The notes below the pieces were generated by a model. The model was given only the letters and a program-made list of their open reading frames with translations. It did no database searches and was not told where the DNA came from. Shown here in pieces: positions 1 to 61,339 of a DNA stretch of 61,339 bases. The translations under genes and the position numbers were made by a program. The first letter of the stretch is position 1; the number at the start of each line of letters is the position of its first letter. The DNA comes from Alphaproteobacteria bacterium (GTDB lineage Bacteria > Pseudomonadota > Alphaproteobacteria > Micavibrionales > CSBR16-224). The stretch lies in the NCBI GenBank assembly GCA_021775895.1, contig JAJFGX010000071.1, positions 1 through 61,339 on the forward strand. Direction: 5' to 3'.

Positions 1-2
1 CC

Positions 3-191
3 GAGAAAAGCAATCATATTAATGGAATAGAGAACTTTTGGAACCAAGCCAAACGTCATATGAGAAAATTTAATGGAGTACCAAAAAACAATTTTAATTT
101 ATTCTTGAAAGAGTGTGAATGGAGGTTTAATATGGGTTCACCAAAAGAGTTGGTTGAAGACTTGAAAAAGTTACTAAAAGAACTTTATTAG
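3..191 (+). mobile_element. IS1595-family (ISXO2-like DDE) transposase, C-terminal fragment cut by the window edge
   Basis: Frame 3 is open from the window edge to TAG at 189-191. It reads '..HINGIENFWNQAKRHMRKFNGVPKNNFNLFLKECEWRFN..', the characteristic C-terminal block of ISXO2-like transposases. It is absent from the ORF track because it has no start codon. Confidence 0.7.
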
Positions 192-292
192 GTGTCAGCC
201 CCATTTTAAAATCAAAAAACACCTTAAAATAAAAACAACAGAGTATGATAGCCTGATAAAAGGTAAAACATTAAACCAGCCTCAAAAATGGA

Positions 293-652
293 GTGAGCAG
301 TATGTTAACAAATATCGAAATCGCAAAAAAATATTTTGAAGTGTCTAATCAAAGTGATTTTGATGCCATAGGTAAACTATTTACTCATTCCACAACTTAT
401 TCTTCTCAAAATACTGGGTTGTATCTCGGTGTGGAGGATATTTTGGCAATGCAAAGAAGTTATCATGGTTCTTTTCAATCTTTGAACTGGAAAATTAATG
501 ATATCCAAGAGGTTAAATCAGGAATTATAGAAATTGACTTTAGTTTTAGTGGTGTCACAATTGATGGAGATAAAGTCAGTTATTCTGGTTTAGAATATGT
601 TGTTATTTGTGGCAATTTAATTCAACATATTGAAGTTCGTAATAAAAAATAA
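293..652 (+). CDS. SnoaL/NTF2-like small protein
   Basis: The 119-aa ORF has an N-terminus 'IEIAKKYFEVSNQSDFDAIGKLF' typical of the SnoaL-like fold. The GTG at 293 is probably not the start; ATG at 302 lies 9 nt after GGAG (289-292). Confidence 0.5.
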   Translation: MSSMLTNIEIAKKYFEVSNQSDFDAIGKLFTHSTTYSSQNTGLYLGVEDILAMQRSYHGSFQSLNWKINDIQEVKSGIIEIDFSFSGVTIDGDKVSYSGLEYVVICGNLIQHIEVRNKK

Positions 653-667
653 TAGATGCGACTATCA

Positions 668-748
668 CTAAGTGTTAGAAAATTTGTATGGGATAAAATT
701 GCATTATCAGCGATTTAAGAGAATAGTTCGATTTAGTCTGAGATCATC
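668..748 (+). repeat. Dispersed intergenic repeat, copy A (full length)
   Basis: Sequence '..AAATTTGTATGGGATAAAATTGCATTATCAGCGATTTAAGAGAATAGTTCGATTTAGTCTGAGATCA'. It aligns by eye with copies at 3795, 12152 and 14874. Confidence 0.8.
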
Positions 749-826
749 TTCACATGAACGTGACAATACTTTAGGGCCTTTGTAAATTAATCCAAAGACC
801 CTAAGATACTTTTTATTTTTCATGTT

Positions 827-1372
827 TTATTTCATACGACGGTGTTTTTTAAGAGCTCTTTTTGCGACTTTCTTTTTGACATGTTTTTTTACATTTCGTT
901 TGGTTTTGTGGCGTCCAAGTTTTCCTTTAGATGGTCCATTTTTAAAGTCCCTAACATCTTCACGACGATCCATTCTATTTTCAGTGCGATCCCTAACATC
1001 TTCACGGCGATCTCTAACGTCTTCACGACGATCCCTAACATCTTCACGACGATCATGGATATCTTCGATTTTATCCCATTTACCACCATCATGTTTGGCA
1101 TCAAAAATATCCTCACGTTTATCGCGGATGTCTTCTCTGCGATCAAAATAATCTTCACGACGGTCGGCTCGGTTTTCAGCACGGTCACGAATATCTTCGC
1201 GTCGGTCGCGGACATCTTCACGTCGATCACGTACATGTTTGATCACTTCTTGCTTAACTTGTTCTCTCGGGACAAAAACACCCGCAGACCCTGCACCATC
1301 TTCTGCAAGTGCTGGACTGGACAAACCTACAAGAATAATCATAGCCATCATTTTAAGTTTTATGTTCTTCAT
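827..1372 (-). CDS. Secreted, highly charged heptad-repeat protein ('DRREDVR' repeats) with a lysine-rich tail
   Basis: AAGGAG lies 8 nt upstream of the ATG at 1372. The signal peptide is 'MKNIKLKMMAMIILVGLSSPALA'. About 12 D-R-R-E-D-x-R heptads are present, and the C-terminus is 'KKHVKKKVAKRALKKHRRMK'. The three other ORFs across this stretch are stop-free artefacts of the repeat. Confidence 0.75.
   Translation of the reverse strand: MKNIKLKMMAMIILVGLSSPALAEDGAGSAGVFVPREQVKQEVIKHVRDRREDVRDRREDIRDRAENRADRREDYFDRREDIRDKREDIFDAKHDGGKWDKIEDIHDRREDVRDRREDVRDRREDVRDRTENRMDRREDVRDFKNGPSKGKLGRHKTKRNVKKHVKKKVAKRALKKHRRMK
949..1229. repeat. 21-bp in-frame tandem repeat inside CDS 827..1372
   Basis: Units start at 949, 970, 991, 1012 and 1033 ('ccctaacatcttcacgacgat' and variants). 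More diverged units lie at 1122-1226. The period is exactly 21 nt, or 7 aa. Confidence 0.85.
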
Positions 1373-1474
1373 TTTATTTCTCCTTGATTATGTGTTTCTA
1401 CAAAACTTTATCTTTTATTACTTCTTAATTTTGGATGATGAGTTGGAATCATTACCCTATTCTTTTAGTATACG

Positions 1475-1518
1475 TGGGAAAATTTCCCATGTCAAGATAA
1501 AAATGGGTTTTTTTCCCA
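1475..1518. promoter_or_regulatory. Two TGGG-N7-CCCA inverted repeats in a divergent promoter region (possible operator)
   Basis: TGGGAAAATTTCCCA at 1475-1489 and TGGGTTTTTTTCCCA at 1504-1518, 29 nt apart. A third palindrome, TATACTATAAGTATA, is at 1537-1551. All lie between the divergent genes 827..1372(-) and 1598..2425(+). Confidence 0.3.
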
Positions 1519-1597
1519 CAAAGTGAAAAAATCATGTATACTATAAGTATAGGGACGTATAAACTTAGCACTGATTTGAAAGGCAAGATTAAGATAA

Positions 1598-2425
1598 ATG
1601 ACTGATAGTAAGGATAAAAATATAGCAAGTAGCGGGCCACCTGTTGCTTTTATCAAGGGGTTGAAACGTCTTCTCAAACCCCTGATCCGGGCAATGATTG
1701 CCCAGAGATTGACCTATCCTGCTCTCCAAGAACTACTAAAAAGAACCTATGTAGAGGTTGTAAAGGAGGGTTTTCATTCAAATAACAAGCCTCTGACGGC
1801 GAGTCGAATCAGCGTGATGACAGGGGTGCACCGCAAAGACGTCAAAAAATTACGTGAAGAAGAGATTTCTGAATTCAAGCCTCCTGAAAATGTTTCAATC
1901 GGTGCACGTGCCATTGGCCTCTGGACTGGCTATGCAAGATATCTGGATGCAAACGGCAAACCTCGCCCCTTATCCATCAAAACTGATTTTGAAGAACTAA
2001 TCGAGGCGATTAGTAAAGATGTACGACCGCGCACGGTCTTGGATGAATGGCTACGTCTAGGTATTGTCGAAACAGATGAAGACGATATGCTGCACTTAAA
2101 GACTTCCGCCTTTATTCCTAGAGATGGTTTTGATGAGATTGCTTATTATTACGGCCGGAACCTGCACGACCATATTGCTTCAGCAACCCATAACCTGTTA
2201 GGAGAGAGTCCTGCCAGACTAGACCGTTCTGTTTATTACAACAAGCTAACACCAGAATCTGTAAAGATACTCTCCCAACGTTCTGAGGAACTCAGTATGG
2301 AAGTTTTACAGACCTTAAGTAAAGAGGCACGTAAATTGGTCGAAAAAGATCGTGGTAAAGACAATGCCTCTCAACGTATGAACTTTGGAGTATATTTTTA
2401 TGAAGAGGAGGAAGGAGATACATGA
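1598..2425 (+). CDS. Hypothetical protein with a possible HTH segment; first gene of a two-gene operon
   Basis: 275-aa ORF. 'LTASRISVMTGVHRKDVKKLREE' resembles a helix-turn-helix. The stop overlaps the next start (ATGA at 2422-2425). Family assignment is uncertain (possibly DUF6502-like, from memory). Confidence 0.7.
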   Translation: MTDSKDKNIASSGPPVAFIKGLKRLLKPLIRAMIAQRLTYPALQELLKRTYVEVVKEGFHSNNKPLTASRISVMTGVHRKDVKKLREEEISEFKPPENVSIGARAIGLWTGYARYLDANGKPRPLSIKTDFEELIEAISKDVRPRTVLDEWLRLGIVETDEDDMLHLKTSAFIPRDGFDEIAYYYGRNLHDHIASATHNLLGESPARLDRSVYYNKLTPESVKILSQRSEELSMEVLQTLSKEARKLVEKDRGKDNASQRMNFGVYFYEEEEGDT

Positions 2426-3648
2426 TATCGCTTCTTAATAAACCATTACACTTTCTTATTCTAATCAGCCTCTGCTTTTTTCTAGCAAGCCTCTCTACAT
2501 CTTATGCTGAAGATCTCTTTGAAGATGGTGGTATCGGCGGTACGGGTATTATCGCTATGGGAGACCCTGATGAAGACGGTGGTATCGGCGGCACTGGCAT
2601 TGTAGGCACAATCACGGGTTTTGGTTCAATCTACGTCAACGGCCACCGTATTACCTATGATAACAACCTACTAATTGAAACTAAAGACGGGATCATTGGA
2701 CCAAAAGATCTGAAACTGGGGCAAGTCATTGCGGTTGAAACGGAAGCTAAGGGCGATATCTTTGTCGCACAAAATGCTAGGCTACAATATGAAGTCGCTG
2801 GCCCAATCGGTGCGATTGATGAAACTGGAAATCGTATCGAGGTCATGGGTCAAATTGTTGAACTCTCTGAAAATACGCAATACGGCTCCTTCTCTAAAAT
2901 CTCTATGAAAACTGGACAGTTTGTCGAAGTTAGTGGATTACGTAGCGATGAAAACACCATTCAGGCTTCTCGATTGGACTTAGGGGGTAACAGCCGAAAC
3001 ATTGCTCTGAGAGGCCGCATCAGTGCGGCTGATGATATGGGCTTTTACATTGGACAGAAACACATTAAGTATGAAGATGTAGAGGGCTTAAGAAATATTG
3101 AGGTAGGTAAGAAAGTCGATATTGTTGGTCCATTCAATGGTAGGCGCCTACGCGCCCGTATTGAATCAGACATTCCTTTTGAAGGTCGGATGAAAAATCT
3201 CTCTGTCGAAGGTTTCCTACAACGCCATAAACGACGAGCCGGATATCGTCTTGGTAATATGCCCATCGATAAAAATAACATTGCCAGTTTTGCAGAAGGA
3301 AGTGTCAACGATCTAACTGCTGGACGACGGGTCTTTATGCGTGGACAAATTGATAAAGAAAGGCAGTTGCGCATTCATGCCATGCATATGAAACCACAAA
3401 TGCTGCGCAAACAGATCTGGCAACAAAAGTTCCGTAAAAAAGTTAAAAAACGGATTCTTGAAAAACGCCAAGAAGAGGGCAAAAATAGCACTCTCGATAA
3501 ACGGCAGGAGACCTTCAAACAAAAGGCCTTCAAAAAACGCCAGAAAGCGCTTAAGAAAAAAAGGCAAGAGGTCATCAAACAACGAATAGAGAAAAGGCGT
3601 GAAGAAAAGGTTCGAAAACGCCAACGCAAAAGGATAGACCGGCGTTAG
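2422..3648 (+). CDS. Secreted beta-rich protein with 'DGGIGGTGI' repeats and an extremely basic C-terminal tail
   Basis: The signal peptide ends in 'SLSTSYAED'. 'EDGGIGGTGI' is duplicated, and 'GSIYVNGHRITY' blocks are possibly DUF5666-like. The last ~80 aa are a K/R/Q/E low-complexity tail. Confidence 0.75.
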   Translation: MISLLNKPLHFLILISLCFFLASLSTSYAEDLFEDGGIGGTGIIAMGDPDEDGGIGGTGIVGTITGFGSIYVNGHRITYDNNLLIETKDGIIGPKDLKLGQVIAVETEAKGDIFVAQNARLQYEVAGPIGAIDETGNRIEVMGQIVELSENTQYGSFSKISMKTGQFVEVSGLRSDENTIQASRLDLGGNSRNIALRGRISAADDMGFYIGQKHIKYEDVEGLRNIEVGKKVDIVGPFNGRRLRARIESDIPFEGRMKNLSVEGFLQRHKRRAGYRLGNMPIDKNNIASFAEGSVNDLTAGRRVFMRGQIDKERQLRIHAMHMKPQMLRKQIWQQKFRKKVKKRILEKRQEEGKNSTLDKRQETFKQKAFKKRQKALKKKRQEVIKQRIEKRREEKVRKRQRKRIDRR

Positions 3649-3794
3649 GCACTTGCCAGATTGTAAAACTTGCTGTCATGTACTAAGTACGTTTTTCCAC
3701 CCAGTTTGCGGTAGGTTGAAGACATTTCACATGAACTATCAACGCTGCATTGAAACAAGACAAACATTTAAAAATTTAAGAGATGCTACCATCA

Positions 3795-3872
3795 ATCAGT
3801 GGTAAAATATTTGTATGGGGTAAAATTGCACCGTTTATAATTTAAAAGAATAATTTGTTTTAGTTTTACAAC
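3795..3872 (+). repeat. Dispersed intergenic repeat, copy B (diverged right half)
   Basis: Sequence 'CAGTGGTAAAATATTTGTATGGGGTAAAATTGCACCGTTTATAATTTAAAAGAATAATTTGTTTTAGTTTTACA'. Confidence 0.7.
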
Positions 3873-3973
3873 ACTGGTACTATAATAACACTTCTCATCA
3901 TAATCGCCATTTCTGTTTTTTATTACTTTTGGGAAGGGCATCACTATAACTCACAACAAATGGAGGCAGCACA

Positions 3974-4447
3974 ATGTACGAAAATATGCCTGAAGCTCTT
4001 ATTATCAGTATTGTTTTAGTGCTATTTACCACTGCTATCTTTTATGAGATTTTAGGTGTTGTGTTGCGGGTTGTTGCTAAACATGATTTACGTGGGCGTC
4101 TTCTTATGTTCTTTCTAGTGGTCTCCATCTTCTCGGCACACACTATAGCCATATGGATTTATGGCGCGGTTTATTGGGTGATGGTGCATACGTTTGGGGT
4201 AGAGCCTTTGAGCGGCATAGCTCATGATAATTTCTTCGGCTATATTTATTTTTCAGCCGCCACTTATTCATCACTTGGTATCGGTGATGTTTTCCCGCAC
4301 GGTGTGATGCAATTTATCACTGGTGTTCAGGTTTTGAATGGTTTGGTTCTTATTGGCTGGTCTGTCATGGTGACTTACTTTTCCGTGCAAAAACTGTGGG
4401 ATATACATTTACCATCAGTTATATCAAAGGATAAAAACAGTGAATAG
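3974..4447 (+). CDS. Small two-TM-type ion-channel pore protein (Ion_trans_2-like) with a non-canonical filter
   Basis: 157 aa with hydrophobic helices flanking 'YFSAATYSSLGIGDVFP'. This is a K+-channel pore-loop pattern, but the canonical TVGYGD is replaced by SLGIGD. Confidence 0.65.
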   Translation: MYENMPEALIISIVLVLFTTAIFYEILGVVLRVVAKHDLRGRLLMFFLVVSIFSAHTIAIWIYGAVYWVMVHTFGVEPLSGIAHDNFFGYIYFSAATYSSLGIGDVFPHGVMQFITGVQVLNGLVLIGWSVMVTYFSVQKLWDIHLPSVISKDKNSE

Positions 4448-4598
4448 CCTTATGAATGATTTTGGAATTATACGCAACGGGCATCAATTAAATCTTTGCA
4501 TCACTGTCTGATTGAATATAATGTGAGAGAAGACAAGGCCTCTTTAGTGGCCTAAATACAAAAGACCGGCGTAAATACGCCTGAAAAGGACTATCAGC

Positions 4599-6029
4599 AT
4601 GCTACTAACTAGCTTTTGTTTCTTTCTGGCTACCTTCATTGTAATCGGTGCGCTGGCGATTTTTCACCATAAAAAAAATAGCATCGACTATCTTATAGCA
4701 AGCCATAGTATAAAGCCATGGCTTGCCGCATTATCTGCCGTGGCTACAACAAATAGTGGTTATATGTTCGTCGGCCAAATCGGTTTCACTTACCTTTATG
4801 GTCTGCATTCAATCTGGTTGATGATTGGCTTTGTTTTTGGTGATTTTATTAGCTCCTTTTTTGTTCACCGTAAGTTACGCACGAATTCGGAAAAGCACGG
4901 TGCTAAAAGCTTTGCAAGTGCACTAGGCTCGTGGTATGGAGTAGATTATAAATATCTGCGCATGATTGCTGGAATTACTACGATCCTGTTTCTGGGAGTC
5001 TATGCTACCGCACAATTAAACGCAGGTAGTAAGGCACTACACGTTATTTTTGGCTGGGACTATGCAGCAGGTGCAATCATTGGTGCCGTAATTGTTTTAA
5101 TTTATTGTTTTGCCGGTGGCATCAGGGCATCTATCTGGACCGATGCCGCACAATCAATTGTGATGTTCATTGCAATGTTTCTTATGCTCTATGTTGCAAT
5201 TGATCAAATAGGCGGGATATCGTCCACTCTAGATGGATTGAATAGGGTATCTCCCGATTATATGAACCTATTTCCACCTGCCAATGATAGCCTATTGGCA
5301 TTGCCATTTGGCGCTGCCATAAGCCTGTTCTTATTTGTGCTAGGTTGGTTTTTCGGCGGTATAGGCGTTGTAGGGCAGCCTCATATTATGGTGCGCTTTA
5401 TGACGATGGATAACCCCTCGCATATGAAACAGGCACGAATTTACTACTATGGTTTTTATACAGCCTTCTATGCCCTTACGATTATGGTCGCATTATGTGC
5501 CCGCCTGCTTCTTCCTGAAACGGAAGGGTTTGATGCGGAGCTTGCATTACCAACTCTAGCAGGCGAATTATTACCAGATGTTCTAGTCGGGCTTATTCTG
5601 GCAGGTCTTTTTGCTGCAACAATGTCTACGGCAGATTCACAGATACTATGTTGCTCCGCCGCTATTACAAATGATATAATTCCCAACAAACTATCTAGTT
5701 ATACCGCCAATAAAATTGCAACCCTATCCGTTACTTTGATTGCTTTGGCCATCGCACTGGTAGGCCCTAGTAGCGTGTTCTCTTTGGTTCTAATTGCTTG
5801 GTCTGCGCTTGCAAGTTGTTTTGCTCCCATTCTCATCGTTATGGCTCTCAAACAAAATGTGCCGGAAAGACTTGCGATTGCAATGGTACTTGGTGGTTTG
5901 TCGGCCATGTTGGTCTGGCGTTTCACTGGTCTAAATAGTATTGTCTATGAGGCAGCGATAGGTATTCTAGCTGGCTTTACCATTTTTGGAATCGGCAAAA
6001 TTAAACTTAATAAGGTCTTGTCAGGTTAA
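4599..6029 (+). CDS. Sodium:solute symporter (SSS) family transporter, PutP-like
   Basis: 476 aa and polytopic. SSS signatures are 'LSAVATTNSGYMFVGQIG' and 'GGIRASIWTDAAQSIVMF'. Confidence 0.8.
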   Translation: MLLTSFCFFLATFIVIGALAIFHHKKNSIDYLIASHSIKPWLAALSAVATTNSGYMFVGQIGFTYLYGLHSIWLMIGFVFGDFISSFFVHRKLRTNSEKHGAKSFASALGSWYGVDYKYLRMIAGITTILFLGVYATAQLNAGSKALHVIFGWDYAAGAIIGAVIVLIYCFAGGIRASIWTDAAQSIVMFIAMFLMLYVAIDQIGGISSTLDGLNRVSPDYMNLFPPANDSLLALPFGAAISLFLFVLGWFFGGIGVVGQPHIMVRFMTMDNPSHMKQARIYYYGFYTAFYALTIMVALCARLLLPETEGFDAELALPTLAGELLPDVLVGLILAGLFAATMSTADSQILCCSAAITNDIIPNKLSSYTANKIATLSVTLIALAIALVGPSSVFSLVLIAWSALASCFAPILIVMALKQNVPERLAIAMVLGGLSAMLVWRFTGLNSIVYEAAIGILAGFTIFGIGKIKLNKVLSG

Positions 6030-6060
6030 AGTCATGCTTCTGAATTTTAATCATGCTGTA

Positions 6061-6118
6061 ACCAAGTATGATCAAAATAAATCCTTGATTTAAGAGAATA
6101 GTTCTACTCAGCTTGATA
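6061..6118 (+). repeat. Dispersed intergenic repeat, copy C (internally deleted)
   Basis: The 'AACCAAGT..' left end is joined to 'GATTTAAGAGAATAGTTCTACTCAGCTTGA'. The central TTGTATGGGG block is missing. Confidence 0.5.
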
Positions 6119-6175
6119 ATATCTTTTTTATCTAAAGCTTTATACTTGAGATTTAAGCTATAATATTATATACAG

Positions 6176-7090
6176 TTGCTTATGACACATATGATAGAAA
6201 TAGAAACATGGAAAGTTGCAGCACTTTATCGCTTTGTTGAGATTGCGGCTCCTGATGAGATGCAAAAAATTATTAAAGAGATATGTCTTAATAATGAAAT
6301 TTGTGGAACGCTCTTAATTGCGACAGAGGGCATTAATGGGACGATAGCAGGAACTCCTGAAGGTATCGCAAATACTATTGATTTCTTGGATAAACAATTA
6401 GAAATTAATAAAGGTGAAGTAAAATATTCAGATTCTAAACGTAAACCGTTTAATCGCATAAAGGTTCGTCTTAAAAAAGAAATTGTAACCATGCGACAAC
6501 CTCAAGTTGACCCAACTAAAAAAGTAGGGACATATGTTGAGGCAAAAAACTGGAATGCATTAATTAATGACCCTGATGTTATTATGCTTGATACTCGTAA
6601 TAGCTATGAAACAGCTATCGGCAAATTCAAAGGAGCAATAGATCCAAACACTAAAATATTTACCGAGTTTGCTGACTATGTTGAGGTAAAACTTGACCCA
6701 TCTAAAAATAAAAAAGTAGCAATGTACTGCACTGGTGGTATTAGATGTGAGAAAGCCTCTAGCTATATGCTGTCTCAAGGGTTCGAAGAAGTGTACCACC
6801 TTAAGGGTGGAATTCTACAATACCTAGAAGATATTCCAAAAGAAGAAAGTTTATGGGAGGGTAGTTGTTTCCTATTCGACCGCCGTGTGGGAGTAGAACA
6901 TGGGCTTAAAGAAAGCCCACACCTTCTTTGTTATGGCTGTCGTCATCCATTAGAGCCATCGGATTTAGAATTACCGTCTTATGAGAAAGGTGTATCTTGT
7001 AAACATTGCATTGATAGTCTAACTTCTGAAAGGAAAGATGCTTTTCGCATGCGTCATCAACAATTTCAAAAGCTCAATGAGCAGCAATAA
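6176..7090 (+). CDS. trhO: Rhodanese-domain tRNA uridine(34) hydroxylase (UPF0176/YceA family)
   Basis: 'KVAALYRF' N-terminus, the rhodanese active-site loop 'MYCTGGIRCEKASSYM', and a C-terminal Cys cluster. The track start at 6176 is TTG; ATG at 6182 or 6191 is equally possible. Confidence 0.85.
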   Translation: MLMTHMIEIETWKVAALYRFVEIAAPDEMQKIIKEICLNNEICGTLLIATEGINGTIAGTPEGIANTIDFLDKQLEINKGEVKYSDSKRKPFNRIKVRLKKEIVTMRQPQVDPTKKVGTYVEAKNWNALINDPDVIMLDTRNSYETAIGKFKGAIDPNTKIFTEFADYVEVKLDPSKNKKVAMYCTGGIRCEKASSYMLSQGFEEVYHLKGGILQYLEDIPKEESLWEGSCFLFDRRVGVEHGLKESPHLLCYGCRHPLEPSDLELPSYEKGVSCKHCIDSLTSERKDAFRMRHQQFQKLNEQQ

Positions 7091-7098
7091 TAGGCAGA

Positions 7099-7668
7099 AT
7101 GAACCTTCCAGTACTTTACTCATTTCGACGATGTCCTTATGCCATTAGAGCTCGTTTAGCACTACATTATACAAATATTAAAGTTGAGCATAGGGAAGTT
7201 TCACTAAAAAACAAACCATCTGAAATGTTATCTGCCTCTCCCAAAGGCACTGTGCCAGTTTTAATACTCCAAAACGGTGATGTGATTGATGAAAGCTTAG
7301 ATATCATGTTATGGGCATTAAACCAATATAATGCTCAAAACTGGGGAACTAACATCAAGAATGATCTTATAATCCACAATGATACTATTTTTAAGAATGC
7401 TCTTGATAAATATAAGTATCCAAATCGATATCCAGGTGATGATCGTTCAATGGCTTTAGACACTTGTTTAGAATTCTTAGAAACACTTGAGTTGACAAAA
7501 GAACGTGAAATACTCACAGATATGGCAATACTGCCATTTATTCGGCAATTCTCAAAAGTTGACCCTGAAATGTTTCAAGCTCTTAATATTCCTCATACTC
7601 ATAAATGGCTTGAAACACATCTTAATAGTGATTTATTTCAAGCTGTAATGGAAAAATTGTGTTCTTAA
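7099..7668 (+). CDS. Glutathione S-transferase / glutaredoxin-2-like protein
   Basis: 'LYSFRRCPYAIRARLAL' and 'GTVPVL' match the thioredoxin-fold GST N-terminal pattern. It lies 8 nt downstream of trhO. Confidence 0.65.
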   Translation: MNLPVLYSFRRCPYAIRARLALHYTNIKVEHREVSLKNKPSEMLSASPKGTVPVLILQNGDVIDESLDIMLWALNQYNAQNWGTNIKNDLIIHNDTIFKNALDKYKYPNRYPGDDRSMALDTCLEFLETLELTKEREILTDMAILPFIRQFSKVDPEMFQALNIPHTHKWLETHLNSDLFQAVMEKLCS

Positions 7669-7771
7669 AATTTTTACCATGATAATATCTGGTATGGCTA
7701 AAATAAATCACTTAATTACTAACATTAGCTTGAAAAATACACATATTTAAGAAACTGCAAAATATGACATT

Positions 7772-7812
7772 AACCAAGTGATAAGAAATTTATATGGGGT
7801 AGGGATGTCACT
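7772..7812 (+). repeat. Dispersed intergenic repeat, copy D (left half only)
   Basis: Sequence 'AACCAAGTGATAAGAAATTTATATGGGGTAGGGATGTCACTG'. Confidence 0.5.
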
Positions 7813-7896
7813 GAAAAAAAACTTTAATAGAAAGGCTCATTTTGGTCGAATATAGCCATTAAATATGCTAAAGACCAAAATATAGGGTAAATTAAT

Positions 7897-8937
7897 ATGA
7901 ACAAAGAATCTTCTCCTATGGGTATCTTCGAACGCTATCTTTCACTTTGGGTTAGCTTGTGTATTGCCACCGGCGTTGGGTTGGGGCTGGTTATTCCAGA
8001 AGTCTTTCAGACGATTGCTACCATAGAATATGCCAGCGTTAATCTAGTCGTTGCCGTTTTTATATGGGTGATGATTTACCCAATGATGGTCAATGTGAAT
8101 TTTACTTCGCTAAAGGACGTGGGCAAAAAGCCCAAAGGCTTATGTATTACGCTGGTTGTTAACTGGCTAATTAAGCCCTTTACCATGGCAGCACTAGGAA
8201 TTTTGTTTTTTGAACATATCTTTGCTGGTCTAGTAGACCCCGCCGATGCTAAGGAATATATCGCAGGAATGATTTTACTAGGCGTGGCACCTTGCACAGC
8301 GATGGTGTTTGTATGGAGCCAGCTTGTACGTGGTGATGCCAATTACACCCTGGTGCAGGTGTCGATCAATGATATCATTATGATTTTCGTTTTCGCACCG
8401 CTGGTAGCGTTGTTGTTGGGCGTGACTGATATTGTTGTGCCGTGGGAAACTTTATTGCTTTCTGTGGTTTTGTATGTGTTAATCCCATTGACTGCTGGTT
8501 ATATCACTCGTAAGAAGTTGGATGATTCCGGTAATCATGCGCGTATCGGCAAATTCACGGCACAGATCAAACCATTTTCGATTATGGGATTGTTGGCCAC
8601 CGTTGTGTTACTGTTCGGATTTCAGGCTGGAACAATCATTGAAAAGCCTTTAGTCATCGGCCTGATTGCGGTTCCATTAATTATCCAAAGCTACGGGATT
8701 TTTGCTATTGCTTATGGCTGGTGCTATCTCTGGCGTGTACCATTTAGCACTTCAGCTCCGGCTGCGTTGATTGGTACATCTAATTTCTTTGAGCTTGCTG
8801 TGGCTGTAGCCATAAGTTTGTTTGGTTTGCACTCCGGCGCAGCATTGGCAACGGTGGTGGGTGTATTGGTTGAAGTCCCTGTGATGTTGTCACTTGTTGC
8901 TTTTGCCAATGGGACTAGGAGACACTTTAATAATTAG
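7897..8937 (+). CDS. acr3: ACR3-family arsenite efflux permease
   Basis: '[22 protein letters not shown]' and the conserved cysteine box '[14 protein letters not shown]'. No arsR or arsC gene is adjacent. Confidence 0.85.
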
Positions 8938-9108
8938 GTCTTAATGTAAAGACTTATATTTGAGGTTGATGCCAGACTTTATAGTCATCGTTGTACTTAT
9001 TAACTATTAAAAAAATACGAACTCAAAATAAAAAATAAAATATATTGCTCTATAACCTAAATATAATATATTAATACTCATAATTTTAAATTATTAGAAT
9101 AGAAGAGA

Positions 9109-12021
9109 ATGTTTCAATTTCGTTTGCCTGCCTTAATTATATGTATTGTTGCTTATTTTACTTTCTTTACAGATGCTGTATCTGCGGAAGTAATAACTAT
9201 AAAATCCTCACACTCTCATCATAGAAATCTACAATTTGAGGAATTTCGTGGACTACCAAGACTTGGTTATCAAGATACATCTGGTTTATCACGTCTTAAT
9301 GAACAAAACATTATTCGCCAAGGCAGAATAAATAAAAACAAAGCGTTGGCAGATAAAGTAGGAAAAAGGCTTGAGAAGCACAATTATTCAATAGCTCTGC
9401 TAGCACGATTAGCATTTATAAACCAACACCCAGAATGTTTTAAAAATATGGATGGTTATGAAGTTCGTACCGAAAACTGTGAAGGTCTTGTGATTGAACA
9501 CTCCCAGCAGAAAAATTTTTGGAACAAGTATATTGAGACTATGGCGCTATCTTTGACACCAGCACAACATATAAAAGCTTTTTGTTTTAATGGAACATTA
9601 TGTTTTAGGACACAAGTTAACAGAATCACTAAGTCAGATGCAAATGGCAGAAGTGTAGAGCTTAATGAATTTGAAAGGCGTGATTTTGTAAGTGGATTAA
9701 TAAAGGGCTATTACTATGATTTTGAAAAGTGTTTGAAAAATATATCCTTTCATAAAGATGCTTATATGGTGAGTGTGGTTAGGCTTGGTGATTATGATTT
9801 TGATCAAAATAAATTTCACTTTAAGATGAGCTTACCAGTTAGCTTAAAGTCACAAAATAATTTAGGTGTTAGTTTTAACAATACATTAAATTCAAGAAAC
9901 TTATCAGTAACAGGAACTTACACTCCAACCCTTGGTTTTGAAAAGAAAATAACTCATATACCTTCCGAAAGGATAAGAAGTCTGAACATTGATTTACCAA
10001 TGGATGCATCTAAAGCACGCAAAATTGTACAAAATAATAATTTAGCAGGACAAGTGTATGCTGTTACTCGTGTCGTATTTTTAGATAAAAAAGTAGATAA
10101 GACTTATCAACTATTTGATAAAATGTCTAATCCAGATTATTTATATCATTTTGCTGAAAATAAAGTGGAGTTATTCAAAGACCAAGCTTTAACTCAGAAA
10201 ATTGCTGAAATACCGCTTGTGCAATATTCAGAAAGCAAGGCTATTGAAAAGAATCATGCAGATAAATATATATTTAATAAAAATAGCAGGTTTCTTGACT
10301 ACCTTACGTTTTCTCTTTTTCGATATAAAAAAGGTGATTTACTATCGGAAGATATAGATAAAGTGGCATATGGTATTCAGATGCTAGAAAAAAAGTTCTG
10401 GATTGAACACAAAGAACGTATGGGGTTAGTAAATAAGCTTGTAGAATCAGGAGGATCAAAAGAGGCTCAAGAACGGTACAAAAATAATAAGAAACGTGCC
10501 CTTGATAGGGCAAAAATCTCTAATTTTAGTTGGCAAGATATAGGCAAATTATCGACAGAGCAGAAACAAGCTTTTTATAATTATATGCTTGGGTTTGATT
10601 TTGTTCAAAATAATGAAATTGTATGGCCAGATATTTTACCATCTGTACCTTGGGGGATGAACTTGGCGACAGTATTTAGAAAGGGCTATTTCTCTGATAA
10701 AAAAGAAGATATGAATGTGCCTGCGGATAATAATACTAAGGTTCAATTACAAAAGTTTTTACACGATATTGCTAATTCACAAACGTTGAATGATCTTGTT
10801 TTACTCCATAAAGTTAAGAATATATCGTATAATAAAGAAAGTAAAATGCTTGTAATAAATCAAAAAAGTTGGCCATTTCAAGAAGAAAGTCATATTGAGT
10901 TTACCAATGGTAAAGAAAAACAATACAAAGGTAGAATAGAACCGCTAGTAAGCCCTAAAGCAAAGAATAGAGCAATATATCGCCTAAGATCAAGCGATGG
11001 CAATATTGGGGAATATACTCCTAACTTACAATACAGATACTGCAATAATAACCAGAACACAAAATCAAAAGACTGTAGAACAGCGCCAAGTACTTTTTCA
11101 CAATTGACTGTTAACAAAGCATACTTGGCTCTTGATAGAGAAATTTCTTTAAAACAAATTCCAATGTCAGTTAAAGATGGAACAAAGCTTGTAGATAACA
11201 GTTACTATAACGACTTGAAACTTGTAGTAGAGTTAATTAATCCTAATATGGATGTTATTCAATTTAATTATAAAGAAGCTAAAACACATAAAAACCTTAA
11301 AGGGGAGTCGCAGACTCTTTTTGCCAATGTAAAACGTGTCCTTCTACTCGCTCCTGATGATAGTATCTTGTGGTCTGAGGATGGGATAAATTTATCAAAA
11401 CCAACTCAAAAGAAAATTTCATTGGCCAGAGAACCTAAAAAAGAGCCCTTACCTAATATATCTGCTAAAACCCAAAAGAATACTACGCAACAGAAAAATG
11501 AGGCACTTGAACTTAAAAAGCAAAATAAACAATGCCTTAATAAGTATAAGCAAGAAACTAAGTTGTTTGAAAAATGTAAAGAGTTACGTGCAAATCTTGT
11601 AAAAGCGAAAGCTGAGTTGAAACAGGAAGAAGAAAAAAAGTGTAAATCTACAATAAGTGATAGGGCTAAGCTACTTTGTAAAATTACAAATGAGACACCA
11701 TTAAATAAAATGTCAGAAGTTATGAGTGCTTGTATTGAAGCATCATGTGGCACAAACCCTGCAACTGTTGGAGAAGTTGCGGAATTTCAAAAGTGCATAA
11801 AAAGCACCTCAGAAAATATGAAAAGACAGATGAGTGAAATGATGGGGCTGCATGTTGGAAAAAAGAAAATAAGCTCTGATAATGGGTACCAACCTCCTAA
11901 CATTTGTAAAGTAAAACGCTTTGAAGTTAAAAGCTATCAATCAAAAATGGAAACTAATAAATGTAATCTGTATATTGAAAGCCCAAAGCAAAGCAATTGT
12001 AACGTAATATCTAATAATTAG
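9109..12021 (+). CDS. Large secreted hypothetical protein (970 aa), K/N-rich, with a Cys-containing coiled-coil-like C-terminus
   Basis: Signal peptide 'MFQFRLPALIICIVAYFTFFTDAVSAEV'. I see no recognisable domain. It is flanked by long AT-rich spacers, and its composition is very K/N/I-rich. Confidence 0.8.
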   Translation: MFQFRLPALIICIVAYFTFFTDAVSAEVITIKSSHSHHRNLQFEEFRGLPRLGYQDTSGLSRLNEQNIIRQGRINKNKALADKVGKRLEKHNYSIALLARLAFINQHPECFKNMDGYEVRTENCEGLVIEHSQQKNFWNKYIETMALSLTPAQHIKAFCFNGTLCFRTQVNRITKSDANGRSVELNEFERRDFVSGLIKGYYYDFEKCLKNISFHKDAYMVSVVRLGDYDFDQNKFHFKMSLPVSLKSQNNLGVSFNNTLNSRNLSVTGTYTPTLGFEKKITHIPSERIRSLNIDLPMDASKARKIVQNNNLAGQVYAVTRVVFLDKKVDKTYQLFDKMSNPDYLYHFAENKVELFKDQALTQKIAEIPLVQYSESKAIEKNHADKYIFNKNSRFLDYLTFSLFRYKKGDLLSEDIDKVAYGIQMLEKKFWIEHKERMGLVNKLVESGGSKEAQERYKNNKKRALDRAKISNFSWQDIGKLSTEQKQAFYNYMLGFDFVQNNEIVWPDILPSVPWGMNLATVFRKGYFSDKKEDMNVPADNNTKVQLQKFLHDIANSQTLNDLVLLHKVKNISYNKESKMLVINQKSWPFQEESHIEFTNGKEKQYKGRIEPLVSPKAKNRAIYRLRSSDGNIGEYTPNLQYRYCNNNQNTKSKDCRTAPSTFSQLTVNKAYLALDREISLKQIPMSVKDGTKLVDNSYYNDLKLVVELINPNMDVIQFNYKEAKTHKNLKGESQTLFANVKRVLLLAPDDSILWSEDGINLSKPTQKKISLAREPKKEPLPNISAKTQKNTTQQKNEALELKKQNKQCLNKYKQETKLFEKCKELRANLVKAKAELKQEEEKKCKSTISDRAKLLCKITNETPLNKMSEVMSACIEASCGTNPATVGEVAEFQKCIKSTSENMKRQMSEMMGLHVGKKKISSDNGYQPPNICKVKRFEVKSYQSKMETNKCNLYIESPKQSNCNVISNN

Positions 12022-12151
12022 ATTTCTAAATACATTGAAATAGCAAACATAGCTGTTGTCAATAAGATATTTCCATGTGGAGTAGACTATTAGTTTTGTC
12101 AGGTTAAATTATATTTTTTCTAAAAAATAAAAAAGAAGAGGTGCCACTACC

Positions 12152-12234
12152 ACCAAGAGCTAGGAAATTTGTACAGGGTAAAATTTCAACATAAGCGATT
12201 TAAGAGAACTGTTCGATTTAGTCTGACATCATCG
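12152..12234 (+). repeat. Dispersed intergenic repeat, copy E (full length)
   Basis: Sequence 'ACCAAGAGCTAGGAAATTTGTACAGGGTAAAATTTCAACATAAGCGATTTAAGAGAACTGTTCGATTTAGTCTGACATCATC'. Confidence 0.8.
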
Positions 12235-12377
12235 TTGATAGCTCGCAAACAATTTTTTTATGGGTTTAAAATATTTTATTATTAGGAAATATAAAAAAAG
12301 ATTGCTTTTTATTAATAAGGCGTTAGATTACCAAACTTAATCAAGAATCTTTAATATCTACTGAGAAATATATTGTT

Positions 12378-13874
12378 ATGCCACCTTTGCCATCTTCATT
12401 GTTAAATATTAAGCGAGACTGGCTTGGTAATATCCGTAATGATATACTTGCTGGTATTGTTGTTGCTCTTGCATTGATTCCTGAAGCGATTGCTTTTTCA
12501 ATTATTGCAGGAGTCGATCCAAAAGTTGGTCTATACGCATCATTTTGCATTGCTATTATTATTACATTTGTTGGCGGTCGTTCTGGTATGATTTCCGCTG
12601 CAACAGGGGCAATGGCATTAGTAATGGTTACCTTGGTAAAAGAACATGGGCTTGAATACTTGTTTGCTGCAACTATTTTAACAGGTATATTACAAATTAT
12701 TGCGGGATATTTTCAGCTCGGTTCTTTAATACGTTTTGTTTCTAAATCCGTGGTTACGGGGTTTGTAAATGCCCTAGCTATCCTTATTTTCATGGCTCAA
12801 CTTCCAGAGTTTAATCAGGCAGGAATCCAGATGTACGGTATGGTTGCTCTTGGTCTTGCTATTATTTATATTCTGCCACGCTTTACAAAAGCAATACCAT
12901 CACCGTTAATTTGTATCATTGTTATAACTATATTGAGTGTTGTTATTAATATGGATTTACGTACGGTTGGTGATATGGGAGAGCTGCCATCAACTTTGCC
13001 AATATTCTTATTCCCAGATGTTCCACTTAATTTGGAAACATTGATGATTATTTTCCCCTATGCTGTAACTCTTGCTGCTGTAGGACTATTAGAATCATTG
13101 ATGACTGCAACAATTGTTGATGATCTAACAGATACAAAAAGCAATAAAAATAAAGAGTGCAGAGGTCAAGGCATTGCAAATATTGTCTCTGGTTTCTTTG
13201 GTGGCATGGCTGGCTGTGCGATGATTGGGCAATCTGTAATTAATATTAAATCTGGTGGGCGTGGTCGCTTATCTACTCTTACTGCGGGGTTGTTTTTATT
13301 GTTCTTGCTTATGGTTGCCGAAGAATGGCTTAAACAAATCCCTATGGCGGCTCTTGTTGCTGTGATGATTATGGTATCTATTGGGACATTTAGCTGGTCA
13401 TCTATAAAAAACATACGAACACACCCAAAAAGTTCAACTCTTGTAATGTTAACAACCGTCATAATTGTTGTGATAACTCATAATTTAGCATTAGGTGTTT
13501 TTGTTGGTGTGTTAATGAGCGCTCTTTTCTTTGCACGCAAGGTATCGCAACTATTAGTCGTAAAACCATCACTCTCCGAAGATAAAAATACTTGTACTTA
13601 TAAAGTTTATGGGCAAATATTTTTTGCTTCTGCAAGTACGTTTCCTGACTTTTTCAATTTCAAAGATGTTGTTGAAAATGTTACCATAGATGTTACTAAT
13701 GCTCATTTTTGGGATTTATCTTCGGTTGATGCTCTTGATAAAGTCGTATTAAAGTTTCGTTCTGAAGGAACAACTGTTAATCTTATTGGAATGAATAAAG
13801 CAAGTGCAACTATTGTTGATAAGCTTGCAGTACATGACAAACCGAACGCTCTTAATCTTATGCCTAAACATTAA
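12378..13874 (+). CDS. SulP-family anion (sulfate/bicarbonate) transporter with a C-terminal STAS domain
   Basis: 498 aa. '[25 protein letters not shown]' is the typical SulP N-terminus. The core is polytopic, and a soluble STAS-like tail starts near '[12 protein letters not shown]'. Confidence 0.85.
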
Positions 13875-13888
13875 AAGGATGTTACCAA

Positions 13889-14743
13889 ATGAATAAATTA
13901 TTAGTCTGTATCGATGGATCATCTTATGCTGACAATCTTTGTAGTTACGCTGCTTGGGCTGCAAAACGCATGAATGTGGATATTAATCTTTTACACGTTC
14001 TCAGGCGTCATTCTGATTATCAAGCATCATCTAATGATCATACAGGAACAATAGGGGTTGGTTCTAGGACAAAGCTACTTGAGGCACTAACAGAAGTAGA
14101 TGAAGAACGTGGTCGTCTTGATCAAAAAAAAGGTAAAATTATTCTTGAGCATGGGGAGGAAACCTTAAAAGATTCTGGCATTGAGAATGTTAATATTATT
14201 CACAAACGCGGTGCCCTTGTTGAGATTATTCGGGGGCTGGAAAGTGATGCTGAGATAATTTTTATGGGTAAACGTGGTGAACATGCTGATGTTGTATCAG
14301 AGTTTCTTGGTGCTAATTTAGAAAAGGTTGCAAGAAGCATTGCGAAACCGCTTTTTGTCGTGTCATCTATCGTGCGACCTATTGAACGATTTTTAATCGC
14401 TTATGATGGCAAAGAAAGTTCTTCTAAAGCAATTGATTACATTACAAAGAATCCTCTTTTACTAAAAGGGCTAGAGTGTCATTTATTTGCCTCACAAAGT
14501 ATCAAAGCAAGTATTGATATATCTCACGCTAAACAAGAACTAGAAGCTGCTGGCTTTAAGGTTGTTTTTAAGGCAGGTGATGCTTTAAATATTAACGAAG
14601 GAATTGCATCATATGTAGTTGATAATGAAATTGATCTTCTGGTAATGGGAGCATATAGTCATTCACGCATGCGTAACTTGCTACTTGGTAGCACAACTAC
14701 AGCACTAATAAAAACGTGCAAGATTCCTTTGTTACTATTTTAA
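13889..14743 (+). CDS. Tandem universal stress protein (UspA/UspE-like)
   Basis: Two Usp domains. The C-terminal motif 'LLVMGAYSHSRMRNLLLGSTT' has the G-x2-G-x9-G(S/T) pattern. It lies 14 nt after the SulP gene. Confidence 0.85.
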   Translation: MNKLLVCIDGSSYADNLCSYAAWAAKRMNVDINLLHVLRRHSDYQASSNDHTGTIGVGSRTKLLEALTEVDEERGRLDQKKGKIILEHGEETLKDSGIENVNIIHKRGALVEIIRGLESDAEIIFMGKRGEHADVVSEFLGANLEKVARSIAKPLFVVSSIVRPIERFLIAYDGKESSSKAIDYITKNPLLLKGLECHLFASQSIKASIDISHAKQELEAAGFKVVFKAGDALNINEGIASYVVDNEIDLLVMGAYSHSRMRNLLLGSTTTALIKTCKIPLLLF

Positions 14744-14873
14744 CATTAAGCTAATCTGAGAAGACCGTTGAGGTAAACCATGTTTTTTTTAAATATCTTT
14801 CATGTTAAATGGCACATTGATATTATCATTATAGAAATTTGTTTCTATCTACTCCACTTTACTTAACCATTTC

Positions 14874-14955
14874 AACCAGTGGCAAAAGACTTGTATGGAA
14901 TAAAATTGCATTATTAGCAATTTAAGAGAATAGTTCGATTTAGTCTGACATCACT
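14874..14955 (+). repeat. Dispersed intergenic repeat, copy F (full length)
   Basis: Sequence 'ACCAGTGGCAAAAGACTTGTATGGAATAAAATTGCATTATTAGCAATTTAAGAGAATAGTTCGATTTAGTCTGACATCAC'. It contains a perfect hairpin AAATTGC-N7-GCAATTT (14903-14923). Confidence 0.8.
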
Positions 14956-14966
14956 GAAGAAACTAC

Positions 14967-15524
14967 CTATTTGAATTTATACTCTCTACAAATTTGTTGA
15001 ATATCTGTTTCGGATAGAGGCTCTTGCGTCAACCCACATTGGAATCCCCCTTTTTCAAGGATTTTATTAAAATAGCATGACTTACATTGCCCAAAGCCCT
15101 TTAAATCATTTTGTTCCTGCCACTTATATAGTATTGTTTTAATATTCCCTACAATATCACCCACTTCAGATAAATCAGGTGTTGAGCTTTCATTCATACG
15201 CTTTATACATTCTTTACCGTCTTTAGTTAAAAAAATTTGATATGATCTTTTATCATTAGAGTTAGGTTCACGTTTTATATGTCCTACTTTCTCAATGAAT
15301 TTTAAACTTTGTGATATGCTGCTTTTAGTCTGTCCCAAGTATTCACTTATCCCCTGTGCGGTGTTTGAATACTTATTACATATTGAAAGATATTGCAAAA
15401 TTTCTAAGTGAACCAGCTGAACTCCTTCAATTGCAGCAGATTTTCTTATTTGACTCTTGTGAAGGGCTGACAAACGCTCCAGCCATATAATTATATCATC
15501 ATTCATTTTTATATAGTATCGCAT
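14967..15524 (-). CDS. MarR-family transcriptional regulator with a Cys-containing C-terminal extension
   Basis: The winged-helix core 'QGISEYLGQTKSSISQSLKFIEKVGHIKREPNSNDKRSYQIFLTKDG' is a classic MarR pattern. The extra ~50 aa carry C-x2-C-like cysteines. Confidence 0.8.
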   Translation of the reverse strand: MRYYIKMNDDIIIWLERLSALHKSQIRKSAAIEGVQLVHLEILQYLSICNKYSNTAQGISEYLGQTKSSISQSLKFIEKVGHIKREPNSNDKRSYQIFLTKDGKECIKRMNESSTPDLSEVGDIVGNIKTILYKWQEQNDLKGFGQCKSCYFNKILEKGGFQCGLTQEPLSETDIQQICREYKFK

Positions 15525-15534
15525 CTAAACTAAC

Positions 15535-15562
15535 TTGACAATGATTAAAGATATGTTATATT
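15535..15562 (+). promoter_or_regulatory. Sigma70-like promoter for the AhpD-like gene
   Basis: TTGACA (15535-15540), a 16-nt spacer, then TATATT (15557-15562). Confidence 0.5.
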
Positions 15563-15568
15563 GTGAAT

Positions 15569-15589
15569 ATAGTTTAGATACTAAACTAT
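15569..15589. promoter_or_regulatory. Perfect 9-3-9 palindrome, probable MarR operator
   Basis: ATAGTTTAG-ATA-CTAAACTAT sits immediately downstream of the -10 element, between the divergent MarR and AhpD-like genes. Confidence 0.55.
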
Positions 15590-15625
15590 ATTACTTTAAC
15601 TTAAATACATGAAAAGGAGAAAATC

Positions 15626-16171
15626 ATGTCGAATCTACCCCTACAAAACCCTGAGAATACATCAGGTGATCACAAAGCATTATTTGATCAAATTAATGGT
15701 GCTTTTGGTGTTATACCTAATATGTTTAAAACAATAGGTAATTCTTCAGCCGCACTTGAAAGCATGTGGACATCATTCGGTGCGCTTAGCAAAGGTATGC
15801 TTGGTGCCCAACTTGGTGAACAAATAGCCGTCTTGGTTGCAGACATTAACCGTTGCGAATATTGCTTAGCTGCGCATATGATGCTTGGGCAAAATGCTGG
15901 TGTAAGTGCCGAAGATATGGCTGCCGCACAAGCGGGAAATTCTTCTGACCCTAAAACACAAGCTGCTTTAGATTTTTCAACGAAATTGGTTAAAAATCGT
16001 GCTAACATCACAAAAGCTGATGTTGATGCTGTCCGTGATGCTGGTTTTAGTGATGCAGAAATTGCCGAAATCCTTGCACATGTTGCACTGAATATATTCA
16101 CTAATTATACGAATGTAGCATTTGATGTTGAGCTAGATTTTCCAAAAGTTGATCTACGTCAGGCTGCTTAA
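15626..16171 (+). CDS. Carboxymuconolactone decarboxylase / AhpD-like alkylhydroperoxidase family protein
   Basis: CxxC motif 'NRCEYCLAAH', 181 aa, with RBS AAGGAGA upstream. Confidence 0.8.
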   Translation: MSNLPLQNPENTSGDHKALFDQINGAFGVIPNMFKTIGNSSAALESMWTSFGALSKGMLGAQLGEQIAVLVADINRCEYCLAAHMMLGQNAGVSAEDMAAAQAGNSSDPKTQAALDFSTKLVKNRANITKADVDAVRDAGFSDAEIAEILAHVALNIFTNYTNVAFDVELDFPKVDLRQAA

Positions 16172-16182
16172 TATAAACCACA

Positions 16183-16214
16183 GAGAGGGTGCTATAAAAC
16201 ACCCTCTCATTTTT
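16183..16214 (+). terminator. Rho-independent terminator
   Basis: GAGAGGGTG-(8 nt loop)-CACCCTCTC followed by ATTTTT. Confidence 0.8.
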
Positions 16215-16234
16215 ACTGAATAGGAGATATAGCA

Positions 16235-16513
16235 ATGCAAATAGATGTTTATGATTCATATGCTCAATCAAGGAAAGGCCATATTATGCACTTCGATGTA
16301 TTCGTTGAAAAAGGAACATCAAAAGATAAAGCTTTTGAATATGGTTGCCTCTGGCTAAAAGAAATTGATGAAAACGTTGATGGATTTGAGCAGTCACGAT
16401 GCAATTACTGCCATACAGAGCTGTCTAATCCAGATGTAAACGACTTAATTCATAAGAACGGTTACTATATTCTACAAATGGAAGGGTGTCCAAAACCTAT
16501 TAACTCAAAGTGA
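16235..16513 (+). CDS. Small conserved hypothetical protein (possibly DUF2024-like)
   Basis: 92 aa, 'VYDSYAQSRKGHIMHFDVFV', with a C-terminal CxxC ('CNYCH'). The family name is recalled from memory only. Confidence 0.55.
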   Translation: MQIDVYDSYAQSRKGHIMHFDVFVEKGTSKDKAFEYGCLWLKEIDENVDGFEQSRCNYCHTELSNPDVNDLIHKNGYYILQMEGCPKPINSK

Positions 16514-16526
16514 AAGGAAAGAAACT

Positions 16527-17279
16527 ATGAAATTTAAAAATAAAATACTAACTATGGGAGCAACCTTGCTACTTTCGATTTCGTTTAGTGGACACACCTA
16601 TGCGGAAGCAAGGCTAGGAGAAATTAAGGCTGAAGCTGGAAATGCTAAAATGGCTAACTTTGATATTGTTAATGCCAAAGTCACTGCAAGTGATAACTGG
16701 CTAACATTTCAGATGAATGTTAGTGGCAAAGCTGGAAAAACAACGCCAACGCCAACAGGTAAGCTTGAAGGCAGTGACGTTTTTTCCTATGTATGGCCCA
16801 CCAAAATTGATAGTTCACAAGTTGGTTTTGATAAAGAGCAAGGCATACTTGCCATGGCTATTACCTCGCACCCTGACTTTGATGATACCCCACTCTTTGA
16901 TGAAAATGGAGATGGTGATCTTGGCAATGATGGAACAGTTTGGCATTCACACTGGGTTGTGCTTGTACCTGACAATGCTTGCGGAGATGGCGCTCTAAAA
17001 GTTAAAGATATCCCAAAAGGGGTTAACCCAAAACTTCCAGCTACATGGCCAGGATTGCCAATTCTAATCGATAGTCCGGGATATTCACCTGTGATTGATG
17101 GTCAGAAGGTTCAAGTTCGCGTTCCATTCAGAAACGCAAAAGAGCTAAAAAATGTTGCCTTTGATGCTGTCACATCAGGTCTTCGTGTAAATGAAAGTGC
17201 GCATGCACCGCTTCTTTGTATTGTTGACGTATTTGATGTTGCCTCTGGTGACCTTTCTCTTCCAGGTAAAGTAAAATAA
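16527..17279 (+). CDS. Secreted hypothetical protein
   Basis: 250 aa with signal peptide 'LLLSISFSGHTYAEA'. RBS GGAAAGAAAC lies upstream. No domain recognised. Confidence 0.7.
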   Translation: MKFKNKILTMGATLLLSISFSGHTYAEARLGEIKAEAGNAKMANFDIVNAKVTASDNWLTFQMNVSGKAGKTTPTPTGKLEGSDVFSYVWPTKIDSSQVGFDKEQGILAMAITSHPDFDDTPLFDENGDGDLGNDGTVWHSHWVVLVPDNACGDGALKVKDIPKGVNPKLPATWPGLPILIDSPGYSPVIDGQKVQVRVPFRNAKELKNVAFDAVTSGLRVNESAHAPLLCIVDVFDVASGDLSLPGKVK

Positions 17280-17292
17280 CTATGCCCAACAA

Positions 17293-17322
17293 GGCCTGTC
17301 TGAATTTATTTATGGGCAGGCC
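17293..17322. terminator. Possible bidirectional terminator between convergent transcription units
   Basis: GGCCTGTC-(14 nt)-GGCAGGCC forms an 8-bp stem with one G-U pair. Weak U-rich tracts lie on both sides. Confidence 0.35.
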
Positions 17323-17397
17323 ATATGTGGGTTTTTCATTTAGCTTACAGCAATCAAGCGATAACGATATACAACGCTATGAAAAAATAGATTTAAA

Positions 17398-18105
17398 CTA
17401 TGCTTCATTTGTAGAAATAAGCCGTCCATCTTTATCAGCAATGCGTACTTCGTCACGGGGAGTGAGAGCATTACTGGGCCAACGAGCCTCCAGTAAACGA
17501 TCTTTTTTTAAGCGTGCTATAGAAACACTATTAGATTGATTGCCGCCAATAATTTGATAACATGTATCATCTTCAGCCCAATAAAAGCCTACATGACCTT
17601 GCCAGCCATCGGGTTCTCCACGCCAAAAAACCATAATTGACCCTAGTTGTGGTATGTCACACTCTTCACCGAATTTACGCCAATTTCTAGCACCAAGAGG
17701 ATTAGTTGGTAATGGTTCTTCTGATAATTGAGATCCAATACAATGAGCAGTAAATAACCCACACCACGGAGTTTCATCATCAGAATAATCAATACGAAGA
17801 GCTTTACCCCAGCCAATAATAGCCTCATTCGATCCGGCACCCGGATCTTCTTGAGTGCCAATAAGTTGATATGCTTCAGCAAGCCAAGGCATATATAGTG
17901 GTACTGCCTTATCTGTATGTGGTACATCTTTAGCAAATAAAGCTGACAAAGTTATAGGGCCAACAATACCATCTATTACAAGACTATTATCTTTTTGGAA
18001 TTCTTTAATAGCAGCAATAGTTTTACGCCCCATAATGTTGTCAACGGGGCCTGGATTATAACCTTTTTCTTTTAAAGCAAGCTGGATATCTTCAACAGAT
18101 GCCAT
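17398..18105 (-). CDS. Giant-operon gene 7: leaderless peptidoglycan-binding domain + NlpC/P60-superfamily (TIGR02594-like) cell-wall hydrolase
   Basis: The N-terminal PG_binding_1 pattern is 'LKEKGYNPGPVDNIMGRKTIAAIKEFQKDNSLVIDGIVGPITLSAL'. The C-terminal domain has the candidate nucleophile 'TPWCGLF' (Cys115), 'GHVGFY' (His171) and 'IIGGNQSNSV'. AGGAGG lies 8 nt before the ATG. There is no signal peptide. Confidence 0.85.
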   Translation of the reverse strand: MASVEDIQLALKEKGYNPGPVDNIMGRKTIAAIKEFQKDNSLVIDGIVGPITLSALFAKDVPHTDKAVPLYMPWLAEAYQLIGTQEDPGAGSNEAIIGWGKALRIDYSDDETPWCGLFTAHCIGSQLSEEPLPTNPLGARNWRKFGEECDIPQLGSIMVFWRGEPDGWQGHVGFYWAEDDTCYQIIGGNQSNSVSIARLKKDRLLEARWPSNALTPRDEVRIADKDGRLISTNEA

Positions 18106-18119
18106 ATTTTCCTCCTATA

Positions 18120-21100
18120 TTAAAATAAGCTTCCTGTGCGGGATACTATAAGTTTGTCTTGTGGGTTATCAATATTATGCTGTTTTATAAGAGTATTCAT
18201 CTCCGCAAAACCTACATTCTTCTTTTTTGCTAAAGGAGTTTTTGTTGCAGTTAATGTTGCACTCCTGACAGCGTCATAACTTGGTTTTTTTACAGAGAAT
18301 GGTGATTTAGATGTGGTATCTATTCTTGTTACTTGTAGTAGTTTTCCAACGTTTATAGAGGATAAAATCTGGGGTGTTCTTTTGGTTAGACGCTTTAAGT
18401 TAAGCTCCTTATCAATATATATCTCCTCAAAATCAACAGTTAATTCTGCCTGTAGCCCCTGTTTTGTAGTGTTTTGTGTGATAGAAACACCGCTTTCCAT
18501 CTCTTCAAAAGATGGAGCAGTTATTTTCTCATTATTTGTCATGTTAAAGAAGTTAGCAGAGGCAAACCATTCTGTGATGTAATCATCATTTTTGACATTT
18601 ATTTCTGTATCTCCTGTTTTCAGCTTGGAAATTGATATTTTTTTATTACCATCAATTTTTGCACCGCCAAATGTTTCTAATGTTGTATTTAGAGGAGCAA
18701 TTCTTTGTGATACAGTTAAACTACCTCCGGCATAATAACGTATATCTTCATCTGTTTTCTGTTCACGGAAATTTATAAAACGTGCACAATTATCATCTTC
18801 TGAAATTGCCCAGTTATCTTTTTCTGTGAAAGCAGCAGTGATAAGTTCAGTAACGTTATAATGCTCTGCAACATTTTCTTTTTTATTGCCTGCGGTAATA
18901 GACAGATTTATTTTCTTTTTTATTTTTAGAATCTCAAATGTAGCCTTACCATAGATTTCCCATGGTGCTGGCCCTATAATATCTGCCGTAACATCAACTC
19001 CCATTAATGTTACACTTCCCGCTCTGACTGAAACTCCAAATCCTGTATGGAATTGGAAACCAAATGGTACATATTGAATTAAGGCGTCCATCTCCAAATA
19101 ACCCTCAGCAGTAAAACCTGAGAATTTTGCCCAAACATCTACACGCCCGCCAAATTGCAATGTATTAGAGGTAAAAGCAAGATAGCAAGATACATCTACA
19201 CTGGCATTCTTACCAACTGGAAGAGATGCTTTCATACGTCTTAATTGGGGGAATTCTGCTGGAGGCTTGAACTTTGGATTAAAACCTCCAACTGATAAAA
19301 GCATTGTTGGGTTGCTAATTAGACTGGCACGCATAGCCATATCACCAGATAGTGTCAGGATATGCATGATATGGGAGTCACGCAATACAGCATCAAGAGC
19401 AAATGTTCCTGCCGATAAATCAGCTATGCCGAATACATCCATATGTAGCTCAACAATTGTAACTTCAGGGGTTGGCAACATGGCAGCAACTTGTCCGATA
19501 AGAGCGATACGAACAGGGTCTGGCAGTTCAACCATTACACCAAGATCAACTGTGATAAGTGAAGGTGTTCCCCAACCAATTTTCATCATTGCGCCAAAAA
19601 TAAATTGCCCCTGTACTGATGGGAAAACGGCAGAAATATCACTAATAATTTTTGGTGCATTCGCAACAGGGTCTTCGGGAAACATGATTGAATCCATAGC
19701 ACCGGTTAGTAAACGTTCACGAAGGGCATCATCATCTAAAGCTCGATGTAAACCGACTAGCCCGCCAACACCATTTAATGTGAAACCAAAGCCTAGTTGT
19801 ATTGGTGGAAATTCACTGAATATACTAAGGAATAGTGACCAACCATCTGATCCATCTGGCATTTTAGTGTTTAAAATACCAATAGCTGACAGACCTAAAT
19901 TAACAAATCCAACCTCAGCTATACCAGCATATTGAAATTTACTCTCATCATGTGATAAATATCCGCCACCTTTGACAATACCGCCGTCAATAGCAAGCCC
20001 CAATCCTATTGGTGGTTTTAAGCCAAGTTTTAAGTCCAAATTACCAAGCAATCCGCTTTTTGTACTATCTTCCACAGGCACTAATTCTGCCCGCATACCA
20101 ATATCTTCAACGACAAAACTTATAACAGATACATCTAGTCCACCTGTTACTGCAATTTCTAATATAGCCCCATCTGTTCCTGCTCCAGCCATAATGCGGA
20201 TATGAGATAGGGTAATTGGCCCAAGGTCTTTGTTAACTGGGATAATCACCTCAAAACCTGCACCACCTTCAAATTGCAAACCATTTTCTAGCGACCATAT
20301 CAGCCCTGCATCGGCTGTTACAGCCAGTTCATTATCTCCCAAAATTTCACGGATAAAACTATCACCGTCTTTAGGGGTTAAATAGAGTTTTAACCCTTGT
20401 TCTGCACCGCCGCCAGTACGTATGCCAAATGATAAATCAGGAGAGCCATCTGCTATAGATGCTAAACCAATTTCACTGGACAGGCTTGATAGTTCCAGTC
20501 TAATTCCATCTGGGTTACCGAATAATATCCAAGGCTCTTCAGGCTCCCCAACAAATTTTAGAGTAATATCATCATCCGGTTTTGTTGTTTCAAAAGTAAT
20601 AGCATCATGCTGAATATTAATGCCAACCGCTTGACGAAGAATATCAATTGTATCGGAATAATCCATTGTCCAGTCTTTGGATAGCGCAATTTCTTCTGGT
20701 GCCTCTCCAGCAAGTCTGGTATTTAAAAATAATCCATATTCCTTATCTTCAGTTGCATGAGGAACAGGGGCAAGAGACATTATTGGTTTAAAATTACGAA
20801 TTGATTGTGCAAATTTATCTGGTAATAAGTTTGTATTAATTTCTTTTATATCGCTACTACCACCAGTTTCTGAGTAAAAATCATTTGCAATAACCTCGGA
20901 TAAAGAGCTGTACTCTGTGTTTAGAGAAAGGCTATTCAGTAGACGCCATAGCTTGAACATAAACATATTCTGATCAAACTCTTGTCCCCACTTATAGTAA
21001 TCAACAACAGTTTTATGAGGGTTTTTTAAAAACGCACTAAACTGGTTCCAGTCAAATTCACGTAAAGGGTCTTCTTGGTCTTCACGAGGTGTTTCTAAAA

Positions 21101-21545
21101 CCGCACCAACGAAATGTAAAGACTCATAAATGAATTCATAATTAATATATAGCCAGCGCATTAATAGGTAATTTGGTAGTTTTAGTGCAAATTCTTTCCA
21201 CCAGTCTTTCTCATTCATTGGGGAGGGAAGGGCAGTTATATTACTTCCAGAAATACTTTGTAGGCTGCTAATAATGCCGTGCAAGTCTTCTGCGAGTAAG
21301 ATAACCTGCTCGGTAGCTCTACCTGCTGTAATGTTTTCATTTTCTGTATCTTCATAGACCTCTATGAGGCTCTCAATAATATCTTTTATATCAAGAACAG
21401 ATTCTATCACTTGATATTGGTCATCATTTAAGGTGATTTTCCACCCAACATCTTTAACAAAAGTTATAAAATGCTCTTTGCTTTCCGTTGCAACAACGAG
21501 AGGAGAGAAATATTCAATAATAATGCGAAGAATAGGTATCTGCAT
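18120..21545 (-). CDS. Giant-operon gene 6: 1141-aa protein, helical N-terminus plus a long Gly-rich beta region (DUF6603-like from memory)
   Basis: AGGAG lies 7 nt before the ATG. Residues ~340-885 carry 'GGYLSHDESKFQYAGIAEVGF', 'IQLGFGFTLNGVGGLVGLHRALD', 'SVGGFNPKFKPPAEFPQLRRM' and 'FTSNTLQFGG'. No catalytic or NTP-binding motif was seen. Confidence 0.9.
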   Translation of the reverse strand: MQIPILRIIIEYFSPLVVATESKEHFITFVKDVGWKITLNDDQYQVIESVLDIKDIIESLIEVYEDTENENITAGRATEQVILLAEDLHGIISSLQSISGSNITALPSPMNEKDWWKEFALKLPNYLLMRWLYINYEFIYESLHFVGAVLETPREDQEDPLREFDWNQFSAFLKNPHKTVVDYYKWGQEFDQNMFMFKLWRLLNSLSLNTEYSSLSEVIANDFYSETGGSSDIKEINTNLLPDKFAQSIRNFKPIMSLAPVPHATEDKEYGLFLNTRLAGEAPEEIALSKDWTMDYSDTIDILRQAVGINIQHDAITFETTKPDDDITLKFVGEPEEPWILFGNPDGIRLELSSLSSEIGLASIADGSPDLSFGIRTGGGAEQGLKLYLTPKDGDSFIREILGDNELAVTADAGLIWSLENGLQFEGGAGFEVIIPVNKDLGPITLSHIRIMAGAGTDGAILEIAVTGGLDVSVISFVVEDIGMRAELVPVEDSTKSGLLGNLDLKLGLKPPIGLGLAIDGGIVKGGGYLSHDESKFQYAGIAEVGFVNLGLSAIGILNTKMPDGSDGWSLFLSIFSEFPPIQLGFGFTLNGVGGLVGLHRALDDDALRERLLTGAMDSIMFPEDPVANAPKIISDISAVFPSVQGQFIFGAMMKIGWGTPSLITVDLGVMVELPDPVRIALIGQVAAMLPTPEVTIVELHMDVFGIADLSAGTFALDAVLRDSHIMHILTLSGDMAMRASLISNPTMLLSVGGFNPKFKPPAEFPQLRRMKASLPVGKNASVDVSCYLAFTSNTLQFGGRVDVWAKFSGFTAEGYLEMDALIQYVPFGFQFHTGFGVSVRAGSVTLMGVDVTADIIGPAPWEIYGKATFEILKIKKKINLSITAGNKKENVAEHYNVTELITAAFTEKDNWAISEDDNCARFINFREQKTDEDIRYYAGGSLTVSQRIAPLNTTLETFGGAKIDGNKKISISKLKTGDTEINVKNDDYITEWFASANFFNMTNNEKITAPSFEEMESGVSITQNTTKQGLQAELTVDFEEIYIDKELNLKRLTKRTPQILSSINVGKLLQVTRIDTTSKSPFSVKKPSYDAVRSATLTATKTPLAKKKNVGFAEMNTLIKQHNIDNPQDKLIVSRTGSLF

Positions 21546-21557
21546 AAATTTGCTCCT

Positions 21558-23726
21558 TTAGTTTGTTCCACCTAGAAATGTTTCTGCATCACGGGCAGAA
21601 TGACCAAGAAAATCAATATCTACCTGCAAGGGGTTTTCTGGGTTGCAGTTAAATCTATTTCTGAAATGCATACGTATTTTTTGTTCTACAGCTTTTAAAT
21701 TATCTGCGGCATCATCTGCTTTCAAAATATCCAGAATTTCATAAAACTCATCACCAAAATCTAGTTGATCTGCAGGAAGGTGCAAATCGAATTTATCTGT
21801 AAGTGCTTTTATAATTTCATCGGGTGTTTTAGCGGCTTCATCTGCATTTTGCATGAGCTCACGGATTAGATCATTTTCAAATTCAGCAACTGCACGGTTT
21901 AGTTTTTCCAAAGCTCCCATTGATGTACCATCACCTATCAGATAAACTTTCTTGAAAGCAGCCTGAATATAACTTAAAACTTCTGGATCAGTTGCATATA
22001 GAAGCTCATAATTACTTAAATCATCAATTTTACTTCTAATATTTGCTGGAACAAAACCACTACTTTCCAGAACTTTCCGTATTTCTCTTATTTTTAGTTC
22101 AGGAACAGTCGTTATGACACGATGCCAGTCAACTTTGAATACAATAACATTGGAAAAACCTTCTATGATCCCTAACGGAAGTGCATCTGGGCCTTCCAAA
22201 AATCCAATTAAAAGTCTGGTTACATCACTTCTAAGCTGCCGAATAATTTCTCCATTAGCAATTGTTACATCATCTAACTCTTTGAAACGAAGGAGGTCAT
22301 TAAAGCGGCCTACAGATTTCATTTGCACTAGTACAGCAACCTCTCCAGCCCCTTCCATAAGGGTTGTTAAAGTCTCGCCAACTAACTGAGTCTGTCGACG
22401 CACTCTTTGAGCTAATATAATCAGATCCGCAGCACAGCGATTGCCAATACGAGATTGCAGTAATATCTTTTCTGCTGGAAAATGGATAAGAGCTACAAGC
22501 GCAGTACGTACTTCAAATAGGTAGCCATGCTCCATATTTTGGCGTCTAAACATTTTTTCAAATATATCTGCACTACCTTCCAGAAAGAAATAATCCAGCA
22601 TTACTTTATGAATATCTATGTCTTGTCTGGCACTGACTTTCAAAATAGTATCAGCCTCTTTATAAAGTAGTAAGATACAAGAAAGAATTTCTTTTGTAGC
22701 CATCAAACTATCTAATCTTCGTGCCCCAAATAATTTCGACACATGACTTGTATCTAGATCAGCTAAATTCCATCTGGGAGAATAGTACCTAAATAACCAC
22801 TGTATATTATAGGTCATAAGATAAGAGAAATAATCAGTGATTTCTCCATTGATATTTACTCCCTGTCCTTCAAGAAATTCTTTAAACCCTTTATAGTATT
22901 CAGTGTGAGGGGTATCAGTTGGAATACCAGGAAAACGCCCCGGAGCTTTTAATTTTGTAAGCAGACCAGGTGGCAAGTCTAAAATAGTTTCTGCACCAAT
23001 AGTTTCAAGAAATGTTAGTGCTTCCATAATTTTTGTACGTAGTGAGCTTGCATCAAGAACAGTTTCCACGACATCATCTAGAGCATCAGCTGCAGGTTCT
23101 GTATGGCGTATAAGTTTATCTATACCAAACCAATTATTCCGTTTAAGTGGGCGTCTGACCATTTCTATATAGGCGGTGTAATCATCTCCTAGTAAAATCT
23201 TAAGTACATGTGCTGTTTGTGTTAGCTCATTACGTTTAACCATCAGGAAGAGCTGAGGAGAATCTCTAAGTTGTTCGAATGTAGGTGGGTTAGCCGCACT
23301 ATAGGGGGCTGGAAAATCCAGATTATGCTGCCGAATAAAATCCTCTATACTTCCTCCACTATTTCCGGGCATTGCACGCCATCTTTCATACATGGTATCC
23401 AGTGTTTTTTTGAAACGGGTATGTGAACATTTTAATAAGGGAATTTTAAAGCTCTGCTTTGTGAAATCATATATTAAGCTAAAAGGAACTCTAAATACTC
23501 CAAGATTACCTTGCGTGTGTTCAGCTAAAAGGGATAGTGCTCTGGCATAAACAAGAGCACGCCTGCTCGAAAGATCTCCTCCAGATAGTTTTGTAAGTGC
23601 ATCTTTAATCTCATCTTTACTTTGACCAAGAATATCCTTGCCTATTTCTTCTACAACTTCATCAGTTGCGTCTAAACCCTCAAAACCAATGATACGCCTT
23701 AAAGCGGAAAGAACTGTATTTGCCAT
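21558..23726 (-). CDS. Giant-operon gene 5: 722-aa hypothetical protein, apparently mostly helical
   Basis: Its ATG shares one base with the upstream stop (TAATG). No recognisable motif, signal peptide or TM segment. Confidence 0.9.
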   Translation of the reverse strand: MANTVLSALRRIIGFEGLDATDEVVEEIGKDILGQSKDEIKDALTKLSGGDLSSRRALVYARALSLLAEHTQGNLGVFRVPFSLIYDFTKQSFKIPLLKCSHTRFKKTLDTMYERWRAMPGNSGGSIEDFIRQHNLDFPAPYSAANPPTFEQLRDSPQLFLMVKRNELTQTAHVLKILLGDDYTAYIEMVRRPLKRNNWFGIDKLIRHTEPAADALDDVVETVLDASSLRTKIMEALTFLETIGAETILDLPPGLLTKLKAPGRFPGIPTDTPHTEYYKGFKEFLEGQGVNINGEITDYFSYLMTYNIQWLFRYYSPRWNLADLDTSHVSKLFGARRLDSLMATKEILSCILLLYKEADTILKVSARQDIDIHKVMLDYFFLEGSADIFEKMFRRQNMEHGYLFEVRTALVALIHFPAEKILLQSRIGNRCAADLIILAQRVRRQTQLVGETLTTLMEGAGEVAVLVQMKSVGRFNDLLRFKELDDVTIANGEIIRQLRSDVTRLLIGFLEGPDALPLGIIEGFSNVIVFKVDWHRVITTVPELKIREIRKVLESSGFVPANIRSKIDDLSNYELLYATDPEVLSYIQAAFKKVYLIGDGTSMGALEKLNRAVAEFENDLIRELMQNADEAAKTPDEIIKALTDKFDLHLPADQLDFGDEFYEILDILKADDAADNLKAVEQKIRMHFRNRFNCNPENPLQVDIDFLGHSARDAETFLGGTN

Positions 23727-26533
23727 TATAAATTCCCCCCATGTTTTACAAGATTTTTAACAAATCCTGAGCTTGCGAATGGAAGAAGTGCTGCTACCCC
23801 CATAATGGCTAAATCAACTTCTGTGACAGGCTCTCCCCATTTATCTTTACCAGTGACGATTGAAATAGCAAAATCGGCAATATCAACAGCATCGCCAACA
23901 AATGGAATAAAGCCAATTGCAAGATCAATATATAAACGAAATAAAATCACATCAAGAGTTACTTCCTGTATGCCATTATAGTTTATATTTGTTGTAAATA
24001 CGGCCGTTCCTCTAAGCTTCGCAAGCTCTAACGGTTCAGATATATCTGTATCAGTTAAGCTATAGGAAATATCTTCAATGGCATTAATCTGTTCTGCGTT
24101 ATAGATATTTAAGCTCTCAATGGCACTGCCTTCAAAAACTTCCGAAGGATTATCACCAGTTAAAACACGTTCTTTTTTATCATAAAAATGCTTTTCCATG
24201 TCATGTTCCAGATAATAACCCTCTGGTGGAATAGAATTAATATGATCAGTTTCACCATTAGGAGCCTTGGTTTCATAGAAAAAACTACGTGCCCATGACT
24301 TGGCACGATTAATATTTGTTCCATAAGGTTGTTGGTGGGCATATTGATAAATACCACGATAATTTTCCCTGACATTAACAGTGACACCGGGTGTAAAATG
24401 CACAATAAGTTTATACATTTCAAAACCTTTGTCAGGATAGTTTAGATGAAATACTTCTCCTAAAGTAAAGTGACCACGTTCTTCAACATTTGCCAGTTCT
24501 TGTGCTCGCAGGGTTTCAGCAGCGACCCAATTATCATGAATTTTATCGATATAATATCCAAATCTTTGATTGGAAGAATGTGGATCAACTAAAATTTCAA
24601 CTTCCAAAAAATATGGTTCATCTTGTGAGCCAACAACTTTTGGAACAACAGGGCAGGAAATTGTTATTCCAACTATGGAGTCATTAATATATTTTGGCTT
24701 AATATAGAAAGCAGGAAATTTATCTGATGTTGGTGGTGGCTGGTCTTCAGATATGCCAAAACTTTCTTTCATATTATCTGGAACATTTTTAATTGCCATC
24801 TCCATATCTACGGGCATGTAATGCATTTGTTCTTCTATTACTATATTTTCATTAGAGCTAATTTCAGGAATATCATTATCATATGGGATATATTTTTGCC
24901 CATTTGGGTGAAGCAAAACATTAGATGCGGAATATTGTGGTTGGTGACAAGTATGTATATCAATTGGTTCATACCATTCTGATACATAGGCTGCATCTTG
25001 TACACGGTATATTAATACCTGACATGTTTGAGGTAAGCCATTTAGCCCTGATATAGAAACACCCGGTGCCGCAACAATCATCAGTGTTGCTAATCTATCC
25101 TCGGTAGGCTCTCTATACTCCCATGTAAAACAGTCTTTTGGAGTAAAGTAATTATCTGTATCATGATTATATAAGTACTGCTCTTGCTCAACTGAAATTT
25201 TAAAATCGTATAGATAGAAATCTATGCCTATTACATCATCTTCTGTCTCAAAATGAGGGCCTGACATATATTTATAATAAAAGTAAAATGGAGCCCTTGT
25301 ATTTTCTAAAGACATGATCTCAAATTCTGGCAATGGAACTTCAATAACGCCAAAATTTACAAGCGTTAAAATTGTTTCAAAATAAGATAATTGATCCATG
25401 TGCCATAAAATATAGTCTGGCATTTCCGCAGAGCTACTATCAATCATCTCTTTGATTGAAGAGATAAATTTTGCTCGTTTTTCTTTAGGGGTGAAAATAC
25501 GAATAAACCAGTTTGAATCTTCCGCCATAAAAAGGGTAGAGCGATCAAGGGTTTGTTTTAATACTGAATATACATCACTGCTGTAATCCATTATATATTC
25601 TGAAATATCTATACCAAATGATAAACCAGGTATAAGGCTATCTGTGGCTATGCTGGCTAGAGGATTATCAAAAAAATCAAAAAAACTGTCTAATGCACCA
25701 AAGCGGTCAAATTCAAGAGACATACCTGAAAAGAAACGATGCCATATTTTTCCAGCTTCTTCCCTGAACAGAGCGCCATCATTGTCATTTGCAAGGTCAA
25801 AACTCCAGTAAGATGTATTTAGAATCCATAATAGACCAGATGGTAGAGTGCTATTAGGAGAGATGACCTCCGCTTCATAAAATTCTGATATTTGCTCCAG
25901 CTTTCTATTTTCTTCGTTGTCATCTTCTAAATTTTCTGTTCCAAATTCTGCAATATAACCAAGAGCAATGCGCATATTGAGCTTAAAGAACATTAGATAA
26001 TATAAAATATCATTTATTTTAGATAGAAAATCATTAAAAGTTATTGTGTCATTATTATCATAAGAAGAAACGATGTTTAATTTAGAGCTTTCTTCATTGT
26101 ATGAGATAGAAAGGTCTGCAAGCTGTATATCATATTGAGTATAAACAGATGCGAATAATGCAAGCTCAGTCGGTGAATTAAACTCTAATGGAATTGCACA
26201 TCCTGGAATTGCGGTAGCTTTGATGGAGAAGCTGCCAGACTCTGTTGTATATGCTTCTGTTGTAAGTTCCATTGTGTCATGGTTTACTACTATATATTTT
26301 CTTAAATCCCCTATTTCATATAGTAAACGGGTTTCTTCCAAGCGATATCCCATTAATTGAAGTAACAAATATGTACTCATAAAAATGTCTTCATAATGTA
26401 TTGCAAAGCTATCTAAATTAAAATTTGGGATATCTTGAGTGATTTCATCCATGTCATAGATAAAACCTTGACCACGATTAAATTTATTAATTTTAAAGAA
26501 TGGTAGATTAAGTGGAGTAGTATCTATTGTCAT
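23726..26533 (-). CDS. Giant-operon gene 4: 935-aa acidic, aromatic-rich protein ending in a PT-TG-like (pre-toxin TG) hydrophobic hairpin
   Basis: ATGA overlap with gene 3. The C-terminus is 'IGFIPFVGDAVDIADFAISIVTGKDKWGEPVTEVDLAIMGVAALLPFASSGFVKNLVKHGGNL'. Confidence 0.9.
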   Translation of the reverse strand: MTIDTTPLNLPFFKINKFNRGQGFIYDMDEITQDIPNFNLDSFAIHYEDIFMSTYLLLQLMGYRLEETRLLYEIGDLRKYIVVNHDTMELTTEAYTTESGSFSIKATAIPGCAIPLEFNSPTELALFASVYTQYDIQLADLSISYNEESSKLNIVSSYDNNDTITFNDFLSKINDILYYLMFFKLNMRIALGYIAEFGTENLEDDNEENRKLEQISEFYEAEVISPNSTLPSGLLWILNTSYWSFDLANDNDGALFREEAGKIWHRFFSGMSLEFDRFGALDSFFDFFDNPLASIATDSLIPGLSFGIDISEYIMDYSSDVYSVLKQTLDRSTLFMAEDSNWFIRIFTPKEKRAKFISSIKEMIDSSSAEMPDYILWHMDQLSYFETILTLVNFGVIEVPLPEFEIMSLENTRAPFYFYYKYMSGPHFETEDDVIGIDFYLYDFKISVEQEQYLYNHDTDNYFTPKDCFTWEYREPTEDRLATLMIVAAPGVSISGLNGLPQTCQVLIYRVQDAAYVSEWYEPIDIHTCHQPQYSASNVLLHPNGQKYIPYDNDIPEISSNENIVIEEQMHYMPVDMEMAIKNVPDNMKESFGISEDQPPPTSDKFPAFYIKPKYINDSIVGITISCPVVPKVVGSQDEPYFLEVEILVDPHSSNQRFGYYIDKIHDNWVAAETLRAQELANVEERGHFTLGEVFHLNYPDKGFEMYKLIVHFTPGVTVNVRENYRGIYQYAHQQPYGTNINRAKSWARSFFYETKAPNGETDHINSIPPEGYYLEHDMEKHFYDKKERVLTGDNPSEVFEGSAIESLNIYNAEQINAIEDISYSLTDTDISEPLELAKLRGTAVFTTNINYNGIQEVTLDVILFRLYIDLAIGFIPFVGDAVDIADFAISIVTGKDKWGEPVTEVDLAIMGVAALLPFASSGFVKNLVKHGGNL

Positions 26534-28266
26534 GATGCTACCCTCTTGTTTATTTCAACCATGTCTACAGTTCTATCTGAAGATCTATTACCGGAAGAAG
26601 GGCGTTTTTTACGACCATTCCATACTATAAGTTTACCGCTTGCATCTCGTGCTGCTTGATAGCTACGAGTGATTTCAATTGCACCTCTTGGTATTTCTTC
26701 TTCATATATAAAAAATGGTTTATCTGGTTCTAGAATTTTACCTTGTCCACCAGCCAGTGTTTCTTTTAACTCACCTAGTAAATCCCATTCACGCATTCTG
26801 GAACGCCTTAAAGTATTGGTTGTTTTGTTATCTTTTATTTCTGGAGAGAATGGCACCCAATAAGGTGGTGTAATAGAAAGAAGACGGTAAACCCATGCAT
26901 CTTTTTGCTCTTCAGTTGCATCATCAGGAAGAGGGTCACTATTACCGAGGTAAGTTACAATCTGGTCACGATAACGCATATATTCGGCATGGCGTGACAT
27001 TGTATGACCTGACTGTGTTTCTAGCTTTTCCTCAATTGCCCAAGCCATATTAGCCATTTCATCACGTGTCATTATGACTTTTTCAACTGGTTTATCTTCT
27101 TGTCCCCCCAGTAAAGTACGTGGGCTATATAGCCATGGTGCAAAACCTTTTTCAGCAGAAGGGTCACCTTTTAGCTCGAAAAAACGCCAATCACGGTTTT
27201 TACCATCATTTACAGCTGTGGGTTTGATACTATGCTTCTCACCAAAACAATCATAAACTGTTACAGTTTCAACACGTGTTATACTTCCCGAAGGCACAGG
27301 AAGTGGTAGCATATACCAGTCATTACTATAGATGGTAGCAAACTCTGTTAAAATCATTTGTGCTAAATCAGTAGAGTTAGCTGCAAGACCGCCAAAGAAA
27401 ACTTTACCATCTTCAAAATCCCAGAATCGTTCGGCAGGCATGCCAGCATATCTAACTGGCGTTGGAATTAAATAATTAGGCTGTGTTTTTTTCAGTTTCT
27501 GATCCAGTCCTGTCGATTTTTTTGTCCAGAGATTAAAATGATACCAATCGAGCTGACCACCATTATAAGCAGTCGATTGCAAGACAGGCTGTGTTTGCCC
27601 CTGCTTTTCTGTTTGTATAGCAAAACTGTATTCTTGTCGTGGAGACTGCCAATGTTGTTGATTTTTAGATAAGAAACGGTCTTGATAATAAGAGTGCCAA
27701 AGATTGAGCTTTTTTTCTAATGTATTTTCAGCAATACCTGATGCGGATAATAATGACAAAACAGAAGCAAGACGCATGTTAGACATTTTTGCACCATCAA
27801 AACTTTTTCTAATGAGTCTATCAAGAAAAGCACTTTTACCTATTTTATTATCATTTAGTTTTAAGGGCAATTTTGTTTGTAAAATAGGTAGTAATTTTCG
27901 TTGTTGCCCTGAACTGAACTGTCGCAGAAACTGAATACCTGCTTCAGCAGAAATGCGTGGGGAAGCAATACCATTTATAACATCTTCCGCTTCTATTTCA
28001 GCTTCCAGCAATGCGGTATTGTCAATTTTAAGGGGTTTTCCAGTTTTTCCTGCTTCATCTACTGGTATAATATTTTGAACATTTAACGAAGATGAAACTA
28101 GCTCTGTTTTAATGGGGGAGGCGGCATCCTCTCCTTGAAAACCGCCAAATTGCCATTGGCGACACAACGTCCATAAGGGATCAGCTATACGGGCTTGCAA
28201 ACCTTTACGGGTGTTACGAGTGCGATGTCTTCCATTGATGCGTGTCCAATCATCTCGCTGTGTCAT
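26530..28266 (-). CDS. Giant-operon gene 3: 578-aa hypothetical protein
   Basis: It starts 1 nt after the gene-2 stop, with AGGGGGG upstream. Conspicuous blocks are 'DPLWTLCRQWQFGGFQGEDAASP' and 'GMPAERFWDFEDGKVFFGG..TEFATIYSNDWYMLPL'. Confidence 0.9.
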   Translation of the reverse strand: MTQRDDWTRINGRHRTRNTRKGLQARIADPLWTLCRQWQFGGFQGEDAASPIKTELVSSSLNVQNIIPVDEAGKTGKPLKIDNTALLEAEIEAEDVINGIASPRISAEAGIQFLRQFSSGQQRKLLPILQTKLPLKLNDNKIGKSAFLDRLIRKSFDGAKMSNMRLASVLSLLSASGIAENTLEKKLNLWHSYYQDRFLSKNQQHWQSPRQEYSFAIQTEKQGQTQPVLQSTAYNGGQLDWYHFNLWTKKSTGLDQKLKKTQPNYLIPTPVRYAGMPAERFWDFEDGKVFFGGLAANSTDLAQMILTEFATIYSNDWYMLPLPVPSGSITRVETVTVYDCFGEKHSIKPTAVNDGKNRDWRFFELKGDPSAEKGFAPWLYSPRTLLGGQEDKPVEKVIMTRDEMANMAWAIEEKLETQSGHTMSRHAEYMRYRDQIVTYLGNSDPLPDDATEEQKDAWVYRLLSITPPYWVPFSPEIKDNKTTNTLRRSRMREWDLLGELKETLAGGQGKILEPDKPFFIYEEEIPRGAIEITRSYQAARDASGKLIVWNGRKKRPSSGNRSSDRTVDMVEINKRVAS

Positions 28267-28267
28267 A

Positions 28268-31200
28268 TCATGCCCCCCTAGCTAAAGTTAGATTTTTTGC
28301 TGCAAAAACAGCAGGCAGATGCTGGTCAAGCTCTGTAATATTTTCATCATCCAATCCACGCATTCTTGACCAATCCAGACTATGTTTCAAAGTGTCGAGC
28401 ATTAGATCAAAATTCCATGATTTTCTTTCTGGTGCCATTGCTAGCAACATAACTTGAGGAGGCTCAGAATTAGGTGCATCAAAATGCAAGGCAATGCCTG
28501 TATCCTCTTCATTGGAGGGTAGGCGTTCGACGACTTCATCAACCATTATGCCCGTCATCTTTCCAGTAGCGAAATCTGCGGGAGTTACATGTGGAGGCAT
28601 AAGAACAAGAACAGATTGCCTATGTCCTTGCCCTTCTATTTGCTTATCTTGCGGTAGAGACATGGCAGTCCATTTTTCTCCATCAATATCAGGAAACTGA
28701 GCTACGGCAAAATTTCCTCCGCCATCGACAAAGCCAGCACTATCTTGTGTAAGCAATGCTTCAGAAAAACATTTTAAATGAGGTCTGACATATTGCATTT
28801 TCTCCAGCCAAACGTAGCTGTCAGTTTCACTGTTTTCAAAACGCATGTTTGTGCGTTTAATGGAATTGCTCCATGTTGTGGCCTGCATCTGTGATAATTC
28901 AATAAGACTAAAACTAGGGGAAGCATGCCCAATAATGATATTAGCAATTTTGTGCAATGTTTCATTATCCAGAGCATTAAAATCGTTATCTTCCCCAACC
29001 AAGTTATCAATTTTCTCTAAACGTTTGGTGAGTTTATCTGCTATAGATCTGATTTCTGATATGGCAGTCTGGATAACAGTTTTTTCATCTTGATGGTAAA
29101 ATGTAGGAATATTTTCTGTTAGCAAAAAGCGCATAGAAGTTAAGAATATTTCCTCTATATTTTGAATAGCAGCACTCAGCCCGCCAAAAGATAAAGCACC
29201 ATCTTGTTCATGTATATTTGCTATGAACTCTGTTCGTTTGTATAAATTACGTAAAGTGGTAACGCCTGATTTCAGATGTGTAATAAACTCGTCTGGAAGA
29301 CTGGTTGTTCCGATATTTTCTTCTGTGCTGTCGAACATAAAATCTTCTATTTTTATAGCGCGGGTTTTATCCAGTACATCACGCCATCCCATTAATAGCA
29401 ATAAGCTGTCTTGTGTATTATCTGTGTCCTCTATATATGGCTCTGCTTCTGCTGGAATATTATCTGGTTTATTGGCATTAAGGAATAGTTTGATCCATTC
29501 TGTAATAGCGCTGTTATGAGTTTCCACATCAGTTGGAAGCATAGGCAATACATCCAATACTCCAAGAGAAAAACGTGTATCTTGTTTGCTTATATCTGCT
29601 AATGAAATAGTTTCTTGCTTAATATAAGTATCGTCAGGTAGGCGATAAGCTACATCAAATTTGATATTCTTTATATCGCCGATAATGGAAGATAACATAT
29701 GTTCTGTATCGGTAAATAATTTAGTACGCAAGCTATTATCTTCTTCCGCCCATACAGTATTAGAAGCTTTTTCAGCGGGCATGAGCATCATAACCTTATG
29801 AGTTAATGTCATACCTTTTCTTTGTGTTTTTAGTATATTCAGCTCAGGTGGTGCTATATCGCCCTGTCCAACAGCAGTAAGTGTAGCCCCAGCCCGTGCG
29901 GTATTACCTTGAACTAGCGAGTGAACGCTATCTGCAATAGCAGCATCAGCCAGTGCATCTCGCATGTCAGCCAATTTATTGATAAATGGTGTAACTTCTT
30001 TTAAATCTAACCCATCGCTATATTCTGATTTGGAAAGATGTTTTAAGAAATTGGTTTGTTGCGTATCCATTGCCCATAAATCATATAGAGCTAAACCGTC
30101 TACAACGGGTGATTTTGGATCACTCTTTTCTTGGGTAAAGGATAAAACAGCCTCACGCACCGGGTAAACCCAATGGTCTTTTTTTCCTTCATGTAATACT
30201 CTTTCAAAAGCATAGCCAAGAACATCTCCTAAATCCTGCCCTTGCCGTACAGCATCAAACATCCAACTTGCTGTGTACATTCTTTCTGAGCTAAGATCGA
30301 CAGCAAAAGGAGTATTTGTTCCTTCTTCACGATAAGCCTGATATCCAGATCGTAAAACAGCAGCAGTTTTAGCATGGTTCAAAGATGGTGTATGGATAAA
30401 TCCTTCACTAATTTCATTTCCTGTGACTGTTTTACTACGTGGCTTTAAATTCTCTACCCAGCCAAAAGCTCCTAATTGTAATCCTGCTTCTTTTTTATTA
30501 CGTAAATCTTGCAGGCGTTTGCTGTGCATTGAGCCATACCATGCATCAAGTCGCCACCCAAACAATCCCAGTGTTTGCTGCATTAATAATTCCAGTTGAT
30601 CTTCGGGTAAAGTCTCCAGAATAGACAAGGCTGTAACGAGTTCATTTAATCTTTTAGCTCTTAAATTTTTAAATTTTGGTTGATTAGGCGAAATGGCTTC
30701 TGTGTTTAACCGAGTTCTAGGTGTATCATTGCTTACTCTTCCTATGGCTGTATAAACTAATTGATAAAGCAGAGGTTTGCCTTGACCTTGTAGTGGTGAT
30801 GTTCCAGCATCATTTCGGCTATTGAGCAGTGATTTGGTATATTGTTTTAGATAGGAAAGGTATTGCGCTGGTAGAATAGTTGTTCCATCATCCTTTTTAA
30901 TAGTAATCAGACTATTACTTGATAAACGGTCTTCTTCACTTTTATAACGACTGTAAACTATTTGCGGGTCATCAATTTCTTTGCGTAAGTTGGTATCAAT
31001 CATATCTGGAATAAGGCTATTAATTTCTTTAGCACGCATGTAATGGTCTTCTGTCACATCTATAAGCATATCCAGTATATCTAAACCTTGTGTGATTGTT
31101 TTCTTTTCACCACGATTAGTAACACTTTTGCTTTCTGCCTCAATTTGTGCTTTTACCAATATATATGTAGATTTCTCAATGCTGGAGGAAGAGTAGGTTT

Positions 31201-32842
31201 TTGTATACAGATCATCAAGATCAGCAGTGGTATATTTTTGTAAAGTCTCGGTTAAGACACTGTATTTCTTATCAAACAATGCCATTTTTATAAGTTCATA
31301 CCAAAATAAAATAAGGCTTCTATTATTACTTAATTGCTTGCCGGAAAATTTAACCGGATTGGGTTGCTGGCTCAACAAATCAAGTAATCTATCGCTGATC
31401 GCACCACTACCTTGTGCAAATTGTGTAAGCTGTACAGCAGATGATTTATTTTCCACCCAGTTTTCAGATAGTTTTTGCAATATTTCGAAGAGCTTTTTCT
31501 CATATTTATCTTTTGGCTGCATATGGTCGGCAGCTTGAATAGGGAGAATACCGTAAGGTGTTTCACCTATGCGAATGGTTGGGAGAGAGGCTCCACCTTT
31601 CACATATGTTTGTGTCCAGTCTTGTACATAGCTTATTTCTTCGCTTGATAATAAAGATTTTTTCTCTGTTGATAAAAGTGACTGTAAATATTCGCCTAGT
31701 GTCACTCCCCATAAAGCTGTATTCATCGCTTGCATGGCTTTTTGTTCAAATCCTTCGCGGTATTCGAAAGATTTAAGGATTGAGTTTTGTTGTAGCCCTA
31801 GTGCTTGTTCCAGAATGTTATAATTTTTATCTTTTTCAGATATGGAGGTATCATTGTTAGGAATCATTGCTCCGGAACAGGTTAAATCTGTATCAGTTTC
31901 TGGAGTGGTTGTTTTATTGGTATCTTTCTCGGTAAAGCTACGATGCCATACAGCTTCCAAATCTTCAGCAAAGGCTGACCACCCAGTATTAACTTCCTCT
32001 GTATTATTGGTTGGCATGCCTTGTGGTACGAAACCTGCACCTTCAGTATAAAAATGATTATTTAATGTATCAGCAAAGTATTTAGCCGCTTTTTTTGGTG
32101 TAAGATTTGCATCTTTATCTTTTATTTTTATACCTAGAACATAAAGCTTATCAAATCCATTTTGCATGTCATCGGTTAAACTAACCTCTACCCCCATGCC
32201 TTTATTTTTGGCTTCATCAAAGTCAACCATCCATTTAATGGCAGGATCAACAGATAAATCAGTAGGAATTTCTTCAGCGTTTTGTAGGTTAGGACTAAAA
32301 CATAAATCAGGGTCAATAGCTGAACTGACAGTTTCCAATATTCGTTTACTGCCTTTATACCCGACAACAAACCAGTAATCAGGCAACAGCTTTGATGTCA
32401 TTACGGTATAGTCATTATCTTCACGTAACTGTGAGGAGGGAATATTTTTATTTTCTGTCTTTTGGGCAACATAGGCGGCACGAGCTGTACCCATTATAGA
32501 AACAAGCCAGCCCCAAGCCTGTTTTCTATTTTCTTCATAGTTATCGCTTCCTTCAAATTTCGCCAGATCTTTCCAGAATTTTTTACCTGATTTATATTCA
32601 TCTTTAGTAAGTTTGGTTTCATGCTCATTCATAAAAATACGGTCTGGAAAAACACGAATTTTTAAAGAGGTTGGTTTTTTAGTAGGTAAAAAACGAGTTT
32701 CAATTCGCACTGGCAGCATTAAAACAGGAATGCCCTTTTTTAAATTCTCAAAATCTTTTTTACGAGAATCTATAGTTGTTACAACTCGAATAGGGTCAAC
32801 ACGTCGTATTGGTGTGTCTATTATGTCACGGCGGATAGGCAT
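28268..32842 (-). CDS. Giant-operon gene 2: 1524-aa hypothetical protein
   Basis: It starts 6 nt after the gene-1 stop, and the SD GAAGGA is embedded in the end of gene 1. Blocks are 'LPVRIETRF..LKIRVFPDRIFMNEHE' (N-terminus) and 'GIALHFDAPNSEPPQVMLLAMAP' (C-terminus). No Walker A or HExxH. Confidence 0.9.
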   Translation of the reverse strand: MPIRRDIIDTPIRRVDPIRVVTTIDSRKKDFENLKKGIPVLMLPVRIETRFLPTKKPTSLKIRVFPDRIFMNEHETKLTKDEYKSGKKFWKDLAKFEGSDNYEENRKQAWGWLVSIMGTARAAYVAQKTENKNIPSSQLREDNDYTVMTSKLLPDYWFVVGYKGSKRILETVSSAIDPDLCFSPNLQNAEEIPTDLSVDPAIKWMVDFDEAKNKGMGVEVSLTDDMQNGFDKLYVLGIKIKDKDANLTPKKAAKYFADTLNNHFYTEGAGFVPQGMPTNNTEEVNTGWSAFAEDLEAVWHRSFTEKDTNKTTTPETDTDLTCSGAMIPNNDTSISEKDKNYNILEQALGLQQNSILKSFEYREGFEQKAMQAMNTALWGVTLGEYLQSLLSTEKKSLLSSEEISYVQDWTQTYVKGGASLPTIRIGETPYGILPIQAADHMQPKDKYEKKLFEILQKLSENWVENKSSAVQLTQFAQGSGAISDRLLDLLSQQPNPVKFSGKQLSNNRSLILFWYELIKMALFDKKYSVLTETLQKYTTADLDDLYTKTYSSSSIEKSTYILVKAQIEAESKSVTNRGEKKTITQGLDILDMLIDVTEDHYMRAKEINSLIPDMIDTNLRKEIDDPQIVYSRYKSEEDRLSSNSLITIKKDDGTTILPAQYLSYLKQYTKSLLNSRNDAGTSPLQGQGKPLLYQLVYTAIGRVSNDTPRTRLNTEAISPNQPKFKNLRAKRLNELVTALSILETLPEDQLELLMQQTLGLFGWRLDAWYGSMHSKRLQDLRNKKEAGLQLGAFGWVENLKPRSKTVTGNEISEGFIHTPSLNHAKTAAVLRSGYQAYREEGTNTPFAVDLSSERMYTASWMFDAVRQGQDLGDVLGYAFERVLHEGKKDHWVYPVREAVLSFTQEKSDPKSPVVDGLALYDLWAMDTQQTNFLKHLSKSEYSDGLDLKEVTPFINKLADMRDALADAAIADSVHSLVQGNTARAGATLTAVGQGDIAPPELNILKTQRKGMTLTHKVMMLMPAEKASNTVWAEEDNSLRTKLFTDTEHMLSSIIGDIKNIKFDVAYRLPDDTYIKQETISLADISKQDTRFSLGVLDVLPMLPTDVETHNSAITEWIKLFLNANKPDNIPAEAEPYIEDTDNTQDSLLLLMGWRDVLDKTRAIKIEDFMFDSTEENIGTTSLPDEFITHLKSGVTTLRNLYKRTEFIANIHEQDGALSFGGLSAAIQNIEEIFLTSMRFLLTENIPTFYHQDEKTVIQTAISEIRSIADKLTKRLEKIDNLVGEDNDFNALDNETLHKIANIIIGHASPSFSLIELSQMQATTWSNSIKRTNMRFENSETDSYVWLEKMQYVRPHLKCFSEALLTQDSAGFVDGGGNFAVAQFPDIDGEKWTAMSLPQDKQIEGQGHRQSVLVLMPPHVTPADFATGKMTGIMVDEVVERLPSNEEDTGIALHFDAPNSEPPQVMLLAMAPERKSWNFDLMLDTLKHSLDWSRMRGLDDENITELDQHLPAVFAAKNLTLARGA

Positions 32843-32848
32843 GTTTTT

Positions 32849-35794
32849 TTATCCTTCTTCTTTGGCTAGCAATGTATCGGCATGAAATAAAATACGTACA
32901 GGTAGCTGATAGGTGATTTTTGCCATATCAGCACTGTTTTTTCCCCAGACACTTCCGTCTTGAAATTTCATTCTATTCTTCCATTCTGTCTCTATGGGAG
33001 CAAAATTAAGTGCAGATAGACTGCTGGCACTATCTGCAAAATGCCCCCATGACAAATCTTCATAATTTGCAGGACGCCTATCAGGTGCATAGTCCTGAGC
33101 AACATCTAGCCCAAAACGTGGCTCGGATATATTTTCTTCAAACACAAAGAACCATCCGGGATCTTTATCTGCTGGATTAGCTGAGCCTCGTAGTATCTCG
33201 TCTGTTAGAGAAAAGCCGATAAAATGTGCTTCCGCTCCAATTTTACCTTTGAATAGCGGCAAGCGGATATTCTCATCTGAAATATTAGCTTTTCTGACTT
33301 TATTATGAGATGCCTTTGGTAGAGTTCTATCTATAATATTCCAACTATCAGTGTTGTCGGTATCTTTTTTCTCCCATTTTGCTTTAACGGCATAAATCTG
33401 TGTATTGGGGTAGAATTTCAATAAATCTCCTTTTATCAACAGGACTATATTTTCTTCCCCTGCTGTTGCACTTGCAGATAATGCAGAAGATCCTAGCTTG
33501 TTATTTTTTCCCCAATTGCTAATTGGTTTAATATCTTTTTGGTCTGGTGTGTCTATATAATCCCAGAACTTTCTGAACCATGTGTTATCAAGCTCTGCTG
33601 GATATTCACGCCATGCCAGCTCACGGCTCATTTCATTATTCATACCAGCAAGATAACTTTGAATGAATGTTGGATTTGTTTGTAGTAAAGAAATACTGTT
33701 TTCTGGAATTGAGCCAAAACCAGGTAGAAAAAATTCAGGGTTTAATTTTTGTAAATCCTGATATGCTGGTTGGTCAAATTCAAGTGAAGCTTTAACCTGT
33801 TTAGGTATAATAACATTTTTAGTTTTTGGTCTTTCAACACCAGTAACACGAGTGAATATTTCGCTACCAATTGCCTTATCAGGATTGGTTTTATTGCGAG
33901 ATGCTGTAGCAATCTTTTTTAAATCAATGTCAGTTTTGACAGCAGGTGTAGAAACAATAGTGTTTGATTTTATCCCTGTTGGCATTAATTTAGTTTTATT
34001 AAGACTAGTTAATTCTTTTGTTTTTAATGTTTTAGGTGATGATAGTTTTATTGTCCCCATACCAACTCGTGTTGCTGAAGTTCTACGTGTTGAAGTTCTC
34101 CTTGTGGTGGTGGGGGTTGTAGTTTGTATAGATGATATCTCATAAGATTTTGAAATACTTAAGGTCTCGTATGAACGGGCAATAGCCAGACTGCTAATTG
34201 ACGGTGCTGCTGTAATACAATTTTGTATAACTTTTTTGTCCGATGCAGTTTTAGATGCAACTTCCCCTGATAATTTAGCTTGGAAATTTAGTTTTTTATC
34301 CTGTGATTTTGCAAAGCGTCGAAAGCCAGCCTCTACAGTTCCGGTCGGGACAAAATTACTCTTCTCTATTGTGCGTTGTATAGTGTATTTTTTTCCATCT
34401 TCTTTCATGCGACTATTTACTGGTGTAGTAATACGTAGCCAAGTATCATCTTTTAATGCAGACATTTTATTGTGTATGGATTTTCCAACACTATGTGCAA
34501 AACGGGCATGACGTATTTCCTGCTGAACAGTGTCAGCATTTCTGGCAAACTCCCATGCTTCAGCCATATATGTTTCCTGATTTTTGCGTATGACACGAAC
34601 TCCTGTTCCAGCCATTGAACGGTGGCAAGGATTGAAATTTATTTCATTTGCCCATGTTGGTAGTTCCTGACGTGTGATGTTATATGCCAGTTCTTTTTGC
34701 CAACGTCCATAAAGCGGAGCTGAAACAACAGGATCATGTGCTAGAGCATTGTAGTCTTCGCTATCGGAAATAATGGTATCTCCATCGGTAAGAATCATTT
34801 TTTCAAGAGCGCTCTGAAATTTTGTTTTATGGTCTCGACGCCATTTTTTTGTTGCTGCAATTGGAGAGATCAGAGCTCCTTCAAAACTGAGCGTAATACG
34901 TTTGCCTTGTGGCAGGTTAAGATTCAAGTCAGCTAAATTAAGTCCGCCACGTGGTGTTGAAATGTCTAAATCATGCAAGCCAACGGTTTCATCGGCTTGA
35001 TAAGGTAGTAAACGGCGGACAAGATCTTCAAAATCAGCTTCGCCTGTTTGGAAGCCCCATGAATAGTAGTATGGTAGAGTTATAGTATCGGTATCAGTAT
35101 TCCATGCAAAATTATCCCCTGCACTTGCTATGTCTTGTCCTAGTCCAGCTAACCGACCAGCTTCAAAACATGGCACTAGAAAAGCTTGGTAAGCTGTGTT
35201 CTTATCTAGCCGCCTTGCTGCGACCATGCGAGAAAAAGACGTAGTTAATTCCTGACCTTTTCTATCTGGCAGTGTCATGCTTTGTACATGTGTCCACATA
35301 CAAAGATCTTGGGGTGCAGGCAGTATGTCTCTGGCTTTTTCTTTGATATAAATAGCTTTACGCGTACCTGACTTTGTTGTTTCAAGTATAAAGTTATCCT
35401 CTTTTTTCAAAACAATTAAGGCAAGCCACGGGCATAATCTTCCTTTGTTGGTCACTTTTCCATGTGAGAATAGCCACGGGAATTCTGGAGAAACAAATTC
35501 AATAAATGGAAAGAAATTGGGCTCAAAATCACAAGAATTAGATTTTGGTTCTACCTTTATGATTTGGCTAGTATCAAATGAACTAACATCTCCAGCACCA
35601 CGCAATGGGAATGATTGTGTAATAAAATCATTGTCACCAGATATTTTAATCCCAGCTTTTACCGTTGGGTTAAGTGATGATGGAATACCAAACTCGTCTA
35701 CACTATGTTCCGTTTGAAATGAAAGCCCTGTTTGTGTATAGGAATAAAAAGTTAGTTTACTGTCCATAGTATACCCATAAAAAATATAAAGCAC
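32849..35794 (-). CDS. Giant-operon gene 1: 981-aa hypothetical protein with a central Thr/Arg-rich linker
   Basis: The track start is GTG at 35794; ATG at 35767 ('MDSKLTFYSY') is an alternative. Blocks are 'RGAGDVSSFD..FEPNFFPFIEFVSPEFPWLFS..RLCPWLALIVL' and 'ELAWREYPAELDNTWFRKFWDY'. Confidence 0.88.
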   Translation of the reverse strand: MLYIFYGYTMDSKLTFYSYTQTGLSFQTEHSVDEFGIPSSLNPTVKAGIKISGDNDFITQSFPLRGAGDVSSFDTSQIIKVEPKSNSCDFEPNFFPFIEFVSPEFPWLFSHGKVTNKGRLCPWLALIVLKKEDNFILETTKSGTRKAIYIKEKARDILPAPQDLCMWTHVQSMTLPDRKGQELTTSFSRMVAARRLDKNTAYQAFLVPCFEAGRLAGLGQDIASAGDNFAWNTDTDTITLPYYYSWGFQTGEADFEDLVRRLLPYQADETVGLHDLDISTPRGGLNLADLNLNLPQGKRITLSFEGALISPIAATKKWRRDHKTKFQSALEKMILTDGDTIISDSEDYNALAHDPVVSAPLYGRWQKELAYNITRQELPTWANEINFNPCHRSMAGTGVRVIRKNQETYMAEAWEFARNADTVQQEIRHARFAHSVGKSIHNKMSALKDDTWLRITTPVNSRMKEDGKKYTIQRTIEKSNFVPTGTVEAGFRRFAKSQDKKLNFQAKLSGEVASKTASDKKVIQNCITAAPSISSLAIARSYETLSISKSYEISSIQTTTPTTTRRTSTRRTSATRVGMGTIKLSSPKTLKTKELTSLNKTKLMPTGIKSNTIVSTPAVKTDIDLKKIATASRNKTNPDKAIGSEIFTRVTGVERPKTKNVIIPKQVKASLEFDQPAYQDLQKLNPEFFLPGFGSIPENSISLLQTNPTFIQSYLAGMNNEMSRELAWREYPAELDNTWFRKFWDYIDTPDQKDIKPISNWGKNNKLGSSALSASATAGEENIVLLIKGDLLKFYPNTQIYAVKAKWEKKDTDNTDSWNIIDRTLPKASHNKVRKANISDENIRLPLFKGKIGAEAHFIGFSLTDEILRGSANPADKDPGWFFVFEENISEPRFGLDVAQDYAPDRRPANYEDLSWGHFADSASSLSALNFAPIETEWKNRMKFQDGSVWGKNSADMAKITYQLPVRILFHADTLLAKEEG

Positions 35795-35820
35795 ATAGGT
35801 TAGAACCCTAAAGCTAAAGT

Positions 35821-35849
35821 ATAGTACAAACTATGTTCTAATACTGCAA
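35821..35849 (-). promoter_or_regulatory. Candidate sigma70-like promoter for the giant operon
   Basis: The minus strand reads TTGCAG-N17-TACTAT, ~25 nt upstream of the GTG at 35794. Confidence 0.3.
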
Positions 35850-35923
35850 ATTTTTTTATATATTAATTAGTAGCTAATCATTTTTAATGCATTAGAAATG
35901 TTAGTGATAGACTACCCACACCG

Positions 35924-36415
35924 TTATTTCCTATTTTCAGAAGCTTGCAAGACTAATTGGCATGTTTTATGGCTAGGAAGAGACTTTAACGCTTCTTTGC
36001 AGAAAAGGGCGGGCGAATAGCCAGCTTCATTCTTAACGGTTAGGCTTGCACCTAAGTTGATTAAAATGCGAGCTGCTTCTATGCGGTCTGCATCTATAGC
36101 GTGATGTAACGGGGTTCTTCCATCAGCATCTCTATGGTCTAAATTAACGCCAGCCTGAAATAGAAGCTCCAAAACATTAGGGAATTTTTTATTTTCTATA
36201 GCGGCATGAGCAAGGTTTTGCTCTCGACCGTATAGGTAAGATGATATTTCTTTGAATCTATTCTCGTCTTTTAAGATTGAGAATTCTTCTGGACTACCTG
36301 TTGCAACAATTCTAGGTAAAAAAAGATTATCGTTCGTACTAGCATCACACCCTGTACTCATTAGCAGGAATATTACTATACACAGTTGCTGAATCCTAGC
36401 TCCTATATGTTGCAT
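35924..36415 (-). CDS. Exported (possibly lipidated) ankyrin-repeat protein
   Basis: AAGGAG lies 8 nt before the ATG. The hydrophobic leader is 'LCIVIFLLMSTGCDAS'. ANK repeats include 'DGRTPLHHAIDADRIEAARILINLGASLTVKNEAGYSPALF'. Confidence 0.8.
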   Translation of the reverse strand: MQHIGARIQQLCIVIFLLMSTGCDASTNDNLFLPRIVATGSPEEFSILKDENRFKEISSYLYGREQNLAHAAIENKKFPNVLELLFQAGVNLDHRDADGRTPLHHAIDADRIEAARILINLGASLTVKNEAGYSPALFCKEALKSLPSHKTCQLVLQASENRK

Positions 36416-36657
36416 GGGGTAGCTCCTTAATAAGGCTTAATTTGATGCAGAGTACAAAACTTAAGACTGTGTTACAATTTATTTTCTAACTTTTAATTTA
36501 GAATCCAAAAATCACCTTATATTGCTACTGCTATTTTTCAACATACCGCTTTAATTCTGGGAGCATTGCATACTTTTTTATTTTACTCCATAATAATATT
36601 CTACCATAATGTTATAATATAATAGCAGGGTTAAGACATAACCCTAAAACACCATTA

Positions 36658-37677
36658 CTATTTAAGGTGTTCGATAATGATTTGCTTTACTATTTCAGGG
36701 TTTGTTTCTTTATTTATTGATGAGCAAATAATGTTGCAATTTGTTTGCTCTGAGAAATACCACCCAAAATGTTTGCGTGCAATTCTAACACCTTTTTTTA
36801 ATCCGTAGTGTTCTAATATTGCATCATAGTGATCCATGACTAATTTCAGACGCTCTTTATGTACGGGTGGGTCATTAATAACGCTTTCATCACGTATATA
36901 ATCTATAGTTTGACTAAAAAGCCATGGCTTACCACAGCAGCCTCTACCAATCATTACACCATCTGCTTTCGATAAATCTAAAGCTTTTTTTGCATTTTGA
37001 GGTGTTGTAATATCACCATTAACAATAACAGGTATGCTTACAACTTCTTTAACATTACGTACGGCTCTCCAGTCAGATGTTCCGTTATACATTTGATTAC
37101 GTGTACGTCCATGAACGGTAATCATTTTTATTCCGATATCTTCTGCTCTTTTAGCAAGGATTGGTGCATTTAAACTATTGCTATCCCAACCTAAACGCAT
37201 TTTTACAGTTACAGGTACATTAACCGCATTTACGACCGATGACATGATTTCGGACGCAAGGTTTTCATCTTTCATTAAGGCAGAGCCAGCATATTTTTTA
37301 ATTATTTTTTTTACAGGGCAACCAAAATTAATATCAATAATAGCAGCACCACGATCTACATTTAGTTTTGCAACTTCTGCCATTATTTCTGGTTCGCAAC
37401 CAGCAATTTGAACGGCTATAGGAAATTCTTCGGTATAATTTGGTTTGAGTTCCGTATTATTTTTTTCTCGCAAGGCTACTTGAGTTGCAATCATCTCTGA
37501 AAAAACAAGTCCTGCTCCATAGTGTTTTGCAATTCGTCTGAAAGGTAAATCTGTTATACCAGACATCGGAGCCAAAAATACTTGGTTATTAATTTTTACA
37601 TTGCCAATAGATAAACTCATATTCCCAATATAACAGCAAACCATATTAAAGAAACCTTTTGATTTTATAAAACGCAT
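36658..37677 (-). CDS. dusB: tRNA-dihydrouridine synthase B
   Basis: '[29 protein letters not shown]' and '[10 protein letters not shown]'. The likely true start is the Met at 37620 ('[10 protein letters not shown]'). Confidence 0.9.
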
Positions 37678-37774
37678 ACCGCAATGACATAACTTAAATA
37701 CATTTTTGCATTGACATATTTCAAGAAAGGTGCTAGGGTGCGTTTTATTGCGAATAGAAAATGGAAATAGATAG

Positions 37775-38494
37775 ATGTTTTATAGTCATGATAAGGAAAG
37801 CCATGTTGCGTTGGTATTAGATGAAAAGGAGAATGATGTGGAAGTAACAGAAAATCAAAAAGATTACTTTGATGAGGCTATGAATGTTATTGCTTTAGGA
37901 CGAAGACTTAAAGAAGAGTTTGAAGAAGAGCTTATGCCTTTACTAGAAAATATAGATGAAGAAGAATTATTAAAAGATGATGGTGCTATTCTTAAACAGG
38001 CTACTAATATTGGATATGCTTTTGCAACAGAATACTTAATAAAACGCACAGATAAGTGGCCAAAAGATGTTGTACGCTCTTGTTTAATGTTAGCAGCAAA
38101 AGAACACTACCCAAATACATTTAGAGTTCTGGTAGAAAATACTAAACATATAGATGAAGCTTTTTATGCGGAGCTTTATAAGGTAACTACAACTTCTCAA
38201 GATGAAGATTTAAAGGCTTATAAAAAGAAGCTGCTTGGCAAGGGTTGGCATATTAGAAAAAGTTATGAAATAGAGTGTGAGGATAATGGGATTAGAAATA
38301 TTTTTAATTTTGCATCTAGTTCTGTAATCACAATAGTAAATCTTGACGGTAGTAACGATGTTAAATATCGTGATTTTAAAGATTTCCAAACTGATGGTGA
38401 AATACGTATAGCCTATGAAAAACTATGTAGTTTTTCTGATAATCCACCTAAATATAGCAATAAAGACCAAAGATCGCACAGAGTTATTAAATAA
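37775..38494 (+). CDS. Hypothetical protein, paralog 1 of a tandem pair (degenerate ANK-like helical repeats plus a conserved C-terminal module)
   Basis: 239 aa. It shares '[14 protein letters not shown]' and '[34 protein letters not shown]' with 38710..39420. TTGACA-N17-TAGGGT is at 37711-37739. Confidence 0.75.
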
Positions 38495-38709
38495 TACCTT
38501 TTAATTAAATTATTTTATTGACATAGCGCAGATAGTGTGTTAAAGTTTTTTTGTAAAATAGATTGAGGTAGTTAATTATGGTCGTAGGTCATGAGGACTT
38601 GAGTTTTGTTACTGATATAGTCATTCCACTTGACTTTTACACGTTGTTATTACGTCTCTCACCCTAGATTTTACTAGGCTTCGTTCCTTATGCCTAGTGT
38701 AAAAATAAA

Positions 38710-39420
38710 TTGAAAAGACTATATGTGGAAAAAAAAGATAGGGGTAATATGATGGAAGAGCAGAATAAATTGTTTGATGAAGTAATGTCAATGATTAGTA
38801 GTGAAGGCAATGGAGAGCAGTTATTTAAAGACTATATATTGCCTTTATTAGAAAAAATTGATGAAGATACTTTATTAAGTCATAGTGCTAGCATATTGAA
38901 TAAAGCAGGTGATAATTCACATTTTCGAACAATAGAATATCTTATGAAACGTACAGATAAATGGCCAAAAGATGTTGTGCTGTCTTGTTTAGATAAGGCA
39001 GCTCGTCGTGGACGGCAAAATACATTTAAGGCCTTTTTAAATGATGGTGAAAATGTAGATGCTACTTTATTCAATAAATGGCACAGTATAGGTGATTCAG
39101 ATATAAGAAGAGTATTAAATGATTATAAAGATAATTTAATAGGTAAAAATTGGACGGTTACAGAAGACTATGAAATAGTTCGTGAAACTGAAAACAAGGC
39201 TATACAAGATAGGTTTAACTTTGGGGCTAGCTATGTACGAACTGTAGTTTATAACAATGGCTTAAGAGAAGTTAGAGAGCGTGATTTTAAAGATTTCCAA
39301 ACTGATAGTGAAATACGCACAGCTTACGGGAAATTGTGCAAGTTCTCTGATAATCCACCTAAATACAATAGTAAAGATCAAAGGTCACATAGGGTGATTC
39401 CTAATAAACACACAGTTTAA
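38710..39420 (+). CDS. Hypothetical protein, paralog 2 of the tandem pair
   Basis: The track start is TTG. The likelier start is ATG at 38749 ('MMEEQNKLFDEVM'), preceded by an AGGGG-type RBS. TTGACA-N17-TAAAGT is at 38518-38546. Confidence 0.75.
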   Translation: MKRLYVEKKDRGNMMEEQNKLFDEVMSMISSEGNGEQLFKDYILPLLEKIDEDTLLSHSASILNKAGDNSHFRTIEYLMKRTDKWPKDVVLSCLDKAARRGRQNTFKAFLNDGENVDATLFNKWHSIGDSDIRRVLNDYKDNLIGKNWTVTEDYEIVRETENKAIQDRFNFGASYVRTVVYNNGLREVRERDFKDFQTDSEIRTAYGKLCKFSDNPPKYNSKDQRSHRVIPNKHTV

Positions 39421-40898
39421 CTTGTTTGCGTGCCACCTACGGTTATACTATCAATTTTGATGGTTGGTTGCCCAACACCGACTGGAACGCCCTGCCCATC
39501 TTTGCCACATGTACCGATACCAGCATCCATTTTCATGTCATTACCAATCATGCTGACTTTAGTTAAGCAATCAGAGCCACTGCCGATTAAGGTTGCTCCT
39601 TTTACAGGGGTGGTTATTTTACCGTTTTCAATTAGATATGCTTCTGATGATTCAAAGACAAATTTACCAGATGTAATGTCTACCTGACCACCAGCAAAGT
39701 TTACTGCGTATATTCCTTTATCGACAGATTTAATAATATCCTCTGGAGTGTTTTCACCACCAAGCATATATGTATTAGTCATACGTGGTATTGGGGCGTG
39801 AGAATAGCTTTCTCTGCGACCATTGCCCGTAGGCTCTCTGCCCATTAATTTAGCATTCATTCTATCTTGCATGTAATTAACTAAAATACCATCTTCAATA
39901 AGAACATTTTTGGTACTTGGAGTGCCTTCATCATCAATAGTGATTGAGCCTCTACGTTCAGGAATTGTTCCATCATCAATAACTGTCACTCCCTTAGATG
40001 CAACACGCTTACCTAATAAACCAGCAAATGCTGATGTTCCCTTGCGGTTAAAGTCTCCTTCAAGTCCGTGACCTATAGCTTCGTGCAGTAAAATTCCTGG
40101 CCAGCCAGAACCTAAGACAACAGTCATCTCACCAGCAGGAGCGGCGACAGCCTCTAGTTTAACCATTGCTTGACGTATAGCTTCATCAGCCATGTCTTTC
40201 CAAGCCTCGTTTTCAAGGAATATATTATAGTCTTGTCTGCCACCTCGACCATCATGACCGCTTGCCATTTCTCCATCTTGTTCAAGTACAACATTAATAT
40301 CCATGCGGACTAATGGGCGAATATCAGCACAAGCTTGTCCTCCTGTTCGTAGTATTTGAATTGCACTCCATGAACCGCTAAGAGATACTGTTACTTGACG
40401 AATTAAGTTGCTTTTTTGACGAACATAACTATCGACATCTTGTAGAAGTTTGATTTTATCAGCAAATTCAACGCCTGCAACAGGATCATTTGCACTATAA
40501 AGTGGAGTGCTGGCAGGTGCAGGATTTTTTTGCCCTGATAAATTATGCACATCAGAATCATTTTGCTTGATTGTTTGAGTTAAAGATGCAGCATTTTTTA
40601 AAGAATCTAGACTGAAATCTGATGAATGAGCATAAGAAAAGCGATCTTCAACTACTCCACGCAAGCCAAAGCCTCTATCTGTATCAAAGCTAGCACTTTT
40701 TAAACGGCCATCGTCCCATGTAAGGTTTTCTGAAAGACTGTATTCCATGTATAATTCGCCATCATCACAGCCATGTAGAGCATTATTAACTATAGAGACT
40801 GTATCTTTTTGTTCAAATTCGGTATTATTGCCAAAGAACAAATCATTAGTTGTGGTTAGTGGATTATTAGCCTTTGATGATAGGATTTTATTTTGCAT
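39417..40898 (-). CDS. tldD: Metalloprotease TldD
   Basis: 'LHEAIGHGLEGDFNRKGTSAF' (HExxxH) and 'TNTYMLGG'; 493 aa. Confidence 0.9.
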   Translation of the reverse strand: MQNKILSSKANNPLTTTNDLFFGNNTEFEQKDTVSIVNNALHGCDDGELYMEYSLSENLTWDDGRLKSASFDTDRGFGLRGVVEDRFSYAHSSDFSLDSLKNAASLTQTIKQNDSDVHNLSGQKNPAPASTPLYSANDPVAGVEFADKIKLLQDVDSYVRQKSNLIRQVTVSLSGSWSAIQILRTGGQACADIRPLVRMDINVVLEQDGEMASGHDGRGGRQDYNIFLENEAWKDMADEAIRQAMVKLEAVAAPAGEMTVVLGSGWPGILLHEAIGHGLEGDFNRKGTSAFAGLLGKRVASKGVTVIDDGTIPERRGSITIDDEGTPSTKNVLIEDGILVNYMQDRMNAKLMGREPTGNGRRESYSHAPIPRMTNTYMLGGENTPEDIIKSVDKGIYAVNFAGGQVDITSGKFVFESSEAYLIENGKITTPVKGATLIGSGSDCLTKVSMIGNDMKMDAGIGTCGKDGQGVPVGVGQPTIKIDSITVGGTQTS

Positions 40899-40974
40899 GT
40901 TGCTTTCTCCTTTGCAAAATTAGAGTATCATCATATATAGTAATTTACACTAATAAAAATAAGGGAATGAAAAT

Positions 40975-42582
40975 ATGAGTGTTATTAAAAGCAAAGTTAA
41001 TGTTAGCTCTGCCGAGTTTCAAAAAAATACTTTGGCGATGCAAGAAGTAGTATCTGATATGAAAGAAAAATTAGCAGTCATTCGCCAAGGTGGACATGAA
41101 AAAGCTAGAGAAAAACATATTTCTAGAGGTAAATTGCTACCAAGAGATCGTGTTAATACTGTGTTAGATGCAGGCTCACCATTTTTAGAGTTGTCACAAT
41201 TCGCTGGCTATGAGGTTTATGAAGATAATGTACCTGCCGCTGGAATAGTTACTGGGATTGGCAGGGTTCAAGGTAAAGAATGCATGATTGTTGCAAATGA
41301 TGCAACGGTTAAGGGTGGCACTTATTTTCCACTTACAGTAAAAAAACATTTGCGAGCGCAAGAGATTGCAGCTCAAAATAACCTGCCTTGTATTTACTTG
41401 GTTGATAGTGGTGGAGCTTTTCTACCAATGCAAGATGAAGTTTTTCCAGATAAAGAGCATTTTGGACGTATTTTCTACAATCAAGCAAATATGTCTGCGG
41501 CTGGTATAGCTCAAGTAGCAGTTGTCATGGGTTCTTGCACAGCAGGCGGAGCATATGTGCCTGCAATGGCAGATGAATCTATTATTGTGCAAGGGCAGGG
41601 GACTATTTTTCTTGCGGGGCCTCCATTAGTTAAGGCGGCAACAGGCGAGGTTGTATCTTCCGAAGATCTTGGCGGGGCAGATGTGCATTGTCGTAAATCT
41701 GGTGTGACAGATCATTATGCCCAAGATGATGAACATGCATTGGCACTTTGCAGGCAGGTTGTGAGTAACCTTAATTTAAAGAAGCCAGAAGAGTTGGATA
41801 TTCGTGAGGTTGAAGAGCCTTTATATGATGCAGAAGAAATATATGGCATTATTCCAGATAGCACACGTAAGCCATATGATGTAAGAGAAGTGATTGCTAG
41901 AATTGTTGATGGAAGTAAATTTGATGAATTTAAAAAGCTCTATGGTGAGACGCTAGTTACAGGTTTTGCCCATATATTTGGCATGCCTGTTGGAATTATA
42001 GCCAATAACGGTATTTTATTTTCAGAGGCTGCGGTAAAAGGGGCTCATTTTGTAGAGCTTTGCTGTCAGCGTAAAATCCCGCTTTTATTTTTACAAAACA
42101 TTACTGGTTTTATGGTAGGACAAAAATACGAAGCTGGAGGTATTGCTAAAGATGGAGCAAAATTAGTTCACGCAGTTTCATGTGCAAAAGTACCAAAATT
42201 CACGGTTATCATAGGCGGTAGTTTTGGAGCTGGAAACTATGGCATGTGTGGTAGAGCCTATAATTCTCGTTTTTTATGGAGCTGGCCAAATGCAAGAATC
42301 TCCGTAATGGGGGCAGAGCAGGCGGCTAGCGTTCTTGCAACCGTAAAGCGTGATGGTATAGAGGCTAAAGGCGGTAAGTGGAGCGATAAAGAAGAAGCTG
42401 AATTTAAAGCTCCAATAATAGAGCAGTACGAGACAAAAGGTCACCCATACTACGCTAGTGCAAGGCTATGGGACGATGGTATTATTGATCCTGTAGATAC
42501 AAGAATTGCGTTAGCTATGGGCATGTCAGCCTCACTGAATACATCGATTGAAGATACAAAATTTGGTGTTTTTCGTATGTAG
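40975..42582 (+). CDS. Methylcrotonyl-CoA carboxylase beta subunit / acyl-CoA carboxyltransferase
   Basis: 535 aa with the carboxyltransferase two-domain pattern ('[14 protein letters not shown]', '[15 protein letters not shown]'). Confidence 0.85.
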
Positions 42583-42603
42583 AGCAAGGGTGATTTATCA
42601 AAT

Positions 42604-43365
42604 ATGACACCATTATTTTTATACATTTTGCTACCTAGTATTCTAGTTACATCATTTATTTCAGGCATTTTTGGTATGGCTGGTGGCATGATTATGATGG
42701 GAATTATTGCATGGTTTATGCCGATTAGTGCAGCAATGGTATTGCATGGTTTTGTACAGATGGTGTCGAATGGTTGGCGGGCTTTTTTGCATCGCCAGCA
42801 TATTCAGTTTCAAATTATTAAGTATTATTTATGTGGGCTGGCTTTGGCATTGTCATTTTTTATGATGTTGCAACTGACTGTAGATAAGGGGCTGTTTTTT
42901 ATATTTTTGGGAGTTATGCCTTTTTTGCAGTATTTATTGCCTAAAAATATGGACTTGAATATTGAGCGTCCATGGCATAGCTTTTCAGCAGGAGCTATAT
43001 TTACATCTTTTCAGCTTTTATCAGGTACAAGTGGTCCTATTGTTGACCTTTATTTTATTAAAACAAGTTTTAATCGGCATCAAATAGTAGCAACAAAAGC
43101 CTTAACGCAAGCAATAGGGCATATTGTAAAAATATTTTATTTTGGCGTTTTTCTTGGCTTGCAGGGCGATAGTTTAGCTTTAAGTATTTATTTAATGGCT
43201 CTTATTGCTGCAATTGCAGGTACGACTATATCTAGTTTTGTTTTACACCGCATGACCGATAATCAGTTTAGAAAATGGTCTTATAATCTTATATCTATTA
43301 TAGCTTTGATATATCTTGCACGAGGCATTAATGAATATCTACCTTTTACGAGCCATTCTTTTTAA
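42604..43365 (+). CDS. TSUP (TauE/SafE) family membrane transporter
   Basis: 253 aa, ~8 TM segments, 'GIFGMAGGMIMMG' near the N-terminus. Confidence 0.6.
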   Translation: MTPLFLYILLPSILVTSFISGIFGMAGGMIMMGIIAWFMPISAAMVLHGFVQMVSNGWRAFLHRQHIQFQIIKYYLCGLALALSFFMMLQLTVDKGLFFIFLGVMPFLQYLLPKNMDLNIERPWHSFSAGAIFTSFQLLSGTSGPIVDLYFIKTSFNRHQIVATKALTQAIGHIVKIFYFGVFLGLQGDSLALSIYLMALIAAIAGTTISSFVLHRMTDNQFRKWSYNLISIIALIYLARGINEYLPFTSHSF

Positions 43366-43641
43366 GTAATGATCAAGTAAAGCACGATTGGTTGGGGTTC
43401 TAGCTGCTTTTTGTTGTGGTAATTCAATACTAGCAAGATCTGCTTTGAAATTGCCTCCTATAACCTTTGGTGCTTCATGAAGTGATGTCAGCGTGTTGTT
43501 TTTACAAACAAAATTACTTGGAATTGATGCAGTGTCATTAAAAGCACTAGATATAGATAGACCACTAGATGATTGTGGTATGCTATTGCACACATTATCT
43601 GGTATTCGTGGTATTATTTTTGGCGGTGTATGCCTAGTCAT
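43339..43641 (-). CDS. Small hypothetical protein (100 aa; track ORF trimmed to an internal Met)
   Basis: ATG at 43641 is preceded by AAGGAAATTTAC. The longer track ORF (to 43824) overlaps the upstream gene out of frame. The 3' end overlaps the convergent TSUP gene by 27 nt. Confidence 0.5.
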   Translation of the reverse strand: MTRHTPPKIIPRIPDNVCNSIPQSSSGLSISSAFNDTASIPSNFVCKNNTLTSLHEAPKVIGGNFKADLASIELPQQKAARTPTNRALLDHYLKRMARKR

Positions 43642-43660
43642 GTAAATTTCCTTAATTAAT

Positions 43661-44356
43661 TTAATATACGTTTCTGTTGTTTCTTCTTGGTTTTTGTTGA
43701 GCCCATTTTTTAAGTTTTTCATTTTCATTTGGTCTAATAAAGATTGGAGCAAGAAGACCAAGAAGCCCAAACACCATTGTTGACTTGTTAGTGTTTGAAT
43801 CAGCCATACAGGCTTGAACATCATCAGCCATAGTACTCAATGTTCTTGATGGGTCTTCTACGTCAGATGAGGCTTGGCACTCGTGTAGGAAACCTATATC
43901 ACCACGAGGCTTTAAATCTTCTCGTACATTTGTTGCAAAATCATTTATTAGTACTTCAGCATTTTCTTCTGATATTTTTTCTGTTTTAGCTAGTATGACA
44001 TTGAAAAAATCTTGTGATGCAGTTTTAAATGCAGATGATTGATTTGCAAAGTCTATTTCCAACTCATCTGTATTTATGCCTTTCATAATATAGTCTGCAA
44101 TATCATTTTTGCTCATTAATAATTCGGCTTTTTGTTCTTTTAGGCTTGTTAAGCGATTGTTGATATCGGACATAACGCTAGGTGATGATGTAATGTCATC
44201 TGTTCTTTCATCAACCATATAATATATAGAGCCAGTGGTTAAAACTACACCTGCTACCATAGAAGCAATAATGTTACGTGGCATATACTCTGACTCAACA
44301 ACCTGCTTTGCAAATTCATGCCTTAAAACTCTTAGTGGGTATGTGTAGTCTGCCAT
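43661..44356 (-). CDS. Hypothetical membrane-anchored protein
   Basis: 231 aa. One TM segment is near 'IIASMVAGVVLTTGSIYYMV' and another near the C-terminus ('MVFGLLGLLAPIF'). Confidence 0.6.
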   Translation of the reverse strand: MADYTYPLRVLRHEFAKQVVESEYMPRNIIASMVAGVVLTTGSIYYMVDERTDDITSSPSVMSDINNRLTSLKEQKAELLMSKNDIADYIMKGINTDELEIDFANQSSAFKTASQDFFNVILAKTEKISEENAEVLINDFATNVREDLKPRGDIGFLHECQASSDVEDPSRTLSTMADDVQACMADSNTNKSTMVFGLLGLLAPIFIRPNENEKLKKWAQQKPRRNNRNVY

Positions 44357-44431
44357 CGTTTTGCTCCTTTATATAATTAATAGATGAATATAACATAAAC
44401 ACAGAGCGTTGTCAATATGTAAATTAAGAAA

Positions 44432-45244
44432 CTATTGAAACTTGTTGTATTTACCAAAAGGTTGTTTAGGGTTTGCAGGCTTTGCTGTAATAATACCTCT
44501 GTTTTTAGAAGTTATTAGATTTGGTGTAGATAGAGCAACTGTCATTGCTTCAATATCACTCATAGTCATAAAGCAGCTTTCATTGTTGTTTATAACACTA
44601 AAGACTGCACCTGTATCAATGTAATAGCAGTTACCTAACCGTTTTGAACCGTTAGCTTGTGGAGTATGTCCAAAGAACAATCTATCTATGCCGTTAACGC
44701 CATCTTCTAGCTCTGAGCCAATGCGATCTCGTCCCCACAAAGCTATGTGAGTGGTTTCATCGTCTTGATTATTCAAGTTCTGAATAAAATCCTGCCAATT
44801 CATGTCTTTTGGCACATCGGCGTGTACAAGGCCAACAGAGCCTCTGGAGGTTGTTATTTCCATGGCAATTGGTAGTTTTGAGAATGCTTTGTGCAGTTCA
44901 GAGCGTTCTTGTGATGTTAAATCAATTACCCAGCCCATGCCATTTTGAATGTTGAACTTAGCCTTTAGATTGTCTAACTCTCCATCACTTGAACACATAT
45001 CCATAAATAAATCTTCATGATTACCACGTATAGCATGAAACCATGGTTTGTTTAAGAACTCTAGGCAACGGTGAGATTCTGAGCCTCTATCAATTAAATC
45101 ACCTACAGAAATAAGACGATCTACTTCAGGGTTAAAGTCAACATGAGCCATTGCTTGGTCTAGTAGGTTGTATGCTCCATGAACATCGCCAATGATAAAG
45201 TCACGACCTTTGGTATTTTCTTCTAATTCGATAAATATAGTCAT
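44432..45244 (-). CDS. Ser/Thr protein phosphatase (PPP/metallophosphoesterase, PrpA/lambda-PP-like)
   Basis: 'GDVHG', 'GDLIDRG' and 'RGNHE' motifs appear in the canonical order. Confidence 0.85.
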   Translation of the reverse strand: MTIFIELEENTKGRDFIIGDVHGAYNLLDQAMAHVDFNPEVDRLISVGDLIDRGSESHRCLEFLNKPWFHAIRGNHEDLFMDMCSSDGELDNLKAKFNIQNGMGWVIDLTSQERSELHKAFSKLPIAMEITTSRGSVGLVHADVPKDMNWQDFIQNLNNQDDETTHIALWGRDRIGSELEDGVNGIDRLFFGHTPQANGSKRLGNCYYIDTGAVFSVINNNESCFMTMSDIEAMTVALSTPNLITSKNRGIITAKPANPKQPFGKYNKFQ

Positions 45245-45323
45245 AGCTAGCCTCTCTAAAACATAGTAATTTTAGAGAAGTTAACACCCATAAACGCATT
45301 ATGCAATCTTTATTTAGGTGTGG

Positions 45324-46634
45324 TTATTGAAACTCAATAACTTGTCCACTAGCTTTACCAATAATTTCATCATTATGCATGACGGTATGTCCTGCTATGA
45401 TTGTATGTGTAGGCCAGCCTTGTACTTTCAGTCCATCGAAAGGTGTCCAGCCGCATTTGCTTTTCATCCACTCATTAGTAATAGTATGTTTTGCATTCAT
45501 ATCAACAATAGTAAAGTCAGCATCATAGCCTGTTTCAATGCGACCTTTATTTTTTATACCGTAGAGCTTTTGTGGGTTGTGAGCCACCATATCAACAAAA
45601 CGTTCCAATGATAAATGCCCAAGATTAACATGACTTAGCATTACAGGAACAAGAGTTTGTACTCCTGGCATACCGCTAGGGCTTTTTGGGTAGGGTTGAT
45701 TTTTCTCATCAATAGTATGCGGAGCATGGTCAGAGCCTATAATATCAACTGTGCCATTGGCAACGCCCTCCCATAATGCATCATGATGTTCTTTACTACG
45801 TATAGGCGGATTCATTTGAGCTAAAGTACCTAGTCTATCATAGCAATCAGGAGCATGAAGAGTAAGGTGTTGCGGTGTTACTTCAACACTTGCTATTTTT
45901 TTATGCTCTTTTAAGTTTTCCATTTCTTTGGCAGAGGTTATGTGTAGAACATGGATAGGGCGTTCTGTCCTGTATGCCAGCCTTAAAAGGCGGCTAGTTG
46001 CATTAAATGCTGTTGCTTCATCACGCCATACTGGGTGTTGATGGACATCGTTGCAATCATCTACCAATTTAGCTCGTCTTTTTAAGCGAGGTTCATCTTC
46101 GGCATGGATAGCGACACGTCTTATACCATGCTCAAGTATATGCTGTAGTGTCGCATCATCTTCTGTTAAAAGATTGCCTGTGCTTGATCCCATAAATACT
46201 TTAATTCCACAACAACCTTTGAGCTTTTCTAGAGTTGGCAATTGCTCGGCATTTTCTTTTGTGCCGCCAACAAAAAAAGCATAGTTGCACCACGCTCTAT
46301 CTTTTGCTCTATCTAGTTTATCTGTTAATGCCTCAGCAGTAGTTGTTAATGGATTGGTATTTGGCATTTCAAATATACTGGTAACTCCGCCAGCTATGGC
46401 AGATAAAGTGCCACTATCAAGATCTTCTTTATGTGTGTTACCTGGTTCTCTGAAATGTACTTGAGTGTCAATAACTCCTGGTAAGACATGCAGGCCATTA
46501 CAATCAATTTCTTCTGTGGCAGAGCTGGCAATTGTGCCTATCTCAATAATCTTACCATCTTTAACAGCTATGTCGGCACTGATGATTCCATCAGGTGTCA
46601 CAACTTGTCCATTTTTTAGAATTAAATCATACAT
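45324..46634 (-). CDS. pyrC: Dihydroorotase (amidohydrolase class I type)
   Basis: 'PGVIDTQVHFREPG' and 'IGSDHAPH'; 436 aa. Confidence 0.85.
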   Translation of the reverse strand: MYDLILKNGQVVTPDGIISADIAVKDGKIIEIGTIASSATEEIDCNGLHVLPGVIDTQVHFREPGNTHKEDLDSGTLSAIAGGVTSIFEMPNTNPLTTTAEALTDKLDRAKDRAWCNYAFFVGGTKENAEQLPTLEKLKGCCGIKVFMGSSTGNLLTEDDATLQHILEHGIRRVAIHAEDEPRLKRRAKLVDDCNDVHQHPVWRDEATAFNATSRLLRLAYRTERPIHVLHITSAKEMENLKEHKKIASVEVTPQHLTLHAPDCYDRLGTLAQMNPPIRSKEHHDALWEGVANGTVDIIGSDHAPHTIDEKNQPYPKSPSGMPGVQTLVPVMLSHVNLGHLSLERFVDMVAHNPQKLYGIKNKGRIETGYDADFTIVDMNAKHTITNEWMKSKCGWTPFDGLKVQGWPTHTIIAGHTVMHNDEIIGKASGQVIEFQ

Positions 46635-46679
46635 ATTATTTTTCCTTTTTTATTGAAGTTAGGTGTCAGTATTTTTAGG

Positions 46680-47366
46680 TTATATAGCTCTGTCCCCGAA
46701 AAGGGCAGAGCCTATACGAATACTAGTTGCTCCCATTTTTATTGCGAGCTCGTAATCATTACTCATGCCCATGCTTAATTTTGTAAGATTGTGGTGTGAT
46801 GCCATATCATGTAAAAGGGCAAAATGTGGAGCTGAAGGCTCATTAACTGGTGGAATACACATTAACCCCTGAATGTTAAGTTTGCAGTCTTTACGGCAGA
46901 ATTCCATGAATTCATCAAAGTGCTGTGGTGTGATTCCAGATTTAGTTGTTTCTTCTCCAGTATTGACTTGTATGTAACAAGGAATATTAGGTGCATCTTT
47001 TTGTAATGCTAATGCAAGTTTTTCACGGTCTAGAGTTTCAATTAAATCAAATATTTTAATGGCTTCTTTTACTTTATTAGTTTGTAGTGAGCCTATTAGG
47101 TGCAGAATAATATCTGGGTATTTATTTTTTAAAAGCACCCATTTTTCTGTAGCTTCTTGAACACGATTTTCTCCAAATAGCCTATGTCCTGCGAGTAGTA
47201 AAGGCTCTATTGCCTCAATAGGCTGAGTCTTACTGGCAATAAGTAGCGATACATCACTGTTATCTCGCTCGGCTTCTTTTGCTATTGATGCAATATTATC
47301 ATACAGCTCTTGCAACTTTTTTATTTTCAAGTCTTTGCTCCACTTTATCCCAAAATGTTTTTTCAA
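46680..47366 (-). CDS. yggS: PLP-binding homeostasis protein YggS family
   Basis: 'LIASKTQP..FGENRVQEA' and 'LSMGMSNDYELAIKMGATSIRIGSALFG'. The track start (TTG at 47366) overlaps gshB by 68 nt. TTG at 47330, 7 nt after GGAG, is more plausible. Confidence 0.85.
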   Translation of the reverse strand: MKKHFGIKWSKDLKIKKLQELYDNIASIAKEAERDNSDVSLLIASKTQPIEAIEPLLLAGHRLFGENRVQEATEKWVLLKNKYPDIILHLIGSLQTNKVKEAIKIFDLIETLDREKLALALQKDAPNIPCYIQVNTGEETTKSGITPQHFDEFMEFCRKDCKLNIQGLMCIPPVNEPSAPHFALLHDMASHHNLTKLSMGMSNDYELAIKMGATSIRIGSALFGDRAI

Positions 47367-48264
47367 GCTCTATACCATATAGATTATTTGCAGGTCTTAT
47401 AGTTCCGGGGGAAATTAAGTTAACCTCAGATAGGTAATCGCCGAGCATGTCAATGCCAACAAAAAATAGCCCAGATTCACGTAGTATAGGAGCCATTTCA
47501 CGGCATAAATTATATTCATTCTCAGTGATTTCAGTTTCTTCGATAGTTGCACCTAAAGTGATGTTCGCTGGTTTATCAGGCTCTGCAGGGACTCGCATTA
47601 AAGCAGCCACAGGTTCACCATCAAATATAATTATACGTTTATCACCTTTTACAGCCTCAGGAATATATTGTTGGACTATAAATATACTTTGAGTGTTCTT
47701 TCTATATTTCTCAAAAACTTCTATAGGGTCGCAATTATTAGTGATGCGATAAATGCTATCTCCGCCAAAGCCATCTATTGGCTTTAATATAATGTCAGAA
47801 TGTTCTTTATAAAAAGATAGTAGTGTATTGATATCATTGCCAATAGAATACGGCACTACGTAGTCCTTAAAGTCATTAGCAAATATTTTACCATTAATGC
47901 TACGTATCGAATGTGGGTTGTTTAAAATTAAAGTATTGCTGTCTACGTAGTCCAAAATATATGTGTTGGTCAGATAATTTTGATTTATTGGTGGATTTTG
48001 ACGCATAAGTATTACGTCGCAATCATTTAGTTTTAGTTTTTCTGTTTCTCCGATAAAGTGGAGGTCATTGCTATCGCCAGAATCTACTTTTATCTTTCTT
48101 GCCCAGGCATATGCAGTATTATCTTCAAGGAATAAATCATCAGCAGTATAGTAGTATACTTTTTCATATCTGATTGATGCTTCAGCACCAAGTAATAAGG
48201 TAGTTTCTTTTTTTGGATTCATTCTTTCAAGGGGGCAAGCGTGCAAAGCAATAGTTAGTGTCAT
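47299..48264 (-). CDS. gshB: Glutathione synthetase (prokaryotic ATP-grasp type)
   Basis: 'VILMRQNPP', 'GDKRIIIFDGEPV' and 'GIDMLGDYLSEVN'. Confidence 0.85.
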   Translation of the reverse strand: MTLTIALHACPLERMNPKKETTLLLGAEASIRYEKVYYYTADDLFLEDNTAYAWARKIKVDSGDSNDLHFIGETEKLKLNDCDVILMRQNPPINQNYLTNTYILDYVDSNTLILNNPHSIRSINGKIFANDFKDYVVPYSIGNDINTLLSFYKEHSDIILKPIDGFGGDSIYRITNNCDPIEVFEKYRKNTQSIFIVQQYIPEAVKGDKRIIIFDGEPVAALMRVPAEPDKPANITLGATIEETEITENEYNLCREMAPILRESGLFFVGIDMLGDYLSEVNLISPGTIRPANNLYGIELEKTFWDKVEQRLENKKVARAV

Positions 48265-48434
48265 TTTACTGATTCTTTCTTTTTAGTAGTATTTTGTTAA
48301 CTAATAGACCTTATTTTATACCATAGTTTTGTTCTAAAACAATGACTTCAAAAAATCTAGTATAATTTTTCTTTAAGTTATGTTATATTGTATGCAATCA
48401 AAGAAGCGAATAAAAAATTAGGGAGTGTGAACCT

Positions 48435-49385
48435 ATGGAGTGTTGGATTCTATATGATGGAAAACCAGAATCATCTGGGCCGGGGGCTTATGAGGTTAGG
48501 CGTTTTATTGAAGCTGGTCGAAGACAGGACATTAATGTCACTGTATATAGTCCAGAGCAATTTGATTTGGTCGTGATGCAAGATGATAGAGACAGCGTTC
48601 TTGTCGATGGTAAAGAAGTGCAACTACCAGATTTTCTTTTGCCTAGAATTAGTGGGAATGTTAATTATTTTACGTTGGCTGTTATAAGGCATTTAGAAAG
48701 GCTAGGCGTGCAGAGTTTTAATGGCTCTGATAGCATAGATTGCGTAAAAGATAAGCTGCATTCACATCAAGTGCTTGCGGAGAATAATGTTCCTGTTCCA
48801 AATACTATGCTCGCAAAGTTTCCATTTAATATGGAAGTAGTTGAAAAGCTTTTTGATTTTCCTTTGGTCGTAAAGACACTTGTTGGCACTCATGGTAATG
48901 GCGTGTTTTTGTGTGAAACAAAAGGTAAATTCAATGATATTATGGAGTTAATGTGTGAAACTCAACCAAATGTTCAGCTTATCTTTCAGGAGTTTATCGC
49001 ATCTAGCATAGGGCAAGATTTACGAGTGTTTGTAATTGATGGTAAAGCTGTGGCAGCAATGAAGAGAACTTCAGCTGACGGAGGCTTTAAGGCTAATATT
49101 TCTAGAGGTGGTTCAGGTGAGTTTTATCCAATGAATGCTGAATTAGAACAATTGGCAATAGATACATCACGTAGTTTGAATTTAGATATTGCTGGCGTTG
49201 ATATTTTATTTGCTGAAGATGGCTATACTATTTGTGAGGCTAATGTTGCACCTGACTTTAAAGGTTTGGAGTCTTGTTGTAATATTAGTATTGCGGATGA
49301 AATATTGTCTTCAATTTCAAGCCGTCTAGCTCGTGAAGTTGCCCGTGATGTTGTATGTGAGATACGACCTCAGTTAATTTTGTAG
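48435..49385 (+). CDS. rimK: RimK-family ATP-grasp alpha-L-glutamate ligase
   Basis: 'VVKTLVGTHGNGVFL', 'QDLRVFVIDGKAVAAMKR' and 'ANISRGG'. GGGAG RBS upstream. Confidence 0.8.
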   Translation: MECWILYDGKPESSGPGAYEVRRFIEAGRRQDINVTVYSPEQFDLVVMQDDRDSVLVDGKEVQLPDFLLPRISGNVNYFTLAVIRHLERLGVQSFNGSDSIDCVKDKLHSHQVLAENNVPVPNTMLAKFPFNMEVVEKLFDFPLVVKTLVGTHGNGVFLCETKGKFNDIMELMCETQPNVQLIFQEFIASSIGQDLRVFVIDGKAVAAMKRTSADGGFKANISRGGSGEFYPMNAELEQLAIDTSRSLNLDIAGVDILFAEDGYTICEANVAPDFKGLESCCNISIADEILSSISSRLAREVARDVVCEIRPQLIL

Positions 49386-49480
49386 TATTTTTTAATTTTT
49401 ATATAGAATCATGTTGACTTATGGGCAGAATATAATTATAAATTCGATTGAATGTTAGTTTTACAAAGGAAAGTTAAAGA

Positions 49481-49750
49481 ATGGCACATCATAAGTCTGC
49501 AAAAAAACGTATTCGTCGTAACGAGAAACGTCAACTAATTAATAAGAGTCGTATTTCTCGTATTCGTACATTTATTCGTAAAGTTGAAGAAGCTATAGCA
49601 ACAGGCGATAAAAAAGTTGCAGATGCAGCTTTTGTTTTGGCTCAACCTGAAATTCACCGTGGTGTGACAAAAGGTGTTCTTCACAAGTCAACAGCAGCTC
49701 GCAAAATATCTGGTTTATCTAGACGTATTAAGGCTTTACTAGCTAAATAA
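49481..49750 (+). CDS. rpsT: 30S ribosomal protein S20
   Basis: '[17 protein letters not shown]', 89 aa. Confidence 0.95.
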
Positions 49751-49776
49751 GCTACTTAAATCTATGTTTTTACAAT

Positions 49777-49799
49777 AAGGAGACTTTGGTCTCCTTTTT
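49777..49799 (+). terminator. Rho-independent terminator of rpsT
   Basis: AAGGAGAC-TTTG-GTCTCCTT followed by TTT. Confidence 0.8.
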
Positions 49800-49988
49800 G
49801 TGTTTATAAAATTATATATAGTATTATATATAATATTAATGACTTTTTAATAGAGCTGTGAGAGAATGAAGTATAGAGGTTCATATCTTGAATCTCTTCT
49901 GTGTGTCTGGGTGAGTATCTAGCTTTTATACATTTGTGTATATTAGCATTGGTGATATTTGTACAACCTAAATGATGGTATTTAAAAT

Positions 49989-50417
49989 ATGGGACAAGAT
50001 ATAAAGCTTTTCGATGCAATTTATCAGAAAATGAATTGGCAAGAACAACGTCAAAAAACGCTTGCTCAAAACATTGCTAATGCTGATACTCCTGATTATA
50101 TACCACAAGATTTAAAGCCTTTGGCATTTAAAGATTTATTAGAAACGACTACAAGTAAATTATCTATGAGCAAGGGAAGCCCGTCTCTTGCAACAACTAA
50201 TTCTATGCATATAGATACAGGTGGCAATAGTGCTAGAACTGCGAAATCTAAAGAGCAACGTCATGTTTATGAAACAGCACCAGCGGGTAATTCAGTTATT
50301 TTGGAAGAGCAATTAATTAAAGCGAATGAATTGGCATCAGATCATCGTATGATATCAAATATATATCAAAAGAATTTAAATATGCTACGAACGGCTCTTA
50401 GGGGCAGTGGGCAGTAG
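49989..50417 (+). CDS. flgB: Flagellar basal-body rod protein FlgB
   Basis: 'LAQNIANADTPDY' N-terminal rod motif. Confidence 0.85.
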   Translation: MGQDIKLFDAIYQKMNWQEQRQKTLAQNIANADTPDYIPQDLKPLAFKDLLETTTSKLSMSKGSPSLATTNSMHIDTGGNSARTAKSKEQRHVYETAPAGNSVILEEQLIKANELASDHRMISNIYQKNLNMLRTALRGSGQ

Positions 50418-50444
50418 GAAGTAGTTTTATAAAGGAGTTAGGTT

Positions 50445-50858
50445 ATGGATTTAATACAAGCAATGGAAGTAGCAGCTAAAGGTATGCAAGCTCAGGGCGT
50501 GCGTATGCGGGTTATTTCGGAGAATATTGCAAATTCTAGCACTACAGGGCAGGCTCCAGGGGAGAACCCATACCAAAGACAATTAGTTACATTTAAAAAT
50601 ATTATGGATCGTCAGGCTGGTATTAAACATGTGGAAGTAGACAAAATCCTTAAAGATGCAGATACTGATTTTAGTTTGAAATATGACCCAGATCATCCAG
50701 CTGCTAATGATAAAGGCTATGTAATGATGCCGAATGTTAATTCATTGGTTGAAATGATGGATATGCGTGAGGCACAGCGTTCTTATGAGGCTAATTTAGG
50801 TATTATTGATATGACACGTAGTATGCTGAATAGAGCAATAGACTTACTGAGGTCTTAA
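50445..50858 (+). CDS. flgC: Flagellar basal-body rod protein FlgC
   Basis: 'ISENIANSSTT' and the C-terminal 'MPNVNSLVEMMDMREAQRSYEAN'. Confidence 0.9.
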   Translation: MDLIQAMEVAAKGMQAQGVRMRVISENIANSSTTGQAPGENPYQRQLVTFKNIMDRQAGIKHVEVDKILKDADTDFSLKYDPDHPAANDKGYVMMPNVNSLVEMMDMREAQRSYEANLGIIDMTRSMLNRAIDLLRS

Positions 50859-50890
50859 ATTTTATAATATTAAGGTGAGGGGAGATAATA

Positions 50891-51205
50891 ATGGTTGATG
50901 TTAAAGGTGCTGCGGGGGCGTATATTAATGCTCTTGAACAAATGAATAAATCTGTGCCATCTCAAGATAGCAATAGTGATATAAATGGAACAAGTTTTGG
51001 TGACATGCTAAAAACTAGCCTTAATAGTGCTGTTGATGCACAACATACAAGTGAGAAAGTTTCAGCCTCTGCGGTAATGGGGCAGGCTAATATCACAGAT
51101 GTTTTGCAAGCCGTCACTGAGGCCGAAATGAAATTAGATACAGTACTTGCCATTCGTGACAGAGTGATTTCTGCTTATGAACAGATTATGCGTTCTCCTA
51201 TCTAA
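50891..51205 (+). CDS. fliE: Flagellar hook-basal body complex protein FliE
   Basis: The C-terminal 'VLAIRDRVISAYEQIMRSPI' is the FliE signature. Confidence 0.85.
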   Translation: MVDVKGAAGAYINALEQMNKSVPSQDSNSDINGTSFGDMLKTSLNSAVDAQHTSEKVSASAVMGQANITDVLQAVTEAEMKLDTVLAIRDRVISAYEQIMRSPI

Positions 51206-51213
51206 TGTTTTTT

Positions 51214-52338
51214 TTAAACTCTTAAAGGCATCAAAACATAAAGAGATTGATCATCGGAAATATCTTCAATAATAGTTGGTGAAGCACCATCTGCTAATAC
51301 AAGGCGACAATGGTCTCCATCAATTTGTTTTGCAACATCCATTAAATAAGCTGCATTAAAGCCTATTTCTACTGAATTATTGTCAAATAATATTTCAAGT
51401 TCTTCTGTTGCACTACCACTTTCAGGGCTAGTTGCAGATAGAGTCATTACTTTTCCATTTAGAACCATTTTAACGGCTCTGGTTTTTTCATTGGTAATTG
51501 TTGAAACTCTATCAACTGCATTAACTAATATTGCAGGGTTTATCTCTAGAATTTTGTCATTACCTTTTGGAATTACACGTTCGTAGTCTGGGAATGTGCC
51601 ATCTATTAATTTTGTCGCAAATGTTATGTGATCGAAGCTACATTGCAATTTTGTATCAGATATACTCATTTTTATAGTGTCACCAGCTTCATCAATTAGT
51701 TTACGAATTTCATTAATAGCTTTCTTTGGAATGATAACACCAGAGGTCAGGTTTTCAGCGCCCGCAGGAAGATCCATTTCAAAACGTGCAAGGCGGTGAG
51801 CATCAGTTGCGACAGCTCGCAGAACTTGTTTGCCATTATGTTCAGTTGCATGGATAAAAATACCATTTAAATAGTAGCGTGTTTCTTCATTAGAAATAGC
51901 AAAACGTGTGCGGTCTATCAGCATACGTAAGTTTGCGGCTGGAATTTCAAACTGATGTGGCATGTTGTCATCTTTAGACATTTGCGGGAAGTCATCGACT
52001 GGCAGGCAACCAAGTTTAAAGTTAGAACGTTCAGATTTGATGAACATTGTGTTTTCACCAGCAGGTATTTCAAGGCTAACGCTAGAGCCGTCAGGTAATT
52101 TACGTACGATATCATATAGAGTATTGGCAGCAACTGTTGTCGAGCCTGCTATACTTACTTTAGCTGGAACACTTTCAGTGACTTCTATGTCCATATCTGT
52201 TGTGTTTAAAAACAGAGTGTCATCTTCCACCTTTAAAAGAACATTTGCTAAAATTGGAATAGTGTTGCGACGCTCAACGATTGTGTGAACGTGTCCTAAA
52301 GAGCGTAGTAAGTCTGAGCGATCAATAGAAAATTTCAT
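51214..52338 (-). CDS. dnaN: DNA polymerase III beta sliding clamp
   Basis: 'MKFSIDRSDLLRSLGHVHTIVERRNTIPILANVLL', 374 aa. Confidence 0.95.
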   Translation of the reverse strand: MKFSIDRSDLLRSLGHVHTIVERRNTIPILANVLLKVEDDTLFLNTTDMDIEVTESVPAKVSIAGSTTVAANTLYDIVRKLPDGSSVSLEIPAGENTMFIKSERSNFKLGCLPVDDFPQMSKDDNMPHQFEIPAANLRMLIDRTRFAISNEETRYYLNGIFIHATEHNGKQVLRAVATDAHRLARFEMDLPAGAENLTSGVIIPKKAINEIRKLIDEAGDTIKMSISDTKLQCSFDHITFATKLIDGTFPDYERVIPKGNDKILEINPAILVNAVDRVSTITNEKTRAVKMVLNGKVMTLSATSPESGSATEELEILFDNNSVEIGFNAAYLMDVAKQIDGDHCRLVLADGASPTIIEDISDDQSLYVLMPLRV

Positions 52339-52395
52339 ATTATGATTCCTTTACCTATATTAATTTTGATAATGGACATACTAACATGATAGAGC

Positions 52396-52437
52396 AAAAA
52401 AAAAAGCTATTTCATACTTATTTTGGCATGAATAGCT
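52396..52437 (-). terminator. Rho-independent terminator of the 141-aa gene
   Basis: The minus strand reads AGCTATTCAT-(loop)-ATGAAATAGCT followed by T10. Confidence 0.6.
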
Positions 52438-52493
52438 ATTTTTCTTTGATGTTTGGTCATATTCTCAAGGCGAAATTAGAATTATCGCTTTTT

Positions 52494-52919
52494 TTATCTA
52501 AGTGGTTGTTGTTTTAAACGGCGGTATACTTCTTGATAAGCTTTAGTCTTATCAAATTGGTTGGTTCTAATTTTATTTAAGTTGTCTTCAACATCTTTTG
52601 CACTTTTTAGTGCAGAGACAATGTTATCTCCATGATTTGCAAAGGAGACAAAATCGACCATATTTTTTCTTTTTGATGCGTAAACATTAAAAGTTTTCCT
52701 ATATGAAGAATCGCTTAATTTAAAAGCGGTACTATCTTGTACATGGCTTAATGTTTGGGTATTAAAATTTATTACTCTTTGAATTCCTGCTACTCCGTCA
52801 TTGTCTAAATATTTTAAAACTTTACTTAGTTTTTCTAACTCTCCAAATTTATGTTTTAGCTCTCTTACAGCAGATGTTTTATAATCTTCTTCAAGTCTTT
52901 CTTTTGTACTTTTCCACAT
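52494..52919 (-). CDS. Hypothetical protein (141 aa)
   Basis: The ORF has RBS AAGGAGAAAGAC before the ATG and a terminator downstream. No domain recognised. Confidence 0.6.
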   Translation of the reverse strand: MWKSTKERLEEDYKTSAVRELKHKFGELEKLSKVLKYLDNDGVAGIQRVINFNTQTLSHVQDSTAFKLSDSSYRKTFNVYASKRKNMVDFVSFANHGDNIVSALKSAKDVEDNLNKIRTNQFDKTKAYQEVYRRLKQQPLR

Positions 52920-53154
52920 TGTCTTTCTCCTTAAAATATTGTTAATTTATAATAACACTAATTTGTTGTTATATGTAATTACGCACCCATTTTATTGATT
53001 ATGTCAAGTCTAGTGCGTGATTTTGCAATTTAAAATAGGTAGTAATGCAATGTAATCTATTGAATATACAGTGTTTTTATTCATGTGTGTCTTGCTGTAA
53101 AATTTCTTATAATTCCACGATGTTTTTTCTAAGAAATAGAACGAATCATAGTAA

Positions 53155-54480
53155 TTACTTACCGATACAAAAATCCTTGAAAATAATATCTAATAGATCC
53201 TCTATGTCGACTCTGCCAGTTAAGCGTCCTAAATACCGTAAAGCCATGCGCATATCTTCGGCGGCAAGCTCTGCCATATCATTATTTAAGGCTTCTTTTA
53301 AGTGTTCATGGCATTTTTCTAAATTATCCCGATGTCTTTTACGGGTTAATAAAGGTGTATTATTCTGGTTAAGGCTATATTTTTCTTTTGTTAATGTTGT
53401 TAATTTCTCCAGCATTAAGTCTAGTCCTTCGCCTGTTTTTATTGATAAAGATAAATAACTATTATCTGGAATATAGCTGCTATCCGTATCAATTTTATTT
53501 GCCACTATAATAGTGTTCTCATCTTTAATTTCTAAAATTTCATCGGATAGTTCTTCTTTAATATCAAACATTATAATTTTTATGTCTGAGTTTGTTGCTT
53601 TATCGTAGGCTCTTTTTATGCCTTCTTGCTCAATTTCATCATTAGTTGAATCATGCAGCCCTGCTGTATCAGATACAATCACTGGATAGCCTGCAAGGTT
53701 TAAATGAGCCTCTAACACATCACGAGTAGTTCCCGCTTTATTTGAGACAATGGCAATATCACGCTTTGCTAGGGCATTTATAAGGCTGGATTTTCCTGCA
53801 TTTGGCGCACCTAATATAACAATTGAGATGCCTTCTCTTAGTCTTTCTCCTTTATGGTTGTCATTTAGATGATTTTCTAATTCCAACACAAAAACTTTTA
53901 ATTCTGGAAGAATATCTGCGGATAGCCCTTCAGGAATGTCTTCATCAGGGAATTCTATTTCCGCTTCTTGATAGGCTAAAAGTTTGCTTAGCTTTTTAGT
54001 CCATTCTTCATACATGTGACGGAGCTGTCCCGCATGTTGACCAATCGCCAGTTTATGCTGGATTTCTGTTTCTGCATTAATTAAATCGGCAATGGCTTCC
54101 GCTTCGGTTAAATCAATTTTACCATTTAATACGGCTTGTTTAGTAAATTCACCAGCCTCTGCCATGCGGGTGTTTTCACACAAAGCAAGAGCGTTCAATA
54201 ATGCTTCAACACCAGCCTGTCCTCCATGTATGTGATACTCAACAATATCTTCGCCTGTGAAACTGTTGGGGGCTTTGAAATAAATTGCAATTCCACGATC
54301 AATTAAATCATTCGTCTTTGGATTACTAAAATTACAATAATTCGCCATACGTGGTTTAGGGGAGTTAACATCAGTAGATAAAGTCTGTAATGTGTCTAAT
54401 GCTCCATCACCAGATACTCTGATAATAGCCACGCCACCTCTGCCATGGGCCGAAGATAAAGCATAGATTGTTTCAGTCAT
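53155..54480 (-). CDS. mnmE: tRNA modification GTPase MnmE
   Basis: 'ETIYALSSAHGRGGVAIIRVSG', the G1 motif 'GAPNAGKSSL', and the C-terminal 'CIGK'. Confidence 0.95.
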   Translation of the reverse strand: MTETIYALSSAHGRGGVAIIRVSGDGALDTLQTLSTDVNSPKPRMANYCNFSNPKTNDLIDRGIAIYFKAPNSFTGEDIVEYHIHGGQAGVEALLNALALCENTRMAEAGEFTKQAVLNGKIDLTEAEAIADLINAETEIQHKLAIGQHAGQLRHMYEEWTKKLSKLLAYQEAEIEFPDEDIPEGLSADILPELKVFVLELENHLNDNHKGERLREGISIVILGAPNAGKSSLINALAKRDIAIVSNKAGTTRDVLEAHLNLAGYPVIVSDTAGLHDSTNDEIEQEGIKRAYDKATNSDIKIIMFDIKEELSDEILEIKDENTIIVANKIDTDSSYIPDNSYLSLSIKTGEGLDLMLEKLTTLTKEKYSLNQNNTPLLTRKRHRDNLEKCHEHLKEALNNDMAELAAEDMRMALRYLGRLTGRVDIEDLLDIIFKDFCIGK

Positions 54481-54492
54481 AGAAAGCTCTCT

Positions 54493-54816
54493 CTAAAGTT
54501 CAACTTGATTGTCATCTAATAACAATCTTTCAACCTGTTTGCCATTAACAACATGGCTATTAATAATTTCATCAATGTCATCTGTATTTTTATAGTGATA
54601 CCAAATACCTTCAGGGTATAACACCATAACAGCACCAAGCTCGCAACGATCTAAGCAACCTGATTTATTTACACGGATGTTCTCAATGCCTAGCTCTTTA
54701 ATTCTAACTTTCATATAGTTGTGCAATTTGACAGCATCTTTTGCCTTGCAGCAACCTCTAACGTGCTTGTCTGCTCGCTCATTTATACAACAAAAAATAT
54801 GAGTATCGTAATGCAA
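54493..54816 (-). CDS. Thioredoxin-like [2Fe-2S] ferredoxin
   Basis: Cys pattern 'FCCINER..RGCC...GCLDRCELGAVMVLYPEGIWY'. Confidence 0.75.
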   Translation of the reverse strand: MHYDTHIFCCINERADKHVRGCCKAKDAVKLHNYMKVRIKELGIENIRVNKSGCLDRCELGAVMVLYPEGIWYHYKNTDDIDEIINSHVVNGKQVERLLLDDNQVEL

Positions 54817-54898
54817 TGGGTTTCCTTTACTTTTATTATATGTATCTTTAAACTACATAATATAGTCGATCAAGACTAATTTTTCTAGGAGATATTTA

Positions 54899-55633
54899 AT
54901 GCAAACAGTAACCGAAATGATAACAATAAAAACAAACACAGGCACTGGCACAAACGAAGAGTTTCAAGCATATATGGCGAAACCTGAAGGGGAAGATATG
55001 TCCTCTCCTGTAATTATAGTAATACAAGAAATTTTTGGAATTAATGGAGTAATGCGTAGTATTTGTGATGGGCTTGCCTATCAGGGGTATATTGCGGTAT
55101 GTCCTGATTTATTTTGGAGGCAAGAGGCAGGTGTCGATATTACCGACCAAACAGAAGAAGAATGGGCAAAGGCAATTGAACTTTATCAAGGTTTTAGTGA
55201 GGATAAGGGAGTCGAAGATTTAATTACAACCATGAACCATATGCGAGAATACTCAGACAGTAATGGCAAAGTTGGCACTATGGGATATTGTTTAGGTGGT
55301 AAAATGGCATATTTAATGGCTATGAGATCAGATGCTGATTGTAATGTTGGCTATTATGGAGTTGGAATTGAGAATGCTATTGATGGTGTGGCCAGTATTA
55401 AAAATCCATTAATGCTACATATTGCAGAAAATGATCAATTTGTAACAGCAGAGGCTCAGGCAACTATTATAGAGAAAATGAAAAACTATGATCATATAGA
55501 GACTTACCATTATTTGGGAGTAGAGCATGCTTTTGCTCGCATAGGGGGAGAACACTACAATCAAGAAGCTGCAAATAAAGCAAATTATCGTACAGCAGAC
55601 TTCTTGGCAAAACACCTTACAGAACAAGAATAA
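54899..55633 (+). CDS. Dienelactone hydrolase family protein
   Basis: 'VIIVIQEIFGIN', the nucleophile elbow 'GYCLGG', and 'HAF' near the C-terminus. Confidence 0.85.
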   Translation: MQTVTEMITIKTNTGTGTNEEFQAYMAKPEGEDMSSPVIIVIQEIFGINGVMRSICDGLAYQGYIAVCPDLFWRQEAGVDITDQTEEEWAKAIELYQGFSEDKGVEDLITTMNHMREYSDSNGKVGTMGYCLGGKMAYLMAMRSDADCNVGYYGVGIENAIDGVASIKNPLMLHIAENDQFVTAEAQATIIEKMKNYDHIETYHYLGVEHAFARIGGEHYNQEAANKANYRTADFLAKHLTEQE

Positions 55634-55651
55634 ACAAAGGGAGTAATCTCA

Positions 55652-57262
55652 GTGGCAGAAGAGAAACATCATAGTATTACCGATGATACCTTAGATATTG
55701 CAGAGGTTGCTTGCAAACATATATCAAAATTAGTCACTGGAAATGGTGTGTTAACAACTGATGTTAAAGTAATAAACAAAGAGCAAGATATGTTTGCATT
55801 AGATGTTAATCTAATTACTAATTTGCGTGATGTTGTTTCTGAAAAGAAAATTGTTGGTAATAAAGGAGCTGGTGAAGAATGCTCTTCTAAAGAGGATATG
55901 CAGCAAAAAGTTATGGCTGTTAAAGCTGAATGTATAGAAAGCCATGAAACACTGCTTTTACTAGAAAAAACTTTAAAAGAAATGCCCTTTAGTGGTTGGG
56001 GCAAAAAACAAAAGATTGTCTTAAAAGAGCTAAGCAAGGATTATATCTATACTGAGCAATGCCAACAGTGTAAAGGCTCAAAAAAGTCCCAATGCTCTAA
56101 GTGCCATGGTAAGGGTAATATAGCTTGCTTTAATTGCAAAGGCTTTGGTTTGATGGAATGCTTATATTGTAATGGTATGGGGCAGTTGCCAGATGGCAAA
56201 GGTGGACAGAAAGAATGCCACAAATGCTACGGTAAAAGAAAAGCCAAGTGTACAGAATGCCAAGGCAAGAAATATATGATTTGTGACCTATGTCGTGGAT
56301 CAAAATATATTCCGTGTAAAAATTGTGCACAAACTGGATATTTATCTGTACAAACACATGTTGAATTTTCTGCTCTAACTGAAATATTAATAGATGAAAG
56401 CTCATTGCCGACACCAGTGCTAAAGCTTTATGAAGCTGTGAGTGCGGAAAACTTAGCGAAAGATCAGCATGCAAAAGTCACTTTGATGAGGCCAGCAAAT
56501 CAAGAAGAGGCAGAAAACAAAGAAAATAATGAGCAAGTAGAAAGAAAGAACTTATACTACAAGCTCGAAATGCCGATAGCTAAAGCTGAATTTTCTATTG
56601 GAGAAAAACGTTATCAATCAGATATAGTAGGCTATCAATCATATCTATCTGGTATTGATGATTTTCTAGACCCTCTGGTTAAACCAGGGATTAAAGCTTT
56701 ACAAAAAATGTCACAAGGGCCGATGGCTCAAAAAGCTCTTATTGACACTGCTTTAAGGTATCGTTTAATCAAACAAGTTTTTTCCAGAATTGGTAAAATG
56801 ACAAATGGTAGAATATTCAAATTTATCAAAAGCGAATATCCAAATGGGCTGTCTGATAAGTATGCTAAAGCAGTTATCCAGTATTCTAATAAGGCTATTA
56901 GTAAGATTACAGAAAAGCCACGTATGATTGCTATGGGCATTGGTATTACTATGGCTCTAGCTGTTTTTGGAGCATGGTTTTTTGTGCCATTGCGTAAAGT
57001 CATTTCATCAATGCAGGAGCAACAGCAAATGCTCGCTGATTTTTCTCTAATGGCAGTAATCAGCTATGTAGCTTACTATATTATACGTTTATTTGCAGGC
57101 AAGGCTCTAGAGCAATTTATGATGGAGCAAAAGCAAAACACTAAAAATAAACAAGCTCTACCACCTGCAGGAAATGAAGGTATATACACAGTATTTGCGT
57201 CTATTGTTATTTTTATTGCCTTAGCCTATTTTGCTCCACTGTCGCCATCGTGGTTGCAATGA
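55652..57262 (+). CDS. Membrane protein with a DnaJ-type multi-CxxC zinc-finger array
   Basis: GTG start 9 nt after GGGAG. At least 10 CxxC pairs lie in ~100 aa ('CQQCKGSKKSQCSKCHGKGNIACFNCKGFGLMECLYCNGMG..'). Three predicted TM helices sit at the C-terminus. Confidence 0.7.
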   Translation: MAEEKHHSITDDTLDIAEVACKHISKLVTGNGVLTTDVKVINKEQDMFALDVNLITNLRDVVSEKKIVGNKGAGEECSSKEDMQQKVMAVKAECIESHETLLLLEKTLKEMPFSGWGKKQKIVLKELSKDYIYTEQCQQCKGSKKSQCSKCHGKGNIACFNCKGFGLMECLYCNGMGQLPDGKGGQKECHKCYGKRKAKCTECQGKKYMICDLCRGSKYIPCKNCAQTGYLSVQTHVEFSALTEILIDESSLPTPVLKLYEAVSAENLAKDQHAKVTLMRPANQEEAENKENNEQVERKNLYYKLEMPIAKAEFSIGEKRYQSDIVGYQSYLSGIDDFLDPLVKPGIKALQKMSQGPMAQKALIDTALRYRLIKQVFSRIGKMTNGRIFKFIKSEYPNGLSDKYAKAVIQYSNKAISKITEKPRMIAMGIGITMALAVFGAWFFVPLRKVISSMQEQQQMLADFSLMAVISYVAYYIIRLFAGKALEQFMMEQKQNTKNKQALPPAGNEGIYTVFASIVIFIALAYFAPLSPSWLQ

Positions 57263-57266
57263 TGTA

Positions 57267-58007
57267 TTAATATCGGTTTCTTTGATTATAGCTTTGCTGG
57301 CTAAGCACATGTTTTATATGCTTTTTTTCAAGGAAGTCTCTACCTGTTTCATTTAATGTCAGTAGTCCTTTTATGTTTTTCCTTGCTGAAGGGTCGTCTA
57401 CAGTAATTCGTGACCTATTGTTATCGTTATCAAGGTCATATTTTATTCCATTAATGTTAATTATAAGGTTCATATGTCCTGTAGAGTGTGAGAATCTCAT
57501 GTTATCTTCAGAGAATCCTAGGCGTTTTAGGGTGTAATATTTAAGTATTGCATAGTCCTCGCAATCTCCTTTATGACTGGTTATAGTTTCATGAGGAGTT
57601 GCAAAATATTCACCTACGTTATAATTTATATGATCTAGCTCATAAGTCAGAGTATCGTTAATATAGGCATCAACTTCAAAGGCTATTTCTTTGCGAGATA
57701 ATGGCTCTCCAAGTCTTTCAGCTTTTTCTTTGATGTGAAGGTCTATTGCATTGAAAAACATAAGAGTTTCCATTCTAATAGATAGGCTGTCTTTTTCTTT
57801 TTTTCTACGGTTTAGCATTTCGTTAAACCTCTGAGATAGGAATGTACCCATAAATATGCCTGCTGTCCCATCATGTGATAGAGAGCTTTCAGTTAAGTCT
57901 CTACCATGTATTTGCAAGAATGGCTCTTCAATTTCAGATGCTCCATACGCACATGTACTAAAAACTGTGGAAAGGCAAAAAATAGCTGGCTTTACAATTG
58001 ATCTCAT
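57267..58007 (-). CDS. Periplasmic transglutaminase-like cysteine peptidase (BTLCP family)
   Basis: It has a signal peptide, and 'GDCEDYAILKYYTLKRLGF' with downstream 'GHMNLII..DLDND' fits a Cys-His-Asp pattern. Confidence 0.75.
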   Translation of the reverse strand: MRSIVKPAIFCLSTVFSTCAYGASEIEEPFLQIHGRDLTESSLSHDGTAGIFMGTFLSQRFNEMLNRRKKEKDSLSIRMETLMFFNAIDLHIKEKAERLGEPLSRKEIAFEVDAYINDTLTYELDHINYNVGEYFATPHETITSHKGDCEDYAILKYYTLKRLGFSEDNMRFSHSTGHMNLIININGIKYDLDNDNNRSRITVDDPSARKNIKGLLTLNETGRDFLEKKHIKHVLSQQSYNQRNRY

Positions 58008-58097
58008 AATATTGAATTTTATCCTTGACGGTTATTATCCATACAATCACTATAAACCATGTGATTATTATTTGTATATAAAATTTAAGGATAATTA

Positions 58098-59258
58098 ATG
58101 GCAAGAGTAAAGCTAAGTAGTACAGATATGTTAGAAAAGCTTATTGGTTTTGATACAATAAGTCACAATTCTAATAATTCACTTATATCTTTTGTACAAG
58201 ACTATTTAGATGGCTATGGCATATCATCTAAGTTAATTTATGATGCTTCCAAGAAAAAGGCTAATTTATATGCAACAGTAGGAAACCCTGATATTGAGGG
58301 TGTTATTCTATCTGGACATACAGATGTTGTGCCTGTAAAAGGTCAAAACTGGGATACAGACCCATTTGAGCTATATGAGAATAACGACTTGTTTTATGGT
58401 CGAGGTACTTGTGATATGAAGGGGTTTATCGCTGTTGCTCTGGCGAAGCTACCAGAAATGATAGAAGCTAATTTAAGTACCCCCATACATTTTGCATTGT
58501 CTTATGACGAAGAGGTTGGTTGTGTCGGAGTCCATGGTATTGCAGAACATATAGAGCAGTTAGATGTGAAGCCTAAATTGTGTATTGTTGGCGAACCAAC
58601 AAGTATGAAAATTATTACGGGACATAAGGGGGTTTGCAGTTATCATTGTAGCGTTCATGGTAAAGAATGTCATTCATCACTTGCTCATGAAGGGGTTAAT
58701 GCTGTTGAATATGCAGCAGAGCTTGTTGCTCATATTCGCTCTATAGCACGTAGAATGCAGAAACAAGGGCCATTTAATAAAGATTTTAACCCTCCTTTTA
58801 CAACTATGCATGTAGGTAAAATTGAAGGTGGTACAGCTCTTAACATTATACCTAACTCTTGTGAGTTTGGTTTGGAAATTAGAACGGTTCCTGAGCAGAA
58901 TAAAGAAGATATTATGGCGGAAATAAATGACTACGCTTTTCGATATCTAGAGCCAAATATGAAAGATATAGACCCGCAAACTGGCATCTCATTGCGGGAG
59001 ACTGTTTATACTCCAAGCTTTAATATTGCAAATGATCATGAAGCTGTTTTATTGTTGCAAAATCTTACAGGGGCAAACCATACCGAAAAAGTAAGCTTTG
59101 GTACGGAAGCTGGTATTTTTCATGCCGCAGGAGTTCCTACGATCGTTTGTGGCCCAGGTAGTATAGAACAAGCACATAAACCAAATGAATTTATAGCCCA
59201 CGAACAAATTGTGAAATGCGAACATTTTTTAACAAAAATGCTGGTTACTTTAAAATAA
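58098..59258 (+). CDS. argE: Acetylornithine deacetylase (M20 peptidase family)
   Basis: 'LSGHTDVVPVKGQNWDTDPF', 'GRGTCDMKG' and 'SYDEEVGC'. Confidence 0.85.
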   Translation: MARVKLSSTDMLEKLIGFDTISHNSNNSLISFVQDYLDGYGISSKLIYDASKKKANLYATVGNPDIEGVILSGHTDVVPVKGQNWDTDPFELYENNDLFYGRGTCDMKGFIAVALAKLPEMIEANLSTPIHFALSYDEEVGCVGVHGIAEHIEQLDVKPKLCIVGEPTSMKIITGHKGVCSYHCSVHGKECHSSLAHEGVNAVEYAAELVAHIRSIARRMQKQGPFNKDFNPPFTTMHVGKIEGGTALNIIPNSCEFGLEIRTVPEQNKEDIMAEINDYAFRYLEPNMKDIDPQTGISLRETVYTPSFNIANDHEAVLLLQNLTGANHTEKVSFGTEAGIFHAAGVPTIVCGPGSIEQAHKPNEFIAHEQIVKCEHFLTKMLVTLK

Positions 59259-59362
59259 AGTTGATATTTAGGTTTTAAATTATTGCATTTTCTTTATTAT
59301 GTATGTAGATATAAAAGGGATTTTTTTAAAAGAAACTTAAAATATAAAAAAGGATAAAAACA

Positions 59363-59785
59363 ATGTTAGAAGAAAATACTCTATCTATTATTAAACCAGA
59401 TGCAACACGCCGTAACTTAACAGGAAAAATTAATTCTCGTTTTGAAGAAAATGGCTTAAGAATAGTTGCTCAAAAGCGTTTGCACCTAACAAAAGAGCAA
59501 GCTGAGAAGTTTTATGAAGTTCATAAAGAGCGTCCATTTTATGGTGAACTAGTTGACTTTATGGTGTCAGGCCCTGTGGTTGTACAAGTACTGTCTGGGC
59601 AAAATGCCGTTGCTGCAAATCGTAATATAATGGGTGACACAAATCCTGCAAATGCCGAAGAAGGCACTATACGACGTGATTTTGCAGAGTCAATTGAGGC
59701 AAACTCTGTTCATGGCTCTGATAGTGTAGAGAATGCTAAAAAAGAGATTAATTTCTTTTTTAGTGATACAGAAATAGTTGGGTAA
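59363..59785 (+). CDS. ndk: Nucleoside diphosphate kinase
   Basis: 'TLSIIKPDA' and 'NSVHGSDS'; 140 aa. Confidence 0.95.
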
Positions 59786-59800
59786 AAATTAAGTATTATT

Positions 59801-60727
59801 ATGCAGAATTCAGATAAACCAGTATCTAAAGATGAAGTGTCAGATGTTGCTCAGCAGGAGAGTGAAGTAGTTGAAGCAACTGCAAATGATGTAAATGATA
59901 CAAATGAAACGGCGACTAAAGAATCAGTTGCTGATGTTGGTGATACTGCGAAAGTTGATGCAAAAACTCAAGATGAAGACATGCAAAAGCATATGGTTAG
60001 CAAGAGTGCAAAGCCTTTAAAAGCTAATGTATCTAATGATAAAGCTATAAAAAAAGTTGAAGAGGTAAAAGCTAGAGTAGAAAAAAAATTAGCTGAAGGC
60101 CCTAGCTCTTTTAATAAACAAGTTATTCATTCTGAATTTTATAGAGATAATTTTAGAATGATGGTTAAAATAGCTCTGGTTAACTCTATAGTTATGGTTG
60201 CTATTATCATGGGCATGATTTTCTATATGTTTAGAACTCAGCCTGACAATCGTTTTTTTGCAACCACTGTTGATGGTCGTATTATGCAACTTATACCTCT
60301 GGACATGGCGAACATGACCAGATCTGAGCTTTACTCTTGGGTCGTGCAAGCCGTGAATGATACGCTTACATTTGGTTATCATGATTATCAACGACGTCTG
60401 CAAGATAGTACACATTATTTCACTCGTGATGGGTGGGAGAGTTTTGCAGCAATGCTACAAAATATGCATATTATTGATACCATTGGTAAGGGTAAGCTAG
60501 TTGTGAAGGCGGAGCCAAGAAGTGCGCCTGAACTAGAGCAAGAAGCTGTGTTTAATGGTCGATATCGTTGGGTTATGAATGTTGATTTCAGGATTACTAT
60601 GCAAGGTAAAGGTATAGGCTCAGGTACTAAGCGATTGCCTTTACGCCTAACAATAGAGCGTGTTCCAGTTCTAGAAAATATAAATGGTGTAGCTATAAAG
60701 CGTTGGGACGTATTGTCACCATATTAA
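59801..60727 (+). CDS. IcmL/DotI-like (type IVB secretion) protein with an acidic N-terminal extension
   Basis: 'FYRDNFRMM' is followed by a TM helix, then 'FFATTVDGRIMQLIPLD', 'FTRDGWESF' and 'GRYRWVMNVDFRI', matching the DotI/IcmL core pattern. There is no clear SD at 59801, so the start is uncertain. Confidence 0.65.
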   Translation: MQNSDKPVSKDEVSDVAQQESEVVEATANDVNDTNETATKESVADVGDTAKVDAKTQDEDMQKHMVSKSAKPLKANVSNDKAIKKVEEVKARVEKKLAEGPSSFNKQVIHSEFYRDNFRMMVKIALVNSIVMVAIIMGMIFYMFRTQPDNRFFATTVDGRIMQLIPLDMANMTRSELYSWVVQAVNDTLTFGYHDYQRRLQDSTHYFTRDGWESFAAMLQNMHIIDTIGKGKLVVKAEPRSAPELEQEAVFNGRYRWVMNVDFRITMQGKGIGSGTKRLPLRLTIERVPVLENINGVAIKRWDVLSPY

Positions 60728-60829
60728 ATCTAGCAATAGTATTAAATTTGTACTTTTAGTATTGCATTACTTCTTATTTTTAGATAAGGTGCATATCTGT
60801 AATAAAGTATTTTGTACAATTATTATTAA

Positions 60830-60906
<77 letters not shown>

Positions 60907-60920
60907 ATTTAAGATTTAAT

Positions 60921-60953
60921 AACCGCTCTAACAGCAATGTCGAGCGGTTTTTT
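60921..60953 (+). terminator. Rho-independent terminator after the tRNA
   Basis: AACCGCTC-(13 nt)-GAGCGGTT followed by TTTT. Confidence 0.7.
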
Positions 60954-61339
60954 AATGCTTAAAACCCCAGTTTCTGCGCGGTTTTCAGACCGTAGCTGTT
61001 CACAAGCTCAGGCAAGACACGCCCCTCAAAACACCATCATTTCGTCAAAATAGCACTATTCTCTCAGAAAGCTGTCGGCTGGATGCCATTTAACCGACAG
61101 GTCGTTAGCCTTTGTTTTTCATAGGTTTTTCTTGTTTTGGCAATTGCCAAGTTCGAAATCCAAACCGCTCCTCCAAAAAAAAGTTAGAGAAAAATTCAAA
61201 TTTTCATCGTCGTTTTTCACCACAATCTCATACCAGAAGAAAGTGAGAGTTTCCGCTGGACTAACTGCCCGAGCGAAGCATTCATGTGTAAACAACGAAT
61301 TTGGGAAGGAAAATCGATGTATAACAATGAGATAGAAAA

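What the first reader, a model, noticed from the sequence alone, without database searches (positions are those of the whole stretch)
17398..18105. Leaderless PG-binding + NlpC/P60 hydrolase is translationally tethered to the end of the giant operon
Seen: the PG_binding_1-type N-terminus and the TIGR02594-like Cys115/His171 domain. There is no signal peptide, lipobox or adjacent holin, and AGGAGG lies 14 nt after the gene-6 stop. Established: cytoplasmic murein hydrolases reach their substrate via holins (phage, type 10 secretion of Tc toxins and chitinases) or as passengers or effectors of secretion machines. Inference, two options: it opens the sacculus for assembly or release of the >0.6-MDa product, or it is the delivered antibacterial effector of the system.
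Basis: partly seen in the sequence, partly recalled or inferred. Interest (0 to 1): 0.7.

Follow-up and report, generated by a model that had tools for sequence, protein, structure and literature searches.

The report
Endolysin-type wall hydrolase ending giant operon
The gene encodes an ordinary phage-endolysin-type cell-wall peptidase with no export signal, and it is an optional partner, seen in a few lineages only, of a very widespread giant-protein operon whose function nobody knows, which makes it the first functional clue to that operon.

Summary
Window 18105..17398 (minus strand) encodes a 235-aa protein with PG_binding_1 (aa 3-56) and a TIGR02594 NlpC/P60-like domain (aa 73-207). Cys115, His171 and Asn189/Gln190 are invariant in 113 homologues. 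It has no leader peptide and starts 14 nt after the DUF6603 gene, behind its own AGGAGG.

The protein is not unusual. It belongs to a large endolysin family: at least 572 IMG/VR contigs, 584 phage records, and the characterised Lysqdvp001 at 33% identity. Within that family it sits in a monophyletic cellular clade whose members are mostly stand-alone genes.

The conserved operon core is g6(DUF6603)-g1-g2-g3, with or without g4 and g5, and most copies have no hydrolase. The link is still not random:
- The closest hydrolase homologue (71%) lies just upstream of a g1 homologue.
- A Rhodobacteraceae operon has a distant PG_binding_1 + Cys/His homologue lying convergent to it, 44 nt after g6.
- A Streptomyces module starts with a giant PG_binding_1 protein.

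What recurs is proximity, not translational coupling.

Best reading (about 0.45): an accessory, endolysin-like enzyme that opens the producer's own wall to release or assemble the leaderless giant complex. A delivered effector (0.2) and chance adjacency (0.25) remain open. The operon itself has no known domain or fold match.

The parts
17398..18105 (-). g7: 235-aa leaderless PG_binding_1 + TIGR02594 (NlpC/P60/CHAP-like) murein peptidase
   Evidence: AF2 model pLDDT 87.9; Foldseek top PDB hits are NlpC/P60 and CHAP enzymes
17938..18099 (-). PG_binding_1 domain (aa 3-56)
   Evidence: Pfam E 2.3e-15. Best PDB sequence hit is the PG-binding domain of phiKZ endolysin gp144, E 2e-6.
17485..17889 (-). 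TIGR02594 catalytic domain (aa 73-207), with Cys115 (17761-17763), His171 (17593-17595), Asn189/Gln190 (17536-17541)
   Evidence: NCBIfam 89.3 bits, above the 70.55 cutoff. Residues are invariant in 113 homologues. Codons were read.
17401..17415 (-). C-terminal S-x-N-E-A tail (aa 231-235, STNEA), a family-wide conserved C-terminus of unknown role
   Evidence: shared by the cellular clade, by prophage homologues and by Lysqdvp001. The tail has low pLDDT.
18106..18119 (-). 14-nt g6-g7 intergenic spacer TATAGGAGGAAAAT, containing the SD AGGAGG (18116..18111)
   Evidence: There is no stable structure across the junction (-9.4 kcal/mol, z +1.0).
18145..18172 (-). sigma70-like promoter candidate TTGATA-16-TATAGT (10/12) inside the 3' end of g6, about 40 nt upstream of the g7 ATG
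   Evidence: It is the best-scoring site in the region, but the site count is not above shuffles (12 against 8.7 +/- 3.2).
17285..17331 (-). hairpin between g7 and the convergent gene; a possible bidirectional transcript end, without a canonical U-tract on the minus strand
18120..21545 (-). g6: 1141-aa DUF6603 protein, a core gene of the module
   Evidence: Pfam DUF6603 E 7.5e-124; homologous loci
21558..23726 (-). g5: 722 aa, variable gene with no family match
23726..26533 (-). g4: 935 aa, variable. Only its C-terminal hydrophobic hairpin (aa 858-876 and 906-924) is conserved elsewhere.
   Evidence: weak DUF4112 hit
26530..28266 (-). g3: 578 aa, the most conserved core gene. A confident AF2 model finds no PDB or viral structural match.
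28268..32842 (-). g2: 1524 aa, core gene with no Pfam or PDB match
32849..35794 (-). g1: 981 aa as listed (probable true start at Met10, 35767), core gene

Best explanation
g7 encodes an active, endolysin-type murein peptidase. An N-terminal PG_binding_1 module anchors it on the sacculus. A C-terminal papain-like Cys115-His171-Asn/Gln domain of the TIGR02594 (NlpC/P60-CHAP) type cuts the peptide part of peptidoglycan.

Like phage endolysins it is made without any export signal. It stays harmless in the cytoplasm until the inner membrane is breached.

In this genome it is the last cistron of the seven-gene transcription unit g1-g7 and is expressed with the six giant leaderless proteins, by read-through and possibly also from a promoter inside g6.

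It is an accessory, lineage-specific partner of the DUF6603 module, not a core subunit. Its most likely job is to open the producer's own wall so that the cytoplasmically made complex of about 650 kDa can be released or assembled across the envelope. This parallels the lysis cassettes that release Tc toxins, eCIS particles and tailocins.

Shown: domain identity, intact catalytic residues, leaderless state, operon position, family membership, recurrent but facultative linkage.
Inferred: co-transcription, action on the producer's own wall, and the way the enzyme crosses the inner membrane. No holin was found. The only TM-like element in the operon is the C-terminal hydrophobic hairpin of g4.
For: Domains and catalytic residues.

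Endolysin family:
- At least 572 hits in IMG/VR, full length, 36-52% identity.
- Neighbours there include a Mu-like late activator, an Rz-like spanin, head and tail genes, and small 1-2 TM ORFs.
- 584 isolated-phage records match, including the characterised endolysin Lysqdvp001 at 33.5% identity over 99% of the query (PMC9180635).

Operon position: same strand, 14-nt gap, no intervening hairpin. Composition matches the operon and the rest of the genome.

Recurrent linkage:
- P0002, the closest homologue (71%), lies 94 nt upstream of a g1 homologue in L007-L009.
- In the Rhodobacteraceae operon L017/L205, a PG_binding_1 + Cys/His homologue lies convergent, 44 nt after g6. BLASTP gives E 1e-5 and aligns C115, H171 and GGNQ.
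- The S. longwoodensis module is preceded by a 1514-aa PG_binding_1 protein.
- The R. lusitanum module is followed within 15 kb by LGFP-repeat, 2x GH25 and glucosaminidase genes.

All of g1-g6 lack signal peptides. The haloarchaeal versions of g2 and g3 are annotated as BGTF surface domain-containing and lamin tail domain-containing proteins, which suggests an extracellular destination.

No conserved immunity gene was found.

Precedent for lysis-cassette release of giant complexes: PMC10847046. eCIS particles are released by lysis: PMC8213781.
Against: - No holin or spanin lies next to g7.
- Most operon copies have no adjacent hydrolase. L039 and L041 were seen end to end. L010 and L016 were seen at the 3' end. 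About 20 Bacteroidota-type loci were seen within 10 kb of g6.
- The 169 hydrolase loci screened (L001-L009, 80 viral, 80 metagenomic) show no g1-g6 gene next to the hydrolase, apart from L007-L009.
- P0005, 83% identical to the operon-linked P0002, sits between icd and a CBS gene.
- Constitutive co-expression of a lytic enzyme with the operon would need a control step that has not been identified.
- No experiment of any kind exists for this clade or for the operon.
Confidence: 0.45

Rival explanations
1. Delivered antibacterial effector. The DUF6603 module is a toxin-delivery apparatus, and g7 is a cargo enzyme that degrades the wall of target bacteria. It is encoded at the 3' end as eCIS and T6SS effectors often are.
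For: - TIGR02594 domains occur in VgrG-linked T6SS effectors of Stenotrophomonas (PMC13055248, PMC13340143).
- eCIS-associated toxins tend to lie at the 3' ends of operons, and one (EAT10) is a PG hydrolase that is 10^4 times more toxic in the periplasm (PMC8213781).
- In Chitinophaga ginsengisoli the module directly precedes an eCIS cluster.
- PLD-like and DUF2235 genes lie a few kb upstream of the DUF6603 gene of a Streptomyces module; reading them as lipase-type effectors rests on prior knowledge of those families, not on a test here.
- g4 and g5 are hypervariable.
Against: - No conserved immunity gene exists. The convergent secreted 250-aa neighbour has no family and no homologue near any other hydrolase. 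orf99 in L007 has no leader. Nothing is found in L205.
- The cellular clade is strongly conserved (55-71% identity across classes) and mostly stand-alone beside housekeeping genes. This is unlike fast-evolving polymorphic effectors.
- No eCIS or T6SS genes occur in the window or in the other loci.
Confidence: 0.2
2. No functional link. g7 is a stand-alone, domesticated endolysin-like gene of the host, for example an autolysin. It happens to lie next to the operon and is read through or transcribed from its own promoter.
For: - The clade is monophyletic, cellular and usually unlinked.
- The best promoter-like site of the region lies just upstream of g7, inside g6.
- Most operon copies lack the gene.
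- A close relative of the linked P0002 is unlinked.
Against: Adjacency recurs in different arrangements: after g6 in the window, before g1 in L007-L009, and as a distant homologue convergent after g6 in L205. In Actinomycetota a PG_binding_1 protein leads the module. With a handful of PG_binding_1 genes per genome, the chance of adjacency is of the order of 1e-3 per genome. That figure is my estimate, not a computed statistic.
Confidence: 0.25
3. Local wall-remodelling enzyme exported by the machine itself, like the leaderless FlgJ of the flagellum or the specialised hydrolases of T3SS, T4SS and T6SS. It would make a gap in the sacculus for an envelope-spanning structure without killing the cell.
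For: The protein is leaderless, has a PG anchor domain, and is encoded within a multi-gene unit of giant proteins. The analogy rests on established knowledge of FlgJ, EtgA, VirB1 and TagX, not on a test made here.
Against: g1-g3, g5 and g7 have no TM-like segments; only g4's C-terminus and two hydrophobic stretches in g6 do. There are no secretin, ATPase or other envelope-machine hallmarks. The hydrolase is absent from most modules.
Confidence: 0.08

Closest known systems
Lysqdvp001, endolysin of Vibrio phage qdvp001 (qdvp001_060)
   Same: Same two-domain order (N-terminal PG_binding_1, C-terminal CHAP/TIGR02594-type Cys-His domain), same length (236 aa), same S-x-N-E-A C-terminus. 33.5% identity over 99% of the query. 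Lytic activity has been shown experimentally (PMC9180635).
   Different: It is phage-encoded. The window protein belongs to a separate, monophyletic cellular clade and has no phage genes around it.
TIGR02594-type endolysins of Mu-like and other prophages (IMG/VR; Rhizobium phage RR1-A, Caulobacter phages TMCBR2/Kronos)
   Same: Full-length homologues at 36-52% identity. They are leaderless. They sit next to late activators, Rz-like spanins and small TM ORFs, that is, in lysis cassettes.
   Different: The window gene has no holin, spanin or phage neighbours. It follows a non-viral giant operon. g3 and g6 are absent from 2.9 million viral contigs.
Phage-like lysis cassettes and type 10 secretion that release Tc toxins (YenTc) and other giant extracellular machines
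   Same: A cytoplasmically made megadalton complex without signal peptides, plus a linked leaderless wall hydrolase. Release occurs by controlled lysis (PMC10847046).
   Different: Those cassettes contain a holin and spanins beside the endolysin. Here only the hydrolase is present, and the linked operon is unrelated to Tc toxins.
T6SS TIGR02594/NlpC-P60 effectors (Stenotrophomonas VgrG4-linked LysM-TIGR02594 protein; Tae families) and the eCIS toxin EAT10
   Same: Same catalytic superfamily, leaderless, encoded at the end of or beside an injection-system cluster.
   Different: These effectors come with VgrG/PAAR or eCIS core genes and an adjacent immunity gene. None of these is present here.
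NlpC/P60 D,L-endopeptidases with solved structures (T. thermophilus 4xcm; C. difficile Acd24020, 7cfl) and CHAP endolysins (LysIME-EF1, PlyC)
   Same: Best structural matches of the AF2 model, with a papain-like Cys-His core.
   Different: Matches are weak (E 2e-3, TM 0.36-0.62) at 12-18% identity. The bond specificity of the window enzyme therefore cannot be assigned.

Membership tests
TIGR02594 family (NCBIfam subfamily model) | Whole-protein score above the curated cutoff (70.55 bits) | tested here: met
   89.3 bits, E 2.5e-25, aa 73-207 matching 1-130 of 132 model positions
NlpC/P60-CHAP papain-like peptidase superfamily | Conserved catalytic Cys and His, plus a polar third residue, on a papain-like fold | tested here: met
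   C115, H171 and N189/Q190 are invariant in 113 homologues. The AF2 model (pLDDT 87.9) has NlpC/P60 and CHAP enzymes as its top PDB matches.
Pfam CHAP (PF05257) | Score above the Pfam gathering threshold (26 bits) | tested here: not met
   19.8 bits, E 0.0011. It is related to this Pfam model but is not a member of it.
PG_binding_1 (PF01471) | Score above the gathering threshold (23 bits) | tested here: met
   56.9 bits, aa 3-56
Murein hydrolase (enzymatic activity) | Cleavage of peptidoglycan, and which bond is cut | not testable with these tools
   Inferred only, from intact catalytic residues and from the activity of the 33%-identical Lysqdvp001 (PMC9180635).
Phage endolysin / lysis cassette | Encoded in a phage or prophage together with a holin (and spanins in Gram-negatives) | tested here: not met
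   No PHROG hits for the neighbours g1-g6. No small TM ORF adjacent. The cellular clade is separate from the viral sequences.
Type 10 secretion / phage-like lysis cassette for toxin release | Holin + endolysin (+ spanin) cassette linked to the secreted cargo genes | tested here: not met
   Only the hydrolase is present. No holin or spanin was found in 17000-18600 or among the Pfam/NCBIfam hits of the neighbours.
T6SS amidase/peptidase effector (Tae-like) | Genetic link to VgrG, PAAR, Hcp or T6SS core genes, and an adjacent periplasmic immunity gene | tested here: not met
   No such domains in the neighbours that were scanned. No conserved immunity candidate. The rest of the genome cannot be seen.
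eCIS-associated toxin | Located in or next to an eCIS core cluster (sheath, tube, baseplate, spike) | tested here: not met
   tblastn with the Chitinophaga eCIS proteins finds nothing in the window or in the other loci. Only L043 shows module-eCIS adjacency.
Core component of the DUF6603 module | Co-occurrence with g6, g1, g2 and g3 in most copies of the module | tested here: not met
   0 hits for the g7 family in the 25 loci (apart from the distant homologue in L017), and none in L039-L044. The gene is present only in the window and in L007-L009.

The most novel reading that the evidence does not exclude
The DUF6603 module (g6-g1-g2-g3, with or without g4/g5) is a new kind of megadalton extracellular or cell-wall-targeting machine. 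It has no sequence or fold relation to known secretion systems, Tc toxins or contractile injection systems.

The endolysin-type peptidase would be its dedicated wall-breaching or release factor, working without a canonical holin. That would imply a new route by which a leaderless murein hydrolase reaches the sacculus, for example through a membrane lesion made by the module itself via the g4 C-terminal hydrophobic hairpin or the hydrophobic Gly-rich segments of g6.
Probability: 0.2. Interest if true: 0.8.

Novelty: new variant of a known kind. Interest (0 to 1): 0.55.

Why it matters
The enzyme itself is ordinary. Its value lies in what it is attached to.

The g3 family alone has 5,433 cluster representatives at 50% identity. 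It spans Pseudomonadota, Bacteroidota, Actinomycetota, Nitrospinota and haloarchaea. There are no papers on DUF6603. g1, g2 and g3 have no Pfam or PDB match, and a confident g3 model has no structural relative.

The recurrent, facultative presence of PG-binding or PG-cleaving genes beside this module is the only functional handle found so far. It points to the cell wall, either the producer's or a target's. It also makes simple experiments possible: a g7 knockout, a C115A mutant, and a release assay. If the link is real, this would be another case where bacteria borrowed a phage endolysin to get a giant leaderless complex out of the cell.

Tried and rejected
- A first genome-contig scan with g6 alone found nothing. 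The alignment-based scan then worked.
- PADLOC gave no hit for any of the seven proteins, so this is not a known defence system.
- PHROGs gave no hit for g1-g6. g3 and g6 are absent from IMG/VR. A prophage or tailocin origin of the operon was rejected.
- Profile searches of g1, g2, g3 and g6 against PDB sequences gave nothing meaningful. The only hits were gp41-like low-complexity matches for g6 at E > 0.1.
- Foldseek of the g3 model against PDB and BFVD gave no match.
- A Pfam scan of 16 g2 homologues at E <= 1 gave no recurrent family.
- tblastn with the Chitinophaga eCIS proteins against all loci and the window found nothing.
- The convergent secreted 250-aa protein was considered as an immunity candidate. 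It has no family and no homologue near other hydrolases.
- My interim conclusion, that the hydrolase was merely adjacent by chance, was withdrawn after one search showed that the closest homologue sits next to g1.
- A cytoplasmic murein-recycling role was considered and judged unlikely. The N-terminal sacculus-binding domain and the endolysin kinship argue against it.
- PT-TG identity of the g4 C-terminus was suspected by eye, but Pfam does not support it (only a weak DUF4112 hit).

Full report
**1. What is at the coordinates**

The ORF 18105..17398 (minus strand) encodes 235 aa.
- Pfam finds PG_binding_1 at aa 3-56 (E 2.3e-15).
- NCBIfam finds TIGR02594 at aa 73-207, 89.3 bits, above the curated cutoff of 70.55.
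- Pfam CHAP is only sub-threshold.
- Cys115 (17761-17763) and His171 (17593-17595) were read directly. Together with G187-G188-N189-Q190 they are invariant in 113 homologues.
- An AlphaFold2 model (pLDDT 87.9) has NlpC/P60 D,L-endopeptidases and CHAP endolysins as its best PDB matches, at weak E-values.
- The PG-binding domain begins at residue 3, so there is no signal peptide or lipobox.

The g6 stop and the g7 start are separated by TATAGGAGGAAAAT. AGGAGG therefore starts 4 nt after the stop, and it is the ATG that lies 14 nt after it.

**2. What family it belongs to**

The same full-length architecture is very common in phages.
- At least 572 hits in IMG/VR at 36-52% identity.
- 584 isolated-phage records.
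- In viral contigs the gene is flanked by Mu-like late activators, Rz-like spanins and head and tail genes. It is often followed by small ORFs with 1-2 TM segments. These are lysis cassettes.
- The closest characterised relative is Lysqdvp001 of Vibrio phage qdvp001 (33.5% identity over 99% of the query). It is a modular PG-binding + CHAP endolysin with demonstrated lytic activity (PMC9180635).
- The domain also occurs in T6SS effectors of Stenotrophomonas.

The window protein belongs to a large cellular clade: 1,698 hits at E <= 1e-5, the best 120 of them 52-71% identical to the query and, where a source names the organism, from Alpha-, Beta- and Gammaproteobacteria. In a neighbour-joining tree this clade is monophyletic with respect to 19 viral representatives. 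The whole family, viral and cellular, is leaderless and ends in a conserved S-x-N-E-A C-terminus.

**3. What the 'giant operon' is**

g1-g6 (981, 1524, 578, 935, 722 and 1141 aa) are on the same strand, with gaps of -4 to +14 nt, and each has an SD. Only g6 has a known domain, DUF6603, and no paper mentions it.

Comparison with about 40 related loci gives the following picture.
- The conserved core is g6, g1, g2 and g3.
- In Bacteroidota, Cupriavidus, Rhizobium, Streptomyces and a haloarchaeon the order is g6-g1-g2-g3.
- In the window and its gamma- and alphaproteobacterial relatives the order is g1-g2-g3-g4-g5-g6.
- g6 and g1 are fused in one locus.
- g4 and g5 are variable, apart from the C-terminal hydrophobic hairpin of g4.
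- The g3 family has 5,433 representatives at 50% identity.
- A confident g3 model (pLDDT 84) has no PDB or viral structural match.
- Profiles of g1, g2 and g3 have no PDB sequence match.
- The module is absent from viral contigs. It precedes an eCIS cluster in one Chitinophaga genome.
- None of g1-g6 has a signal peptide. In the haloarchaeon, g2 and g3 are annotated as BGTF surface domain-containing and lamin tail domain-containing proteins.

**4. Is the hydrolase part of the operon?**

In the window it looks like the last cistron.
- It is on the same strand with a 14-nt gap, and no hairpin lies between g6 and g7.
- A hairpin follows g7, before the convergent gene.
- Its composition matches the operon.
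- It also has its own strong SD, and the best sigma70-like site of the region lies inside the 3' end of g6. That site count is not significant against shuffles.

Across genomes it is not a core component.
- No g7-family hit was found in the 25 loci around g6, apart from the distant homologue in L017 described below.
- None was found in L039-L044.
- Two six-gene operons seen end to end are flanked by TetR and MntP, or by a group II intron RT and a HEAT-like gene.
- Conversely, of 169 hydrolase loci only L007-L009 contain an operon gene. Of the 160 viral and metagenomic loci among them, 93 have at least 1 kb of flank on both sides.

The linkage nevertheless recurs.
- (i) The closest hydrolase homologue (P0002, 71-72% identical) lies 94 nt upstream of, and co-directional with, a g1 homologue (44% identity over 830 aa).
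- (ii) In a Rhodobacteraceae MAG, the complete six-gene operon is followed 44 nt later by a convergent 326-aa leaderless protein. This protein has PG_binding_1 and a distant TIGR02594-like domain whose Cys, His and GN motifs align with C115, H171 and GGNQ.
- (iii) On a Streptomyces longwoodensis plasmid, the module is led by a 1514-aa protein with a PG_binding_1 domain.
- (iv) On a Rhizobium lusitanum plasmid, LGFP-repeat, two GH25 lysozyme genes and a glucosaminidase gene follow within 15 kb.

P0005, 83% identical to P0002, is unlinked. The association is therefore facultative and positionally flexible. What recurs is neighbourhood, not translational coupling.

**5. Mechanism**

Shown:
- an intact endolysin-type Cys-His peptidase with a sacculus-binding domain and no leader;
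- expression context at the end of an operon of leaderless giant proteins;
- a non-random but optional association of that module with PG-binding or PG-cleaving genes.

Inferred, as the best explanation (0.45): the enzyme acts from inside on the producer's wall, to release or to allow assembly of the complex. Phage-like lysis cassettes do this for Tc toxins (PMC10847046), and lysis does it for eCIS (PMC8213781). The missing piece is the membrane step, because no holin or spanin was found.

Rivals:
- A delivered antibacterial effector (0.2). Favoured by T6SS and eCIS precedents and by the eCIS adjacency. Disfavoured by the lack of any immunity gene and by the high conservation and stand-alone habit of the clade.
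- Coincidental adjacency of a domesticated endolysin-like host gene (0.25).
- A FlgJ-like local wall-remodelling enzyme (0.08).

**6. Verdict**

The protein is a new member of a known endolysin and effector family. Its attachment to an unknown, extremely widespread giant-protein module, without a holin, is a new variant of the known theme 'leaderless wall hydrolase serving a macromolecular system'. Interest is moderate (0.55). Most of that interest comes from the hydrolase being the first functional clue to the DUF6603 module.

Noticed in passing
window 18120-35794 (minus); loci L010, L016-L044, L205, L207-L213: The DUF6603 module (g6, g1, g2, g3, with or without g4/g5) is a very widespread uncharacterised gene set. 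The g3 family has 5,433 representatives at 50% identity. It is present in Pseudomonadota, Bacteroidota, Actinomycetota, Nitrospinota, Gemmatimonadota and haloarchaea. Gene order is circularly permuted (g6 first or g6 last), and g6-g1 are fused in L022. No literature, Pfam (except DUF6603), PDB or PHROG match was found.
   Followed up: partly
window 26530-28266 (minus), g3: A confident AlphaFold2 model (pLDDT 83.9, pTM 0.81) has no structural relative in PDB or BFVD (best Foldseek E 0.22 and 0.025, TM below 0.1). It may be a new fold.
   Followed up: yes
L043 12570-21725 (Chitinophaga ginsengisoli): The four-gene module g6-g1-g2-g3 is followed on the same strand by an eCIS cluster (Pvc16_N, sheath, gp19 tubes, CIS_tube, VgrG-like, PAAR, gp25). 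No eCIS gene was detectable in the window or in the other loci.
   Followed up: partly
L213 (Halalkalicoccus plasmid NZ_CP144124.1): An archaeal copy of the module: DUF6603, then a g1-like protein, then a 3124-aa 'BGTF surface domain' protein (g2-like), then a 'lamin tail domain' protein (g3-like). This hints that the products are surface-exposed or extracellular.
   Followed up: no
window 23726-23990 (minus), C-terminus of g4 (aa 853-935): Two hydrophobic segments (aa 858-876 and 906-924) form the only clearly TM-like element of the operon, and the only part of g4 conserved in L010, L016 and L017. There is a weak DUF4112 hit. It is a candidate membrane anchor or membrane-active element.
   Followed up: partly
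window 17401-17415 (minus), and homologues: The hydrolase family ends in a conserved S-x-N-E-A-COOH tail. It is present in cellular members, in prophage homologues and in the characterised Lysqdvp001. It is disordered in the model. Its function is unknown.
   Followed up: partly
window 16527-17279 (+): A convergent 250-aa protein with a clear N-terminal signal peptide (MKFKNKILTMGATLLLSISFSGHTYAEA). It has no Pfam or NCBIfam family and no homologue near other hydrolase loci. It is the only conceivable immunity candidate, and it is unsupported.
   Followed up: partly
window 35924-36415 (minus): A 163-aa ankyrin-repeat protein with an N-terminal hydrophobic leader lies directly upstream of g1, with weak matches to Legionella Dot/Icm Ank effectors. 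The window is AT-rich (about 38% GC), which suggests an intracellular or amoeba-associated Gram-negative host.
   Followed up: no
window 36658-37677 (minus) and L010 13797-14795: dusB lies upstream of the operon in the window. A Dus-family gene (30% identical) lies downstream of the operon in L010. The module sits near a dus gene in two diverged genomes, in different arrangements.
   Followed up: no
L208 1633-6177 (S. longwoodensis plasmid); L207 23750-37005 (R. lusitanum plasmid): Other cell-wall genes lie beside the module. In Streptomyces a 1514-aa PG_binding_1 protein sits directly upstream of the DUF6603 gene. In Rhizobium, CVNH, LGFP-repeat, 2x GH25 lysozyme and glucosaminidase genes lie downstream.
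   Followed up: partly
L210/L211 (Streptomyces sp. NBC_01724 plasmid): PLD-like and DUF2235 (Tle1-type lipase) genes, plus a BTAD regulator with a PG-binding domain, lie a few kb upstream of the module. This is effector-like company.
   Followed up: no
window 9109-12021 (+): A 970-aa ORF with no Pfam or NCBIfam match.
   Followed up: no

What the first reader, a model, noticed from the sequence alone, without database searches (positions are those of the whole stretch)
23729..23935. Gene 4 ends in a pre-toxin-TG-like motif with no toxin domain after it
Seen: the last 69 aa are 'LYIDLAIGFIPFVGDAVDIADFAISIVTGKDKWGEPVTEVDLAIMGVAALLPFASSGFVKNLVKHGGNL'. Established: the PT-TG domain of polymorphic toxin systems has the pattern IP.vG...D....vTGkD..tGE.l, followed by a hydrophobic stretch, and it normally sits immediately N-terminal to a variable toxin module. 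Here the protein stops ~15 aa later. Inference, three options: the motif is used as a membrane-inserting or docking helical hairpin; the toxin module has been lost; or a cargo is supplied in trans.
Basis: partly seen in the sequence, partly recalled or inferred. Interest (0 to 1): 0.75.

Follow-up and report, generated by a model that had tools for sequence, protein, structure and literature searches.

The report
Connector module between two split genes
The toxin-style "pre-toxin" motif at the end of gene 4 is a real, conserved small helical domain. Its "missing" downstream part is simply the next gene, which in many other bacteria is fused to gene 4 as one protein, inside a widespread six-gene system of unknown function.

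Summary
Gene 4 (23726-26533, minus strand, 935 aa) ends in the quoted 69 residues.

The last ~78 aa form a conserved domain. It drives nearly all of the 212 hits found among 1.84 billion representative proteins. With an alignment, AlphaFold2 folds it confidently (pLDDT 89) into four short helices around an invariant G-x-D-K-W-G loop.

It is only a sub-threshold PT-TG match: 18.4 bits against a cut-off of 23.5, E 0.002. It matches DUF4112 equally weakly.

The toxin has not been lost. The module that belongs after the motif is gene 5, whose ATG overlaps gene 4's stop (TAATG). In 66-67 of 76 relatives that continue more than 150 aa past the motif, the continuation is a gene-5 homologue, so genes 4 and 5 are one polypeptide. 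Fused and split forms occupy the same place directly upstream of the DUF6603 gene. The continuation is constant, not polymorphic, and no immunity gene follows.

A minority of relatives (9 of 149) are cargo proteins of contractile injection systems: eCIS_core, then the motif, then variable ends, one of them a colicin-type DNase.

Best reading: the motif is a carrier-payload connector, with the payload made in trans. This is a new variant of a known kind. The surrounding six-gene system is the more novel object.

The parts
23729..23962 (-). C-terminal ~78-aa module of gene 4 (residues 858-935). Four helices: 3-17, 22-37, 48-62 and 65-75 of the module. A beta-bridged loop 'TGKDKWGEPV' sits between helices 2 and 3. 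PT-TG/DUF4112-like.
23726..26533 (-). Gene 4 (g4), 935 aa. It has no signal peptide and no family match above threshold in any library. The ~459-530 region is the best-conserved part of the core.
23724..23728 (-). TAATG: gene 4's stop (TAA, 23728-23726) overlaps gene 5's start (ATG, 23726-23724) by one base.
   Evidence: The same tight junctions (TGATG, ATGA, GTGA, or 1-3 nt gaps) occur in 10 other loci.
23735..23740 (-). GGGGGG run 8 nt upstream of gene 5's ATG. It is a likely ribosome-binding site for coupled translation. A -1 slip here would also read straight into gene 5 (untested).
   Evidence: Read directly.
21558..23726 (-). Gene 5 (g5), 722 aa: the module that follows the motif in cis in fused relatives.
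18120..21545 (-). Gene 6 (g6), 1141 aa, DUF6603 (PF20248, E 7.5e-124). It always lies directly downstream of g4-g5 or of their fusion.
26530..28266 (-). Gene 3 (g3), 578 aa. It is the best-conserved member of the set and was used to trace the system in >=589 genome stretches.
28268..32842 (-). Gene 2 (g2), 1524 aa, core member of the set.
32849..35794 (-). Gene 1 (g1), 981 aa from a GTG start (a later ATG is possible), core member of the set.
17398..18105 (-). Gene 7, 235 aa: a PG_binding_1 + TIGR02594 peptidoglycan hydrolase-like protein at the end of the cluster. It is an accessory and is not conserved with the set.

Best explanation
The last ~78 residues of gene 4 are an independently folding four-helix module. 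A conserved first hairpin carries G-[FM]-I-P-x-V-G-D-x-x-D, and an invariant G-x-D-K/R-W-G loop follows. It belongs to the same loose superfamily as Pfam PT-TG and DUF4112. Its job is to join an N-terminal carrier (the g4 core) to a C-terminal partner module.

In this genome the partner is not missing. It is gene 5, made as a separate chain whose start codon overlaps gene 4's stop, so the two are translated in a coupled way. The inference is that they then stay associated through or next to this module. In many other bacteria the same two parts are one polypeptide with the module at the joint.

The g4-g5 pair is a standing component of a six-gene set (g4, g5, g6 = DUF6603, g1, g2, g3) that is widespread and uncharacterised.

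Shown: the domain and its conservation, the fusion/fission pattern, the synteny, and the constancy of the partner.

Inferred: physical docking of g5 on the module, and any carrier/payload role.
For: The domain is real. There are 212 hits, almost all through the tail, with invariant or near-invariant residues. The AF2 model has pLDDT 89.4 and pTM 0.66.

Relation to known families. PT-TG scores E 0.002 for the window tail, and 19 of 62 members reach E<=0.01 in the same register. Profile-profile comparison with DUF4112 gives 96.4% probability, E 1.2e-9, over the first hairpin.

Partner in cis. Of 149 representative relatives, 76 continue more than 150 aa past the module. 70 of those continuations form one BLAST cluster. 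66-67 match a g5 profile end to end. 10 of the 16 with 60-150 aa after the module carry the start of g5.

Synteny. Fused proteins P0133 and P0147 and the L087 ORF sit directly upstream of DUF6603, g1 and g2. Split g4+g5 pairs occupy the same place in L088, L093 and L095 (and the duplicate partial contig L094, where only the pair is held) and in L001-L010. In all 12 metagenome loci with enough DNA, the module is followed by g5-like sequence, in cis or in the next ORF.

Coupling. The window has the TAATG overlap. Ten other loci have overlaps or gaps of <=3 nt.

Carrier/payload logic elsewhere. The same module, with part of the g4 core, sits inside eCIS_core proteins of bona fide contractile injection loci. 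It is followed by g5-like or unrelated ends, one a Col-Pyo DNase.
Against: No direct evidence shows that g4 and g5 bind, or that the module is the interface. PT-TG and DUF4112 matches for the window sequence are below the curated thresholds. g5 shows no enzymatic or toxin hallmark, so 'payload' may be the wrong word and both may be structural. In L097 the split lies ~130 aa inside g5, so the break point is not strictly tied to the module. The module is also the most hydrophobic stretch of g1-g5, which fits a membrane role equally well.
Confidence: 0.6

Rival explanations
1. Membrane hairpin. The module inserts into a membrane as a DUF4112-like helical hairpin. It anchors g4 (and the fused g4-g5) to the producer's inner membrane, or inserts into a target membrane.
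For: It is the only segment of g1-g5 with 19-residue Kyte-Doolittle hydropathy >=1.6: residues 858-893 and 906-926, maximum 1.91. 39 of 62 tails hit DUF4112, a family of small hydrophobic proteins, and two relatives pass its gathering score. hhalign gives 96% probability.
Against: Four acidic residues (D13, D24, D27, E30) are conserved inside the first 'hydrophobic' hairpin. The predicted helices are only 11-16 residues long. The family-mean hydropathy peaks at 1.49, below 1.6. The DUF4112 similarity covers only 25 columns. The model folds confidently as a compact monomer.
Confidence: 0.2
2. Release site. The module is a recognition or cleavage element that lets the C-terminal part be cut off, as recently hypothesised for PT-TG. 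The stop codon in split forms is the genetic equivalent of that cut.
For: PMC13483458 (Discussion) proposes that PT-TG is a substrate for cleavage that releases the toxin. In this family, gene fission recurs a few residues after the module. eCIS_core relatives carry variable ends after it.
Against: No protease is encoded next to it in the window. No conserved scissile motif was identified after the module. The module is well ordered in the model rather than a flexible linker. The idea is untested even for canonical PT-TG.
Confidence: 0.1
3. Decayed polymorphic toxin. Gene 4 once carried a toxin after the motif and lost it through a nonsense mutation or deletion.
For: The only support is the bare observation that the ORF stops right after a pre-toxin-like motif.
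Against: The same ORF end, with an overlapping or near-adjacent g5 start, is seen in six distinct syntenic loci among L001-L010 and in the split metagenome loci among L088-L097. 57 of 149 representative relatives end within 60 aa of the module. All conserved positions are intact in the window. No toxin remnant or immunity gene follows; g6 starts 12 nt after g5.
Confidence: 0.03

Closest known systems
Pre-toxin TG domain (PT-TG, Pfam PF14449) of polymorphic toxin systems
   Same: Similar length. The pattern is hydrophobic helix, IP-x-x-G-D, TG, then a conserved Gly/Asp/(Arg) loop, then a hydrophobic helix. It sits immediately N-terminal to a separate C-terminal module. The conserved stretch is predicted as a loop, as reported for PT-TG (PMC13483458). 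'PT-TG singleton' proteins without a recognisable toxin are already known to be common.
   Different: It is below the Pfam threshold: 17.9-18.4 bits for the window tail (17.2 for the family consensus) against 23.5. It folds with high confidence here, whereas PT-TG models were reported at pLDDT <70. In the orthologous family the following module is constant (g5), not polymorphic. There is no immunity gene and no LXG, WXG, VgrG or other known trafficking domain on g4.
DUF4112 (Pfam PF13430), small hydrophobic proteins with two IP-x-x-G-D units
   Same: The first hairpin ('D-x-x-I-G-x-I-P-x-V-G-D-x-x-D') aligns with the second unit of DUF4112 (hhalign 96.4%, E 1.2e-9). Two relatives pass the DUF4112 gathering score.
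   Different: Only 25 columns are shared. DUF4112 lacks the TG/DKWG loop and helices 3-4. DUF4112 proteins are ~115-140 aa stand-alone proteins, not tails of 700-1600-aa proteins.
eCIS_core (PF13699, formerly DUF4157) cargo proteins of extracellular contractile injection systems
   Same: 9 of 149 relatives are eCIS_core proteins that contain the same module. Several also contain part of the g4 core, followed by g5-like or other ends. Two lie in arrays of eCIS_core genes: one beside sheath, tube, baseplate, AAA ATPase and spike genes (L117), the other beside the AAA ATPase only (L111). One ends in a colicin/pyocin DNase.
   Different: The window's g4 has no eCIS_core domain, and the window holds no sheath, tube or baseplate genes. 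Here the neighbours are DUF6603 and three other large proteins of unknown fold.
Fusion/fission ('Rosetta stone') gene pairs with translational coupling
   Same: Two adjacent ORFs with overlapping stop and start correspond to a single ORF in other lineages. The usual reading is that the two products act as one complex.
   Different: This is a general evolutionary pattern, not a family. It says that g4 and g5 work together, not what they do.

Membership tests
PT-TG (PF14449) | Match to the family HMM at or above the gathering score (23.5 bits) | tested here: not met
   The window tail scores 18.4 bits, E 0.0021, profile 6-55 of 68. The whole protein gives no hit. The family consensus scores 17.2 bits. 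19 of 62 relatives reach E<=0.01, best 4.6e-6.
PT-TG (PF14449) | Conserved TG and adjacent conserved Gly/Asp/Arg loop | tested here: met
   The window has T37-G38-K-D40-K-W42-G43-E-P-V. G38, D40, W42 and G43 are >=90% conserved or invariant, and Arg is the family majority after G43 (E in the window). The stretch is predicted as a loop, as described in PMC13483458.
PT-TG (PF14449) | Lies immediately N-terminal to a toxin or C-terminal module in the same polypeptide | tested here: not met
   The window ORF stops at the end of the domain. The module that follows in cis in relatives is encoded by the next gene.
Polymorphic toxin system | C-terminal modules vary between otherwise related proteins | tested here: not met
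   For the orthologous g4 family, 70 of 76 continuations form one cluster and 66-67 are g5-like. Variation is seen mainly in eCIS_core paralogues, plus a few proteins without that domain.
Polymorphic toxin system | Cognate immunity gene directly downstream of the toxin end | tested here: not met
   g6 (DUF6603, 1141 aa) starts 12 nt after g5, with no small ORF between them. The same holds in the syntenic loci.
Polymorphic toxin system | Recognisable toxin domain | tested here: not met
   g4 and g5 have no Pfam, NCBIfam, PADLOC or PHROG family above threshold. The g5 alignment has no catalytic-looking motif. Toxicity itself was not testable.
DUF4112 (PF13430) | Match at or above the gathering score (23.3 bits) over the two-unit profile | tested here: not met
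   The window scores 16.4-19.9 bits, covering at most profile positions 57-90 of 105 (67-90 for the tail alone). hhalign is significant, but only over 25 columns.
eCIS cargo (eCIS_core / DUF4157 proteins) | N-terminal eCIS_core domain and location in a contractile injection locus | tested here: not met
   Window g4 has no eCIS_core and the window has no sheath, tube or baseplate families. The feature is met by the relatives whose loci were read, P0172 (beside an AAA ATPase) and P0209 (full contractile locus); P0226 has the domain but its contig is too short to show a locus.
DUF6603 six-gene set (unnamed) | g4 (with the tail) and g5 adjacent to DUF6603, g1, g2 and g3 | tested here: met
   The window order is g1-g2-g3-g4-g5-g6. 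The same six genes are found in L001-L010, and in the order g4-g5-g6-g1-g2 in L087, L088, L093, L095, L112 and L114.

The most novel reading that the evidence does not exclude
g4-g5 is the payload or membrane-engaging arm of an undescribed multi-protein envelope machine. This machine is the DUF6603 set: g6, g1, g2 and g3, five or six proteins of 600-1800 aa with no known fold, in hundreds of species from more than ten phyla. The PT-TG-like module is the universal connector by which a g4-type carrier holds its C-terminal module. The same cassette has been borrowed by contractile injection systems through fusion to eCIS_core. If so, the window holds a new kind of protein-delivery or envelope-spanning system, and PT-TG-type modules get their first structural and functional definition.
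Probability: 0.2. Interest if true: 0.85.

Novelty: new variant of a known kind. Interest (0 to 1): 0.55.

Why it matters
PT-TG is one of the commonest 'pre-toxin' modules, yet it has no known structure or role. This family offers three things. It is a version that AlphaFold2 folds confidently. It is a natural split/fused series that marks the module as a joint between a carrier and a C-terminal partner. It also links contractile-injection cargo proteins to a widespread, completely uncharacterised six-gene set containing DUF6603. That makes the connector, release-site and membrane-hairpin ideas directly testable with one pair of proteins. It also flags a large conserved system that no current database names.

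Tried and rejected
- **Word-indexed homologue search with g4:** it found only g4 itself. The same search with the tail alignment gave only three marginal DUF4112 proteins, so that search was wasted. The exhaustive HMMER scan was what worked.
- **No matches elsewhere:** megablast of the operon and tblastn of the tail consensus against plasmids. PDB sequence searches with the tail profile, g4, g5, g6 and the g3 profile. Foldseek of the tail model against PDB, and of the g3 model against PDB and BFVD. PHROGs and PADLOC for g1-g6. No paper mentions DUF6603.
- **A misreading that was corrected:** in the 80 genome loci fetched around g3, g4 and g5 seemed absent outside one alphaproteobacterial clade. 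I briefly read them as a variable cargo slot. That was wrong. The usual gene order is g4-g5-g6-g1-g2-g3, so they lay beyond the 10-kb flank, as the tail-anchored loci showed.
- **Clustering caveat:** single-linkage BLAST clustering of the N-terminal parts (132 of 136 in one cluster) over-merges. A g4-core profile gives 118 of 136.
- **Technical failures:** the first metagenome scan with the 62-sequence tail alignment failed for lack of a conserved pattern and was repeated with 12 sequences.
- **Phage proteins:** the IMG/VR proteins with IP-x-V-G-D units have no Pfam family.
- **Rejected readings:** chance motif, lost toxin, and a canonical polymorphic toxin with an immunity gene.
Full report
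**1. The observation**

Translating the minus strand of 23726-23935 gives exactly the 69 residues quoted, followed by a stop. They end a 935-aa ORF at 23726-26533 on the minus strand.

Gene 4 is the fourth of seven co-directional, tightly packed genes:

| Gene | Coordinates | Length |
|---|---|---|
| g1 | 32849-35794 | 981 aa |
| g2 | 28268-32842 | 1524 aa |
| g3 | 26530-28266 | 578 aa |
| g4 | 23726-26533 | 935 aa |
| g5 | 21558-23726 | 722 aa |
| g6 | 18120-21545 | 1141 aa |
| g7 | 17398-18105 | 235 aa |

**2. Is it PT-TG?**

- Scanned as a whole protein, g4 has no PT-TG hit. It has only a sub-threshold DUF4112 hit.
- Scanned alone, the tail matches PF14449 with E 0.0021 and 18.4 bits (cut-off 23.5), profile positions 6-55 of 68. 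It matches DUF4112 at 16.4-19.9 bits (cut-off 23.3).
- Of 62 related tails, 19 reach E<=0.01 for PT-TG (best 4.6e-6). 39 reach it for DUF4112 (best 7.8e-5).
- The PT-TG register is the same in independent relatives.
- Two relatives pass the DUF4112 cut-off.
- Profile-profile comparison with three DUF4112 proteins gives 96.4% probability, E 1.2e-9, but over only 25 columns. That stretch is the first hairpin, D-x-x-I-G-x-I-P-x-V-G-D-x-x-D.

The tail is therefore best described as a sister of PT-TG that shares one unit with DUF4112. It is not a member of either family by the curated thresholds.

**3. It is a real domain**

- The exhaustive HMMER scan of 1.84 billion representatives with g4 found 212 proteins at E<=1e-3. 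Almost all matched through residues ~857-933.
- The 62-sequence alignment has invariant G23, D40, G43 and P61. D13, G17, P20, D24, D27, G38 and W42 are >=90% conserved. The window sequence keeps all of them.
- With that alignment, AlphaFold2 gives mean pLDDT 89.4 and pTM 0.66. The model has helices 3-17, 22-37, 48-62 and 65-75, and a beta-bridged loop at 38-47, which is the TG-x-DKWG-x-PV stretch.
- The domain ends about three residues before the stop.
- Foldseek finds nothing similar in the PDB.
- A 2026 survey of PT-TG reports that its conserved Gly/Asp/Arg stretch is predicted as a loop. It also reports that no structure exists, and that 'PT-TG singleton' proteins without recognisable toxins are among the commonest architectures (PMC13483458).

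**4. What follows the domain**

I located the tail in each of the 149 listed relatives:

| Residues after the tail | Number of relatives |
|---|---|
| <=60 aa | 57 |
| 60-150 aa | 16 |
| >150 aa | 76 |

- The long continuations are not diverse. 70 of 76 fall into one BLAST cluster.
- A profile of five g5 proteins already matches 36 of them collinearly.
- After three rounds, 66-67 of 76 match from the start to the end of the g5 core.
- 10 of the 16 intermediate cases carry the first ~70-150 residues of g5.
- 118 of 136 N-terminal parts match a g4-core profile.

In a large part of the family, g4 and g5 are therefore one protein, with the tail at the joint.

**5. Synteny confirms orthology**

- Gene calls on long contigs show fused proteins directly upstream of DUF6603, then g1, then g2. 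These are P0133 (1237 aa) and P0147 (1573 aa). The L087 ORF (~1318 aa) shows the same.
- Split pairs occupy the same position in L088, L093 and L095; the g4 end, g5 and the start of g6 are also seen on the short contig L089 (L094 duplicates L093 and L095).
- Split pairs also occur in the window-like arrangement g1-g2-g3-g4-g5-g6 in L001-L010.
- With the iterated profile, all 12 metagenome loci holding enough DNA show g5-like sequence right after the tail, in cis or in the next ORF.
- In the window, the g4 stop and the g5 start overlap (TAATG), with a G6 run 8 nt upstream.
- Ten other loci show TGATG, ATGA or GTGA overlaps, or gaps of 1-3 nt.
- One locus (L097) is split ~130 residues inside g5 instead.

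**6. What g5 is not**

- g5 has no family in Pfam, NCBIfam, PHROGs or PADLOC, and no PDB relative.
- In a 70-sequence alignment, only about seven columns are >=75% identical, and none forms a catalytic-looking motif.
- g6 starts 12 nt after g5, so there is no room for an immunity gene.

The orthologous family therefore fails the tests for a polymorphic toxin: a variable end, a toxin domain and an immunity gene.

**7. The module does occur in real cargo proteins**

- Nine of the 149 relatives carry an eCIS_core (PF13699, formerly DUF4157) domain N-terminal to the tail.
- P0226 has the architecture eCIS_core (245-321), tail (739-802), colicin/pyocin DNase (1074-1184, E 4.8e-35).
- P0209 lies in a complete contractile injection locus with sheath, gp19 tube, baseplate, Pvc16_N, AAA ATPase, spike and gp25. 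It sits in a row of three eCIS_core genes, one of which ends in Tox-HNH-HHH.
- P0172 sits in a similar row next to an eCIS_core gene with a weak Tox-REase-9 match.
- These tail-bearing eCIS_core proteins also contain part of the g4 core. In P0172 they also contain g5-like sequence.
- DUF4157 is treated in the literature as the eCIS trafficking marker of polymorphic toxins (bioRxiv 10.1101/2021.10.19.465003).

The g4-type cassette, with its connector, has therefore been recruited as injection cargo. In that setting the end after the module does vary.

**8. The surrounding system**

- g3 has 780 homologues in the word-indexed search.
- At least 589 stretches of species-representative genomes encode a g3 relative. 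Among the 80 loci kept, they come from Alpha-, Beta- and Gammaproteobacteria, Actinomycetota, Nitrospirota, Acidobacteriota, Chloroflexota, Bacteroidota, Myxococcota, Cyanobacteria, Verrucomicrobiota, Gemmatimonadota and others.
- g6-g1-g2-g3 is the commonest visible order.
- Only g6 has a family, DUF6603, and no paper in the library mentions it.
- A confident g3 model (pLDDT 83, pTM 0.80) has no fold match in PDB or BFVD.
- g3 is absent from 2.9 million viral contigs.
- None of g1-g5 has a hydrophobic segment apart from the g4 tail.
- Peptidoglycan-binding accessories recur beside the set. These are g7 here, PG_binding_1 in L006 and L022, and an OmpA domain in L017. This hints at an envelope-associated assembly, but that is inference only.

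**9. Mechanism**

Shown:
- The tail is a conserved, folded joint between g4 and g5.
- The two are fused or translationally coupled everywhere.
- The same joint precedes variable ends in injection cargo.

Inferred:
- The module holds or positions the C-terminal partner, so it is a connector (my best reading, 0.6).
- It could instead, or also, be a membrane hairpin (0.2). Hydropathy and the DUF4112 likeness favour this. The conserved acidic residues, the 11-16-residue helices and the sub-threshold family hydropathy count against it.
- It could be a release site, as hypothesised for PT-TG (0.1).
- Loss of a toxin is effectively excluded.

**10. Verdict**

This is a new variant of a known kind of module. 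Its main value is as an entry point to PT-TG function and to an unnamed, widespread six-gene system.

Noticed in passing
window 18120-35794 (minus strand), and loci L001-L086: A set of five or six very large genes (g1, g2, g3, g6 = DUF6603, plus g4 and g5) is conserved in >=589 genome stretches (80 loci read) across more than ten phyla. Only g6 has a family. A confident AF2 model of g3 has no fold match in PDB or BFVD. The set is absent from IMG/VR. It appears to be an undescribed system.
   Followed up: partly
window 17398-18105 (minus strand): A 235-aa PG_binding_1 + TIGR02594 protein lies at the end of the cluster. It is most similar to PHROG 1259, 'baseplate hub subunit and tail lysozyme' (E 8e-29), and has no N-terminal hydrophobic segment. 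Peptidoglycan-binding domains also flank the set in L006, L017 (OmpA) and L022.
   Followed up: partly
window 23735-23740 (minus strand): A G6 run lies 8 nt before gene 5's ATG. It is probably the ribosome-binding site. However, a -1 slip there would read ...KHGG-EFI-MANT... with no stop, which would produce a g4-g5 fusion like the natural fused homologues.
   Followed up: no
L103-L109 (IMG/VR viral contigs), e.g. L103:1116-2942: One phage protein family shares a near-identical first ~185 aa holding two IP-x-V-G-D units. It then continues into three unrelated C-terminal parts (stop-to-stop segments of 609, 768 and 527 aa) that diverge right after the second unit. This is a polymorphic pattern at the same kind of motif. 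There is no Pfam hit.
   Followed up: partly
L017:11628-14543, L022:11653-14361, L025:11665-18919, L052:11825-14464: In lineages where something other than g4-g5 lies between g3 and DUF6603, the slot holds different large proteins. These are an OmpA-domain protein, a PG_binding_1 protein, a PhoD-like phosphatase, and three paralogues, two of them with weak M64-peptidase similarity.
   Followed up: partly
L097:1-2597: In this metagenome contig the break between the two ORFs lies ~130 residues inside the g5 module rather than just after the tail. The fission point is therefore not fixed.
   Followed up: no
window 35924-36415 (minus strand): A 163-aa ankyrin-repeat protein lies immediately upstream of g1. 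The window is ~37% G+C, with ordinary housekeeping genes around it (MnmE, Dus, TldD/PmbA, carboxyl transferase, tRNA-Met at 60830-60906).
   Followed up: no
window 9109-12021 (+) and 55652-57262 (+): Two further long ORFs (970 aa and 536 aa) have no Pfam family at E<=0.001.
   Followed up: no
L001:465-1790: A group II intron reverse transcriptase (RVT_1 + GIIM) sits just upstream of g1 in the closest syntenic locus, on a 12-Mb contig of assembly GCA_977880245.1.
   Followed up: no
L112:434-877: A small ORF with a weak Prok-JAB (deubiquitinase-like metalloprotease) hit overlaps the start of a fused g4-g5 gene. It may be relevant to the cleavage idea.
   Followed up: no
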